DNA from: Callorhinchus milii
Taxonomy: Eukaryota
Length of the DNA stretch: 64,000 nucleotides
Direction: 5' to 3'
Assembly (NCBI RefSeq): GCF_018977255.1
Contig: NW_024704742.1
Coordinates: 73,968,001-74,032,000 of the forward strand
Below, one piece after another: positions 1 through 64,000 of the stretch (position 1 is its first letter; each line of letters starts with the position of its first letter). The notes beneath the pieces are model-generated. The model had not been told where the DNA came from. It made no database searches and was given only the letters and a program-made list of their open reading frames with translations. Both the position numbers and the translations under genes were made by a program.

Positions 1-720
1 AGGCTTGAGCCAAGTAAAACAGGATGGCTTTGATTTTACATCCAGTTGAATGAAGTTAAGGCTCATCCACGATTTAGTTTGTGAAAGTCGGTCAAAAACA
101 ACAACAAAATTACATGTGTAACCATCTGAGGTCCTGGAGTTGGGTAAATTTAGGTGTCGTCGGCATACATGTGGAACTTAACCTCATGCTTTTTGATGGT
201 GCTAACAACAGCAAAATTACATTTGTATAGCACCTTTCACGTCGGGAGGACGTCTCAAAGCGCTTAATAAAGGGAAGCATGTAGATAACAAAAAGGAGAA
301 GGTCTTCTGGTGTTCTTCTGGTGTAAAGTGTGGGAGTGAAGAGAGAAGACATTTGAAGAGACCTTGGCCTTAAAAAGGGTTGGTCTAGAAGTGTGAGCAG
401 GAAGGAAAGACTGTGAAGAAGGAATGATGAATGGTGTTAAAGCGACAAACTAGCTCAAGCAAGAACAGGAAATCTTGGTTCCTGACTGAAAGAAAATCAA
501 TGATAATTTTGACTGGGCTTTCTCAGTGCTGTGGGCAGGAAGCATTCCAGACCAGAGTCTTGAACAGGAAATGGTGGAATTGGTGGGAGATAACTGGGAG
601 GTGATGACAGGTTCCAGTAGTTTGGAGAAGGCAGGTTGGAGATGTAATTAAAGTTAGGATTGAAAGGGTCAAGGTGTTTTTTTTCAGGAGGGGCTGAACT
701 TTAGCCAATTTTTATCTTGT
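1..720 (-). mobile_element. Old L2-like LINE fragments with a short younger L2 tail at ~205-265
   Basis: Reverse-strand FHMYADDT remnant near 150-185; tail stem-loop with AAC repeats. Confidence 0.6.
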
Positions 721-959
721 AGATGTTAATTAACGTTTTATGTATTTCCACCGTTTCTGCTTCTATGGTTTAAACAAAGGTGTAACAGATGCTCAATAGC
801 TTCAGATTTATTTCATGTGTTAAAAAACCTGTAAAATCGATGGATGTAAAATAAAAGTAACTTTCCATCTCTGAATGTATCTTTTCAAAAAAATACAGAT
901 GTTGTGGTGCTCTTATTTAGTGAAAGGGATTTAACTAACCTTTCTGTGTGTCTTTATAG

Positions 960-1021
960 TCCAGCGAGTGGCACTCTATCATCAGGAACTGTTTCTTTGT
1001 AGACTTCAACATATTAGAAAG
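960..1021 (+). CDS. DGKQ: DGKQ internal coding exon (QRVALYHQELFLCRLQHIRK); upstream exons lie outside the window
   Basis: tttatag acceptor and AAG|gtgaga donor; peptide resembles vertebrate DGK-theta 'VQRTML...LLDRLQDIRQ'; joins the next exon in frame. Confidence 0.8.
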
Positions 1022-1994
1022 GTGAGAAATTAAACAAGCTTATTTTTTGTGAAAGTTGTATATCTTAATTAACTTAATTTGTATCAACATGGAATCAGCT
1101 GATGAGCTGCATTTTAGTGATTAGTATGAATGTTAGTCAAAGGAACAATCTCATTTATGCCATTCTCAGACATGTAGACGTCACAGGTGAAAGCTTAAGG
1201 GAAGTGAACAATCACAGGTAAATCTTCCAAAGAGCTAAAGCTTCATTAAATGTCTTAATTGAAGGTAAACTCAGTGATGCTCTCCTATATGATCAGTTTT
1301 AGTACTGACCAGTGAAGTTCTACAGATAACTGTCCCATTGCCCCACATGTGGATCATATTGAATTCTGTAGAGCAGTCACCTCTGTCTATATATATTCTT
1401 CAGTCTTTTTGTTAATCAAATATTCATCCAAATCTATATTTAATTCCTTTTAATTGGTGGGAACAGTGCAGTTAATGTACACATTTTAAGATATCATCAT
1501 ACACATACATATTTTGTGAGCTGTCATTATTAAGTTTACGTGGTTCTTACAAGGGTGTATTGAATACACTGGAACTGTACCTTAGTTTTGTTGCATGTTG
1601 GAAACATCTATTCTAAGTCGCACTCTTTAATAGAGACACGGATTCATGTCTAGAACTTCATGGCATAAAGCTCTTGCTTTGTGATTTCAATGAGAGAAAC
1701 TCATCAAAGGCAAAATATTAAGAATCAATGTTGGGCTAATAGACATGTTTTTGCCCACAAAATCCACAGTCACTTCACTTTAAGATATGTTTTGAGATAT
1801 GCTCTTGACATGAAAGGTGTCATATCAAATACAAATATGATTATATTGATAGTGACAGAAACCAAAACACATTATGTGCGTGCTAGGCTTGTGTTCAAAA
1901 GTGGATTTCAATGAACAATTGCATCCCCTCCCCAAGGTCCTGGATGCGTTATATAAAATCAATAGTCCCCCCCATCTACAGCATATTTTCCCCA

Positions 1995-3812
1995 AACAAC
2001 AACAACAACAAGATTCCATTTATAGAGCGCCTTTCACATCGGGAGGACGTCCCAAGGCGCTGTACAGTTAGGTCAGGACCCGAGCAGGGGGGAAATGGTC
2101 AGGGGGAGGGGAGCAAAGGGAGGGGGCGAGGAAGGGGTAGAGAGTCAAGAGGGGAGCTGAAGGCACAGTCAAAGAGAAAGGTCTTGAGACCGGCCTTGAA
2201 GGAGGAAAGGGAGGAGGCGGCGAAGGCACTGGGGGATAGAGTTCCAGAGCCTCGGGGCTGAGAGGCTGAAGGCCCGTCCACCGATGGTAGGGCGGTTGGG
2301 GCGGGGGATGTGGAGCAGACCGGAGCCAGAGGAACGGAGGGTACGGGCAGGTAGGTAGGGGGATAGTAGGTCGGAGAGGTAGGAGGGAGCGAGGCCGTGA
2401 ATGGCCTTGTAGGTGAGGATGAGGATCTTGAATTCGATCCTCTGGGGGATGGGGAGCCAGTGGAGGCGAGCGAGGGTGGGAGTGATGTGGTCGCGGTGTC
2501 TGGTGCGGGACAGTACACGAGCTGCAGAGTTCTGAATGACCTGCAGTGTGGAGGGAGGTGCCGGGAAGGCCGGCGAGGAGAGAGTTCCCATAGTCCAGCC
2601 TTGAGGTGATAAAGGCGTGGACCAGGGTTTCAGCCGCGTGAGGGGTGAGGTAGTGCCGTAGTCTGGCGATGTTTTGGAGGTGATGGAAGAAAGGACAGCT
2701 CAGGGTCGAACAAAACGCCGAGGTTCCTGACTGGCTTTGAGAGGTGGACAGCGCAGCCTTGGATGCTGATGCTGTCAGCGCCTGAGGTGCGGAGGGCCTC
2801 AGTTTTACGCACGTTGAGCTGAAGAAAGTTGTCTCTCGTCCAGGACTCGATGTCGGACAGGCAGCTGTCAGGACATCGGTGGTCGTGGAGTTGAGGGTAG
2901 AGGAGGAAAGGTAGAGTTGGGTGTCATCCGCATACATGTGGAAGTTAACCCCATGTCTGCGGATGATGTCACCACAGGGGGAGCATATAGAGGGTGAAGA
3001 GGAGGGGACCGAGGACAGAGCCCTGAGGGACACTGCACGAGACAGTACGGGGGCCGGAGGAAAAAACGTTTGTGGAAACAAAATGAAGACGGTGGAAGAG
3101 ATACGACCTAAACCACTCAAGGACAGGGCCTTGATGGTTGAGGTGGGAGGACAGGCGGTGGAGGAGGATAGCGTGGTCGACCGTATCGAATGCTGCCGAT
3201 AGGTCGAGGAGGACAAGGAGGCAGAGGGAGCCCTGGTCGCAGATGGTCAGGATGTCATTGGTGACCTTGACCAGGGCAGTTTCTGTGCTGTGGGCAGCAC
3301 GGAAACCTGACTGAAGGGGTTCGAATAGTGAATGGATGGAGAGGAAAGAGCGCAGCTGAGAGGCGACAACTCTTTCAAGGACCTTGGACAGGAAGGGGAG
3401 GTTGGAGATGGGCCGGTAGCTTGATAGCTGCGACGCATCAAAGGAGGGATTTTTCAAAGTGGGAGTGATGATGGCAGTTTTTAAGGGAATGGGAACAGAG
3501 CCAGAGGAGAGAGAAGGACAGGTTGATGATGTCTGTGATATGTGGGGCAAGGAGGTGGAGCTGAGAGATAAGGAGTGGAGTGGGAATGGGGTCAAGGGAG
3601 CAGGTGGTGGGTTTCAGGGATAGGATGAGTTTGGTGACAGAGGGTGGGGAAACGGTATGAAGGTGTGTAGGGGAGAATGGGTCGGAGTCGGAGTGTGGAA
3701 GGGAGGGGGGTGGGTGGAGGTTGGAGGGGGAGTGACCGTGGAGCGGATTCCCTTGATTTTGGATTCAAGGAAATCCAGCATCTCCTCACAGTGAAGGTTA
3801 GAATCCCCTGGA
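1995..3812 (-). mobile_element. 5'-truncated, frameshifted L2-clade LINE (RT domain to 3' tail)
   Basis: YRPISNLPFLSKVLE, LDLSAAFDTVDH, VPQGSVLGP, FHMYADDTQLY, SRLDYGN, LHWLP across shifted frames; AGCGCCTT..AAGGCGCT stem plus (TTG)n tail. Confidence 0.93.
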
Positions 3813-4265
3813 TCAAGACTAATGCAAGCAGGAAAAATCAGTGAATCCCTTTTTAAGTGATATTGATTTGTGTTGCATGAATGAATAATCAACACCTTTT
3901 ATTTAGCATTAAGAGAAATTAAACACATGAACCCATCATTCCCTTCCAAAACCTAATGTTATGATAACTCAATAAGAAGGAGGTGTACTCTAAAACCATT
4001 GAGTAATCATTGATATTTTCTATTGCTTTAGAGCACTGAACAAATAGGATGTGGAAGAGGAGCAATGGAAGTTTATCATGACCAATGTATCCAACAAATT
4101 ATAATTCAAACCTGTCACTCTCTTTACGTATAAAAGCCAGATTGCAGATTCCATTTCAGCAGTTGTAATTTTTAAGATTAACTAGAACATGCTTTGATGA
4201 TATTTCTTTGCCTTGTATACAGATTAGCATTGTCTTATTGTGCAATGACATTCTCTGCTTTGCAG

Positions 4266-4416
4266 ACATCAATTCGACAAATGAATCAGACCCGGTTTTA
4301 TATCACAAAGAACAAGAATTCAGTGGTGCAGATCATACTTTTGGTTATAGGCCTCCCACCTAAGCTGTCTGAGGAAGATTATCTCGCCCTCCTGAAGAAG
4401 CACTTAGACATCAAAA
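4266..4416 (+). CDS. DGKQ: DGKQ exon (TSIRQMNQTRFYITKNKNSVVQIILLVIGLPPKLSEEDYLALLKKHLDIK)
   Basis: ttgcag acceptor, A|gtaagt donor; resembles DGK-theta 'SVRQVSQTRFY...VGGLPPGLS'. Confidence 0.9.
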
Positions 4417-4627
4417 GTAAGTTGTGTGCACAAGAAAGGAGAAAAGTATGATAAAATAATCAAGGGTAAATTTAAAAAAAGGTAAATGTGTCGTCTCTGT
4501 AGTGCGTTCATCTCGCATGCAAAACATTAGGCAAGTTTCCCTAGTTTAAGTGCCTCTGTTTACCGAGCAGTAAGTAGTGACCCGATTGTCAATTGGCGGA
4601 TTGCTTTCCAGGGGTAATGGTTTGTTT

Positions 4628-5065
4628 GTCAGCCTGGCGCAGTGGTAGCACTCTTGTATCTGATTCAGAAAGTTGTGGGTTCAAGCCCCACGTCGGGACT
4701 TGCAATCACATAGTCTAAGGTGACGCTCCAATGCAGTGCTGGGATTGTGTGTTGCATTGTCAGAGGTGCTGTCCTTCGGATGAGATGTTAAACCGAGGTA
4801 CCACCTGCCTGTTCAGGTGGATGTTAAAGATCCCATTGCACTATTTGAAAAGAGAAGGGAGTTTCTCTCAGTGTCCTGGCCAACAATCCCCCAAATAAAA
4901 TTGGTTACTCACTCCATAGCTGTTCGTGAGATATTGCTGTGCGCTACTGGCTGCTGCGCTTCACCCATAAAATACACAATCAATCCACTTTACAGTATAT
5001 CCTGTAGAGCTTTGAGGTGTCTCAATAACGTGATAAGGTGCTATATCAAATGCAAGGATTATTAT
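4628..5065 (+). mobile_element. tRNA-derived Deu-domain SINE (SacSINE1/AmnSINE1-like)
   Basis: A box (tggcgcagtgg), B box (gttcaagcc), Deu-like core 'cggatgagatgttaaaccgagg...caggtggatgttaaagatccca', L2-type tail with (TTA)n. Confidence 0.85.
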
Positions 5066-5240
5066 AGTAAAACCATTAACCTCAGGAGGGTATATTAACG
5101 TATAACTGCTTGGCTTTATTTGAATAATGGTACAAATATTGTACAAGTACTAAACAAACTAAATTTTCATGTGTGTCTTTGAACAGAACTAAGTAGACTA
5201 TTACATCAGCTGAAGTAATTCTTTTTCTTTTTAATCTCAG

Positions 5241-5279
5241 GTAACCTAATATCTCTAAGTTACGTTTACGCAATTCAAG
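5241..5279 (+). CDS. DGKQ: DGKQ 39-nt micro-exon (SNLISLSYVYAIQG)
   Basis: Polypyrimidine tract plus ctcag acceptor, CAAG|gtaaga donor; phase 1-1 fits both neighbours; aligns to 'ATVVSVSHIYSSQG'. Confidence 0.85.
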
Positions 5280-6612
5280 GTAAGATTTTCCCCCCCCCAC
5301 CCCAGTTTTTGTTATGTTTGGGGGAATGCATTCCAAGAAAAAAATGGTCAATTGAAGTTCTTTATTTAAATAGAGAAATTCCTGGGGGCAGTGCAACTGA
5401 TGAATTGCTGCTTTTCTTCAACTGTTTAATTTTTGGGGGTTGGCCAGACATATGTCTGACATATGCAAAAAAACATCATCAGACACAGGTCAGCACAAGC
5501 CAAGGCTGGGGTACCCGGGATTGTGAAGTCTAACTTGCTAAAACTGCCAATGAGAGCACTGCCTGACAAGCTTTCCTGCTGCTTGTCCAGCAAGGACCAT
5601 CCTACCTGTTACGGCTTTAACTTGCAGGGTTAACGGGAGCTGGTTGGGAAGAGTCCCTGCTCCAGTGACTGGACTGCGCTTCCAAGTCTTGCCGGTGAGC
5701 CAGTGAGCAACTTAAACTGTTGCTCTGTTTCTCCCTTACTCACCTTGACTTTCCCTTTTCTTTGTTCAGGTCTTTTTGTCTTCCTCTGACATTGGTTGAA
5801 TGGCCCACTTCCTTGTCATTGTACTAGGTACAAAGTACAGCATCCCCAAGAAATGCTCACTGTTGGATTGTTCAGTGTGCTCCAGATTGTATGTTGGCGT
5901 GATAGCTTGTTTGATTAATAATGTTTCCTTCAGCTAGAGGCATTTCTAAGCAATCAGCATCACTGGAGAGTAAAATACAGTTGTGATACCTACTTGTAAT
6001 CAAAGCATATCATAAATATTAGTGTTTTGTGGTACCCATGCATAGTTTGGGGAATATGGTTTTAAATACTTTTCTAATTGTGAATTCTGCATATTTTGAA
6101 GACAGAAGTCTTTACTCAAAACGCAGCAATTTGCTGTGTCTGAAAGCAGCATTGCATGATCATAGTCACACCTATTTTCAGAGCAGTTATCTAACTCACA
6201 ATGACTCACAATGATGTATGAATCAGATCTTGGCACCTGGAAATGCTTGACTGAAAGGTTGAGACCACACCTCCATCAACTTCTTTGCATTATTCCATTG
6301 TGTTAGTTATTCCTCCTTCCTATTTGGGTTGCAGTTATTTTCTACGTCCCTTTACTAGAAACAACATTAGGAGTTGGAAGTTCAGAACTTTCTTTATTTG
6401 AGATATTGATGCATTAAATTAAATTATATTCAAATGGGAACCTATTATTTGCATTAATATTAAGAGTAGGATAGAGAATCATGGATGATTGAAAGTGAAT
6501 TTCAGAATTGCAATCTAATTGCAGAATTCAAGTAAAAATTATAGATTGCTCGCTAAAGCCACAATATTGGAGCACAGATTTATGTTTCTGTGGTTTTGTT
6601 ATGAGGTATCCT

Positions 6613-6926
6613 GTGGAGTTCTATAGCTAAGTGTTTAGAGCACTCGCCTCGTAAGCGAGAGACCTGGTTTCGATTCCTGGCAGGGTGAAACCTTGGGAAA
6701 GTTTCCTTACTCCACACGCCTGATAATAATCCCTCAAGAAAAAAAAAATAATTTGATCACTCATCCACGACTGTTTGTGGGACACTGCTGTGCGCAATTG
6801 GCTGCCGCATTTCACCCATAAAATATACAGTCAATTCACTTTACAGTATATTCTGTGAAGCGCTTTGAGACGTCTAGAAGACTTGAAAAGAGCTATATCA
6901 AATGTAAGGATTATTATTATTATTAT
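6613..6926 (+). mobile_element. Short tRNA-derived SINE (tRNA head, Deu 3' part, L2-type tail)
   Basis: tagctaagtg and ttcgattcc boxes; shared 'gctgtgcgcaattggctgccgc' block; tail ending (TTA)n. Confidence 0.85.
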
Positions 6927-7098
6927 TGTTTATTTTGGGGCACCTTAATCCTATTTTGTTCTTTTATTGCTGCTGTTTGAGCTCTATTGTGGCCATGGTG
7001 CTGGGTAGTTTAGTGATCTGGTGTTGGCCGGTAGCTGGATTTACTACAGACAAAATCAGTTTTATGGTAAATATTATAGTTGGTTTGTTTGTTCACAG

Positions 7099-7214
7099 GT
7101 GCAGTCGTACTGGATATCTCGTGCTTTACAGAAGCAGAGAGGATTTACATGCTAGTTAAAGATATTATTATCCACGATAAACAACTCACATCTATCATAA
7201 TTCCTGAAATTCGG
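7099..7214 (+). CDS. DGKQ: DGKQ exon (GAVVLDISCFTEAERIYMLVKDIIIHDKQLTSIIIPEIR)
   Basis: ttcacag acceptor, CGG|gtaaga donor; resembles 'GAVVLDVACFAEAERLYML'. Confidence 0.92.
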
Positions 7215-7859
7215 GTAAGAGATCTGAGGAGCTCATTGCACTGACCTTGCTGATAAGAGGAACACACTGCCCATTTAATGCAGGTTTTACTAAACTCTGT
7301 ACAGCTACTTTCTTATAAGAAGTTGGCATTACTGAAGGAAGATATCATTTTTTAATATTAAAAAAAGTTTACTTGTCTTTTTTCAAAACAGTGTTAGATT
7401 AACTGATGGGACCTGGTGTGGGTAATAATACAGTGGACTCACAAGCAAATGCTTCTGATTGGACACATTTAATGAGAATTCTACACAATACATTGTGCTG
7501 GGTGGGGATTTGGGGGGGAAATAACCATGTATGTGCAATCTAATAAATGTAATAATTCAGCCTTTTATGGTAGCCCATACCTTCTCAACCTATCTTATTG
7601 TATCCTGTTTTTGTATAACTCATGAGCACCACAGCCTAGAGTGAGATATGGAATTGGCTTGTGAATTGCTGAGTTCCTTTCAAACTGCAATCACCCAGTT
7701 TTTTACTATGAAGTTCCCTCCCAGAATGATGGCATGTGCACTACGCTCACAATCACTAACAAGCACACAGATTACACTTCAGTTACAACAGCCAGGCGAT
7801 CCCTTCTACAGTCTGTGATTCACCAAAACAAAGTTGATAGTTTGCAGTAATTTTCTTAG

Positions 7860-8060
7860 AAAATAGCGTTGGACAGTGGAGTCTTGGAGTGTTTTCCAAA
7901 AGACATTGGGGTCACCTCTGGGGAGAGGACAACATCAGGACAGACATTTGAAAGTTTTCTTTAGTCAGAGGCCGATTAACGAATGGATCAGGTTGCTAGA
8001 AAGGGTGGTTAAGGCCGGGACACTGAACATCTAAAAAAAAAGCTTGACTCTGTGATGTGA
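7860..8060 (+). mobile_element. Degraded CR1 LINE 3' fragment
   Basis: Remnant of the CR1 ORF2 end (FFSQR..N.W..L...VV...FK..LD). Confidence 0.55.
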
Positions 8061-9894
8061 GGTGGGTATTCCAGAACGATGAGATCAAATGACTAATCCA
8101 AACCGTTGTTTGGATGAAGGTAGCCATTTGATCTCATTGTTCTGGAGTTTTCCCAAAGTGGGTTACAATCTTTCTATTGGAGAGATTTTACAGTCTTTGT
8201 ATTTGCAGTTTTTTCTGTTGACTTGACCCGCAATGTTTGGGAAAGTGAGTTGTCCCATGGCTGTGGGAACAGAGACCTCTGTAGTGTCTGTTCTCTGTTG
8301 CGCATCTCCTTGTGCTGGTTTACATAGCACCACCAGCCTGCAAACTGCCTTCCCTGCCAGAGATTGCTGGATGATGGTGTGAGGCTAAAGAACAAGCAAT
8401 AATCATAGAAACAATGAGATAAGGAATAAACGTGAACTTATTGTTGCACACGTGGTTATGTGGGTAATAATCATTTCTCAATATTTTAAGTAAATACTCC
8501 TCTGTGGGGTTAACTGACTTTTGAGGTGCCCAGTGCAGATGGTAACTGAAGCTGAACTTTATGTGAAACCTATTGGGTGATTAATTTACCGTTTTGTAAC
8601 ATTCTGAAGCTACTGAAGCTGTTTCACTTCAAATATCGTGGTGTTTAACATACAAAAATATTGTAAAATTGAACGTGTTTCGTATTTGTTCTGCCAATGT
8701 CAATTTTTTCTTACTAGCTGCTTTCCCAGAGGTTATCAGGTAAGGGTTTGGTTGTAGTCGATAGTATAGGACCAGATATAGAGCCAGAATATCTGTCTTA
8801 GGTACAGACTGTCAAGTTCTGCTTTTAGAAATCAAGTTATCTTGATGCATCTATCTCAGTTTTCTTTATTGCTGAATCTATATACATTGAGATACTTTAA
8901 CATTAATTTTTGAAGGTATTTCTCAGAAGGCAGATTGTTTGAATTCAAAAGACTGTCAGTATATACAATGCATTTTAAATGCATATTGTATTATTGAGAG
9001 TTCCATCAATCCAAACATTTTTATAAATCATAAATAAGGGTATTTTGTACTGTTGAATTAACATGAAATGCATTGTCATTTCTATCTGTCTCTGTATATT
9101 ACTCTTTTATTGTAGGTGCATTTGCATTTTTAAAGTTTTTATTAAACTTTTATTAAATATACAAAATAAACATAAATGGATTCATTTGAGAAGACGAACT
9201 GCTTCCTACAGAATTTGCTCCATGTATCAGATTATTCACTCCTTTTTGAATGTCTGCAATCTATTAATATGTAGATCATTAAAGTGACAATCTTAATTGA
9301 CTGGGGAACACCCATTAATCCCACTAAGGTCTCACCAATTGTTATTTTCTGGTAATAATATACCTGCAGTATGAGAAGCTTAGAAATCCCTAAGTGGTAT
9401 GGGACTCGGCAGAGATTTTGCATTTATAGACTATAACCATAAGTGTGAAACTGACATTACTTTCAAATGTTGGTTAACAAATAGCATATCATTATCAAAG
9501 CCTAACTAGATAAACATAGAAGAATGTCATCCTTTATGCTGAAACCCAGAAGATGGTCAGAAAGTTGTCCCATGGCATGAGTGCCAGATCACAGTGAGTA
9601 AGTGCTGTAGCCAAAACATTTCATCTTACATTTGTTATGGCTGGTACATACTTTATATCTATTTTGAATGCAGATAAAAGCAAGTAATGTCAAAAGTTTG
9701 AATTTGAGTTTGCTGGCATCTAAGCTCAATATTTTAACAAAAGAGATGTAACACGAAAAGCATGAGTCGTGAAAAAAAAAAGAGCCACCTGAATGGGAAT
9801 GTATCTGACAGATATTTTAACTGTTACTAGATTTATGTTTACTGTGTAGACTAAGGCTTTGCTTCCCTAGTAATATAATAACTTTTTGTATTAG

Positions 9895-10046
9895 TACAAG
9901 CAGGTGCCGCAGGACTGTTGTCCTCTCCTTCTCTTCGTGAATCCAAAAAGTGGGGGCCTTAAAGGCCGGGAGCTGCTATGCAGCTTCCGAAAACTGCTGA
10001 ACCCACATCAGGTCTTTGACCTTTCTAATGGAGGACCTCTGCCTGG
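9895..10046 (+). CDS. DGKQ: DGKQ exon, start of DAGK catalytic domain ([43 protein letters not shown])
   Basis: DGK motif FVNPKSGG; attag acceptor, GG|gtaaag donor. Confidence 0.97.
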
Positions 10047-10089
10047 GTAAAGTGCCATTTTGTATTTAATTACATGGGGAAGCAAAGTA

Positions 10090-10980
10090 CAGTAGAACCT
10101 CACTAATCCGGGCACTCAAAGAACTGGGTAAAAGTGACCTTGGTGAGGTGACCTGATTACTGAACAACAACAACAACAACAAGATTCCATTTATAGAGCG
10201 CCTTTTACGTCGGGAGGACGTCCCAGGTCGGGTGATTCAGGTCACTGATGTAATGTTAATGGCATTGGTAATGAGAAAAAGGTGATGAACATTCAACAAC
10301 CATACTTTGCACTCTCATTAAAATAAAGGCATTGTCGCATTTAAAACAAAAGCTGTCGTGTATTCAGTTTACCTTTTGAGAATGCATCCAAATTGTGTTC
10401 TGGCAATGCCATAGATCACAGCTAACTGTGACTGTTGCGCTTGCTGTTTTTGATTAAGTCCATTCTCTCACACAAGGACAGCTCCTTCCATGGTGGCGTG
10501 TCTACAACACTTGTCAACAGTCACTTAATCAAAACAAACAATGTTCACACAAACCATGTGCTCTGAATACAGCACTTACCAAGAATTGGCCGCAGGAGCT
10601 CAGGTTAGGCCGCGGGCGCCGGGTAAAGTAGATTTTCAGCTCGCGCCGCTTCCGCGATCCCAACACTCCCCGCGCCGCGTATCCATGACCGGAGCCCACT
10701 CTACCCACAGTAGGAGCGTCGAGGATACAGCGCGAGAAGCCCGAGGCCTAGCGCACTCTGTACAGGTTAATAGTGGAGGAGGGTGTTTGTACTGGGTTCA
10801 AAGCAGAAGAGGGAGCTGTAGTGGCCACAATCAATGACCGTTGTCCTGAATAGTGAGATCTCTGGTTTACTGAAGCAGACAGACTATCTTTTAATATTGT
10901 CAGTGAAAGAGACTGAAAATGTGCCCACAATTGTGTGGTGGCTGGACTACTGAGGTGACCGCATACCGGGTTTCTACTAC
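10090..10980. mobile_element. Tc1/mariner (Tigger-like) non-autonomous element with a nested L2 tail at ~10163-10227
   Basis: ta|cagtagaacctcactaatccgg left end and degenerate ...ccgggtttctacta right end. Confidence 0.5.
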
Positions 10981-11161
10981 ACTGTGGAACAAAAACTTAT
11001 TAACTCAATATCCAATTAGTTTCCACAGACACCAGAGCCATTTTAAGCTTTTGTTTCTCTCGTTCCCAGCAGTCACAGTGCAACTTGCTAGTCCACTTAT
11101 TCCACACTACTTCGTTTTATTTTTAAATAGTTTAAATTTCTTTCATCACTTTTTTCTGCAG

Positions 11162-11310
11162 ACTCCACACATTCCGCCATGTTCCATATTTCCGAATACT
11201 GGTTTGTGGAGGAGACGGAACGGTTGGCTGGGTTCTTGGTGGACTGGAAGAACTCCGATTTAAACTGAGCTGTTCAGAACCTCCTGTGGCTATATTACCG
11301 TTGGGAACAG
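11162..11310 (+). CDS. DGKQ: DGKQ exon with ATP-binding GGDGT motif ([17 protein letters not shown]...AILPLGT)
   Basis: GGDGTVGW and LPLGT motifs; ctgcag acceptor, G|gtaagg donor. Confidence 0.97.
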
Positions 11311-12634
11311 GTAAGGCAGAGAACACCCAGCTCTTCTACAAATACTGAATAACCATGATCCTGCCCATTTCTTTCAATGTTGTGAATGGTATTATTGAAC
11401 TGTCTGAATACTGTTGATTGAGGTTTACAGAAATAGTTGGTACTTCATGGATTTTTTAAGGTCCCACCAACTCTCTAGTGAAGTTGATCATGTGAGGCCC
11501 AAAGAACACTTTCAGATAGATCTTATGAAGTGAAATTTTCTTAGATTTATTCATTGTAGTAGGAGACATTTTCAGAACATTTCCTCTGAGGATGAAATGA
11601 ATGAAGTCCATGGTAGAGAGAGTTGTGTGGGGGTTGTTCATGCTATCGGTTGATGGGCTAGATGGCTTCTTCTCATTCCATGCTTTTTGTTTTCTAAGAT
11701 GAATACTGTTATAATTCCATGGAAATTCTCCGCTTACATTACAGCTGAACAGTTTACAAAAATCTTCTGCACTTAAGGAGAAATCAAAAGCACAGTATTA
11801 ATTCTCCAGAGAGACTCATTCAGGATCAGGAGAATTTGCTCAATCAATAAGTGCTCTAATGATCTCAAATGGCAATTGGCATCCTTTTCATTCTTGAATA
11901 CCATTGACAATATTGATCATTTCACTCATTCAGTCATATGGTGTCTTCATTAACTCAGCAGAGACTGATATTGTTTTGATTCCTGGATATGGACACAATG
12001 GATACGCTATCACAGTTGAACATTAACATGCATTATGTACTTGCTTCATATTACAATCCCATTACCTGTCACCATGCTTTAGAAATTCGGGAATTATCTA
12101 GTAATTCGCTTCTGATTATATTGTATTTAATTTTGACTTTATCTTCTATTTGTTTCTCAGTCCTGGTGTCTAACTGGCCTACTTTGTAATGAAGCCAAAG
12201 GCTTTGAATAACCTTCGTGTTTCGCTGTTCTGCCTGTTAACTGCTGAGTCTTCCTCCTATCAACATTCTATTTCTTTCTAATAAATCTCAAACTGTGCTA
12301 CTGTAAACTGTTTCTTTTACGTGAAAGGTACTATATAAATATAAGTTCAGTTTGAGAGGCTTATCATGCACTAGGACATTGAGCATCAACCAAGTGAGCA
12401 AAATGTTCAGCGACGTTATGCAGTTTCAACAAACAGCTAAAATTTGATTGAGAAAAGAGCCCGAATGCCTGTTACTGGACAATCGAATTCTGTTGATAAA
12501 CCTGGAGGGTCTGCCAACTAAGAAAATGTACTAAAGTGTCAAACTGTTGAATTGTTCAGTGTACCCACAAATGTGTACTGCTAACCAGCCATTACATTGC
12601 TTCAGAAGCCACATTACATTCACATGTAAATTTC

Positions 12635-13120
12635 CGTGGCTGGAATGCAATCCAGTGTCTCCCTGAAGGACTGCACCTTGTTTATCCAATCCCAGAAAGT
12701 ATTAGGCTCAGGTTGGCAAGAGCCAAGGCTTGAGTATGCCAAATTGGGTGTTGGGATACTGCTAGAGTTTAACCAGATAAAACACATAGCTTGCCACTAA
12801 AAGCACTGTCTGGCAAACTACCTGCTGCTTATCCAGCTAGGACCACCCTACCCATCAAGGCTATGGCTTGCAAGGTTAACGAACTGAGTGCGAAGAATCC
12901 CTGCCCTCAGTGACTGGTCTGCCCTTCCAGATCCTGCCGATGCGCCAGGCTGGGCTTTGTTGTCATCGGCAGTGCCCTGGAATGCTGCTTACCCGCCTGA
13001 CTGAGGAACTGGACTCGAGACTGCCACCCGGGGCTGCCTCAATTCCGACATTCCATTGGCAAACATGTCATCTTGGGGCCAGTTCAGACTCAGAGTAACC
13101 CCGTTTACCACTCCCTTCAC
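12635..13120 (+). repeat. Unclassified interspersed repeat (other copies near 5490, 27050, 34240, 39230, 52490, 57470, 59520)
   Basis: Shared blocks such as 'catagcttgcca..gcactgtctggcaa', 'ctaggaccaccctacc' and 'cagtgactggtctgcccttcca'. Confidence 0.8.
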
Positions 13121-13424
13121 CCTCAAAGGATTAGTTCTAATAATTGATTAGCTAATTAGGGGAAAAGTCAAATTTCTTTCATAGATTTGAATAGCTAAAT
13201 TAAATCACCGAATCGCCCCAAATTCCAGGAATTCATTGCGTATGAAGGTTAGTTTATTGCATTCTTTCTTAAATTCTTGTTAAATAAACAAAGTGCTAAG
13301 TGCAACAAACTTCAAACCCTTTCAGACATCCCCTTCTGTTGACATTGCTGCTGATGATGACTTTGCAAACCTTCAATCCTTAAAGTTGAGGCATTGCTGA
13401 TGTTTTTTCTCATGCCTTTGCTAG

Positions 13425-13606
13425 GCAATGATTTGGCAAGGGTGCTTCGCTGGGGTCCCGGTTATAGTGGAGATGATCCCTATTCCATTCTGTTGGCTGT
13501 CGATGAAGCAGAGGAGATCCTGGTTGATCGTTGGACAATCCTGTTAGATTCCCAGGAAGCTGTCGATGACCCTGAAAATGGCATTCCAGAGCTCGAGCCA
13601 CCAAAG
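13425..13606 (+). CDS. DGKQ: DGKQ exon (GNDLARVLRWGPGYSGDDP...DRWTILLD...EPPK)
   Basis: GNDLARVLRWG motif; ctag acceptor, AAG|gtacct donor. Confidence 0.97.
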
Positions 13607-14488
13607 GTACCTAGCCACCCACCTACAATACACAGTCACTACACTGTTATAGTAAAATCTTGTGATGTGCTCTGAGACGTTTCAGCGACATCATAAGGTC
13701 CTATTATCAAATCCAAGGATTATTATTGATTGTAATATATTATTATACCCTCTACCAAGACATGATCAAAATAGTCATGTACTAGTATATTAATATGTTT
13801 GAATTGGACAAAAGAGACAGGATCCATCTACATGTCTTACTAAACACTTGATTCCTTAAATACAAAATGTTGTCCACAAAGAACCATTATGGTAAATACT
13901 GTAATTTTGTTGTTTCATAGCTAATTTCTGCTTTTTCATGTTCTGTGAACGGTGTAATAGGGCAGTATTTATTTGGCTCCAGATTATATAAGAATATCTT
14001 AAAAGAACAGTGTTGTCTATGTTTTTACCAATGTTGACCAGGGAATATACAGAACAAATTTCTATATGAAGAACTTGATTTTACTGCTTTTAAGTTCTAT
14101 TTTTTCTGTAATAGAAAGACTGAGATTCCAAAATGATTTTTGTTTACCATAAAGTTGTTTAGTGTGAGATTTGCTTTTGGCTAGTTTAAGAGAGCTGACC
14201 ATTTCTCTTAGTACATAGTACACTCAATATTCAGTGAAAATTGATGTTATTTTCAATCGTCAAGGGTGGGGAATCTAGGAATGAGTCAACAAACTATTTA
14301 TTAAGATTAATTTACAGTATATGACTGCTTATATTTGCAATTGGAAGGCACTTGATAAGGTAATTGTTCAGTTTTAATCGTTGGCAACTTTTGTGTAAAT
14401 GCAGCTGTTGCAACATATCCAGGTTAGACACTATTAGTATTTTGGGTGATTGCGTACTTTACTATGGGTGTTATTCGTTTTTTGGCAG

Positions 14489-14589
14489 ATTGTACAGATG
14501 AACAATTATTGTGGTGTTGGAATTGATGCAGAGTTGAGTCTGGACTTCCATCAAGCAAGGGAAGAAGATCCGGACAAATTCAATAGCAG
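14489..14589 (+). CDS. DGKQ: DGKQ exon, DAGK accessory domain ([34 protein letters not shown])
   Basis: MNNY..GIDA motif; ggcag acceptor, AG|gtgaga donor. Confidence 0.97.
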
Positions 14590-15560
14590 GTGAGATTAAT
14601 AGGTTAAATTGTGTATTAGTACTGCAAGACCCTACCTTTGTGAAGTGCACTGTATAAATAGTGAGGTTAACAGGTTAAATTGTATGTTAATATTGAGAGA
14701 CACTACCTGAGTGAAGGTTAATAGATTAAATTGTGTATTAGCACTGCGAGACCCTACCCGTGTGAAGAATGCTATATAAATGTAAGTTGGTGTTGTGTTA
14801 TTCATTAATGCATGAAGGAAATGTCATTTAAATTGGAATCTAAAGAGGACTGAGGTGACGAATGCAAATCATTGACTAACCTGTCCTATCTATGTGTCCT
14901 TTAGTAAAACCCATTTTCAGTCGCCATTTTTTTGTGTTGTAAAATTGTACTAATCAGCACATTGGATTCCATCTACTCTACAGCTGAAAATTAATACCCT
15001 AGCTCATTCTTCTCTAAATTCAGCAATGGAAATCCTTTAGTATCAAACTTCAAGTGCTTGATGTTAGATGGTGTTATACACCCAGATAAAAACAATAAAT
15101 ATAACTGTTCCGCTTGTCTTTATTTTTGCTCAGATCTTCAGGTAACACTCGTGATTCCTGTTAGGCCAAGTACACATCCAACAATCACAAAATTATTTTT
15201 ACCATCAAAGGAGACTGCAGTAAATATAGAAATATTTATTACCACGCCCTCAAAACACACAATCAATACACTTTACAGTAAATCCTGTGAAGTGCTTTGA
15301 GATGCCTCCTGATGTGAAAGGCACTATATCATATACAATAATTATTATTTTTATTCTAGTTTGCTATCTCTGACTTTATTGTTCTCTTTTAAGTGTTCAC
15401 TGCTAATTCTTTTCTTTTTCTCTTTGTTTATTTATGATTTTCTTTCACTCTCTTCCCCCCTCTCTATCTGGTCATTGTTAATATTTACCCATTTGCACTT
15501 TGTTGTAAGTTGCAATTTAGATTTAAAAAATTGGAACAACATGCTATAATAACACTACAT

Positions 15561-16045
15561 ACAATGGAAGCTGGTTAAGTCGGACACATGGCCGTTTTAT
15601 CCAGTATAAGAGGTGTCCGAGGGTAACTGAAATACCATTCCCACCCAGCAGAGGAGCATCACCAACACCGTATAAAAATATGTAATAATGTTGTTTCACT
15701 TGAAACAATGTTAACTAACCAAACAGGACACAAGTATTTTAACCTAGGAGTTCAAGCTAAAATCCTGTACCTCAACAGATTTCAGTGAAGTATGTTTACA
15801 TTTGTTTGGCTGCAAAATACCAGCAGAGGAGGAGCTTCCTGCCGTTCCCATTAGATGGAAACAGGATCAATTAGCAACGGTGCTGAGGTGATTGACAGCC
15901 TGGAGCCACTTGTGAATGGCTGGGCTGTCAATCAATGAGTGCATTCAGCGGCTCAGCTGTCAATCAATGAATTGGGGCCGGGCATTTTGTTAAATTTACC
16001 CGGGGTCACGGGTAACCAGCGTCCAGCAAAAATGTATTCCACTAC
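15561..16045. mobile_element. Probable Tigger-like MITE remnant
   Basis: ta|caatggaagctggttaagtcggacac left end; degenerate right end ...attccacta. Confidence 0.35.
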
Positions 16046-16117
16046 ATATAAAAAGAGAACATAAGGTTATCCCATTAAAAATATATCTTCTGATATGTTG
16101 CTTATTTTTAAATTTAG

Positions 16118-16264
16118 ATTTCATAACAAAGGTGTATATGTCAAAGTTGGACTGCAGAAGATTAGCCACACCCGAAGCCTTCGCAAGGATTTGAAGCTAC
16201 AAGTTGATGAACGTGAAGTAGAGCTTCCAAATATTGAAGGCCTGATCTTTCTTAACATTCCCAG
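16118..16264 (+). CDS. DGKQ: DGKQ exon (FHNKGVYVKVGLQKISHTRSLRKDLKLQVDEREVELPNIEGLIFLNIPS)
   Basis: tttag acceptor, AG|gtagaa donor; phase-consistent; resembles DGK-theta. Confidence 0.96.
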
Positions 16265-16309
16265 GTAGAACGTTGTGTGAAACCAGAGAGCTTCTCTGAC
16301 ATGTAACCT

Positions 16310-16702
16310 CACAGTTGGCTCAGTTGGTAGCACTCACATCTCTGAGTTAGAAGGTTATGGGTTCAAGCCCCACATTGTGAATTTGAGCTCACAGTCAAGG
16401 CTGACATCCCAATAAGTGCTGGAAGAGTGCTAATTGTTGGAGATGCCATCCTTTGCATGAGATGCCATCCTTTGCATGAAATCAAGTTCTTGTTAAAGAT
16501 CTCATGGCAGTCTTTGAAAAGAATTGTGATGGGCAATATTTTTCCAAATAAAATTGGTCATTCGTTTCTTTGGTGTGCACAAATTAGCTGTTGCATTTGC
16601 CCACAAAATACACAGTTGCTGCACTTCACAGTAAATCCTGTGATGCGTTTTGAGACATTCTCCTGACATGATAGGTGCAATATCAAATGCAAGTATTGTT
16701 AT
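16310..16702 (+). mobile_element. Degraded Deu-domain SINE
   Basis: tggctcagttgg and ggttcaagcc boxes; Deu-like body; atcaaatgcaag tail. Confidence 0.75.
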
Positions 16703-18030
16703 GTTACTGTCCTTTTTTTCTGAACTAGTTAAGAATGATTAAATTTCAGAACTATTAATAATTATACTTGCATTTGTTATAGCGCCTTATCACTTTGTCC
16801 AGAAGTGCTTCACATGATTTTACTGTGAACTGTAATGGCTGTGTATTGGAGAAAAACACAGCAGCCAATATGCACACAGTAATGTCCCACAAACAGCTAT
16901 GAAGTACATTGTGATTTGGTTCCTAATTGTGATCTAAAACATATTCTTGTGATAACCATTGTTCTCCCAGTTTAGTCAGTGTTTGGATTGGGATTGAATC
17001 CAATGAAATGTTAGAACTCTTGCCCACTTCAAATTAATTGGCTCCTCATCTCACTGTTGCCTTATTTCCTGTCAGCCTGACACAGTTGCTAGCACTCTTA
17101 CCTTTGGATCAGAAGGTTTAAAACCCACATTAATCTTATAGTTTAATCAAATCTGAATTCCAGTGCAGGTAATGAGGGAACAATTGATACACAGATTAAA
17201 TGAATGGAAAGATAATATAAAGATTGTACAAAGTCTACACAGAAAAAAAAGGGGAAAGGTCTGGGAGAAGTATATAAGTTTAACTAAATATAATAATTAA
17301 AACATAAGTGTGCACATACCTAAAGCATTTGATTATTATTACTGAAAGCCTGTTGTTGAGGTGGAACATTATTACAGTCATGCATTGCAGTCGCTCATAT
17401 TTAACTAAAACAAAATCTCTGTTAGTGCAGACTTGTGAGTTTGGGATAAATGAGAGGCTTTTTCTGTAAATTGTGCTTAAGAATGCTTGCTTTTGATTCT
17501 TATTTAAAAGGCTATATATATTAATTTGTACATATACAGTAAACCCCACCATCTGGCCACCACGTATCCAGATTTTGAAGTTAGCTGGACCAGGTTCGGA
17601 AAAAAGCTGCAGTTTTGAGCACTAAAAATCTACGCCGTGTTTTTAAACTCCCACCAGTCTATGTGGCGCCCACAGTTTGACTCTGATTTGTTTAACCATG
17701 AGCATCAGGTTGAATAGAGAACTATTGTTACTTTATTGTCTATTTATTTATTTAAAATTCTTTTTTATTCATTTTCAATGCTCGGTCGGATTGATTTTTA
17801 CTTATTTTCTTCTATTTTAAGTGTTTAGGCTCTGGAATCAGGCTACGTCACTATTAAGCGCTCTGAGACACTACCCTGCGTGCCTGGCACAAGTTGCTGT
17901 TGTTGTTTAATGTAAGGTTTAGCAGTTAGCCAGAATCTCTGGCTTGCCGGACCTGATCCCACCCCATTAGTCCGTTGGAGGTGGGCAGTAACTGCATGTT
18001 AACCATTGGGTTTTATCTGCTTGTTCACAG

Positions 18031-18142
18031 CTGGGGGTCTGGAGCAGACTTGTGGGGGTCTGATAATGACAGCCGGTTTGATAAATCCAAGCTTGATGAT
18101 GGTATACTTGAAGTCGTTGGGGTTACCGGCGTAGTACATATG
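18031..18142 (+). CDS. DGKQ: DGKQ exon (WGSGADLWGSDNDSRFDKSKLDDGILEVVGVTGVVHM)
   Basis: DDG.LEVVG motif; ttcacag acceptor, ATG|gtacaa donor. Confidence 0.96.
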
Positions 18143-19666
18143 GTACAAATTCATTGTTTTCTCTCATTATTAATTCCGCAACTCTCAAGATTGCTTCCCC
18201 AGTTCCTCTCGACACTCCTTTTTGGTTTTCAAAATCCACCTAAAATCCTATCTAATTGCTTTCAGTCACCTCTTCCCTCTCCCTCCCAGCTCTGATTCCC
18301 ATCAGTCTTTATAAAATTTGCATGTTTTATTTTAAAATGAGCTAGCTGGCTGCACACATGTGGATTCGGGTTCCACACCCCAATGCACTATACGCGCGCC
18401 ATAGTGTATATATTATAATATTATATTATATATGAAATTCCATAATATAATGAAACACATTATAATCGGGTTCTACTGTTCTATATTCTCCTTATTTTGA
18501 AATAAAGTGGTACACACTGCTGTTCCACAGACAAAAGGCATTTGTTTTCTTAGTTTTGTTTCAATTCCCAATATTTAACTGCTTTGTAGATTATATGTGA
18601 AAAAAAAGCTGAGCCCTGAAATTCCATATTTCATATTGAGCAGAATTGAAGAAAATTATTAAAGTTACATTCAGTCTTATTCAAAAATGAAAAAATGAAA
18701 AAACAGGTTCAAATTAAGGCTAAAAATAAGATTTTTAACCAATTCTGTGCAATCATAAGTAGACATACAATTGAAAATAAATCCCTTCTCTGCTCAACAC
18801 CATTATCATAAGGGTGAGGCTATAATTGATATAAATGCAAGGATTATTATGATATAAAGATTCTCATCGCAAAAACAGGTACTGTACAGCAGCCTTGTTC
18901 AGGAGAACTCAGGATTCATCATCGATTTGTTCCCAGGAGAAAAGAACCTACAGATTGGCTTTATTCTAGCCCTGTAATGGTACAGAACTCAAACCTCATA
19001 AATCTCACCTCAATTTCACCATTGCCCTCATTGACAATCTCCCTAACTCCACCATTCTCAAAGTTTATTCAAAATTCAAAGTCATTGATAACTCTGTCAC
19101 CCATATCCTCACCTGTACTAAACTCCATACCTCCATCAACACTGTCGTTGCCAGGCTCCATTGGCTCCCTGTTGCAGATTTCAAGATCCTCAAACTCGCC
19201 GTCAAATCATGTAATGCCTTTGCACCTCCCTACTTCTCCAACCGGCTCACACCCCATTCCCATACCCGTCACCTTTGCTCAGTCAGTTTGAATCTGCACA
19301 TCACTCAATCCCTCCGCTCCACCATCGACAGCCGTGCCTTTAGCTACTACGTCTTGAACCTCTTTGACTCCCTGTCTCAATCCCTCTGCCTCGTTGACTG
19401 TGCCTGCGATCTCCTCCCCTTTCACCTTGGCTCGACATCTATCTACACCATCGTTCGTGCCCTGGGATGATACTATATAAATGCAAATTATTATATTTTT
19501 TAAATCGCTTACAGCTACCAACAGAGATTAGCTGTTGTCCAAATTAGATATTTCTGTATGGTATTCCTTTGGGTTAAAATCTGTTCTAATTTGTTAACTG
19601 TTTATAGAATGAACTATCCATTTTCTGCAGACAGTAATTTAAGGAGGCATCTTCTGAATGTTGTAG

Positions 19667-19819
19667 GGACAGGTGCAAGGTGGATTGCGCTCTGGAATCC
19701 GTATTGCACAGGGGACATATTTCCGTCTCACGCTGTTAAAACGACTTCATATGCAAGTTGATGGAGAACCATGGATTCAGCCACCAGGACATGTGATCAT
19801 TTCTGCAGCAGGACCAAAG
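19667..19819 (+). CDS. DGKQ: DGKQ exon (GQVQGGLRSGIRIAQG...MQVDGEPWIQPPGHVIISAAGPK)
   Basis: QVDGEPW motif; ttgtag acceptor, AAG|gtaaat donor. Confidence 0.97.
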
Positions 19820-20214
19820 GTAAATAGACACAGGGTACATGATTATTATTATTATGATTATTTTTATTATTGTATGGTCTAAAGCATTATAAGTGACGGT
19901 GGTTAAAGGGAGAACGCAGCAGCTGGAGCAACTCCACTGAATGAAATTCTGAGGACAGATAATTGTTCAAGGTAGGACCCAAGATTGAAACATTTCTGAA
20001 CAAAAGAATGAAGCAAAACTGGCTGCCGTTGTCATAGCCACAACTGCTATTGGGATGTGGACCATATTACCCGGGCTGACTATTGAAGCTGATTGAAGTG
20101 TGACATTAAAAGGAAACTTGACGGGCATCTGACTCAAGAAAAACTGGATAAACATCTTAAAGTGATACTATACCAATGTAAAATGGTATCAGAAAAGAGA
20201 AGGGAATTGGAGTT

Positions 20215-21050
20215 AGGTTTCACGTCAGGAGGACGTCTCACGGCACTGAACAATCAGGGATTGATTGAGCGGAGTGGGAGGGGGCGGGGGGTTGGGATCA
20301 GAAAGGGTAGGAGGTTGGCCAAAGGCATGGTCAAAGAGGAGGGTTTTGAATCGGGTCTTGAAGGAGGCAACAGAGGGAGCGAGGCAAAGGGAATGTGGGA
20401 TGGAGTTCCAGAGGGTGGGGGCATGGAGGCTGAAGGCCCGACCGCCGATGATGGGGCGGGGGTTCCATGGAACAGGCTGGAGCCTGCTGAGCGGAGGGGG
20501 CGGACAGGTTGATAAGGAGTTAGCAGGTTGGAGAGGAAGGAGGAGCAAGGCCATGGAGGGCTTTGAAGGTGGATTTTGAACTCAACCCTTTGAGGAATTA
20601 GAAGCCAGTGAAGCCGGGTGAGGGAGGGTGTGATGGGGTCATGGAGCCTGATGCAGGAGAGGACATGAGCTTCAGAGTTCTGGGTGCTTGTGGAGAGAAG
20701 AGTTGGAAAGGCCGACAAGCAGGGCGTTGGATAGCCTGGAGCTTGTGAAGGGAAGAGGCAGGTAGTCCAGTGAGCAGAGTAATCTAATCTAGTCTGGACG
20801 TGATGAATGTGTGGATTTAGATCTCGGTGGTCTGAGGTGTAGTCGCTGAGGTAGGCATTGTTTGAAGGTGGGGGAAAGCTGAGCAGGTCAGAGCATAAAT
20901 GTGAAGTTTAAAGGACAATTGCAACACATTACTTTCACACTGGTTCCACGAGGTGGATGGTGCATCTATGTAGATTTCTGCTGTTAGCGTGTGAGACGAG
21001 AAGGCACTGACTGGAGCCAAGAAGGATAGCCTCTGTCTTGTCTCCATTCA
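20215..21050 (-). mobile_element. L2 LINE 3' fragment in the last DGKQ intron
   Basis: LHWL, GGRAFSLHAPTLWNSIP and FKTRFKTLLF remnants plus tail. Confidence 0.85.
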
Positions 21051-21285
21051 ACTGGGGAAAGTTAGTGCTGACTGTGCACTAGCCAGTTTTCTACAGATAA
21101 GATCCTGTAAGGAATTTAAGCACTTTTCAATCTTTTGTCTTATTATTAATTCGGAACAAATAGTGTGTATAACAGCTAATTGTTACCAAAGTGGAAGGTA
21201 AACGAGTATGGTATACCATGATTGTCCATGTCTGCCTTGTTTCAGTTTGTCACCTATATTGAGCTGTTGGTTTTGTGTTTTTCAG

Positions 21286-21387
21286 GCTCGCATGTTGAGG
21301 AAATGCAAACAGAAACAAAAGAAGCAGGCGGGAAGTTTCAAGGAGGCACGTTCAGAAAGCATAGCAACCAATGAAATGGGGAACTGA
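21286..21387 (+). CDS. DGKQ: DGKQ terminal coding exon (ARMLRKCKQKQKKQAGSFKEARSESIATNEMGN*)
   Basis: tttttcag acceptor; resembles 'VHMLRKAKQK'; TGA at 21385-21387. Confidence 0.93.
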   Translation, partial: ARMLRKCKQKQKKQAGSFKEARSESIATNEMGN

Positions 21388-24300
21388 GAAAACACGCCTG
21401 TACTAATCTGGAACAAAGCTTAATATGTCTTACTTGTTTGCAGTTAATTCATCAGAAGTTTAGCTCCATAAATCAAGGGATCGGTCATTGTAATTATTAC
21501 ATTTTGCAAAGGTTTGCATTGTGAGATTGTTTTGACCATTTCCCTTGAAACGCTTATGTTGCTTATGTTGCAATCAAGTGCCTCATAGTTCAACAGTAAC
21601 CTCATAACCAGGTGCTGACTCATCAGTCATTTTTTAACCAATCAATGTTTCGCTTTCTCCGATAAATTGGCTTGTTATCAAGATATCATTGATAAATCGA
21701 GAGGCAAAGCATCTTTTACATTTTTTGTAATCACAGCAAATGCCTCACTTTGAAGCCGTATTCCGAATTGTTTCATCGTACTTGGAAATGGGTTACTGAG
21801 TTGAGTCTTAACTTACATAAACTTGTGCAATTGATGGGTCTGAGAGAGCATCTCACTGCGCAAGATCCTAGCTCAACAAACACTCTTGGTGTGAGCAGAC
21901 CAAGGCTGGCGAGTTGAAATTCAGTCAATTCTCAGTTGGAACATTGCTTACTTGGTTCTCAAGGAGTTTCAATCGAGAACCAGGACCCTTTGAAAAATTA
22001 TTCTGAGTGCATTATAGATACAATAGCTTCTTACAGGAGAAAGACATTCAGAGTTCCTTAGTATTTGTTTACCTCTGATGTTTTAAATTAACACAGTGGA
22101 ACTCTGAGCAGATTTTTATATTTGAGCTTACTAGAGTTGATCTAAAGTGAATAGCTCTCTTATACCTTATCAAAGACAAATGTGTTTAGAAAGAAAATAG
22201 TTTTATGGTGAAAGAATATTTATGGGTATTAGTACATTCAGGGATATTTTGTGAGCACATGGATAGAGTAAGAAGTTTGCAATGCTGGTTAAGCATTCTA
22301 ACATACACAATAGTGACCACACAACAAACAAGCAATATATTTTGACACCTCCCAATGTGTCCCTCCTTTTATAAAATTACTGTAATAAGAACACTATTGT
22401 GGTAAAAATCCAGGAAAACATTTGACACCATCATAACTTCTGCCTGGTTTACACTGCTGGAAGTGAGGTGACATTGCTTCCAGCATTAGAGTAATGTGGA
22501 GCAAAAAGCCTGAGTTATATTTCTCACGCCCATTTGCTTTCCCCTGTGGCTGAGGGGAGATCTGCAATTGCTTAACTAAGTAAATCTCTGCAAATAGCAC
22601 CGTGTAAATTGAACTTTAAACTTCACAGATCATGTACCTTGCAACCTATGTTGAGATTTGAGATCCTGTTGTGTTGACAAAGCTGTCAGATAATATTTAA
22701 TCATTCCAATCAGGTTTGTGTGAAATACTGCACAAATATGTAATATGTATTATAAATTAATCCCTACCCAGACAGGACAGCTACAGACATGATGAGGATC
22801 GTGATGAGGGTCTGTGAAATGTGCCTAAACATAAGATGAACACATTTGTGACATAAACCCCAGTGGAAGTCAGTGAATTCATGCTCTGTAATTGATCACA
22901 TAATGTCGTTATGGCCAGTTATAAAGTTATAAATAGTGTTTTACCTCCCAAGGGTTAGAATTGTTCATTGCCAGAAATTGCAATACTGTGCCAATTTTTT
23001 CACTAAATGCCTACACTATGCTGTGTAAATAATAGTTTACAGCACATCACAGAATCATCTAGTGAATTCTACTCCAACTTGTTTCTATTAAATTGCTGTT
23101 TGAATTGGCTGCACACTTTTTTCAAAACTTAAGAGCACACACAGGTTGGTGTAGCTGTACAGATTACATGTGGTATTAAAATCTGATAACAGAACTTAGA
23201 GCAACAGCTCAAATGATGTGCCCAGGTACTAACCTGCTTGGGAAGTCACTTACAAGTCATCTCTCTCTCTGACATGTATACATTCTTCCCTGGGAGAAAG
23301 GAAAATGAAACCAAAATAATGGCAGTAACTGGCACACTTTGGGTTTTACAGTGATGCAAAGAGGATAGTTCCTGCAAAACAATGTTTTGATCCGTAGCAC
23401 TCTGTTTACACGATAGAAAATATATTGCTTATAAGCTTTCAAATTGGCTCAAGACCTTTGCTCAGCTTGGGCTTGTTTTGACCTTAAACACATGTGACAA
23501 ACCCACTTGTGTGAAATTATGTTTCAGGAATGATTTCTTATCTAGATACTTAATAAGTAAGGTGGATACAGTGCTGGGCTACACTGAGGTATGACCTGTT
23601 GATTACGAGAGATTAATGAAATGTTTGAATTATGTTGTATATTTTTTGAATAACTTCGCTCATTCCCTGAGTAGAATTCTTACTGGAATCTGATTCACTG
23701 TCACACATGTTTAAATGATGCGTGGGCTGAAATATCAGTCGGTATTATATCTAACCCCTTTGCTGATGCAAAATTATAATAGGGCAATCTCATCAGCGAT
23801 TAATATCAACAAAGGTGCTTTGCATAACTGACCAGAATTTCAAACTAAGGAACTGAAAGTACTGGAATCAGTGTTATGAGATGATTTTACCAAGCTAATC
23901 ATAGTTAGTGGTTCACATTATATACTGTACACATTTATTGAAAGAAAGTTAAAAATATAATTTCTAAAGCAGCCATGGCAACAAAGTACTGTGTACTAAG
24001 GAACTAATGTTTTTTTTTGCAGGAACTGAGTTCTAGCATTTTTCTGATATTGCAGCACTTCCAAGGAATAGAAGTTGGATCCCTTTGGGAAATGAAAACG
24101 ATTTCTAGCTCCCAAAATGTTTACATTTTTAAATTCTAAAGTTTTCTTTCAGTAATGTTAGCACATTCTGGAATATATAGTAACATTTGTACCTCTTGAG
24201 TTGTCAGAACCAATTTATTTTATTACAAGTCTTTAATAGATCACTTTATTTTAACGGTTTCAATTTTAAATTTCTTGGGGAACAATTGTGTAGCAGCTAT

Positions 24301-25877
24301 TTTTTTTAATTTAATGGAAAATGTATTCCCAAAGGTATTGAGTTGCTACAGTTTCTAACTTGGTTACATTCTAAAATTCTTGTTTTATAGCAAAATAATG
24401 ATCCCAATCACATCTGCTATTAAAGCCAATGATGTGAGTATTTATCCTCCGTTTATAGCCTACAGATACACAGACAGTACACTTCACTGCAACTCCTGTA
24501 ACTCCCTTAAAACATCTCTGTATAATAAGGAGCTCTGTCTAATGGGAAGATTTTATTAATATAGATTTATGAAAGATCCTGACACAATTTTTGTTAATGG
24601 TAAACCACAAATTAATATCGTGGTCATTATCATTCAGAGGATGGGAAGTCCAGACTTAAATGAAGTCTGGGGGGTCAGTCTTCTGGATCACTGAAGCTTG
24701 TAGGTACTACAATTAATTGCGTGACAGCCAGTAACTCTTCCCCATTTTGTCACTGGTCATGTTTGCCATTGTTTGGCAGAAGGGATGTTAGCAGTATGTC
24801 AGACATATCGCATCATTTGCCTAAAACCTATCAACCTTATCAATATTTGAAATGAATGTAAGAATGAAGAAAATGTATTCAGCTCATCCATCTTTATCCG
24901 TTTCTTCCTTCAGAAACTAAACCATTTTCATTACAAATTCCATCCTTTTATTAAAGGACAAATCAGCCATTTTTTTCATTTGCCTTTGTAATACTTTTCT
25001 TGTTAAAACTCATTTGGATTAAGTCATCCAGTGTTGTTTTTGATTACATTATGGTACAGCATTAAAAACATTCAGTTTCTGTATTGCCTCCAGAAATAGA
25101 TACTACTGTTTCATATAGAGATTGTGAGTGTTGTCCTGTGAACATTGTAATTTTATCTCTGTTGGGTAGTGCTTGTATTTCTTTAATGGAATCCAGTCAC
25201 AAGGTGCAGATGCTTGGTGTAATACCATAATTCATAAAGAATTGTTTATTAGGCAATATGACAATACAGTACTTTCAGTATTGACTTACTCAAACAAGCA
25301 AACATGAAAAAGGTAGAATTTAAACAGAACAATTTTCTGCTCAAAGTGCCAGTAATGCCAACCAAACAATCCTTGAATTACCATTTCATGTCAGGGCTTT
25401 GATGAGTTTTGGGATTTTTTCTTTTAGAGTGCTGGAATCCATAAGAACTGCCAATGTGTTCAATGTGTTGAAAGCATCTATGGCCTTTGTCTAAAACTTG
25501 TTGGATGTGAAAGTATACTGTTTACTTGTGGAAACGATTTCTTCCTGTAGTTTGTCTTATGCAATGTTAGTTCTCGAGTTTCTGTTTTGTAGCCTAAGCA
25601 GTGGGAAGACCTCTTGCACACAAGTTTTGTGTTGTGCTACTCGTGGTTCATTTGTCGATGACCTAAGTAAGGACCATATCATTCCACCACCTGTACTAAA
25701 ATTAGAATTTGCGTCCTTTGATGTTGACTACATCAGTTGTGTATATTTTGAAGTGATAAGGTAAATGATTTGCTTTTGTTGTAAAAATTTGCACTGAAAG
25801 TGTGACATATAATCACTTATTCTGAATGTATTGTTCAATAGAGACTTATGGAAAGAATTCCAACATTTCTGCAATTT

Positions 25878-25883
25878 AATAAA
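25878..25883 (+). terminator. Candidate DGKQ polyadenylation signal AATAAA
   Basis: AATAAA followed by GT-rich sequence (tgtgtgtgcctgtagtttt), at the end of a long repeat-poor AT-rich stretch. Confidence 0.5.
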
Positions 25884-27539
25884 ACCAAATTTCTATGTGT
25901 GTGCCTGTAGTTTTATGCAAAGGATAGAAAGAAAGAACTTCGATATGCAGCATCCATATACCTATTTCTCTTCAGTGCATTGTGTAAGGGAGACGTATGG
26001 GTTGGGATCGGAGCCACAATTACACAGTTCCCAATCTAAGCCATCAGCAGCAGCAAGTGGAAAATACACTCTTGTGCAGCTTCCGGTGGCCATCAGGACT
26101 GGCATTGACAGATGCCTGATAGTAACTTGTGTGTTTTAAGCGCTCTTGAGACACTACCCTGCGTGGAGGGCGCTATATAAGTGCAAGTTGTCGTCGTTTT
26201 AGGTCAAGGCAAAGGGAGGGAGTAAAAACAACGATCAAACAAAAAGTAAGTACCTATTTTACGCATTTCACATGGTACATAGTGTGGCAGCTAATCAATC
26301 TAAAAGGTTTACTGGTTACGCTTTAATTGGACCCCTTTTTGAGGTTTCTCAGCTGTAAGTCATTTTTTCCTGTGATATACAGTATTGGAAGCCAGGACAC
26401 CGAGGGAAACCATGGAATCTGTAACATCCACATGAATAGACAGGACTTGAATTCAATGTCACATCTGAAAGTTGGCACCTCCAACACTGCAGCAAACCCC
26501 CAGCACTGTTATTAGCCTTGTGTCAGCTGAGACCAGTGGTGGCCAACCTGTGAGTGCCCCACACACGCACATTTGCATTAGCCTTGTGTGATCAAAAGTG
26601 TGTTTTCAGGTTTATGGCATAAATCACAAAATATTCAATCAAGAAAATGTATTTTGATGTCCTTGGACTATGAGTTCAAAGTCCCAAAGTGGGTATTGAG
26701 TTCACAACTTTCTGACTCCGAGGCGAGAGTACTATTATCTGAGCAAGGCTGTTTTACTATATTTCATTTAACTATAGATCTGTGTTTGTTATGATGTGTT
26801 CACATTGACTTACATTGATGCATTTTTCCTTTAAAAAAGTCACGTTTTGCCCACAGAATACACAGTCACTACACTTTACAGTATATTCTGTGAAGCGCTT
26901 TGAGACGTCTCAAAGACATGATAAGGCGCTATATCAAATGCAAGGTTTATTATTATTGAATGAACAATTTTTATAAGAATTAATTATTTCTTAAAGTAAT
27001 TCAGACTTCATTTCTAATAAGAAATCTTGGGTCCAAAATGAGTTTGTGCCAAAGTGCGAGCGGGTAGGGTAGTCCTAGCTGGACAAGTAGCGTGAAAGCT
27101 TGTGATATCATTGACAATGGCAAGCTATCCGGTTTTAGTTGATTAGACTCTAGCAGTAGTCTTGCAACACACCCCAAGCCTTGGTTCTTGCCAACCTGCA
27201 CCTAATACTTTCCAGAATCCGGTAAGCAGGATATGTCCCTCCAGGGAGAGAGTGCGCATTCCATACCAATAATCTATCTCTGGGATTTCCATGTGTAGTT
27301 GGGATGCAGGGAAATCTCATCTTAGTTTGGATACCCTTAAGCATGATGATGGGTTTCCGCATGTGATAGACACCTAGTGACCAAAATAAATTGTCTGGAA
27401 ATGTGGAGAGAACACTATCTTTGACTGTAAGGAGCTGAGCAACAGCTACAGAATCAATGCTGCCTGATGAGAGATTGTATAGATTCACACAGGAAGAAAA
27501 AGAGAACCTGTTTCCCACAATTTATTAGATCATGGCAGG

Positions 27540-27860
27540 TTTTAATCCCATTTCTCTGCCTTTTATCCAATTTCCCTGTTTTTTGTTGGTAATTCCTTAA
27601 AACCCTTGCTTCCTAAGGATCTGTCTATGTCCCTTTTAAGCTTCCTGATCAATTCTGCCTCTACAGCCTTCTAGGCATTGCTTCAGTGTTACAAGCCTTT
27701 GCATGAAGATATTTTTGCTGATCTCACATCTAACTGTCTTAACTCTAAGTTTAAGACTATTACCTCTTGTTTTGGATTACTCGACTACAACAAATAGTCT
27801 CCCCTGTCTATCTTGTCAATTCCCAATTTTATTTGATATATCTCAGATCTGGTCTGGACA
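27540..27860 (-). mobile_element. Degraded CR1 3' fragment
   Basis: Resembles the reverse complement of the CR1 ORF2 end and 3' UTR. Confidence 0.45.
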
Positions 27861-28428
27861 CTTTTATAAAAATACTTCTATCTGGATACATAATGTTGGT
27901 GCTTATTTATATTTTATGTGAACTGCAAGATGCTGCATTTTAATCTGATTTAAAAAGGGTAATGATATTTCTTCTGCTCTTTAGTTTTGTCACGTTTTAC
28001 ACTGTCTCATTATCATGTGCCTTAAAGTCAAAATCAGAAAAAATAAATGCTCCAATTTCCCCACTGTGACACTTTCCCCACACTTCGAGAAATTTTGACT
28101 TGGTACTTGGAGATGTTAAATCGAGGTCCCACCTGCCTGATCAGGTGGATGTTAAGGATCCCTTGTTATTACTTAAAATGAGAAGTGAGTTCCCCTCGTG
28201 TCTATTAACATCAGTTGATCTAACAGAGATCTGTTTGGAATGGTAGAGAAGGTTCAACAGGCAGCTCAATCTTGCATTAGAGTCCACTGAATATGCCACG
28301 AGGAGTGCTAGTATTAGTGTATCACTATATCCTGGTATTAATTTATTAAATAAACATAGGAATACATAAAAATTATACATTTAACTTTTCCTATTAAATC
28401 ATATGGTTTGAGGTTACGATGGCGTTCC

Positions 28429-28486
28429 CCATTAGGTGGCAGCAGAGCATTGCCTTTAAATTCATCTTTCCCTCTAGAGTGCGCTC
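28429..28486 (+). promoter_or_regulatory. Two CTCF-like motifs between the convergent DGKQ and DCAF10 3' ends
   Basis: CCATTAGGTGGCAGCA (28429-28444) and CCCTCTAGAGTGCGCTC (28470-28486) resemble the CCASYAGRKGGCRS consensus. Confidence 0.45.
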
Positions 28487-29689
28487 TTGTAGTATTTTCT
28501 TGGCATCACGTTTGCCGCCGGCAGTCAAAACATCCATTGAAAGAAACTTCTGCCTTTAGCATCAGTGCTATCACCGTTATCGGTTCTAAAGTCATAGGAG
28601 AAGAAGAATTTTACCATGATCTTTCAACTTTAACTTCATTCATCGAAGATCGTCTGTCACCAAGTGTCCTGTCCCATTGTGCTCCACAGATCACTCTCTG
28701 ACCAGATAACAGATCCTAGTTTCTCAGTAAGATCACCGAGACTTTCAGACACCAATTTGATTATCATAAAGATTTTACTATAAGCTTTATAGAAAATTAG
28801 TCAACAGTCATATAAATTTAACAAGACATATTGTCATAATGCTTTGACAATATTACTATAAACATTCAGCTCCAGAACCTCTAAAATGACTGATGTCATG
28901 TAGTGTCAGACTATGATGTATTCTTTCAAGACAGCTACTTTCTACAGTTATGTCCAATACTGAAAACATACTACTGTATTTCCTTGATTCTCTCTCATCC
29001 AAACTGCAGACTGTTCTAGCTCATTGCAATGTAATCATCTCTTTAGTTACATAATTAACTCTAGACACTTCCAGGTATCCTCGTGGCAGCCACTCAAGCA
29101 GAAGATTGCACCTGCAGAAGTTTTATCTGCAACTTAGCAAGTGTCCTTTGATCTAAGATCCTTGGATCTCTGAGCACTGGAAGTCCACAACCTCCCAGAG
29201 CATGTCCATCATCAGCAGCCATGTGGATCTCCTTTGAAGTCAGGTTAGACGTGTTGTTCAAAGGCAAACTAATTAGAAGCTAATGGACTCAGTTAAAGTA
29301 TAAACGTCTGATACAACTTACTGAAAGCCGTGAGCAACAAAAACCAAAAAGAAGACAACGAAGGATGCTTTGAAATATGCACAGCAATGGTCAGCAATAA
29401 ATACGGGCTGTCAAACATGAAAATGATTAAAAGGTATATTGGGAATCTCAAAACATAACAATGCTAAGAAGGTTGTACAACTTGTAACAATGCTAAAAAG
29501 GTTAAACAATTTGTGAAAGCATGCAATAATCAACAACATTGAAGAACAATCTATTCATCCTCATCTGTTAGTAAACAATTTAATCTTCGAGGCAGGTCAA
29601 GGCTTTGCTTTTCTCTTTCATGCTACTTGTATTTCTTCCCTTATTAACCTTTTCTTTTTAAAGTCCTGGAATGAGTCGTTGCTTCCCAG

Positions 29690-31033
29690 CGACATTCCTT
29701 CCTCTGCCCCTCTCCCTTCACAAACCTCTCCAATCAGGTTTCTGTGCTGCCACAGCAGAGAAACAGATTTGGTCGAAGTGACAAATGACATTCTGTCCAT
29801 CTGCGACCAGGGCTCCCTCTGCCTCCTCGTCCTCTCTGCTGCCTTCAAAGCCATTGACCACTCTATCCTCATCCACCACCTCTCCTCTCAACCTTCATGG
29901 TTCTGTCTTTGATTTAGTTCAGATCCTACCTCTCACACCGTCTCCACTTCATCTCCAGAAACGGTTTTCACCTCTAGCCCCCACACTGTTTCGTGCGGCG
30001 TTCCTCAGGCCTCTGTCCTTGGTCGCCTCCTTTTCAACATCTAAATAGTCCCTTTTGGTGACATCATCCACAGACATGGGGTCAACTTCCACATGTATGT
30101 GGATGACACCCAACTGTCTGCCTCCACCCTTGAATCCAGGACCACTGCTGTCCTGACAGAATGTGTGTCGGACATCAAGTCCTGGATGAGAGTTAACTTT
30201 CTACAGTTGAACCGAGGCTCTCCTGATTGGCTCCCGTCAGCACCTCCACACCTCAAGCGCTGACAGAATCACCATCCGAGGATGCACACTCCACCTCACT
30301 GAGTCAGTCTGGAACCTTGGCATCTTGTTTGACCCTTCTACCCCACATCCGCGCTATGACCTGCTCTGCCTTCCCCCACCTCTGCAACATCGCCCGGCTC
30401 TGCCACTCACTGTCTCACACCGCAGGCTGCCGAGACCTTCATACACGCATTCATAACATCCAGACTTGTCTGCAAACTCCCTGCTTGTTGGCCTCGCCAA
30501 CTCCTCCATCCATAGGCTGCAGATCATCCAGAACTCTGCAGCCCGTGTCCTCTCCTGCACCAGGGACCATGAACCAATCACCCCCATCTTCACCCGACTC
30601 CACTGGCTTCCCATCACACAGAGGATACAGTTCAAGATCCTGGTCCTCACCTTCAAAGCCCTCCACGGTCTTGCTCCCCCCCTACCTCTTCAATATCCTA
30701 ACCCTGTGCCATCCTACCCGCTCCCTCCACTCTGCAGGCTCCGGCCTTCTTCACGCCTTACGCTCACCCACCTCACCATTGTTGGGTGGGCCTTCAGCCA
30801 CACTGCCCCACCATCTGGAACTGCATCCTGCAGTCCCTGCGCCTCGCCCCTTCCTCCCGTGCCTCCTTCAAGACCCTCTTCTTCAAACACTCCTTCGATC
30901 ACCCTCCTTTCCCCGCTGCCCTCCACCCTCACAGACCCCAATCCCCAGCTCGGGTCCGGAATACTGATTATCCAACACCTTGGGACGTCCTCCCAATGTG
31001 AAAGGTGATATACAAATATAATTTTGTTGTTGT
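29690..31033 (+). mobile_element. L2 LINE 3' fragment (RT end to tail)
   Basis: VTNDIL, FHMYVDDTQL, QNSAAR, LHWLP and (TTG)n tail. Confidence 0.9.
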
Positions 31034-31295
31034 TAGAATCACAATGAATGAAAATGTCATCCTCTCTTTCATTTCCACTGCATCTAATAGATCATATTCT
31101 AATAATAACTGATCCCATTTCTTAAAAGTATTGAAAAGATATTTCAGTATTATTAAAACAGAATTAGATTGAGGGTGATGCCAATTGTTTTATGCCCAAA
31201 GACTAATTGCAATAATGGAGTATTGGAAATACAGTTCAGATTTGCAAGTACAGAAAATTACTCACCAGTGGTAAGATTTGGCTAAGGCCAATCAC

Positions 31296-31301
31296 TTTAT
31301 T
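31296..31301 (-). terminator. Candidate DCAF10 polyadenylation signal AATAAA
   Basis: tttatt on + strand, about 760 nt past the DCAF10 stop codon. Confidence 0.5.
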
Positions 31302-32056
31302 CCAAGTTAACTGCAACATTTATAGCCGCACAATTTTACATTAGCATATGGTGAGATTATGAAATACATTCAGCTTCTGTATGTTCTAAGTACAGTACTT
31401 TGTAATATTTAGTTTTCACATATACGGGCTACATACACATTTGTACATCTGAAATTAAATAATTTACTTACATTTTCTCACTAATTACTTATGTGTAACT
31501 GAAGTTGATCTAATATTTTTTCTATTTCTCCATTTTAATAAAAATGGTAAACTCAAATTAATGCAGTCCTACTTCTAATATACAGTACCGTTTTACAAAT
31601 GTTTCTAAATATGAACCACAAATCTGTAGTGTGTAAATGTTGATACAGTGTATTACTTTCAACCATCAATTCATTTCTAAGTATGAAAATAAGGTTTAAG
31701 GTAAACATTTAACACACAACAAAAGTCGTTTTAAGGGTCTTGATAGGTAGCAAAACTCCACGAGAAAAACACATTAGCACACCAGTTATAACTATAAAAT
31801 TGAGACCTGCTGGTTTGTTGTATTGCACTGAAATGCCAAATTGCATTTGGGTTTTAAACTGCTGACAAAATACCTTATCATTAATCACTAATTTTGATCT
31901 GCTCCAATTAACATTAAAAACAATTTGCTTTTGTAACAATCTGCCAAATTAGCTGCTCAAGTCAGCACTTCCTCAGCACCTTGGGATGTCCTCCCGACAT
32001 GAAAGGCGCTATACAAATGTATATTTGTTGTTGTTCCTACATGTAATTCAGGATAC

Positions 32057-32425
32057 TTAAAACTTTGGCCGATACAACAAAACATGTCCACTTAGGCATC
32101 CAGAGGCTAGCTGACAATGAGTGGGTGAAAACTTAGTTGTAAGTACAACATCACTGTGTGAATAAATAGTTCTGATCTCTTGCAGCTTGCTTGCATCTCT
32201 GGGTAAGCAATCACATAGTTCACTACATTGGGTGTCAAAACCTAACAAGCGAATCCCATAGCCATAAGGAGAGCAAATCAGTCGACCATCAGGACTGAAG
32301 CAAAGTTCTTTAATGTATCCACGGCCCACGTTAGCCTCTTCAATGTAATGCGTAAGAGAAAGGGAGCAACGAGGAGCTGCTGCCTGGACTGAAGGACCTT
32401 CCTGGAATTCATAGATGCAAGTCCA
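32057..32425 (-). CDS. DCAF10: DCAF10 exon 7, terminal (WTCIYEFQEG...GRGYIKELCFSPDGR...TTKFSPTHCQLASGCLSGHVLLYRPKF*)
   Basis: C-terminus nearly identical to vertebrate DCAF10/WDR32 as recalled; accag acceptor; TAA stop. Confidence 0.97.
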   Translation of the reverse strand, partial: WTCIYEFQEGPSVQAAAPRCSLSLTHYIEEANVGRGYIKELCFSPDGRLICSPYGYGIRLLGFDTQCSELCDCLPRDASKLQEIRTIYSHSDVVLTTKFSPTHCQLASGCLSGHVLLYRPKF

Positions 32426-33217
32426 CTGGTAACAATAAAAACAGAATGGAAGTTACTCTTCTGCATGCTTTTACATTCCTTATTATAAGAGAAGATGGCT
32501 TGATGTCTTCGTCCACTAGAAAATGACATTATGGTGTCTTTGAACAACATATTTTCAATTAACATAATGCTGCAGTTGCAGACATTCGAACTAGATAATA
32601 AACCTAAAATTGCTTTCCTGACATTTCTCTCAATATATTTCTGATATTGCATTGAATGAGGTGTTCAAAATATAAATTTTTAATTGAAGATAAATAGAGG
32701 TGACAGTATTTATAATAGGAAGTACTTCTCCCCTCCTCCAATCTAGATGAATTATTTGAGGAAAAAAACTATCCTGTAGAAGTTAATGAAATACAAGTTT
32801 ATTTTCGTCTGATAGAGAACTGCCCTTTCAGATAACCTGTCAACATAATAACTCAAATTGGCATCCCTTCGGACCCTGGATTTTGTTCAATTCAAGATGT
32901 GTATCTAGTCAGTAATGAAGATTTCCAAAAGTACTCAGCCAGAACCAAATCTTATTGGCTTAGATGGTTGGTTATGGATTGGAGTGCAGGATCAAAATAA
33001 ATAAATCTTTCTTACTCTTGTGCAACCATTTGTCAAACAGAACTGCAGTTGATCTTTGGAGGAGGAGAGTAGAGAGGAGTGGGGGTAAAGAATAGCTTTA
33101 ATTTTAAATACCTTCCACAAAATATGATTTCCTAATCTTTACTTACCTAGATGAGTAATGGATTAACATTAAAAAGAGTTCCCCCAATATCTAAATTCTA
33201 CTTTAAAAATCCCTCAC

Positions 33218-33363
33218 CTCCTGGTCATCTGTGTTGCTTGTGCATCTAATTAACGCAGCCCAACCTTTGGGATGAAGTTGCAGTGATGTAATACAACTCC
33301 CACGAAACTTTTCGGCAGGAATCTCTGGCGTTAAAACTTCTAGACTATTTCTTGGTGAGCCGC
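33218..33363 (-). CDS. DCAF10: DCAF10 exon 6 (GSPRNSLEVLTPEIPAEKFRGSCITSLQLHPKGWAALIRCTSNTDDQE)
   Basis: ttttacag acceptor, GAG|gtgagg donor; 'CITSLQLHPKGWA' match. Confidence 0.96.
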
Positions 33364-35549
33364 CTGTAAAAAAAATTGTATTCATAACCACTTAACCCTC
33401 AAATTATTCTATCATTCAATCCTTTCAAAAACTCTGCTGCTCTCTGATGCCGATTACAAACCAGATTGACGTAAATTGTATATAAAGGTAGAAATACAAT
33501 TTACAATTATAAATCCATAAACTGGATTTTTTAATACAGAACTGACAGCAGAAGAAATCAGCCTTATTAAGTTTAGAATGGAATCTCTAAGTTTGAAACA
33601 CTATCAGTGTACATTGGATAAATGTACTTTCACCGCATCATTATGGGATCTCAAATGCAACAATTTTAAATGGGTTTAGGACTCTCACAAATGGGGTTTC
33701 CTTTCTAGCTGATACATGTTCAGGTCTGCATAGACTCTGCTCTGAATCAATCTATTATGTGTTTACATGATTTGTTTTCTGTAACCAGCAGGAAGTTGGT
33801 TTCAAGGGAAAGCTTGCTAGACAGTGCCCTAAATGGCAAGCTGTGGTTTTAGCGCCTTGGGACGTCCTCCTGATGTGGAAGGCGCAACTTCCTGCTGGCT
33901 CCCCTGGGACAACTGACCATGAACCTGATGAGGAATGTGAAGGTTGAACCATCCCTCTATCGCCATCTTGTTCCTGAGCCAGGCCCCCGAACATTCGCAC
34001 AAGTCTCTGTGTTTGATTGGTAGCGTGTCTTCAGTTTCTCTTGCTTGAATATTTTTTGATTTATGACATGAATCAAGAAATATTCAATAAAGAAAAATGA
34101 TTTTGGTGGCCGGCCATAAAGCCCGTAAAGGTTGTCCACCACTGATCCAGGCTGACACGTGAACAATGGTCACTGGTGAAACTCACAAGCTTCAAGGTAG
34201 AGAATTTTTTTCGATTTTTTTTGGAGCCATCGTAGTTTATTTGGTCAGCCAGGTGTGATACATGCGGTAACCCATCACCATGCTTAAGAGTATCCAAACC
34301 AAGCTGAGATTTCCATGCATCCCACCTCTACATGGAAATCCCAGAGATGTTTATTGGAATGGAATGCAGAATCTCTCCTTGGAGGGACACACCCTGCTTA
34401 CCCAAATCCACAAAGTATTAGGTTGGCAGCAGTGAAAGCTTAGGGACCCCAGGAGTGTGTTGGGGTACTGCTGGAGTCTATCCAACTAAAACAACAACAA
34501 AATTACATTTGTAAAGCGCCTTCCACATCAGGACGACATCCCAAGGCACTAAAACCACATAGCTTGCCATTCAGGGCACTGTCTAGCAAGCTTTCCCTCT
34601 GCTTGTCCAACTAGAACCACCCTACCCATTAATGCTGTGTCTTATAGAGGTAACAGGAGCTGAGTGGGAGGATTCCCTGGCCCCAGTGACTAGTTTACCC
34701 TTCCAGGTGCTACCGATGAGCCAGGCTGGCTGTGCTGTTATCAGCAATGCCCTGGAATACTGCAAACCCATCTGGTTCGGGCACGAGATGGCCACAGAGA
34801 AATGGCTGAATTCTGAGCTGGTGATAAGAGCACTGCAGAAGAAGGTTGCTAGATTACTCTCTTAAATTTGCTTTCTAACCTCAAAAATGACCTGATCCAT
34901 CAGAATAAACTAAAGGCAGTGCTTTGCTAAGGTTGATGACTTCCCTAAGACCTGCAAAATCATCCGAAACCATAAGAAACACAGTTGGACATTGTTCAGC
35001 CTATTGTATGAATATCTTCCAATAAAACTGTCCTAATGCTCAAACCCAGAAGTGGCAAAGCTAATACCCAAATGCGTTTGAAATAAGCCGCCTACAAAAG
35101 TGTCTCATTTTGGTTCTGGATAAGATTTATAATTGATGAATTTGCTAGCTTTGCTAGAACAATTAAAGGTCATATTTAGAGCTGTTGAAAATGTATGCAG
35201 AGCTCCAACTGAAGCAGGATAGATGTGGTAGGTCTTGCCCATTCGTTTCACCCACAAAATATATAGTCAATTCACTTAGCAGTATATTCTGTGAAGCGCT
35301 TTGAGACTTTTAGAAGACGTGATAAGGTGCTATATCAAATACAAGGATTATTATTCTCCCCACTGGTGACTACTTTTGGCAGCATCATTTCTAAAAAATG
35401 GCATGAGAAACTACAAAATGTCAATGGAGAGAAAGGAACATGATCACCCAGAGCAAACACATTCAGACACAATCAAGTCATAGTGGTCTAAACATCAAAG
35501 ATTCTTTCCAACTGACTGGTCAGTGGTTCAATCTTCATCAAAACATTAC

Positions 35550-35663
35550 CTTCTCTCTCTGCCTGCACACGAGATTGTGATGTATATTTTTCAATGTTTT
35601 GGCTTGCGCCTATCTGATGACTATGCGATCGTAAATTAGGCAAGCTGGAAGTAGTTGTCAAAT
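35550..35663 (-). CDS. DCAF10: DCAF10 exon 5, low-conservation linker (DLTTTSSLPNLRSHSHQIGASQNIEKYTSQSRVQAEREG)
   Basis: tctag acceptor, G|gtaatg donor; phase 1-1 bridges exons 4 and 6; begins DLTT and ends REG as in the mammalian protein. Confidence 0.88.
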
Positions 35664-37337
35664 CTAGAGAAATCAAAAGAAATGTAGGTAAGCTTTTAAA
35701 TGTTAAAATGATGTCAGAAGCTTCTCAGCATGAAATTCACTAACATTCAAGTGGATGGTATAAATTTGGGAATCATACACCTTCACAAGATAACATCTAT
35801 GGGTATAGCTCAAAAAACACAATCAGTCCTTCATCAATAGAGGACACTAACCCCTATCAATGTGAGGGCAGATTTAAAATAACCAACATAAAGATGCCAT
35901 CAAAAGGACCCTACCTACCTCTGGGAATCCAGGGTTGGCAATCTTCATGAATTATGACCTGGCAAAAGCAATAAATTAGCAAAGCTGGAAAAATATTCTG
36001 AGATCTCACAGCAAACACAAAAACTATTAAACCGTTCACATCCTGAACCTCTCAAGTTCCCTATTTAAAATGTTAACTCTGGATCAAATGGCTGAGCTCA
36101 AAGCCCAGACTGACATTCCAGTGCAGTGTGGAGTAGTTGAATGTTGCATTGTAAAAAGTGCTAACCTTTGGAAGAGATGTTAAACTATGGTCTTCCTGCT
36201 TAGCTGGATGTTAAAGATATCATGACGCTAGTTTAAAAAAAGTGTTCTAGCCAACAATCCACCAGATAAATTGATCATTTCATGGCTGTTGTGGGGCTTT
36301 GCTGCGCACAGATTGGCTGCTGCAATAAATAGTCACTACACTTAACAACAGTTATTTGTGAAGCATTTTCTCATTTCTCATTTATGTTTTAACGCAATAC
36401 AGTTTACATTTAAATGGGCCCTTTCCCGTTGGGAGGATGTATCAAAGCCATTCAACAGCTGGTTGGGCAAGTGAGTTTGAAGCAGGCGAAGCAGCATAAA
36501 CAATATAAGTGCTACACCAAATGCAATGATCGTTATATTATGATCAAGTCCAGGTTTGACTACGCCAACTCTGCTCATCAGGTTTCCAAACTCTTTCCGT
36601 CACAAGCTGCAGACCATCCATTCTCTAGAACTCCATCCTAGAGTCTCCTCGCCTCTTCCCTCCTACAAGGTCCAACTCAAGACCTTCCTCTTTGACAAAC
36701 CTTCTAATATCTCCTCCCTCCACCCAAATCCAAACCCTGGACCGTGCAGTGCCTTGGGTTCTAACTCTCATTGAATTAAAAACATGCGGGTAACCCAAAT
36801 CACACATCTCAAGAGTGGTTTAAGGTGGGAACGGGAACCAGAAAAGTCAAGCCATCATGGCAGACAAAATACAACATTAAACTTAAGGTATCTCTTAACG
36901 GGTAGGTGGTATCTACAAGACAGCACTTTGGAGAAAACAATCTCCCCATCCTTCGAATACTGATTTTAAGATTTAATTGTGCAAGTCCTTGTAGAAACAA
37001 TACAACTCATTCATCTACAATTTTTTTAAGCTACCAATATTGATTGGTACCTAACAAAACATAATAGACTATCTAAACTTAAAGAGCAAAAACATGCAAG
37101 AGTTAATCTACAGTTGTTAAATATGAAATCCATAAGTTACATAAAAAATACATAAGGAATAAGAGGATTAAAATTCAAATAAAAAGGAGTTTAAGGTTAT
37201 CTAAAACCTAATAGCGAAAGATTATGTTAGACAAGCTAAAGATGACAGCAAAACCCTTTTACAGAATTCAGCTAAGTAAACAGCACAGTGTGAAATAAGG
37301 AACAAGTCCATTAAGAAATAAATTGGACAGTAATTGT

Positions 37338-37472
37338 CTCCGCTCAGCTGGCGCCAGCTTCCTTCTCCGCTCAGCCGGCTCCAGCCTCCTTCTCCGCTCA
37401 GCTGGCGCCAGCTTCCTTCTCCGCTCAGCCGGCTCCAGCCTCCTTCTCCGCTCAGCTGGCGCCAGCTTCCTG
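37338..37472. repeat. 27-bp x5 minisatellite (ABABA) inside an L2 3' fragment that runs to ~37720
   Basis: A=ctccgctcagctggcgccagcttcctt, B=ctccgctcagccggctccagcctcctt. Confidence 0.92.
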
Positions 37473-38349
37473 CTCGTTTCTCGTCCCCTCCACAACTAGC
37501 AGCTTTGCTTTCAGCCACCATACCCCCAAAATTTGGAACTCTCCCTCAATCTCTCCACCTTGCCCCCACTTTCCCCTTTTTTCAATTCATGTCAGAAGAC
37601 CTTCGTCTTCAACTGCTTATGGCAACCCCATCCTTTCCCTGGCTTGGCGTCAGGCTCCACCACTGTTAAGCGCTCCAAGACACTACCGCAAGTGAAGGGC
37701 GCTATATAAACGCAAGCTGTTGAGAATTCAAGATTCTTACTGGAGTATGAGAAGTTCGGAACAACTTCTTCCAGAAGGTTATCAGGATACGGAAAAATTT
37801 GCCAATTTTGGCAGAGTGGATGGGGACTTTTAAAATAGAATCAGACAACAAATGCAGATGAAGTGTTGACTAACATGGGGAAAAGAGCAGGGATTTGGGA
37901 TTAAAATTTTCAGTGTATCGTCCTCTTTGACCGCGCTTGCGGCCATCTTCCCCCCCTAACCCTCGCATCCCAACGCCCTGCTCAGGTGCACATTCTGGAC
38001 TGTTCAGAGCCTTGGGACATTCTCCTGACATGAAAGGCGCTATAGAAATATAAATTTGTATTGTAAAATAGATGTCTTCTTGAAGGAGCAAACACTGACC
38101 AAAAAAAAGGCCGAATGGCTTCCTACTATCATACAATTCTAAATGTACACAAATCAGTATAGAAGCAAATAACACAGCAAGAATTTCAATAGAATATTTT
38201 AAATTTCTTTACATCTAAATACTAGATTCAAAATCAATGTACAATTGTCTTCAATACACACTCACTTACAAAACATACTCATAGCACATTTCAGTAAATT
38301 CTGTGAAACACTCGAGATGTCCCCCTGAAATGAATCGTTCTGTATCATA

Positions 38350-38762
38350 CCCGTACTAAACTCCGTAGCCCCATCACACCAGTTCTAGCCAGGATCCACT
38401 GGCCCCCTATTGCTCACACTCGTCTTCAAATCTCTTCATGCACTGGCACCTCCCTCCCTCTCCAACCTGCTTACCCCCCCAACCCACTACTCAATGCCTC
38501 CACTCGACTAGTTCCGGCCTCTTGCTCGTCCCCCGTACCTTTCATTCCACCATCTGTAGCCGGGCTTTCAGCCAATACGCCCCGAGACTCTGGAACACTC
38601 TTCCTCTATCTCTTCGCCTTGATCCCTCCATCCCCATCTTAAGGTCATGCCATAGGCACATACGGTCATCTCCCCCTTGCCCCGGTGTCGTGTTCCACCA
38701 CTGTCAAGCGCTCTAGGACTTTACCCTGCATGAGGGGCGCTATATAAATGCAAGTTGTTGTT
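38350..38762 (+). mobile_element. L2 3' fragment of a second subfamily
   Basis: RAFSQYAPRLWN remnant; tail agcgctct...accctgcatgaggggcgctatataaatgcaagttgttg. Confidence 0.8.
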
Positions 38763-38871
38763 ATATCAAATGTAAGGATTGTTAGTACTTTAAACCTTGT
38801 GATGTTTTTGAGGAAGAAACAGTGGACATCTTGTCAGTCAACACAAAACACTAAGTGCTAAATGGACTAAC

Positions 38872-39071
38872 CTGTGCCTGAAGCAGAACGCTTGCCTCGT
38901 AAACTGCGGGTGGAAACTTCTAATGACTGGGTTAAATCAAGGTCATGAAGAATTAGAAGATAGCCAGATGATGTTGATATTAGCATCTTTGAACAATCTG
39001 GTGTCAAACGCATTCGCATTAGATAACGCGTGTGAAAGAATTTTTTGTGTGGGCAGCCATCTTCTGTGAAT
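38872..39071 (-). CDS. DCAF10: DCAF10 exon 4 (FTEDGCPHKKFFHTRYLMRMRLTPDCSKMLISTSSGYLLILHDLDL...)
   Basis: tgcag acceptor, G|gttagt donor; strong peptide match. Confidence 0.97.
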
Positions 39072-39379
39072 CTGCATTAAAAGGTATTAATATTAATGAA
39101 CATCAAAATTATTCGAAAAATAGTCCTAGCTAAATTAATGCTCGACACACATTTGGTATAATATACAGCTCCTAGATTACTGCTGTAGCTTTGGTAGATG
39201 GTGGTATCATGAAAGCCACTCTTTAGTAAAAGGGGGATGCAAGCTGAACTGGCTCCAAGGAATATCAGAATCGAGTCAACCCTCTGCAGCGGTCTTGGCC
39301 CAGAGACGTTTACAAATGTAGTTATGATACCCTAAATACAATCTGACATTTCTTTGAGTTGAGTGCATCTAGACGTATA

Positions 39380-40410
39380 TAACAACAAAATTACATTTAT
39401 AGAGCACATTTCACGTCGGGAGGACATCCCAAGGCGCTGGACAGTCAGGGATCAGGACCAGAGCACAGGGGATAGGTGGGGTACGGGTGAGGGAAGGCAG
39501 AGAGGTGGGAGGGAGACCGAAGGCACGATCGAAGAGGGGGGGTCTTGAGACCGGCCTTGAAGGAGGCAAGGGAGGAAGCGAGGCGAAGGGACTGTGGGAT
39601 GGAGTTCCAGAGTGTGGGGGCAGAGAAGCTGAAAGCTCGGCCACCGATGGTAGGGCGGGTCGGGCAGGCGATATGGAGTGGGCCAGAGCCCGCTGAACGA
39701 AGGAAACGCGCAGGTTGGTAGGGAGTCAGCAGGTCAGAGAAGCAGAAGAGTACAAGCTGCAGAGTTTTGGATGATCTGCAGCTTGTGAAGGGAAGAGTTG
39801 GGAAGGCCGATGAAGAGGGAGTTCCCGTAATCGAGCCTTGATGTGACGAATGTGTGGGTGAGGGTTTCGGCAGCCTGAGGGGTGAGGCAGTGGCAGAGTC
39901 TGGCAATGTTGCGGAGGTGGTGGTAGGCAGTGCCGGTCATGGCCAGATGTGGGGGAGAAAGGACAGTTCAGGGTCAAACAAGATACCCAGATTCCTGACT
40001 GGTTTAGTGAGGTTGAGTGTGCAGCTGTTGATGCTGACACTGCCCGCGCCGATGGTGCGGAGGCACTAGCGCGAGCCAATCAGGAGGGCCTTGGTCTTGC
40101 TAACTTTCAGCTGGAGAAAGTTGTCCCTCGTTCAGGACTTGATGTCGGACAAGCAGTCGGTCAGGACTCCAGTTGTCCTGGAGTCGAGGGTGGAGGCAGA
40201 GAGATAGAGTTTGGTGTCATCCGCAAACATGTGGAAGTTTACCCCATGTCTGCGGATGACCAAGGGGGAGCATGTAGAGGGTGAAGAGGAGGGGACCGAG
40301 GACAGAGCCCTAAGGAACGCCACATGAGACGGTGCGGGGCTTGAGGAGAAGCTGTTTGCAACAACAACAAAATTACATTTATAGAGCGCCTTTCACGTCG
40401 GGAGGACGTG
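39380..40410 (-). mobile_element. L2 LINE 3' fragment plus an adjacent tail-only copy
   Basis: FHMFADDTKLY, SRLDYGNSL, QNSAA, GGRAFSFSAPTLWNSIP and tail. Confidence 0.9.
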
Positions 40411-40506
40411 GTTAAATCTACACAATCCATGTGTTCAACACCATGACTTATTTTAGTTTTAACACTCGACCAAAATAAAGGGATTGTTGGAAAAAATAAC
40501 ACCAAC

Positions 40507-40704
40507 CTATTTGTGTCCCATGTGATTACATTCCCATCAAATCCTGACGTCACTAAGAGTCTTGTGTTAGTGTCATATTCAATGTTCTTTACCCAGCTCG
40601 TATGGCCATGCAAGGTGCAGACCTTTGAGTTGAGGTTACGTAAATCCCATAGTGCTACTGTAGTATCATCAGAGCAGGTCGCAAATAGCCTGTTGTCAAG
40701 GAAC
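40507..40704 (-). CDS. DCAF10: DCAF10 exon 3, WD40 repeats (FLDNRLFATCSDDTTVALWDLRN...SGFDGNVITWDTNR)
   Basis: WD dipeptides and WDxR (DWD) box; tttag acceptor, AG|gttggt donor. Confidence 0.97.
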
Positions 40705-40859
40705 CTAAAAGAGAAGCATAAGATAAGCTGCATTTTGAGAACTACAACACATTCAATATTCTCAGAATTTAGCAGGAGTTACATTAAAAGATATACAATA
40801 AATGGCATCTGGCAAACTAACAAACATTTAAAGTATCAATACAACTGGTCTGCTCCCTA

Positions 40860-43040
40860 CATTTTGAACCTTCCCTAATTAGAAGGAGGGAACAGAGACG
40901 TGTTCTGAAGCTGCCAAAGTCACTCTTTTGTTGAACACTGGAAGATACAAGAGTGGCCCAGAACATTATATTTGGGAAAGAGAATAGAGGAACTAAGATG
41001 GGTGAGGAAAAATTAGAGCATGAAAGCACATATGCTACATGCCTTTGCACTAATGGGTTTAGAGAACAGTAATGTAATTTCATTATTCAAGAAGGAAGGA
41101 GGGAACCAAGCAAGCAACTGTGGGCTCAAAGATTTACCAGTGGTGGGTAAATTACTGGAATCTATCACAGGGACAGAATAAATGAGCATTTAACAACAAT
41201 TTACATTTATATAGTGCACTTCTCGCAGGGTAGGTTCCAGAGCATTTGACAGTGGTGAAGCAGGTGACTGTAAGCACGGTTCGAAGAGGAAGGTCTTGCG
41301 GTGCGACCTGAAGTTGTGGGAAGGAAGGGGCGAGACGGAGAGATAAGAGAAAAGTGTTCCAGAGTTTCGGGGCGTATTGGCTGAAAGCACAGCCACCGAT
41401 AGTGGAACGGAGGGCATGAGGGACATACAAGAGGCTGGAGCCAGTCAAATGGAGGCTGCGGGTAGTGGACTGCGGAGTAAGCAGGTCGGAGAGTTAGGAA
41501 GGAGCAAGGGCATGTAGAGATTTGAAAACGAGTTTGAGAATCTTGAAATCGATCCATTCAGCAATAGGGAGCCAGTGGATCCTGGCGAGAACTGGGGTGA
41601 TGGAGATACGGAATTTAGTGCAGGCGAGTACGCGGGCGGCGGAGTTTTGGATCAGCTGGATCTCGGGAATAAAACCCAAATTTGCCCATCCTCTCACCAC
41701 AGGAATCTCTGATGAATCTGCAAACTTGCTTAAACTCCCATATCCTCCTTCATTCAGTTCTTCAGTACAGATTCCTATGAGTCACCAGATTCTGTTGGAT
41801 TCCTGTCTTCAAATGGATCGGCCTTACCCTCACATATATATCCCTCAATGCCCTAGCACTTCCCTATTTCTCTTATCTGCCCAGCCTCAGTGGCCGAGCA
41901 TTTCGTCCATCTGCCCTAACCTCTGGAAATGCCTGACTCTATTCCTCCGTCTGTCTTTAAAGCCCACTTTAAAACTTACCTCATCAACTGCGCCTGTGGT
42001 CACCTCCCCCTTCCCCTCCTCAACTCGACACCCATCCATTTTGAAGCACTCCCAGTTATTATGAATACAAGTTGCAGTTATTTATATTGGTTCCGGTCTA
42101 CTCCATGTCTCCCGCCCGACCTGCCCTACACTCTGGAACTCCATCCCACAGTCCCTTTACCTCACTTCCTCCCTCGTCTCCTTCAAGACCTCCTCTTCGA
42201 TCGTGCCTTCAGTCGCCCTCCCACCTCTCTCCCTTCCCTCACTCCTACCCCACCCCTCCCCCATGCTGGGGTCCCAACCCCTGACTGTCCAGCACCTTGG
42301 GACGTCCTCCTGACGTGAAAGGCGCTCTACAAATGTAGTTGTTGTTTTGTACCAATTACATCTTTGAATGTTTATTGGTAAATTTACCAACTAATAGATC
42401 CCCCCCATTTTATTGCGATCAATTTAAACATAAAAAAAAGAAACATACAGCGCAAGAGGGGGCCATTTGGTCCAACAAGCATGCTCATAGAGGAAGGATG
42501 TTGCTTCATCCCACTGGCCCCCTTATCCTTATCCCGCCTTATCCCACCGCTTCACGACTCTTTTATATATATGTCTTCCCTAAGATACAGTGATCTCCGC
42601 CCCTAACACCCTACCCAGGAGGGCATTCCACCCCAGCTACTCTCTTGGTGAAAAAAGTTCTAAGTTCTCCTTTTGATCTTGTGACTATCTTATAACTATG
42701 TCCCCTAGTTACTGGCTTCCCTATCAATGGAAATAACTTCTCTCTAATTACCCTAACAAACACCCCTCATAATTTTGTACACCTCTGCCAGGTCCCAACC
42801 CTCTCTGCTCAAATGAAAACAGAACCAGCCACGCCAATCTCTCCTCATAACTGAAGCCCTTCATTCCTGGAATCATTCTCAGAAACCTACTGTGCACTAT
42901 ATTCTGTGAAGCGCTTTGAGATGTCTCAATGATGTGATAAGGCGCTAAATCAAATGCAAGTATTATTATCATCTTTCCTAAAGTGAGACCCCCAAAACTG
43001 AACGCAACACTCCAGTTGCAGCCTAACCAATGATCTATAC
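40860..43040. mobile_element. Cluster of LINE fragments: CR1 RT piece (~40860-41190 +), L2 (~41190-41660 -), L2 3' ends (~41850-42345 +), CR1 3' end (~42440-43040 -)
   Basis: GKLLESI..DRI.EHL; QNSAAR/IHWLP; L2 tails; RMIPGMKGFSYEERL. Confidence 0.75.
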
Positions 43041-43534
43041 AAACTTAGCATTGTTGCTTTTTTATTATTTTTTATTTCTTATCTGTTCTTCATGCTATCA
43101 AAATTGGTGTTGTTTAAATATAATAATATAAAAGCTTCATTTTTGATCGTTCTCATTTGCTCTCAAAACCAATATTAAATTATGTCATGTTATGATCACT
43201 ATTTCCCAATGTTCCCTTACCATCAAATTGTTAGTTAGTGTTGTTAGTTATCACCTGGGCCAATAGAAAGGTGCGGAGATATTTGCCAAAGTTTGCAGGG
43301 AGATCTACGATTCTTGCGGAAAATTGCGGGGGTTTTGATTGGTGCTATTGAGGTACATTTACTACAAACATACATTTGTTCACTTTATTAATAAAAATCA
43401 AACATGAGGAAATACATATTAAGATTGTTGCAAAAGCAATTATTAATTGCTTCTTTAACAAAAACTGTGTGGCCCTTTGGGGGGGGGGGGGGGGGGGGAG
43501 AAGCTCACCACCTCCTGCCTCTCAGGGCCCAGCA

Positions 43535-44560
43535 CCACACACAGAGAGAGACACAGAGAGAGACACACATACTCAGACACAGAGACAAACGCACATGCAC
43601 ACACACACACACAGAGGAGAGATGCACATTCACTCATAAACACCCAAAACTATAGAAGACACACGCAGACACACTCACAAACATATACACATTCAGAGAG
43701 AAGCACACTCACACAGACACTAACAAACACACACATATACAGGAGAGGCACACTCACATAGACACTAACAAACACATAAGAGAGACACACACACATGCAC
43801 TCACAAACACAGACTCACACACACAGACACTCATAAACACATAGAGACTCACACACACACAAACAGAGACTCACACACACACTCACTCACAAACACATAG
43901 AAACTCACACACACACTCACAAACACAGAGACACACACACACATAGAGATTCATACACACACAGACACTCTCAAACACATAGAGACTCTCTCACACACAC
44001 ACACTCACATACAGAGAGATTCATACACATACACAGAGACACACACACTCAAACACATAGAGAGATTCATACACACACAGACACTCACAAACACACAGAG
44101 ACTCATACACACACACACACACAGAGACACTCACAAAAACATAAGAGACACACACACAATCACAAAGAGACACACACACACCAACACTCACAAACACGTA
44201 GAGACACACACACACAGACACTCACAAACACGTAGAGAGACTCACACACACACACAGACACTCACAAACACATAGAGAGACTCACACACACAGACACTCA
44301 CAAACACATAGAGAGACTCACACACACAGACACTCACAAACACATAGAGAGACTCACACAAACACTCACAAACACATAGAGAGACTCTCACACACACACA
44401 GACACGTAGAGAGACTCACACACACAGACACTCACAAACACATAGAGAGACTCACACACACACACAGACACTCACAAACACATAGAGAGACTCACACAAA
44501 CACTCACAAACACATAGAGAGACTCTCACACACACACACAGACACTCACAAACACAGAGA
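43535..44560. repeat. Compound CA/GA-rich satellite; resumes at ~45470-45740
   Basis: Recurring unit 'cacagacactcacaaacacatagagagactca(ca)n'. Confidence 0.95.
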
Positions 44561-45465
44561 CAACAACAACAAAATTACATTTATAGAGCACCTTTCATGT
44601 TGGGGCCTGAGCATGGGGGAGGGGTGGTGTAGGGGTGAGGGAAGGCAGAGAGGTGGGAAGGCGACCAAAAGCACGATTGAAGAAAAGGGTCTTGAAACCG
44701 GCCTTGAAGGAGGCAAGGGAGGACGCGAGGCGAAGGGACAGTGGGATGGAGTTCCAGAGTGTGGGCGCAGAGAGGCTGAAAGTCCGGCCACCGATGGTAA
44801 GGCGGGTCGGGAGACGTGGAGCAGTCCGGAGCCCGCTGAACGGAGGGAGCGGGCAGGTTGGTAGGGAGTCAGCAGGTCAGAGAAGTAGGAGGGGGCAACA
44901 ACAAGATTACATTTGTGTAGTGCCTTTCACGTCAGGAGGACGTCCCAAGGCGCTGGACAGTGTACAGTATTTCAGATCCGAGTTGGGATCAGAGTAGGAG
45001 AAGGGAGGGCAAGTGGGGTGACCAATGGCATGGTCGAAGAGGAGGTTTTGAGGCGGGATTTGAAGGAGGCTAAGGAGGGGGTGAGGCGGAGTGATTGGGG
45101 GATGGAATTCCAGAGGTTGGGGGCAGAGAGGTTGAAGGATCTCCCACCAATGGTGGGGCGGATGAGTTGCGGGACGTGGAGCAGGCCATTTGCATAGTTT
45201 GCATGAACATGAGTTTCAGCGGCCTGAAGGGTGAGGTAGTGGCGGAGTAGGCGATGTTAGGAGGTGAGGGAAGGCAGAACAGGTCATGAAGATCTTGAAC
45301 TCGATCCTCTGGCGGATGGGGAGCCAGTGGAGTTGGGCGAGGGTGGGAGTCATGGGTTCATGGTGCGCGAGAGTACACAAGTTGCAGAGTTTTGGATGAT
45401 CTGCAACCTGTGAAGGGAAGAGTTAGGAAGACCGAAGAGGAGGGAGTTTCCGTAATCGAGTTTCC
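44560..45465 (-). mobile_element. Stacked L2 3' fragments inserted in the CA satellite
   Basis: Two tail-bearing L2 3' ends (~44560 and ~44897) plus internal L2 pieces. Confidence 0.85.
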
Positions 45466-46120
45466 ATAATAGAGAAACTCACACACGCGCACACACACAC
45501 ACACACACAGAAACTCACAAACATAGAGAGACTCACACAAACAGACACTCACAAACACATAGACTCACAAACACACACAGAAACTCACAAACATAGAGAG
45601 ACTCACACAAACAGACACTCACAAACACATAGAGACACACACCACACACTCACAAACACATGACACACACACACAGACGCTCACAAACACAGAGAGACAG
45701 ACACGCACACACAAACGCATATAGAGAGACACAGACAATCACAACAGCGAGGCCTCCGCGTGGAGTGAAGCCCATTAGCAGCTTGCACCACACCTCGCAG
45801 GCACGTCTCGAGCCGCCCCGCCCACCGTTACATCATGCAAACAGCACTGAGGCCCGCGGGCCCAAAACTACATTTGTAGTGGGTTTTGTGGCGGATTCCA
45901 CGGGAGGAAAGTGCGGCCACACTTTTCTATTAACCCAGGTTATCACTAAGTCAAGTATGATTTGTTCCTTTGTTGGTTCTAACAGATAATATTCAAGAAA
46001 CTAATCTGGATACATTGTAGAAATATATTGGCTTTGCTACCGGAATGAGGACCACACAAAAGCAGAAAGACACAGGCAGGTCACCTAAAACCACCAGTAG
46101 ACATTTTGGTGTAAACTAAC

Positions 46121-46234
46121 CTGATGTTATTCACACAATCCTCATGAGCGTCAGACAAAGTTTTGATATGTTTTGAAGATACTGGATCAAACAAGAGGAT
46201 TTCAGTCTGCTCACAAGCCACTGTTAGAACTGAT
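46121..46234 (-). CDS. DCAF10: DCAF10 exon 2 (SVLTVACEQTEILLFDPVSSKHIKTLSDAHEDCVNNIR)
   Basis: tgtag acceptor, AG|gttagt donor; phase 2-2. Confidence 0.96.
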
Positions 46235-46729
46235 CTACACAGGAAAATAAACAACATCAAAATAATTACTTTATTTCCTGTCCAGACTATGTTAAATATT
46301 ACTAAATGGATTTAATTATGAAACATTTTCTTTGGTTTCTTTCGTATAATTTAACACCCAGCTGACCACAAAATATCAATGGCAAAGATTATTGTTGTTG
46401 TAACTGAGGTCTTGGAAACAATACATACAAAATACAATGCAAAATTAAATCCATATTGTGATTTCAAAAGCAAACAAATGTGCTGTCTGTGTATGAAGAG
46501 AGGTATACACATATAGTCTGTGTGAATATACCGTGTGTCTTTTTTTGGGGTGTGGGCGGAGGGAAGAGGTTAGCCAAAGTGTTTGACATGTGCAGAAATC
46601 CATCATAATTTGAATATCCAAAGCAAAATATTGAGTATTTCATATATGTATGGAAATTTGTCTGAATGAAGTGTGCACTCAATTCTGAGAGGAATGCATA
46701 TACAGTAATATTCACATCTCGAAGCATGT

Positions 46730-46825
46730 AGGTTAGAAGATCAGCCATGATCTTATTAAATGGTGGGGTAGGCTTGAGGGGCCGAATGGCCTACTCCTGC
46801 TCCTGATTCTTAAGTTCTTATGTTA
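46730..46825 (+). mobile_element. CR1 3' UTR end
   Basis: gatcagccatgatctt...ggggccgaatggcctactcctgctcct...tcttatgtt, typical of chondrichthyan CR1 3' ends. Confidence 0.75.
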
Positions 46826-47940
46826 ATCATCCAATGGCACTGTTCAAAGAGAAAGAAGTTTCTCTATCCCAGTGTCCTGGCCAACAATAAAATTGGTCAT
46901 TCGTTTCAGCGCTGTTTGTGAGCTGTTGCTGTGTGAAAATTGTGCTGCCGTATTCGCCTATAAATATACAGTCACTCCATGTCACTGCAAATGCCAGGAT
47001 TATCATTTTCATTCATCAGAGCCAGAAACAGCCATGGATCCAATAAGCTTCCAACAAGCAACTGCCAGCCTCAGCAATTGATGGTCACTCGATCCATGAG
47101 TGTGTGCGGGACACTGCCGTGCGCACTTGGCCATGGCATTTCGCCCACAAAATGCACTTTGCAGCGTATGCTGTAAAGCGCTTTGAGACGTCTCGGAAGG
47201 CGTAATAACAATCCTTGCGTTTGATGTTAACGCCTGATCACACCTTCCAGACGTCCCAAAGCGCTTCACAGAAATATACTGCAGAGCGAACCGACTGTAC
47301 ATAACCGTGGGCGAAGCGCGGCAGCCGGGTCGCGCACGGCCGCGATCCCACAAGCAGTCGCGGAATGAAGTGACCGATTTATTTTAGGTAATCACTACCC
47401 CCCCCCCGGAAAAGCCATCCGCCGACCAACTGACAGCCGGGTTCCTGTTCGGATGGGCAAACGGAGGCGCGCGGAGCGGAGTAGGGAAACTTGCCCAACA
47501 TTTCGCCCCGGCCGGGAATCAAACCCGGGGAGGGGGGGAGGGAGGGGGTCTCGCTCGCCAGGCGGGAGCTCGAACCCCTGAGCCACAGGACAAGGCACTA
47601 CACCAAAGGCGAAAGGATAAGAATAATAATAATAATCCTTGCATTTGATATAGCGCTTTTCACGTCGGGAGGACGTCCCAAAGCGCTTCACAGAACACAC
47701 TGTAAAGTGAGTTGACTGTATATTTGTGGGTGAACGCGGCAGCCAATTGCGCACAGCAATGCCCCACAAACAGTCATATGCATTGAAAATGACCAATTTA
47801 TTATTATTGTTTTGGTTTTGGAGGGATTATTATTAGGCTCTGTGTGGAGTAAGGAAACTTGCCCAAGGTTTCGCCCTCTGCCTGGAATTGAACTCAGGTC
47901 TCTCGCTTGCAAAGCGAGTGCTCTAACCACTGAGCTACAG
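46826..47940. mobile_element. SINE cluster in DCAF10 intron 1 (Deu pieces on +; two head-to-tail tRNA SINEs on - at ~47200-47600 and 47622-47940)
   Basis: Minus-strand A/B boxes (tagctcagtgg, gttcaattcc), shared Deu 3' block and (TTA)n tails. Confidence 0.85.
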
Positions 47941-48110
47941 GAAGGATTGGTGTAACCGCGATTTAAACCTTCCTGTTGTTGTTGTTGTGGTGGTGGTGTG
48001 TGTGTGGTGTGTGTGTGTGTGGGTCACCCCCTGATCCGGTTCACCACGCGGTGATCCCGGTGTCCGGGGTGGGGGGGGGGGAGGGGGGCACACGGTGTCG
48101 GGGCTCTTAC

Positions 48111-48406
48111 CCGTCTGGGGAGTACTCCAGGTTGAACACGGCGCCGTGAGTCTTCGTGCTCAGCGGCACCGAGTCCGCCGGGTTCATGGAGCTGTACAGA
48201 CTGGTCATGATTCTGAAGGTCTCGCGTCCCGGATCCACCAGCGCCCCGAGGCCTCGGCCCACCGAGCGCCTGTTCAGCCACGAGAAGACGCCGGCCGGGG
48301 GAGCGCGGCGGTGGTGGTGGTGATGGCGGCGGCTGGGGGCCGGGGCCGGCGGTGCCACCGACGGGCATTGCTCAGCCCCGGGCCGCTGCTTCTTGTCAGC
48401 GCTCAT
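48111..48406 (-). CDS. DCAF10: DCAF10 exon 1 (MSADKKQRPG...RRHHHHHRR...FSWLNRRSVGRG...THGAVFNLEYSPDG)
   Basis: GCCATG start in a CpG island; GG|gtaaga donor; 'HGAVFNLEYSPDG' match; start codon inferred. Confidence 0.9.
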
Positions 48407-48419
48407 GGCCTCCTCGCAG

Positions 48420-48500
48420 TGCCGCCCACCAGCCTCGCGCCGCCCCGCCCCGCGCGCACTTCCGGCCCAACCGTCACAACGGCCACAAGCCTCGCGTCCC
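48420..48500 (-). promoter_or_regulatory. DCAF10 CpG-island promoter/5' UTR with GC boxes and an ETS motif
   Basis: ccccgccc GC boxes near 48443-48452 and CCGGAAGT (minus strand) at 48458-48465. Confidence 0.6.
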
Positions 48501-48514
48501 AGCAAAGCCGCTCC

Positions 48515-48970
48515 CCCGACAGCACAGCCCGGCACAACCCGCCCCCCCCCCCCCACAGCCCGGCACAACCCGCCCCCCCCCCCCCCGACAGCCAGCCCGG
48601 CACAACCCGCCCCCCCCCCCCCCCCGCAACACAGCACAGCCCGGCACAACCCGCCCCCCCCCCCCCGACAGCACAGCCCGGCACAACCCGCCCCCCCCCC
48701 CCCCGACAGCACAGCGCCGGCACAACCCGCGCCCCCCCCCCCCCCCCGACAGCACAGCCAAACCCGCCCCCCCCCCCCCCCCCGACAGCACAGCACAACC
48801 CGCCCCCCCCCCCCCCCCCGACAGCACAGCACAACCCGCCCCCCCCCCCCCCCCCGACAGCACAGCCCGGCACAACCCGCCCCCCCCCCGACAGCACAGC
48901 CCGGCACAACCCGCCCCCCCCCCCCCCCGACAGCACAACCCGCCCCCCCCCCCCACCACACAACCTCTGC
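48515..48970. repeat. GC-rich minisatellite with long C runs upstream of DCAF10
   Basis: Unit approximately 'gacagcacagcccggcacaacccg(c)n', about a dozen copies. Confidence 0.95.
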
Positions 48971-50459
48971 CACACCCCTCCCCGACAACACAACCCCCCA
49001 CAACTCTCCCATTTATCTTTAAGACGCGATAAGGCGCTATATCAAATGTACGGATTATTATTATTTACATTAAACTTTATAGCGTAGAAAGAGGCCATTC
49101 AGCCCAACCGTGCGGGTGTTTCTATATTCCACACGACCCCAATCCCTCACTGAGAGCCCTCTATGCCCCTAAACCCACTCTTATATCTACAACTAACTTT
49201 TATATCTGTGCCCTCTAACTTGTGGATTTATCGACCAGTGGAGACAGCCTATTAACAACCACCTTATCAAATCCTCACATAACCTTAAACCCCTCTCAAC
49301 TATCTCAGCTCTGTCTAATCTTTCTTGTTGGCCGTAGCCACTCGTTCCTGGTAACTTATTAATTTTACACAGCACTCCCTCCATCTACAATGTCAAAATG
49401 CCTCAAAGAGCTTAACAGTTAATTCCTGTCATGTATAGTCACTGTACTTGAAGGTGAGCGCACAACTGTGGCCCACAAACAGCCTTAAAAGTGAATGATC
49501 GATTCTATTTGGATGATTGTTGCGCAACAATCCAGGAATTTCCCGGAGAAATTCACTTCTCTTTCTTTTAAAGACAAATGACGAAAATCTTTATCATCAA
49601 ATTGTTGAGTTGTTTTACAACAAGCCACTATTATTGATGAAATATAACAGGAAAAAATGGATGAATTGAGAAACAATGCTTTTCCACAGTCCTCACCCTT
49701 GTTTTCTTTACGAAATTTTAATGTTTTGAACAAACATTTTCCTACTAAACATTATCTACTTTCAGTGCTTGCAGACTCTATATTTTTGCCAAAGTGCCAA
49801 ATAACAGCAAAACGCGTTTAAAAAAAGGAAATGCTTCAGAAGGTGTCTTTCACTTTCATGTTAAAGAACCAGGGCCAGATCCAGATCAAGACAGATCTCA
49901 TTTGGGGGCCCTTTGAGCTACGCATGCAAAATGTACAGCAATATATTTTTAAGATACTTTCCTGCATGACTTCACTGTTGCAAACATGTCAGCTGAATGA
50001 TCAAAACTTAGCGTTCATGTCAAATCATGCTCAACAGACATGATTAGGAGTGCATTAAATCTATCCTGGATCTTTGTAGATCTGAGTGAGTTTTTGATGA
50101 GACTCACCTTTAAGAACGAGTAGTTCACCTTCACAGTATTACTGGTCCTGTTAAGAACATATGAAGAGCAACAATGTTAGAAATGTTGATTCCACCAAGG
50201 GGCTCTGTTTCATAGGCAGCACTTGAATATTTCTCACGGAGTTATCTCACAATTATTACATGATATGAAATCCAGAAGGTGCACAAATTCACCAACACTG
50301 TCTGTATCAAAATTTTGTTTTTTCAGTGCTATTAAGATAAGCTTGATGCTGCTAGACATGCCTCCTGCTCTCCATCTGTCTCTTACCTGGTCTGACTTCC
50401 TGGTGATATGACTCATACCTCCAGCTGTACCCTCTTGCTGTCACTCACCACGGAGCCTC

Positions 50460-51640
50460 ACCAACAACAACTTGCATTTATATAGCGCCCTTCACACAGG
50501 GCAGTGTCTCAGAGTGCTTAACAGTGGTGGAGCCTGACTCTGAGTCAGAGAGAGTGAGGAGGTGACGGTAAGCCTGGGTGAAAAAGAAGGTCTTCAGTTG
50601 TGACCTAAAGGAGAGGAAGGAGGGGGCAAAGTGGAGGGATTAGGGGAAGAGTTCCAAAGCTTTGGGGCATACTGCTTCAAAGCGTAGCTACCGATGGTGG
50701 AGCGTAGGGGGCGAGGGACAAGCAGGAGACCAGAACCATCTGAGGGGAGGCAACACATAGTGGAGTGGGGAGAAAGTAGATCAGAAATATAGTGAGGTTG
50801 CCAGAGTGCAAAGGGATTTGTAGATGAGTGAGAGGATCTTGAAATCAATCTTCTGTGATAGGGAGCCAGTGGTGCCTAGCGAGGACTGGTGTGATGGGAG
50901 TACAAAGTTTAGTGTGGGTGAGAATACAACCAGCGGAGTACTTTGTGGATAGTGGAGCTGAGGAGACCAGCGAGCAATGCATTGGTGAAGTCGAGGCGGG
51001 AGGTGATGAAGACGAAGACAAAACGTTTCGGCTGCCTTGGGGGTGAGGTACGGTCAGAGGCGGGCAATGTGATAGAGGTGATGGAAAGCGATTTTGTTTC
51101 GGGATTGGATGATGGGGAGGAAGAACCTGACATCCAGGTTAAGTACAGCTTTGGTAAATCTTAGGAAAGGCAGGGGCGGTGGAGGAGGTCAGAGCCACAG
51201 GAGAGAAGCTGTCTTGTTGAAGTTTGTGCTCATCCACGTCTTAATGTGCCGGGCAGTCAAGCTCACAGAACATTAGTGGACCTGGAGTCATAACTGGATG
51301 AGAAATAGATTTGGATGTCATCCACATATATGTGGAAGTTTACTCCATGTCTGGGGATGACATTGCCAAGAAGGAGCATGTAAATGAGGAATAGAAGGGG
51401 GCCAAGGATGGAGCCTGTGACCGGCCGGGGTCAGAATGAAAAAACTTCTGTGGAGACGAAGTGCTGGCGGTTGGTCAAGGACTTGAACCAGGCGGCAAGT
51501 GTAGTGCCACTGAAGTGGATGAGGGAGGAGGCGGTGGAGGAGGACGGGTTGAGAATGCAGCAGAGAGGTCCAGGAGGAAAAGGAGGCAGAGGGAGCCCTG
51601 GTCGCAGAGAGAGAGGACGTCATTAGTGACTTTGATGGGC
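50460..51640 (-). mobile_element. Degraded L2 LINE fragment
   Basis: VTNDVL, LLDLSAAF, SRLDFTNALL, YAPKLWNS and (TTG)n tail. Confidence 0.85.
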
Positions 51641-53120
51641 TGGTAAATAACACAATGAGTGCCCTGCCCCTCTCCCTCCTCCACGCTGCCTCCTTTAGCC
51701 CCCACTGACTCCATGACTGCGGGTTGACTATGTCCCGCAGATTGATTTGCCTCCAGTCTCGGCATGTGTGTTTCAGCTGCCGCCACAATCAGAGCCACCC
51801 CCTCCTAAAAAAAACCCACTTCTCTTCCCCACCCTTCACTACTCCCACTCAATCTTTCTCTTCTATCATCCTCCTCACCTTCTCTTGCACCTGGACCCTT
51901 CCACAGCCTCCCTCTGGTCTAGCCTGGGCATCCTTCGCCAGGCTCATCGTGATACTTGTCAGCAAGCAGAACTCCTGACTCCCACATCCCCTACTTTCTC
52001 TGCAAGGCCCACCTCCCCCACTAGCTAACCCCCCCTTCCCTCATCCACATCCTTCCCAATTCTCCCCCCTCATACTCAACAGTCACACTCAAAAGCGTGA
52101 GAGGGCGCTATATCAGATGCAAGATACAACCCCTCCTACTTCCTCCCCCGCCAGGGCCCCTATTCGGAGTGCCCTCCAAAATCCTTGTGTCTGATATAGC
52201 GCCTTATCACGTTATTGAGAATGACTGTTGATTAGGAGAAGGGAGAGTTGGGGAGAGCAACGGGAAGACAAGACAGTCAGGAGGCAAAGGCATGAAACAA
52301 AGTCAGTGCCCCTCAGAACTTGGGGCCCTGAGTCATGGTTTACCTGGCTTGTTGGTTTATCTGGCCCTGCTCAGAACAACTGTAATTCACAACTTTAAAA
52401 CGTATCACTTGATCATTGACTTTTGAAATATTGTAAATCTTGAGAAACCTGCTCTAGGAAGCTGATGATGACCTCATCAGCTTGGTATAACTTGGAAGGA
52501 CAGGCCAGTCACTGGGGGAAGGGAGTCATCCCACTCAGCTCCTATTAACCCTGCAAGCCAAAGCCCTAACAGGTACGTTGGTCCTAGCTGGATAATCAGT
52601 GAGAAAGCTTGCCAGACAGCAATTTCAATGGCAAGCTATGCGGTTTTAGCTGGTTAGACTCCAGCAGTTACCCCAACGCACATTCTGGAGTCCCCAAGCC
52701 TTGGCTCTTGCCAACCTGCGCCTAATTCTTTCCGAAATTAGGTAAACAGGATGTGTCCCTCCAGGGCATTCCATTCCAACAATCTATCTCTGGATTTCCA
52801 TGTGCAGGTGGGATGCAGGGAAATCACAGCTTGGTTTGGATACTCCATAAACAGTAACCTCCTGATATATCGTCACTCCAAGGGAAAAAAGCCCAGTGAT
52901 CCTCATATCTGGGGGTGACTATGTAGGCATGAGTCCTCCAGGGCCACTGGGGGCCTGAAACAACCATGAGGACCGAGACCAACACACACTGCTCAGTTTT
53001 TATGCTATACCCAGTTGTCAAGCACCAGCTAAATAGGTAGCACATGCAATGAATATTTAACACTTATGCACTATATCAAATGCAAGGATTATTATTGTTA
53101 TAAACCCTTTGTCACTGATT

Positions 53121-53740
53121 TATAATAATCCTTGCATTTGATGTAGCGCCTTATCACGTCTTTGAGACATCCCACCGAATGTATGTAAAATGAATTGACT
53201 TGTGTATTTTGTGGGCAAAACGCAGCAGCCAATTGCACAGAGCAGTGTCCCACAAACAGTCATGGATTGAGTGACCAATTTATTATTATTATTTCAAGGG
53301 ATTATCACCCCCAGAAAAGCAATACGCGAATCGACTAAAAATAAAAAGGTTCTTGCTTGCTTACTGCTTGGTAACCAGAGGCGTGAGGAGTAATTTGCCT
53401 AACGTTTCGCCCTGATGGGATTCAAACCCAAGTTCAATTGTTGGCCAGGACACCAGGAGAAACTCCCTTCGCTTTCTGAATAGTAACATGGGATCTTTAA
53501 TAACATCCACCTGAACAGGCAGATAGGACAATGCAACACACCCCCAGCACCGAATTGGAGTGTCACCTTAGACTAAATGATTCCAAGCCGCAACGTGGGG
53601 CTTGAACCCACAACCTTCTGGCTCAGGGACAAGAATGAACCCTTTGTCACTGATTTATAATAATAATCCTTGCATTTGATGTAGCACCTTATCACGTCGA
53701 GATGTCTCACAGAATGTACTGTAAAATGAATTGACTCTAA
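53121..53740 (-). mobile_element. Chimeric SINE (Deu 5' half joined to a second tRNA SINE) followed by a further SINE tail
   Basis: Two B boxes, Deu core and two (TTA)n tails, each preceded by aaccctttgtcactgattt. Confidence 0.75.
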
Positions 53741-54732
53741 GGTAACTTGCCTTACAGCCAAGTGCATTGAGCCAGGTTGACAGACAAAATCAGTAACGCA
53801 CTGCTGATTTCTTAAGAAAACTGATTTACTTAATACATTATTTGCCATTTACTCAGTACACATCAGTTCAGCCACATTATGGATACTACATATTTCACTG
53901 TGACACACAAAATGAGAGTTCAATTACAGAGATCTTTTATAATTTAGCAAGACATAGGTTTATAAAGCAGTTTATACCAAACTTAATTGACTTCTAAGTA
54001 CTGTAACGTTACGATCAAATGTCTAGACAGCAGTAAAAGCTATCTTCAGAGAGCTAAGAAATTCATGTGTAACAATATTTGCATTACTAAAATATCTTTG
54101 CGTAAAACAGCAAACCATCTTACTGAAAAGTGCAAAATTAAAAACATTGTGCACCACAAATGTAGCACAATTTATGTTAAACCTCAAATTACTGTATTCT
54201 GACCAAAACTAAAACTAGCATTTAATCTGAACATTTTATATTCAAATACATATCATGAGGAAGAAAAACATACTCGCTTCATTTGTCTTGTAACACCAGC
54301 ATCACCTAGAAAATAGTGAACTGTTTTCAGATTGATATATTCTGTGACAAGTTCTGTATTAAGCACTGGACTGCGTAGGAAATGCACACATTTATATAAT
54401 GGGCATATTTGTGTACCTCTGTATAAAACAGTACAAAATAACTGAGTAGACAGGACCAGAACCTGAGTAATAATGGCTCCCTTTGGTTTCCACTGCATTA
54501 TCTAAACCATAGTTTGTTTAGTTATTTCTGCAACTTTTAAAGAAGCAGTTCTAATTTTGCTTTGTTTGGGCGTTTACATGTAAAGCTCCCTCTTACTTTC
54601 TTTCCAGTTTTACTTTTAATTTACATTATACAGGACTAGCAAATGCACATTCCAAAAGTAAGATAACATGTTGTAATTTCCAAATAATCATCAGCATGAA
54701 GCTGAAAATACATGACAGGATTTCAGACAATT

Positions 54733-55005
54733 TTACTCCTTCATTTCCTTCTCCTTCGGTAATCGTCCCAACATATAAAACTCTTTGTTTGGACGCATAT
54801 CAGTAAGATGAGCTATTCGGTTGGACATTGAGTAAAATGCAGCAATGACACCTATATCCCAGGCATCCTCACGATCAAATCCATGCGCCTCTAGCTTTTT
54901 AAAATTGTTTTCTCCGATATTTTCTCCACAGCTGACAGCAAGAGCAAAATCCAACATAGCACGTTGTCGGTCATCCAAGTCAGCCAAATGCCAGTTCACT
55001 GCCAC
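54733..55005 (-). CDS. AhpD-like peroxidase-related protein, exon 5 (VAVNWHLADLDDRQRAMLDFALAV...AWDIGVIAAFYSMSNRIAHLTDMRPNKEFYMLGR...*)
   Basis: catag acceptor, TAA stop; resembles the C-terminal half of bacterial AhpD/CMD 'uncharacterised peroxidase-related' proteins. Confidence 0.92.
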   Translation of the reverse strand: MAVNWHLADLDDRQRAMLDFALAVSCGENIGENNFKKLEAHGFDREDAWDIGVIAAFYSMSNRIAHLTDMRPNKEFYMLGRLPKEKEMKE

Positions 55006-55092
55006 CTATGAGAAGCAGCCAGAACAGAGAAAACGGTTTATAACCAGACATTTGGCTTTGCAAACGTGAATATTTCATTGCGTGGTACTTAC

Positions 55093-55223
55093 TTGATCTG
55101 CCAGAGTTGGGTTTTTGGAATATATGCGATGGACTGCACTGTGGGCAATCACACAGTATGGACAGCTATTATTAGCACTTGTTGCCACAATGATGAGTTC
55201 TCTATCTGCTTTGCTGAGTTGGC
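55093..55223 (-). CDS. AhpD-like protein, exon 4, catalytic core (LSKADRELIIVATSANNSCPYCVIAHSAVHRIYSKNPTLADQ)
   Basis: E-x11-CxxC-x3-H AhpD signature; tttag acceptor, CAA|gtaagt donor. Confidence 0.94.
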
Positions 55224-56257
55224 CTAAACAAAAATGGGAGACAAGACAAGGAAAATTATACACAATTATTTTTTGCAAGAATCGGATCTATTAAAAGCTC
55301 CTAGTGTCAATAGTTTACTCATAAATAATAATGTTTTCTACATTTGGGTAATTTCAATGGTGCTTTGAACCATTCATATGCAGAATTAACTGGTAGAGCA
55401 CTTCCAGTTAGGTTATGTTAAACTCACCTGTAGCATTAGAACTGGTGTCCTCTCCCCTCCTCAGTATCAATTCCCTAACCCCCTTTTCCTAGTTATGTTG
55501 AACATCTTAAGATGAGGATTTTGTTGTTGGCTCTGGTCCCTGAAGTCTTATTTTCCTCAAACTTGGACATCTGTTCTTCATTCATTCTCTCTCTTGCACA
55601 CGCACACACACGCGCACGCACACACGTGTATATTTTCATACTAGAGAAGTGCCTCTCAGGTTTGCAACTCTGGCTCCTGGACCCTTCCTTCCAGCCTTAT
55701 GCTCCTCCCCCCTACTACCCTGTATTCATGACATGTTTGGAAGCTGTTGCCACCAAAGTTGATCACGAAAATCAAAAGGATCGGAGGTATTTGCTGTGAT
55801 GGAGATGGTAGAGGAAGATGGAGATTGGTGAAAACATTAGGAAACAAATATACTGGCTACCAGGCTTAGATCTCAGGCCAGTGTCTGCTTGAAAGTAAAC
55901 TTTACAAGATTCTGCAAGCAGAGGTCTGCATCTCTCTAATTTGAGATGCCATGGCTTTACACCCACATCCCCTCCCACATCCCCCACTACACTAGCCCCG
56001 ACATCCCCTACCTCCCCCCCACTACACTGCCGCCCCTCCTCCATGGCTTTATGCAGACCCAAGGACACTGAAGGCCACAGAGACGATAAGAGAGTGTGGC
56101 AAGAATTAAATAACAGCACAGAACTCATGATAAAAAGCCTGGCTTTAGAGATACGTCTGGGACTGAACACCCTTTAACTTCAGGAGAATGGTTTCTCTGT
56201 CAGGTTTCTCACAGCTTTTTTTATAAAAAAAGAATGTTACCGAGAGACAAAATTTTT

Positions 56258-56335
56258 AAACCCAGCTGGTAGAACATTTTGTTTTAAAAGTGAAATATTT
56301 TACTTTTAAAACAAAATGTTCTACCAGCTGGGTTT
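56258..56335. repeat. 78-bp near-perfect palindrome
   Basis: 34-bp arms are exact reverse complements around the centre gaaatatttt. Confidence 0.95.
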
Positions 56336-56826
56336 CAAAAAACGTAGGCCAGTACCTGCAAAGAAACATGAAATCAGACTTCTCTACTCTTAGCAGAACA
56401 AAATATCTCATCAATATCTACTTGTGTATATTTAATAGAGTAAACCAGCTAAACCAGCTAAAGTAGAGTAAACAAGTTACGCACATGCTCAACAATGCAG
56501 CATCACTGAGTCTCATTTGCAAATAAACTCTTGAAGAGTAAATAAGCTAAAGTTCTCCATTAAAACAAAAGGTTGCAGTAATTGGTAAAGCATTAGTAAT
56601 TAAAGGCAGAATAATAACCATTTATACCATGTACAATGACATACATTTCTCAATGTCCCTAAAAGACATAGCCATTCAGATTTTGATCAAATAAAACCAC
56701 TATTTTACCTCTTTCAACTCTCAGTGCTTTTTTTCCCAATACTGCATTTTTTCAAACATAAAACACGTAGACTGAAAAATACGACAGTTGAGTGAGCTCT
56801 GGATTTGGGGATAACTTTCACCATAC

Positions 56827-56926
56827 CTGCTTCTTTATTCATAAGTGCATTGTAGTAGGCAAAGAAGGCTCGAAATTCAGTCGGTCGATGTGAAAGCACT
56901 TTAAATACATTTGGCAAAAAACCACT
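56827..56926 (-). CDS. AhpD-like protein, exon 3 (SGFLPNVFKVLSHRPTEFRAFFAYYNALMNKEAG)
   Basis: tttcag acceptor, G|gtatgg donor; 'GF.PNVF..L.HRP.EFRAFFAY..ALM' family motif. Confidence 0.93.
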
Positions 56927-58539
56927 CTGAAAACGAGTAATGTGAATATACCATTAGTAAACACATCAGATTCAATACACATTTCTACAGACTGCTTTTT
57001 TAAAAGTACAATTTAAATGATAAACAAGGGAAAATAGATACTACTGGAGAAAGCGGGAGAGCAAAATAGAGAGGGACATCAGGACAGACACCCAGAGAGA
57101 GAGATGTAGAGGAAGAGAAGTAAGAATCAGACAGTCATCTTAACAAAGCCAATGGAAAGGTAGATAGAGATGAAGAGTTTCCATAACCAAATAATCTGGT
57201 TTGAGAGGTGACGTGAAAGGATCTGTACAAATGTAATTTGTTGCTGTTGAAAAGACTGAAGTTATTGAAGAAAGGTCATTTTATCCTCTCCTCTCAAAAA
57301 AAACCCTAATCTTTCCAACATGCTAATTAAACACAAGTACAATCCCATAGCACAGGGTGGTCCAACCTTTTGGCTGCCGTGGGCCGGATTCCCTATTTGA
57401 GAAAAGGCCGCGGGTTGCATTCAGGGCGGTCCAGCACACTCTGGTGTCCTCAAGCCTCTTGCCTCCGAGGCCTAAAACTCTCCAGAATTAGGTAAGCGGG
57501 ATGTGTCCCTCCAGGGAGAGTGTGCATTACATTCCAACAATCTATCTCTGAGATTTCCACGTGTAGGTGGGATGCATGGAAATCTCAGTTTGGTTTGGAT
57601 ACTCTTAAGCATGGGGATGGGTTTCCACATGTGTCAGACACCCGGATGAATGAAGAAAGCATGAAACATTGAAGAGTTAAAATACAAGTTCTATATGTAA
57701 ATACTGCTGGATGCAATGTGACATTTAAATATACCACTCATATCTCCTGTCACCAGGGGCTGAGGAGAGCACTGTGCTTGCATTGTTAAGTGTATGTACA
57801 GAGACCTCTACTAATCACCATTAGTTTAATAATATTGAAAGATATTCCTTTTTGGTGGACCACTCAAAAGGCTTTTAATGGGCTATTTTTGTGCAGATGA
57901 TGAATGGATGTACAATGCTACAGTGATGTGAACTAATTAGTCTAATTCCTCATGTAGTTTTCAGCCAAACTCCAGGGCAAATCAGTTCACAACTATGCAT
58001 CTCAAACCCAATTAATAAAGATTTTGCAACATTTTGTTGCAATTTCCAGTCCAACCAATATAAATAAGGCATTAAGGCAGTTTTTAAAATCTACTTATTT
58101 TGCAGCAGAATACATTCAAATGCAATTTCAACTGAGATTTACAGTTATACTAAAATGTTTTATTTTATGTTTATTTAAAGAAACACTTTAAAAAAAACTA
58201 TCAGAGGTAGTGACTGTTGGCAAACAGGACAGCTATTGGATTCAGCAAAGCCACAAAACTGCCATGGTGTGAAATTCTAATTAATCTGGAGGAAAACTAG
58301 CTAGAACGGAGAATTTGCATTTTCACTGCAATAGCATCTTTAATGATCACCTGAAAAACAGAATGATAAGATCTGTCTAACCTCTTTGTAAATATATTAA
58401 ATGTATTAAGAGAGCAATGCATGTTGAAAATGCTTTCAGCATGCATTGCTCCCTTAATACATTTTTCAAATGGTTAAAATTTATTTTTAGTGAACTATTT
58501 CTGAGAAAGAAAGGGAAGAATCTTAGTTCTGGTAAACAG

Positions 58540-58850
58540 AGCTTAGTATCCTGGAACCATAGGAATTCATTTGGCCCATCGTATCTGTGCTGGCTCCCTC
58601 AAGAGCAATCCTTCCAGTCCCACCTACCTGCTCTTTCCCCATATCCCTGTATCTGACTGTTTTTAAGGTATTTGTCGAATTCCCTTTTGAAGCACAATAT
58701 GAATTTTGCCTCAACTACCACTCCTGGCAGGGTATGCCATATCTTAACTACTCTGTGCATGAAAACATTTCTCCATTTGCTCATTTACTATTTCAATCGT
58801 TATCCTCTAGCTACTGACACTCCTATAATTAACTTCAAATGGTTCCAGGT
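58540..58850 (-). mobile_element. CR1 3' fragment
   Basis: RNVFMHRVVKIWHTLPGVVVEA...FKREFDKYL...QGYGERAG. Confidence 0.85.
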
Positions 58851-59185
58851 CCGTCATAGTAAAGAATAACAAAGCATTTTATCCCCAACTTCAGAAGAAC
58901 ATCTTCAATTACATGAGTGTGATATTAATACTTTCTACCTAAGCTGCCTGCATGCGTGTGTGGGTTGGTGAAAAGGCCACTGACCCCAGTGTCACTAACA
59001 TTGTCACCAGGTGGTGTGCAAACTTTCCAGAGATCGAGTCAGAGCAGTGGAAAATCTCACCAGGATCAATGGTGAACAACAAATTTCAAAATCTTTTTAT
59101 GTTCCACAACTTAAATGTAAAACTCAGCACGAACATCCAATAAAGCACCAAACATACTTAATACAGAATAAATAATAATACTCAC

Positions 59186-59359
59186 TTTAGTTTCAATCTC
59201 CTCCATGAGTTCAACAATATCATAGGGGAGATCCTTTTTATATGGGATGGGATATCGCCCAATGGTTTGTTCAGGTTCCGATGACTTTGTGCAGTATTCC
59301 ATTGAGCTTGCAGGAAGGTTCATTGGTCTTGTCCATCGTGAGGTCAACCCAATCAAAGG
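59186..59359 (-). CDS. AhpD-like protein, exon 2 (PLIGLTSRWTRPMNL...IGRYPIPYKKDLPYDIVELMEEIETK)
   Basis: ttgtag acceptor, AAA|gtgagt donor; phase 0-0; 'I.RYP.P...DLP.DI' resembles the N-terminus of bacterial homologues. Confidence 0.88.
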
Positions 59360-60364
59360 CTACAACGTAAATGATGAAAGAACAATGACAAAAGACGACA
59401 GCAAATCCACCCTTTCATTCTTACAACCCACACTTGTTGAATAATAATAATCCTTGCATTTTATATAGCACTTTTCACATCTTCTAGACGTCTCAAAGCT
59501 CTTAATGTCAACTAATGGGGCGGGGGGAGATAAGCAAGGTTTCTTTGGAGCTGAACTGGCTCCAAGGTGACATGATGGCAATGGAATGTCAGAATCGAGC
59601 CAGGCCTCAGTGACAGACTTGATAGTCCAGTTCCAGATCCAGGTACGTCTGCAATATTCCAGGGCACTGCTGATGACAGCACAGACAGCCTGATTCATCA
59701 GCAGGAATTGGAAGGGCAGACCAGTCACTGGCCAGAGGTTCTTCGCATTCAGCTCCTGTTAACCCTGTAAGTCAAAGCCTCAACAAGCTGGGTCCTTAGT
59801 GGTCCTAATTGGACAAAGCTTTGTTTTTTTTAGCTGGTTAGATTGCAGCAGTACCCAATGCTTAGACAGTATGTCATTTATCTCTGAGATATTCCTTTAC
59901 CTATATTTTCTCTTGTAATTAGGAAGCACATTTAAAAATGTGTGTTTCATATTTGGACCATGCAACAATAATGCTGGATAATATCTCAGAACACTGTACA
60001 GACAAGATGAGGAAGTCCTAGGGCTGCAAAGTATTTGTAGGGGAGAGTAAGGACCTTGAAATAATCTACTGAGAGCCAGAAGAGCTTGGCAAGGACTGGA
60101 GCGATGGGCATGAGAAATTTGGTGTGGTAGAGGAAGCAGGCATTGGCACAATACAAAATATTGCAACATTACAAGATTCTGTCAATGTATGTTGAGGTTT
60201 CAGCAAGAATCAGGTCGTGGACTAACTTTCTCCAGTTGAATGTCAATATTTTGTATGTGTATTGTTTTCAGTGGATTAAATATTTAAAAAAATCTAGTTC
60301 TCAATTAAACTACTGTAGTCATAAGATAATGAATACAGTATGCAGCCCAGTGTCATGTGAGAGC

Positions 60365-61310
60365 CGCATTATAGTTTAGTCAGTCGCACTCCCACCTCTG
60401 AGTCAGTCGATTTTAGGTTGGGACTTTTGAGTTCAGTCTAAGCTGATACTCCAGTGCTGTTCTTGGAGAGAGCTACTGTCTGAGGTATCTGATACATTGA
60501 ACCAATTTTCCACCCACACATCCCGGTGGATATTAAAGATCCCATGGTACTAGTTGAAAAGACAAGGAAGTTTCTCCCCCGTGTCCTGGCCAACAATCTC
60601 CCTCCACCCTCGACTCGAGGACCACTGCTGTCCTAACGGATTGTCAGTCACACATTAAGTCCTGTATGAGCGCTAACTTTTTCTAGTTGAATGTCAACAA
60701 GACCATGGCCCTACCGCTTGGCTCCTGTCAGCGCCTCCACACCTCAGGTGCTGACGCCATCGCACTCCATGGATGCACACTCCACCTCCCTGGGCCAGCG
60801 TGGAACCTTGGCATCTGGTTTAAACCACATCCGTGCCATGACCTGTTCTGCCTTCACCCACCTCCGCAACTCCGCCACTGCCTCTCCCCTCATGCCAAGA
60901 CATCTAGGCTCAACTATGCTAACTCCCTGCTTGTTGGTCTTCCCAACTCTTCCCTGTACAAGCAGCAGATCATTCAGAACGCTGCAGCTCGTGTCCTCTC
61001 CTGAACCAAGCTCCGTGACCTCATCACCTCCACCCTCGCCCGGCTCAACGGGCTCCCCATCCCCAGAGGATACAGTTCAAAATCCTCGTCGTCGCCTTCA
61101 AAGCTCCTCCCTACCCTCTGTGACCTGCAAACTCCATATAGACCCGTCCGCTCCCTCTGCTCAGCGGGCTCCAGCCACTCCACCATCGGAGGTCAGGCCA
61201 TCAGACATCCTGCCCCCCCCCCCATCCTTTGAACTGGTGTCCAAATGGTGACCGTCCAGCGCCTCGGGATGTCCTCCTGCCATGAAAGGTGCTGTCACAG
61301 GTGTGACTTG
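60365..61310 (+). mobile_element. Deu SINE 5' part (~60365-60598) joined to an L2 3' fragment (~60598-61310)
   Basis: Deu core up to gtgtcctggccaacaat, then SRLNYANSLL, QNAAAR and an L2 tail. Confidence 0.8.
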
Positions 61311-61339
61311 ATGTAGTGACTGTTAGTAATTGTTCAGTG

Positions 61340-61695
61340 GCCCTGCCCTGCCCTGCCCGCCTGCCCTACCCTGCCCTGCCTGCCCTGCCCGCCTGCCCTG
61401 CCGCCCTGCCCTGCTTGCCTGCCCTGCCTGCCCTGCTTGCCTGCCCTCCCTCCCTGCCCTCCCCTGCCTGCCCTGCCCTCCTTGCCCTGCCCTCCCTGCC
61501 TGCCCTGCCTGCCCTGCCCTGCTTGCCCTGCCCTCCCTGCCTGCCCGCCCTGCCTGCCCGCCCTGCCTGCCCTGCCCTGCTTGCCCTGCCCTGCCTGCCC
61601 TCCCTGCCTGCCCTGCTTGCCTGCCCTCCCTGCCCTGCCTGCCCTCCTGCCCTCCCTGCCCTCCCTCCCTGCCTGCCCTCCCTGCCTGCCCTGCA
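61340..61695. repeat. (CCTG/CCCTG)n satellite in intron 1 of the AhpD-like gene
   Basis: Direct reading. Confidence 0.95.
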
Positions 61696-61878
61696 GACAC
61701 AGTGACCGCGGCACCGCCGCTCGCTCCCCTTCAGCCCTCTCAAGGTGAGGGGCGATCACACGCACGTTGTGATCTATCACCGCGGACACAGACACAGCCC
61801 CACTGTCGGCCGAGCGGGGAGGCCCGGGGGCCCCGGGGGGGGGACAGGCTCTCAGCCACACACTCTGAAGCTACTCAC

Positions 61879-61920
61879 AGACGCGGCGCGGACAGCGGCC
61901 AGGCAGCGGGCCCGGTACAT
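61879..61920 (-). CDS. AhpD-like protein, exon 1 (MYRARCLAAVRAAS)
   Basis: GCCGCCATG Kozak context in a CpG-rich patch; TCT|gtgagt donor; 42 nt, phase 0, in frame with exon 2. Confidence 0.82.
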
Positions 61921-61991
61921 GGCGGCCTGGTCCCGGCCTCCCCTCCGGCAGTGACTGACTGCCTGAGCAACTGCATCCGGGAGCAAACCCC

Positions 61992-62250
61992 GCCTGACCC
62001 CTCCCCCTGACTCCTCCCCTCCCCTGACCCCTCCCCCTTCCCCTCCCCCTGACCCCTCCCCCCCTCCCCCTGACCCCTCCTCCCCCTCCCCCTGACCCCT
62101 CCCCCTGACCGCTCCTCCCCTCCCCCTGACCCTGACCCCTCCCCCTCCCCCTGACCCTCCCCCTGACCGCTCCCCCCTCCCCCTGACCCCTCCCCCCCCT
62201 CCCCCTCCCCCTGACCCCTCCCCCTCCCCCCGCCTGACCCCTCCCGCCCC
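61992..62250. repeat. C-rich (CCCCT/CTGACCCCT)n repeat upstream of the AhpD-like start codon
   Basis: Direct reading. Confidence 0.95.
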
Positions 62251-62577
62251 TATATAAAAACATACAGCACACACGCATTGCACTGTGTTAAGCTATAGAA
62301 TACGCTCAATAGAAAATATTAAGCATTTAACTCCATTTCCATTAACCATATATATTTCACTCACAAAATGCACAGTCACTGCACTCTACAGTATATTCCG
62401 TGAAGTGCTTTCACACGTCTTGAAGACCCGATAAGGCGCTCTATCAAATGCAAGGATTATTAGTATGATATGAATATTAAAATGTTAAACGTTTACAGAG
62501 AAATAGGAATTGTGGCTGATTTTCCCTGCTGTTGGCAGCACAGAAACCCGATTGGAGAAGCTCATGGTGGGAGTTAG

Positions 62578-63075
62578 TAGTGTGACCATGTACAGTGTCC
62601 AGTCTGACCATGTACAGTGTGACCAGGTACAGTGTGACCGTGTACAGTGTAGAGTGTGACCAGGTACAGTGTGATCATGTACAGTGTACAGTGTGACCAT
62701 GTACGGTGTGACCATGTACAGTGTAGAGTGTGACCAGGTACAGTGTGACCATGTACAGTGTACAGTGTGAGCAGGTACAGTGCGACCATGTACAGTGTAC
62801 AGTGTGACCATGTACAGTGTACAGTGTGTCCAGGTACAGTGTGACCATGTACAGTGTACACTGTGACCATGTACAGTGTGACCAGGTACAGTGTATATGT
62901 GACCATGTACAGTGTACAGTGTGACCAGGTACAGTGTACAGTGTGACCAGGTATAGTGTGACCATGTACATTGCATAGTGTGACCATGTGCAGTGTGACC
63001 AGGTACAGTGTACAGTGTGACCAGGTACATTGCACAGTGTGACCATGTACAGTGTAGAGTGTGACCAATGTACTG
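62578..63075. repeat. Minisatellite of 15-bp (gtgtgaccatgtaca) and 7-bp (gtgtaca) units
   Basis: Direct reading; abuts the ETS motif at 63081. Confidence 0.95.
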
Positions 63076-63080
63076 TCTGA

Positions 63081-63179
63081 CCGGAAGTCACCTTGTGACC
63101 GATGTAAAGACTACATCTCCCATGAAGCCCCGCGGGCGGAGTGGTCGCGCAGGCGCACTGCGAGTAAAGAAGATGGCGG
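63081..63179 (+). promoter_or_regulatory. Compact housekeeping-type promoter
   Basis: CCGGAAGT (ETS/GABPA, 63081), ACTACATCTCCCATGAAGCC (ZNF143/THAP11, 63110), GGGCGGAG (Sp1, 63134), GCGCAGGCGC (NRF1, 63147), AAGATGGCGG (YY1, 63170). Confidence 0.8.
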
Positions 63180-63210
63180 ATGTGCCGGGGAAGCAGTTGA
63201 TGCAGAGAAG
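63173..63210 (+). CDS. First coding exon of an unidentified gene (MADVPGKQLMQR...), continuing beyond the window
   Basis: AAGATGG strong Kozak context directly after the promoter motifs; AAG|gtgaga donor; too short to identify. Confidence 0.6.
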
Positions 63211-63388
63211 GTGAGAGGCGGCGGCTGCTCACTGTGTGCTCCCCGGGCAGGGCATCCCGGGCCGGGCATCCCGGGCCGGACTGGCACCAGGCGAGGCCGT
63301 GTCTGTTAATGAAGCAGTTTGTGTTGTCCATACACTGCGCTGCCCTCCCTGACTCTGCTCTGAATGTCCCGGCATTCATCTCACATCC

Positions 63389-63389
<1 letters not shown>

Positions 63390-63419
<30 letters not shown>

Positions 63420-64000
63420 TACATTTGTAAAGCGCCTTTCACGTCTGGAGGGGGAGGGGAAGGTGGTGGCTGATGGCATGGTCGAAGAGGAGGGTCTTGA
63501 AGCGGGACTTGAAGGAGGTTAGGGAGAGGGTGAGGCGGAGTGATTGGGGGATGGAGTTCCAGAGGTTGGGAGCAGAGTGGCTGAAGGCTCTCTCACCAAT
63601 GGTGGGGCGGGTGGGTCGGGGGATGTGGAGCAGGACAGAGCCGGCTGAGCGGAGGGAGCGGGCGGGTTGGTAGGGGGTTAGGAGGTCACAGAAGTAGGGT
63701 GGGGCGAGACCATGGAGGGCTTTGTAGGAGAGGACCAGGATCTTGAACTGGATCCTCTGAAGGATAGGGAGCCAATGGAGTCGGACGAGAATGGGGGAGA
63801 TGGGGTCACGGAGTTTGGTGCGGGAGAGGACACGGGCTGCAGAGTTCTGGATTATCTGCAGTCTGTGGAGGGAGGAGTTGGGAAGGCCGACAAGCAGGGA
63901 GTTTGCATAGTCGAGCCCGGAGGCAATGAAGGCATGAACAAGAGTTTCAGCAGCCTGAGGGGTGAGGTAGTGGCGGAGTCAGGAGATGTTACGGGGGTGA
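63390..64000 (-). mobile_element. L2 LINE 3' portion, running out of the window
   Basis: (AAC)n tail; reverse-strand SGLDYANSLL, QNSAAR, LHWLP, AFSHSAPNLWNSIP. Confidence 0.9.

What the first reader, a model, noticed from the sequence alone, without database searches (positions are those of the whole stretch)
54733..61920. Intact, spliced vertebrate gene for a bacterial-type AhpD-family peroxidase-related protein
Seen: five exons (61920-61879, 59359-59186, 56926-56827, 55223-55093, 55005-54733) with GT-AG sites and matching phases give an uninterrupted 239-aa ORF containing ELIIVATSANNSCPYCVIAH. Known: E-x11-CxxC-x3-H is the AhpD/carboxymuconolactone-decarboxylase active-site signature, and AhpD recycles AhpC in bacteria. 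From recall, the chain from 'IGRYPIP' to 'EFYMLGR' is collinear with proteobacterial 'uncharacterised peroxidase-related' proteins. I know of no human orthologue; sestrins share only the fold. Unannotated fish homologues probably exist. Inference: this is an uncharacterised thiol-redox or detoxification enzyme kept in some aquatic vertebrates, from old horizontal transfer or patchy loss. Introns full of host repeats argue against contamination.
Basis: partly seen in the sequence, partly recalled or inferred. Interest (0 to 1): 0.8.

Follow-up and report, generated by a model that had tools for sequence, protein, structure and literature searches.

The report
Animal AhpD-like thiol enzyme gene
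A real, expressed five-exon gene of a chimaera fish encodes a bacterial-type AhpD-like thiol enzyme, probably sent to mitochondria, that many animals other than mammals keep and that nobody seems to have studied.

Summary
Five minus-strand exons with GT..AG borders give a 239-aa ORF containing ELIIVATSANNSCPYCVIAH. Spliced contigs in 4 of 4 public runs carry these junctions. The gene is single-copy in its genome.

It is not unannotated. The protein matches RefSeq XP_007890083.1 (Callorhinchus milii, "uncharacterized protein LOC103177642") at all but one residue, and orthologues are named si:ch211-175m2.5.

It belongs to NCBIfam TIGR01926 "peroxidase-related enzyme" (185.9 bits, cut-off 81.8). 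It is about 56% identical to crystal structure 2PRR, the top structural match of human Sestrin2. It is not AhpD proper.

Named orthologues come from sharks, bony fishes, amphibians, reptiles, birds, amphioxus, hemichordates, echinoderms, molluscs and cnidarians. No named row in the three lists of 120 is a mammal. So it is not confined to aquatic vertebrates.

Animal sequences form one clade nested among proteobacterial ones, which fits an ancient bacterial origin with later losses.

An Arg-rich, acid-poor extension of about 45 residues, absent from the bacterial proteins, suggests mitochondrial import (inferred).

Likely function: a two-cysteine thiol-dependent peroxide or disulfide reductase. 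No paper on the animal gene turned up.

The parts
61879..62001 (-). Exon 1. The 5'UTR runs from 61921 to at least 62001. The CDS is 61920-61879 (codons 1-14, MYRARCLAAVRAAS), the start of the predicted presequence.
   Evidence: Searches give the ORF and show the first in-frame ATG in GCCGCCATG. In one search, contigs of X4 and X8 reach 62001 and 61988, and the joint 59359|61879 is present in 3 of 4 runs.
59360..61878 (-). Intron 1 (2519 nt, GT..AG). It holds a GCCCT-type tandem array at 61340-61694 and interspersed repeats at about 59339-59900.
   Evidence: One search shows the joint that skips 2519 nt with CT..AC ends on the + strand, and very high summed contig depth at 59339-59900. One search shows the tandem array.
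59186..59359 (-). Exon 2 (codons 15-72). Positions 59261-59359 encode the rest of the N-terminal extension (residues 15-47). The conserved core starts at GRYPIP.
   Evidence: alignment A1. In one search the exon lies in the spliced contigs.
56927..59185 (-). Intron 2 (2259 nt, GT..AG), with a repeat at about 57372-57652.
   Evidence: the joint 56926|59186 is present in 4 of 4 runs. Summed contig depth at 57372-57652 reaches 21588, as an interspersed repeat would give.
56827..56926 (-). Exon 3 (codons 73-105 plus the first base of codon 106).
   Evidence: In one search it matches TIGR01926 positions 27-57..
55224..56826 (-). Intron 3 (1603 nt, GT..AG, phase 1).
   Evidence: The joint is present in 4 of 4 runs.
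55093..55223 (-). Exon 4 (rest of codon 106 to codon 149). It carries the catalytic helix-turn-helix.
   Evidence: In one search it hits PF02627 at 32.2 bits. In one search it matches TIGR01926 positions 61-102 and TIGR00778 at 37 bits against a cut-off of 27.8.
55141..55200 (-). Active-site motif E114-x11-C126-P-Y128-C129-x3-H133 (ELIIVATSANNSCPYCVIAH).
   Evidence: The paper read names the matching residues E74, C86, Y88, C89 and H93 in 2PRR. The motif is kept in 193 of 200 animal relatives.
55006..55092 (-). Intron 4 (87 nt, GT..AG, phase 0).
   Evidence: The joint is present in 4 of 4 runs.
54034..55005 (-). Exon 5. The CDS is 55005-54733 (codons 150-239 plus TAA). The 3'UTR runs at least to 54034, and one contig reaches 54000, the edge of the stretch laid. 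The poly(A) site was not determined.
   Evidence: In one search it matches TIGR01926 positions 104-178. table 8. In one search the next minus-strand AATAAA downstream of the stop is at 53279-53284.
61993..62245 (.). CCCCTC-type tandem array at and upstream of the transcript's 5' end, inside a GC-rich stretch (GC 0.55-0.58 over 60001-64000). This is the probable promoter region.
   Evidence: In one search the contigs start at about 61988-62001.

Best explanation
This is a single-copy, expressed nuclear gene of a holocephalan fish. Its protein differs at one residue from Callorhinchus milii XP_007890083.1. It encodes a 239-aa member of the TIGR01926 'peroxidase-related enzyme' branch of the AhpD/CMD superfamily.

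The core (residues about 45-235) is an all-helical 2PRR-type fold. It carries a C126-P-Y-C129 dithiol on a helix-turn-helix, with E114 and H133 as the proton relay.

The first 45 or so residues are an animal-specific extension, rich in Arg, Ser, Ala and Leu and poor in acidic residues. It most likely acts as a mitochondrial import presequence.

The protein most likely works as a two-cysteine thiol oxidoreductase. One cysteine attacks a hydroperoxide, or an oxidised partner protein. The second cysteine resolves the intermediate into a disulfide. A mitochondrial reductant then re-reduces that disulfide; the candidates are dihydrolipoamide on lipoylated proteins, or thioredoxin 2.

The gene is the orthologue of zebrafish si:ch211-175m2.5. 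It was present before cnidarians and bilaterians split, derives from a proteobacterial gene, has since been inherited vertically, and has been lost in some lineages, apparently including mammals.

Shown: gene structure, splicing, family, fold, motif conservation, distribution, and a single animal clade nested among bacterial sequences.
Inferred: mitochondrial location, the chemistry, the reductant, and absence from mammals.
For: Gene:
- Searches give the exons, the ORF and the motif.
- One search shows spliced contigs in 4 of 4 runs from 3 studies.
- Searches find only this locus in the 991.5-Mb genome.

Identity: one search finds 238 of 239 residues equal to P0001 (A13V). One search gives the RefSeq name.

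Family:
- TIGR01926 scores 185.9 bits against a cut-off of 81.8.
- PF02627 scores 45.2 bits against 23.
- PDB 2PRR gives E 1e-67 over residues 42-235.

Fold: the AF2 model has pLDDT 87.4, above 90 over roughly residues 50-230 (10-residue block means). Foldseek puts 2PRR on top, with TM 0.97 normalised to the target, rmsd 1.0 and 56% identity. It is followed by 6K40, 2PFX, 3C1L and 2OYO.

Catalytic residues: E-x11-CxYC-x3-H is present in 193 of 200 animal relatives. Passages of PMC4674687 name the same residues in 2PRR.

Function of a relative: passages of the review PMC8945050 say that a D. radiodurans DR1765 (6K40) deletion is H2O2-sensitive and that CxxC mutants complement worse.

Constraint: the core is 74-82% identical across jawed vertebrates and 51-69% identical to invertebrate orthologues. 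The N-extension is only 10-51% identical.

Extension:
- 168 animal proteins carry 30-80 residues ahead of the core. 124 of them have no acidic residue in the first 30, and 161 have at most one.
- In the first 30 residues Arg is 11.8% and D+E 1.1%. In the core the figures are 6.6% and 14.4%.
- In 104 mostly metagenomic, bacterial-type homologues of about 190-210 aa, the core starts at median residue 7.
- The model shows a short helix at residues 2-11 and then low confidence.

Origin:
- Animal rows form one clade with SH-aLRT 99 in two trees: 33 of 64 rows (30 named animals plus 3 unnamed representatives that fall among them), and 28 of 62 rows.
- Vertebrates form a clade at 99 and 100.
- The animal clade sits inside a 52-row clade (support 99) that also holds 15 proteobacterial genome sequences.
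- 16 of 301 sampled Pseudomonadota genomes hold a homologue at E <= 1e-59, 48-57% identical.
- Bacterial-type proteins from metagenomes are 61-67% identical to the Nematostella protein.
Against: - The mitochondrial reading rests on composition only. No targeting predictor was available. The hydrophobic-moment test gave nothing: 0.534 observed against 0.581 +/- 0.132 for shuffles, with 62% of shuffles at least as high.
- No biochemical datum exists for any animal member. Within TIGR01926 only DR1765 has a phenotype, and I saw that only in a review's passages.
- No conserved partner gene was seen beside the 15 closest bacterial loci within +/-1.5 kb. There was no peroxiredoxin and no reductase, so neither substrate nor reductant can be read from context. 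The ORFs sent there were the longest stop-to-stop frames, and only 5 of the 15 central CMD genes were themselves recovered. A short neighbour gene could have been missed in the same way.
- Absence from mammals rests on names in three lists of 120 best rows out of 952, 8000 and 7980 hits. Part of the rows carry no name, and no mammalian genome was searched.
- The trees are quick searches with SH-aLRT only. The careful search did not finish in two tries. The sister group of the animal clade is unresolved (supports 8-83). Other eukaryotes were not sampled on purpose.
- The runs that show splicing are only guessed to be RNA.
Confidence: 0.8

Rival explanations
1. Same enzyme, but the N-terminal extension is not a mitochondrial presequence. 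The protein would be cytosolic, would go to another compartment, or would be dual-localised through initiation at the internal Met27 or Met34.
For: The hydrophobic-moment test gave no signal. The extension is poorly conserved (10-51% identity). In-frame Met27 and Met34 lie upstream of the core. No predictor or experiment was available.
Against: The composition is typical of matrix presequences across 168 orthologues from cnidarians to birds: Arg 11.8%, D+E 1.1%, S+T 15.1% and A+L 24% in the first 30 residues. There is no long uninterrupted hydrophobic stretch as in a signal peptide (sequence). The C-terminus (...KEKEMKE) shows no obvious peroxisomal tripeptide (the motif rule is recalled).
Confidence: 0.3
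2. It works like AhpD proper. It would be a dedicated reductase that recycles a peroxiredoxin (in animals a mitochondrial PRDX3/PRDX5-type enzyme), using dihydrolipoamide supplied by DLD and lipoylated E2 proteins, as in M. tuberculosis Lpd-SucB-AhpD-AhpC.
For: It shares the CxxC/Glu/His motif. A review's passages describe AhpD being reduced by lipoamide proteins and reducing AhpC, and Ohr/OsmC in Corynebacterium. Mitochondria hold all the would-be partners (established knowledge).
Against: It is not a member of the AhpD family: TIGR00777 scores 17.8 bits against 191.95, and Foldseek gives 1KNC only rank 45 at E 0.24. None of the flanking ORFs that matched a Pfam family at the 15 closest bacterial loci was a peroxiredoxin. 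Mammals manage their mitochondrial peroxiredoxins without it.
Confidence: 0.2
3. The CxxC does other thiol chemistry. Options are reductive dehalogenation as in the marine bacterial debrominase Bmp8, or detoxification of an electrophile or disulfide stressor that mammals do not meet.
For: Foldseek lists Bmp8 (6OHJ/6OHI) at ranks 20 and 24, with TM 0.71-0.75 normalised to the target. The family's substrates are unknown. The listing of PMC7119367 ties ahpD-like genes to allicin (disulfide stress) resistance (listing only).
Against: Bmp8 is only 19-21% identical and far behind the TIGR01926 structures. Distribution includes land birds and reptiles, so a marine-only substrate is unlikely.
Confidence: 0.1
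4. The gene did not enter animals by horizontal transfer. It descends from the mitochondrial endosymbiont or an early eukaryote, and has been lost from most eukaryotic lineages.
For: The animal clade is nested among Pseudomonadota sequences, as a mitochondrion-derived gene also would be. The product looks mitochondrial. The sister group is unresolved. The unnamed representatives P0222/P0223 and P0204 lie near the animal clade; P0222 and P0204 carry N-terminal extensions and might be eukaryotic.
Against: No fungal, plant, protist, sponge, ctenophore or choanoflagellate name appears among the 3 x 120 listed rows. Bacterial proteins are as close to Nematostella (61-67% identity) as other animal phyla are (57-65%). 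That would be an unusually slow clock for a gene 1.5 billion years or more in eukaryotes (inference).
Confidence: 0.25
5. Bacterial contamination of the assembly, a recent transfer into this fish lineage, or a dead pseudogene.
For: The only support is the high identity to bacterial proteins (56% to 2PRR).
Against: The locus has four GT..AG introns with host repeats, and spliced transcripts. It sits on a large contig of a 991.5-Mb assembly (the window starts at base 73,968,001), between WD40, DGK and LINE sequences. Orthologues follow the animal tree. The ORF and motif are intact, and the core is 74-82% identical across jawed vertebrates.
Confidence: 0.01

Closest known systems
YP_296737.1 of Ralstonia (Cupriavidus) eutropha JMP134, PDB 2PRR, 'alkylhydroperoxidase AhpD core: uncharacterized peroxidase-related protein' (TIGR01926)
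   Same: Collinear over residues 42-235, E 1e-67. 55-56% identical, with the model superposing at rmsd 1.0 and TM 0.97 normalised to the target. It has the same E/C/Y/C/H residues.
   Different: The bacterial protein has no N-terminal extension and its gene has no introns. Its own function is untested; it is a structural-genomics entry, called 'uncharacterized' in PMC4674687.
DR1765, AhpD-like protein of Deinococcus radiodurans (PDB 6K40)
   Same: Same TIGR01926-type fold: E 1.1e-28 and Foldseek TM 0.94-0.95 normalised to the target. It has the CxxC motif. It is the only relative with a phenotype: the deletion is H2O2-sensitive and complementation depends on CxxC. I saw this in passages of the review PMC8945050; the primary paper was not read.
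   Different: Only 32% identical. It is bacterial and cytosolic. Its reductant and substrate are also unknown.
AhpD of Mycobacterium tuberculosis (PDB 1KNC; TIGR00777)
   Same: Same superfamily, and the same E-x11-CxxC-x3-H helix-turn-helix chemistry.
   Different: Different family: TIGR00777 scores 17.8 bits against 191.95, and Foldseek gives rank 45 at E 0.24. The motif sits at a different place in the chain (PMC4674687 passages). AhpD is encoded beside ahpC (recalled). No peroxiredoxin was seen beside the 15 close bacterial homologues.
Sestrins (PF04636; human Sestrin2, PDB 5CUF)
   Different: Sestrins have two fused domains and a single catalytic Cys, and they also regulate mTORC1. This protein has one domain and two Cys, and scores below the PF04636 cut-off. 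The same genome has four sestrin loci as well, so it is a separate gene and not a sestrin.
Bmp8 debrominase (PDB 6OHJ)
   Same: AhpD/CMD-like fold that uses cysteine chemistry (entry titles).
   Different: 19-21% identity and TM 0.71-0.75 normalised to the target. Nothing suggests a halogenated substrate here.

Membership tests
NCBIfam TIGR01926 (peroxid_rel, 'peroxidase-related enzyme') | Whole-protein score above the curated cut-off of 81.8 bits, over the full 178-position profile | tested here: met
   P0001, which equals the window's protein but for A13V, scores 185.9 bits over profile positions 4-178. The window's exons 3, 4 and 5 score 30.2, 50.1 and 62.1 bits at collinear positions.
NCBIfam TIGR01926 (peroxid_rel) | 2PRR-type all-helical fold of about 190 residues | tested here: met
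   AF2 model with pLDDT 87.4. Foldseek gives 2PRR TM 0.97 normalised to the target and rmsd 1.0. The other TIGR01926-type structures (6K40, 2PFX, 3C1L, 2OYO) come next.
AhpD/CMD superfamily (Pfam PF02627; TIGR00778 AhpD core domain) | Domain score above the cut-offs, and the E-x11-CxxC-x3-H helix-turn-helix motif | tested here: met
   PF02627 scores 45.2 bits against 23. TIGR00778 scores 38 bits against 27.8. The motif lies at E114...H133.
AhpD proper (TIGR00777, M. tuberculosis type) | Score above the curated cut-off of 191.95 bits | tested here: not met
   Exon 4 alone scores 17.8 bits. The family is not listed for P0001 at E <= 0.01. 1KNC is only Foldseek rank 45.
AhpD proper (TIGR00777) | Functional or genomic coupling to an AhpC-type peroxiredoxin | tested here: inconclusive
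   None of the ORFs with a Pfam match in the +/-1.5 kb flanks of the 15 closest proteobacterial loci was a peroxiredoxin. The flanks are short, the ORF choice was crude (only 5 of the 15 central CMD genes were recovered), and coupling in animals cannot be read from gene order.
4-carboxymuconolactone decarboxylase (PcaC-type CMD enzymes) | Closest similarity to decarboxylase structures and a place in a protocatechuate pathway | tested here: not met
   The decarboxylase structures 2Q0T and 4G9Q are only Foldseek ranks 43-44, with E about 0.2 and rmsd above 10. The pathway context was not tested.
Sestrin (Pfam PF04636, PA26) | Score above 29.4 bits, and a two-domain architecture of about 445 profile positions | tested here: not met
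   The score is 18.2 bits, and only profile positions 23-93 match. The protein has a single domain. Four true sestrin loci lie elsewhere in the genome.
Nuclear-encoded mitochondrial matrix proteins | Cleavable N-terminal presequence: positively charged, acid-poor, amphipathic | tested here: inconclusive
   Composition fits in 161 of 168 orthologues, which have at most one acidic residue in the first 30, and the median K+R count is 5. Amphipathicity is not above shuffles. No predictor or proteome data were available.

The most novel reading that the evidence does not exclude
Most non-mammalian animals carry a stand-alone, mitochondrial, two-cysteine AhpD-like reductase. It would have been taken from a proteobacterium before cnidarians and bilaterians split, and it would link mitochondrial dihydrolipoamide/NADH (or Trx2) to hydroperoxide or peroxiredoxin reduction. 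That would be an antioxidant arm that mammals have lost. It would also be the surviving single-domain form of the protein from which the two-domain sestrins arose by duplication.
Probability: 0.15. Interest if true: 0.7.

Novelty: new member of a known kind. Interest (0 to 1): 0.4.

Why it matters
Zebrafish, Xenopus and chicken all carry this gene (si:ch211-175m2.5 and unnamed LOC entries), yet my searches found no paper on it.

If it is a mitochondrial thiol reductase, the redox network of the main non-mammalian vertebrate models differs from the mammalian one by a whole enzyme. That bears on the use of these animals in oxidative-stress and ageing work.

It is also the closest animal relative of 2PRR, the bacterial protein that best matches both halves of Sestrin2. 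It therefore offers a simple two-cysteine comparator for the disputed enzymatic activity of sestrins, and a test case for an ancient bacterium-to-animal gene transfer followed by intron and presequence gain.

As a genome feature it is ordinary. The gene model is already in RefSeq and the family is known.

Tried and rejected
- Bacterial contamination, recent transfer and pseudogene were rejected.
- The look-up of sequencing runs listed no holder on record as RNA. The ten 'RNA?' rows are guesses. I laid four of them, and only the junctions are used from that call. Depth is not used.
- The hydrophobic-moment test of the N-terminus showed no excess over shuffles.
- Gene neighbourhoods of 15 close bacterial homologues showed no shared partner. 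Neighbours included acyl-CoA dehydrogenase, ETF-QO, HerA-type helicase, ABC transporter, flavin reductase and others. The ORF choice was crude: only 5 of the 15 central CMD genes were themselves picked up.
- PTPN9 as a neighbour was suggested by the fused Polypterus model P0059. tblastn of P0059 hits only the CMD exons in this window.
- The search for related loci with a single protein gave just one bacterial locus, because it reaches only close relatives.
- The listing of cluster members on 20 representatives named only Haliotis, Biomphalaria and Ottowia/Burkholderiales clusters. The rest are unnamed metagenome proteins.
- The careful ML tree with bootstraps did not finish in two 300-s runs. 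Only quick trees are reported.
- One literature search was badly framed and gave nothing usable.
- The search of earlier findings returned nothing for the place and one unrelated note by sequence.
- dN/dS could not be computed, because no orthologous coding DNA was available. Protein identity was used instead.
- The poly(A) site was not fixed. There is no minus-strand AATAAA between the stop codon and 53284.

Full report
**Observation**

They are 61920-61879, 59359-59186, 56926-56827, 55223-55093 and 55005-54733 on the minus strand. They measure 42, 174, 100, 131 and 273 nt, 720 nt in all. Every internal border has AG upstream and GT downstream.

The joined frame gives 239 codons and TAA. The start codon lies in GCCGCCATG and is the first in-frame ATG after the upstream stop at 62292. 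The peptide ELIIVATSANNSCPYCVIAH is encoded at 55141-55200. Written out it is E114-x11-C126-P-Y128-C129-x3-H133.

From then on I used single-exon references and the database protein P0001.

**Expression and copy number**

The look-up of sequencing runs listed 14 runs of one organism that hold the stretch. Ten of them are guessed, not recorded, to be RNA. I laid four of these (X1, X2, X4, X8; three studies).

- All four hold contigs that skip 55006-55092, 55224-56826 and 56927-59185.
- Three of the four (not X2) also skip 59360-61878.
- All skipped stretches end CT..AC on the + strand, which is GT..AG on the gene's strand.
- One 1497-nt contig runs from 54034 to 62001, which places at least 81 nt of 5'UTR and about 700 nt of 3'UTR.

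The own genome has 991.5 Mb in 1762 contigs, and the window starts at base 73,968,001 of contig C1. It matches P0001 and TIGR01926 only at this locus. The spliced contigs are therefore best read as mRNA and not as a retrocopy.

The introns hold sequence with very high summed contig depth (57372-57652 and 59339-59900) and a GCCCT-type tandem array (61340-61694). The window also carries a LINE reverse-transcriptase fragment, WD40-repeat exons and a diacylglycerol-kinase exon. This is host DNA, not contamination.

**Identity**

A search with exon 5 alone, against longer proteins, returned 952 hits, of which 120 are listed. The best is XP_007890083.1, 'uncharacterized protein LOC103177642' of Callorhinchus milii, 239 aa. 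The window's protein equals it at 238 of 239 residues (A13V).

Many orthologues are named 'uncharacterized protein si:ch211-175m2.5', after the zebrafish gene. UniProt calls them 'Carboxymuconolactone decarboxylase-like domain-containing protein'. So the gene model and its fish orthologues are annotated. What is missing is any study of them.

- The term 'ch211-175m2.5' occurs in 0 papers of the library.
- The 8 papers with 'carboxymuconolactone decarboxylase' and 'zebrafish' are, by title and abstract start, about bacteria or microbial degradation (listing only).
- The 8 papers with sestrin, AhpD and 'phylogenetic' do not, by title, treat an animal AhpD-like gene (listing only).

**Family and fold**

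- P0001 scores 185.9 bits on NCBIfam TIGR01926 'peroxidase-related enzyme' (cut-off 81.8) over profile positions 4-178.
- It scores 45.2 bits on Pfam CMD (cut-off 23).
- The window's exons 3, 4 and 5 hit TIGR01926 separately and collinearly.
- Against solved structures the best match is 2PRR of R. eutropha, E 1e-67 over residues 42-235 against 4-197. Next come 2PFX, 3C1L, 2OYO and 6K40.
- An AlphaFold2 model built on 45 aligned sequences (A1) has mean pLDDT 87.4. Confidence is above 90 over roughly residues 50-230 (10-residue block means) and about 50 over 1-40, apart from a short helix at 2-11.
- Foldseek puts 2PRR first, with TM 0.97 normalised to the target, rmsd 1.0 and 55-56% identity.
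- M. tuberculosis AhpD (1KNC) is only rank 45, and the true decarboxylases are ranks 43-44.
- TIGR00777 (AhpD proper) scores 17.8 bits against a cut-off of 191.95.

The protein is therefore a member of the TIGR01926 branch of the AhpD/CMD superfamily. It is neither AhpD itself nor a decarboxylase.

**Link to sestrins**

All five have counterparts here: E114, C126, Y128, C129 and H133.

P0001 also matches the sestrin profile PF04636 weakly, at 18.2 bits and E 1.3e-3, below the cut-off of 29.4. A relative, P0200, reaches 28.7 bits. Sestrin2 (5CUF) is Foldseek rank 38. The genome has four separate sestrin loci.

So this gene is not a sestrin. It is the animal protein closest to the bacterial form that sestrins resemble.

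**Distribution**

- Named rows come from chimaera, sharks and rays, bichir, sturgeon, gar, bowfin, teleosts, caecilians, salamanders, frogs, crocodile, turtles, squamates, many birds, starfish and a crinoid.
- A search with the Patiria protein (8000 hits, 120 listed) adds hemichordates, amphioxus, corals, Nematostella and a chiton.
- Cluster look-ups add abalone and Biomphalaria.
- A search with the Nematostella protein (7980 hits, 120 listed) adds Actinia.
- In none of the three lists of 120 does a named row come from a mammal, arthropod, nematode, sponge, fungus, plant or protist. Part of the rows carry no name.

Absence from mammals is likely but is inferred from lists, not shown by a genome search.

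**Origin**

Two quick ML trees were built (LG+C20+F+G4, SH-aLRT only).

The first tree has 64 rows: 30 named animals chosen from about 200, 33 of the 150 listed representatives, and one bacterial locus. The animals form one clade with support 99. It has 33 rows, three of which are unnamed representatives that fall inside molluscs or vertebrates. Vertebrates form a clade at 99 and cartilaginous fishes at 98.

The second tree has 62 rows: 28 animals, 20 sequences from sampled Pseudomonadota genomes, and 14 representatives.

- All 28 animals are again one clade (99).
- The four cnidarian rows fall outside a 24-row bilaterian clade (support 90). The joint cnidarian branch itself has only support 41.
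- Vertebrates have support 100.
- The animal clade lies inside a 52-row clade (99) that also contains the 15 closest proteobacterial sequences.
- Its immediate sister is unresolved.
- The careful search with bootstraps did not finish in two runs.

In 301 sampled Pseudomonadota genomes, 43 have a match at E <= 1e-30. Sixteen have one at E <= 1e-59 with 48-57% identity. Bacterial-type proteins of about 193 aa from metagenomes are 61-67% identical to the Nematostella protein. Where they carry names, these are Betaproteobacteria or Casimicrobiaceae. Amphioxus and starfish are about equally close to Nematostella (57-65%).

Taken together, the gene has one origin in animals, before the cnidarian-bilaterian split. 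Its source is a proteobacterial lineage. It then gained four introns and an N-terminal extension and was passed on vertically, with losses.

I cannot settle whether the source was a free-living bacterium (horizontal transfer, which I favour) or the mitochondrial ancestor with wide loss in other eukaryotes.

**Constraint**

The catalytic motif E-x11-CxYC-x3-H is present in 193 of 200 animal relatives (P0001-P0200). The seven exceptions are as follows.

- Two squamate proteins have the first Cys replaced (P0011 Varanus, P0086 Podarcis).
- One Python model (P0016) did not match the pattern, and I did not examine it further.
- Four are short or odd models (P0082, P0084, P0093, P0105).

The core (residues 48-235) is 74-82% identical between the chimaera and other jawed vertebrates, 51-69% identical to invertebrates, and 59% identical to the closest bacterial-type representative. 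The first 47 residues are only 10-51% identical. This is the pattern of a protein under strong purifying selection. dN/dS itself could not be computed.

**How it probably works**

What is shown is a 2PRR-type fold with a conserved CxxC, Glu, Tyr and His.

What is known of relatives comes from two papers, each seen only as passages.

- Deletion of the D. radiodurans TIGR01926-type protein DR1765 makes cells H2O2-sensitive, and CxxC mutants complement worse (review PMC8945050).
- M. tuberculosis AhpD reduces peroxides and AhpC, and is itself reduced through lipoamide proteins (same review).
- Sestrin2's AhpD-like domain reduces cumene hydroperoxide through its one cysteine (PMC4674687).

I therefore infer a two-cysteine cycle. 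One thiolate attacks a hydroperoxide or an oxidised partner. The second cysteine forms the disulfide. An external reductant restores the dithiol.

The animal proteins add 38-66 residues ahead of the core in the named orthologues listed.

- Across 168 proteins with an extension of 30-80 residues, the first 30 have 11.8% Arg and 1.1% Asp+Glu. The core has 6.6% and 14.4%.
- 124 of the 168 have no acidic residue there, and 161 have at most one.
- The 104 mostly metagenomic, bacterial-type homologues checked start the core at median residue 7.

This composition is that of mitochondrial matrix presequences (established knowledge). My hydrophobic-moment test gave no support, and no predictor was at hand. 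I put mitochondrial location at about 0.6-0.7.

If the protein is mitochondrial, dihydrolipoamide/DLD or Trx2 are the obvious reductants (inference).

Gene neighbourhoods of 15 close bacterial homologues share no partner and show no peroxiredoxin. The specific 'recycles AhpC' model therefore has no support from context. That scan was crude, as noted under evidence against.

**Verdict**

It is wrong on annotation status and on the breadth of distribution, and it is imprecise on the family.

This is a new, unstudied animal member of a known family. The gene model itself is already in public databases. Interest is moderate. It lies in the enzyme's apparent absence from mammals, its likely mitochondrial location, and its position next to the bacterial protein that sestrins most resemble.

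Noticed in passing
P0023 (Erythrolamprus reginae, 381 aa), P0011 (Varanus), P0086 (Podarcis), P0016 (Python); not in the window: Squamate reptiles seem to have a second copy in which the first Cys of the CxxC is replaced (HTPYC, KVPYC). One snake model carries two CMD domains in tandem in one polypeptide, the first without and the second with the full CxxC. This recalls the duplication and cysteine loss proposed for sestrins. It could also be a merged gene model.
   Followed up: partly
P0209 (Biomphalaria glabrata, 384 aa) and P0059 (Polypterus senegalus, 792 aa); not in the window: These are fused gene models. One joins BED zinc fingers to a CMD domain in a snail. The other joins a PTPN9-like phosphatase to a CMD domain in bichir. 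PTPN9 sequence is not in this window. Whether the fusions are real or annotation merges was not tested.
   Followed up: partly
window 57372-57652 and 59339-59900: These stretches inside introns 2 and 1 collect thousands of contigs, with summed depth up to 56,490 in the runs laid. Abundant interspersed repeats, transcribed or present in many transcripts, would behave this way. The repeat family was not identified.
   Followed up: no
window 61340-61694, 61993-62245, 62579-63082: Three tandem arrays were found. A GCCCT-type array of about 79 copies lies in intron 1. A CCCCTC-type array lies at the transcript's 5' end. A 22/37/59-bp minisatellite lies upstream. They produce the long artefactual low-complexity ORFs seen. 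GC is 0.55-0.58 over 60001-64000.
   Followed up: partly
window 2972-3613 (-), 32060-32452 (-), 40242-40778 (-), 17957-18292 (+): Other coding pieces lie in the window: a reverse-transcriptase (RVT_1) fragment of a LINE-like element, two WD40-repeat exons on the minus strand, and a diacylglycerol-kinase accessory-domain exon on the plus strand. The neighbouring genes were not reconstructed.
   Followed up: no
window 54252 and 54333 (3'UTR); codon 13 in exon 1: Some differences look like polymorphisms. Contigs of X1 and X4 lack 3 bases at 54252 and read C for T at 54333. The window encodes Ala13 where the RefSeq protein has Val.
   Followed up: no
L009 and L015 (unnamed Pseudomonadota genomes): Two of the 15 closest bacterial homologues lie next to an acyl-CoA dehydrogenase and an ETF-ubiquinone oxidoreductase. 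Both have mitochondrial counterparts in fatty-acid oxidation. Two of 15 is too few to mean anything yet.
   Followed up: no
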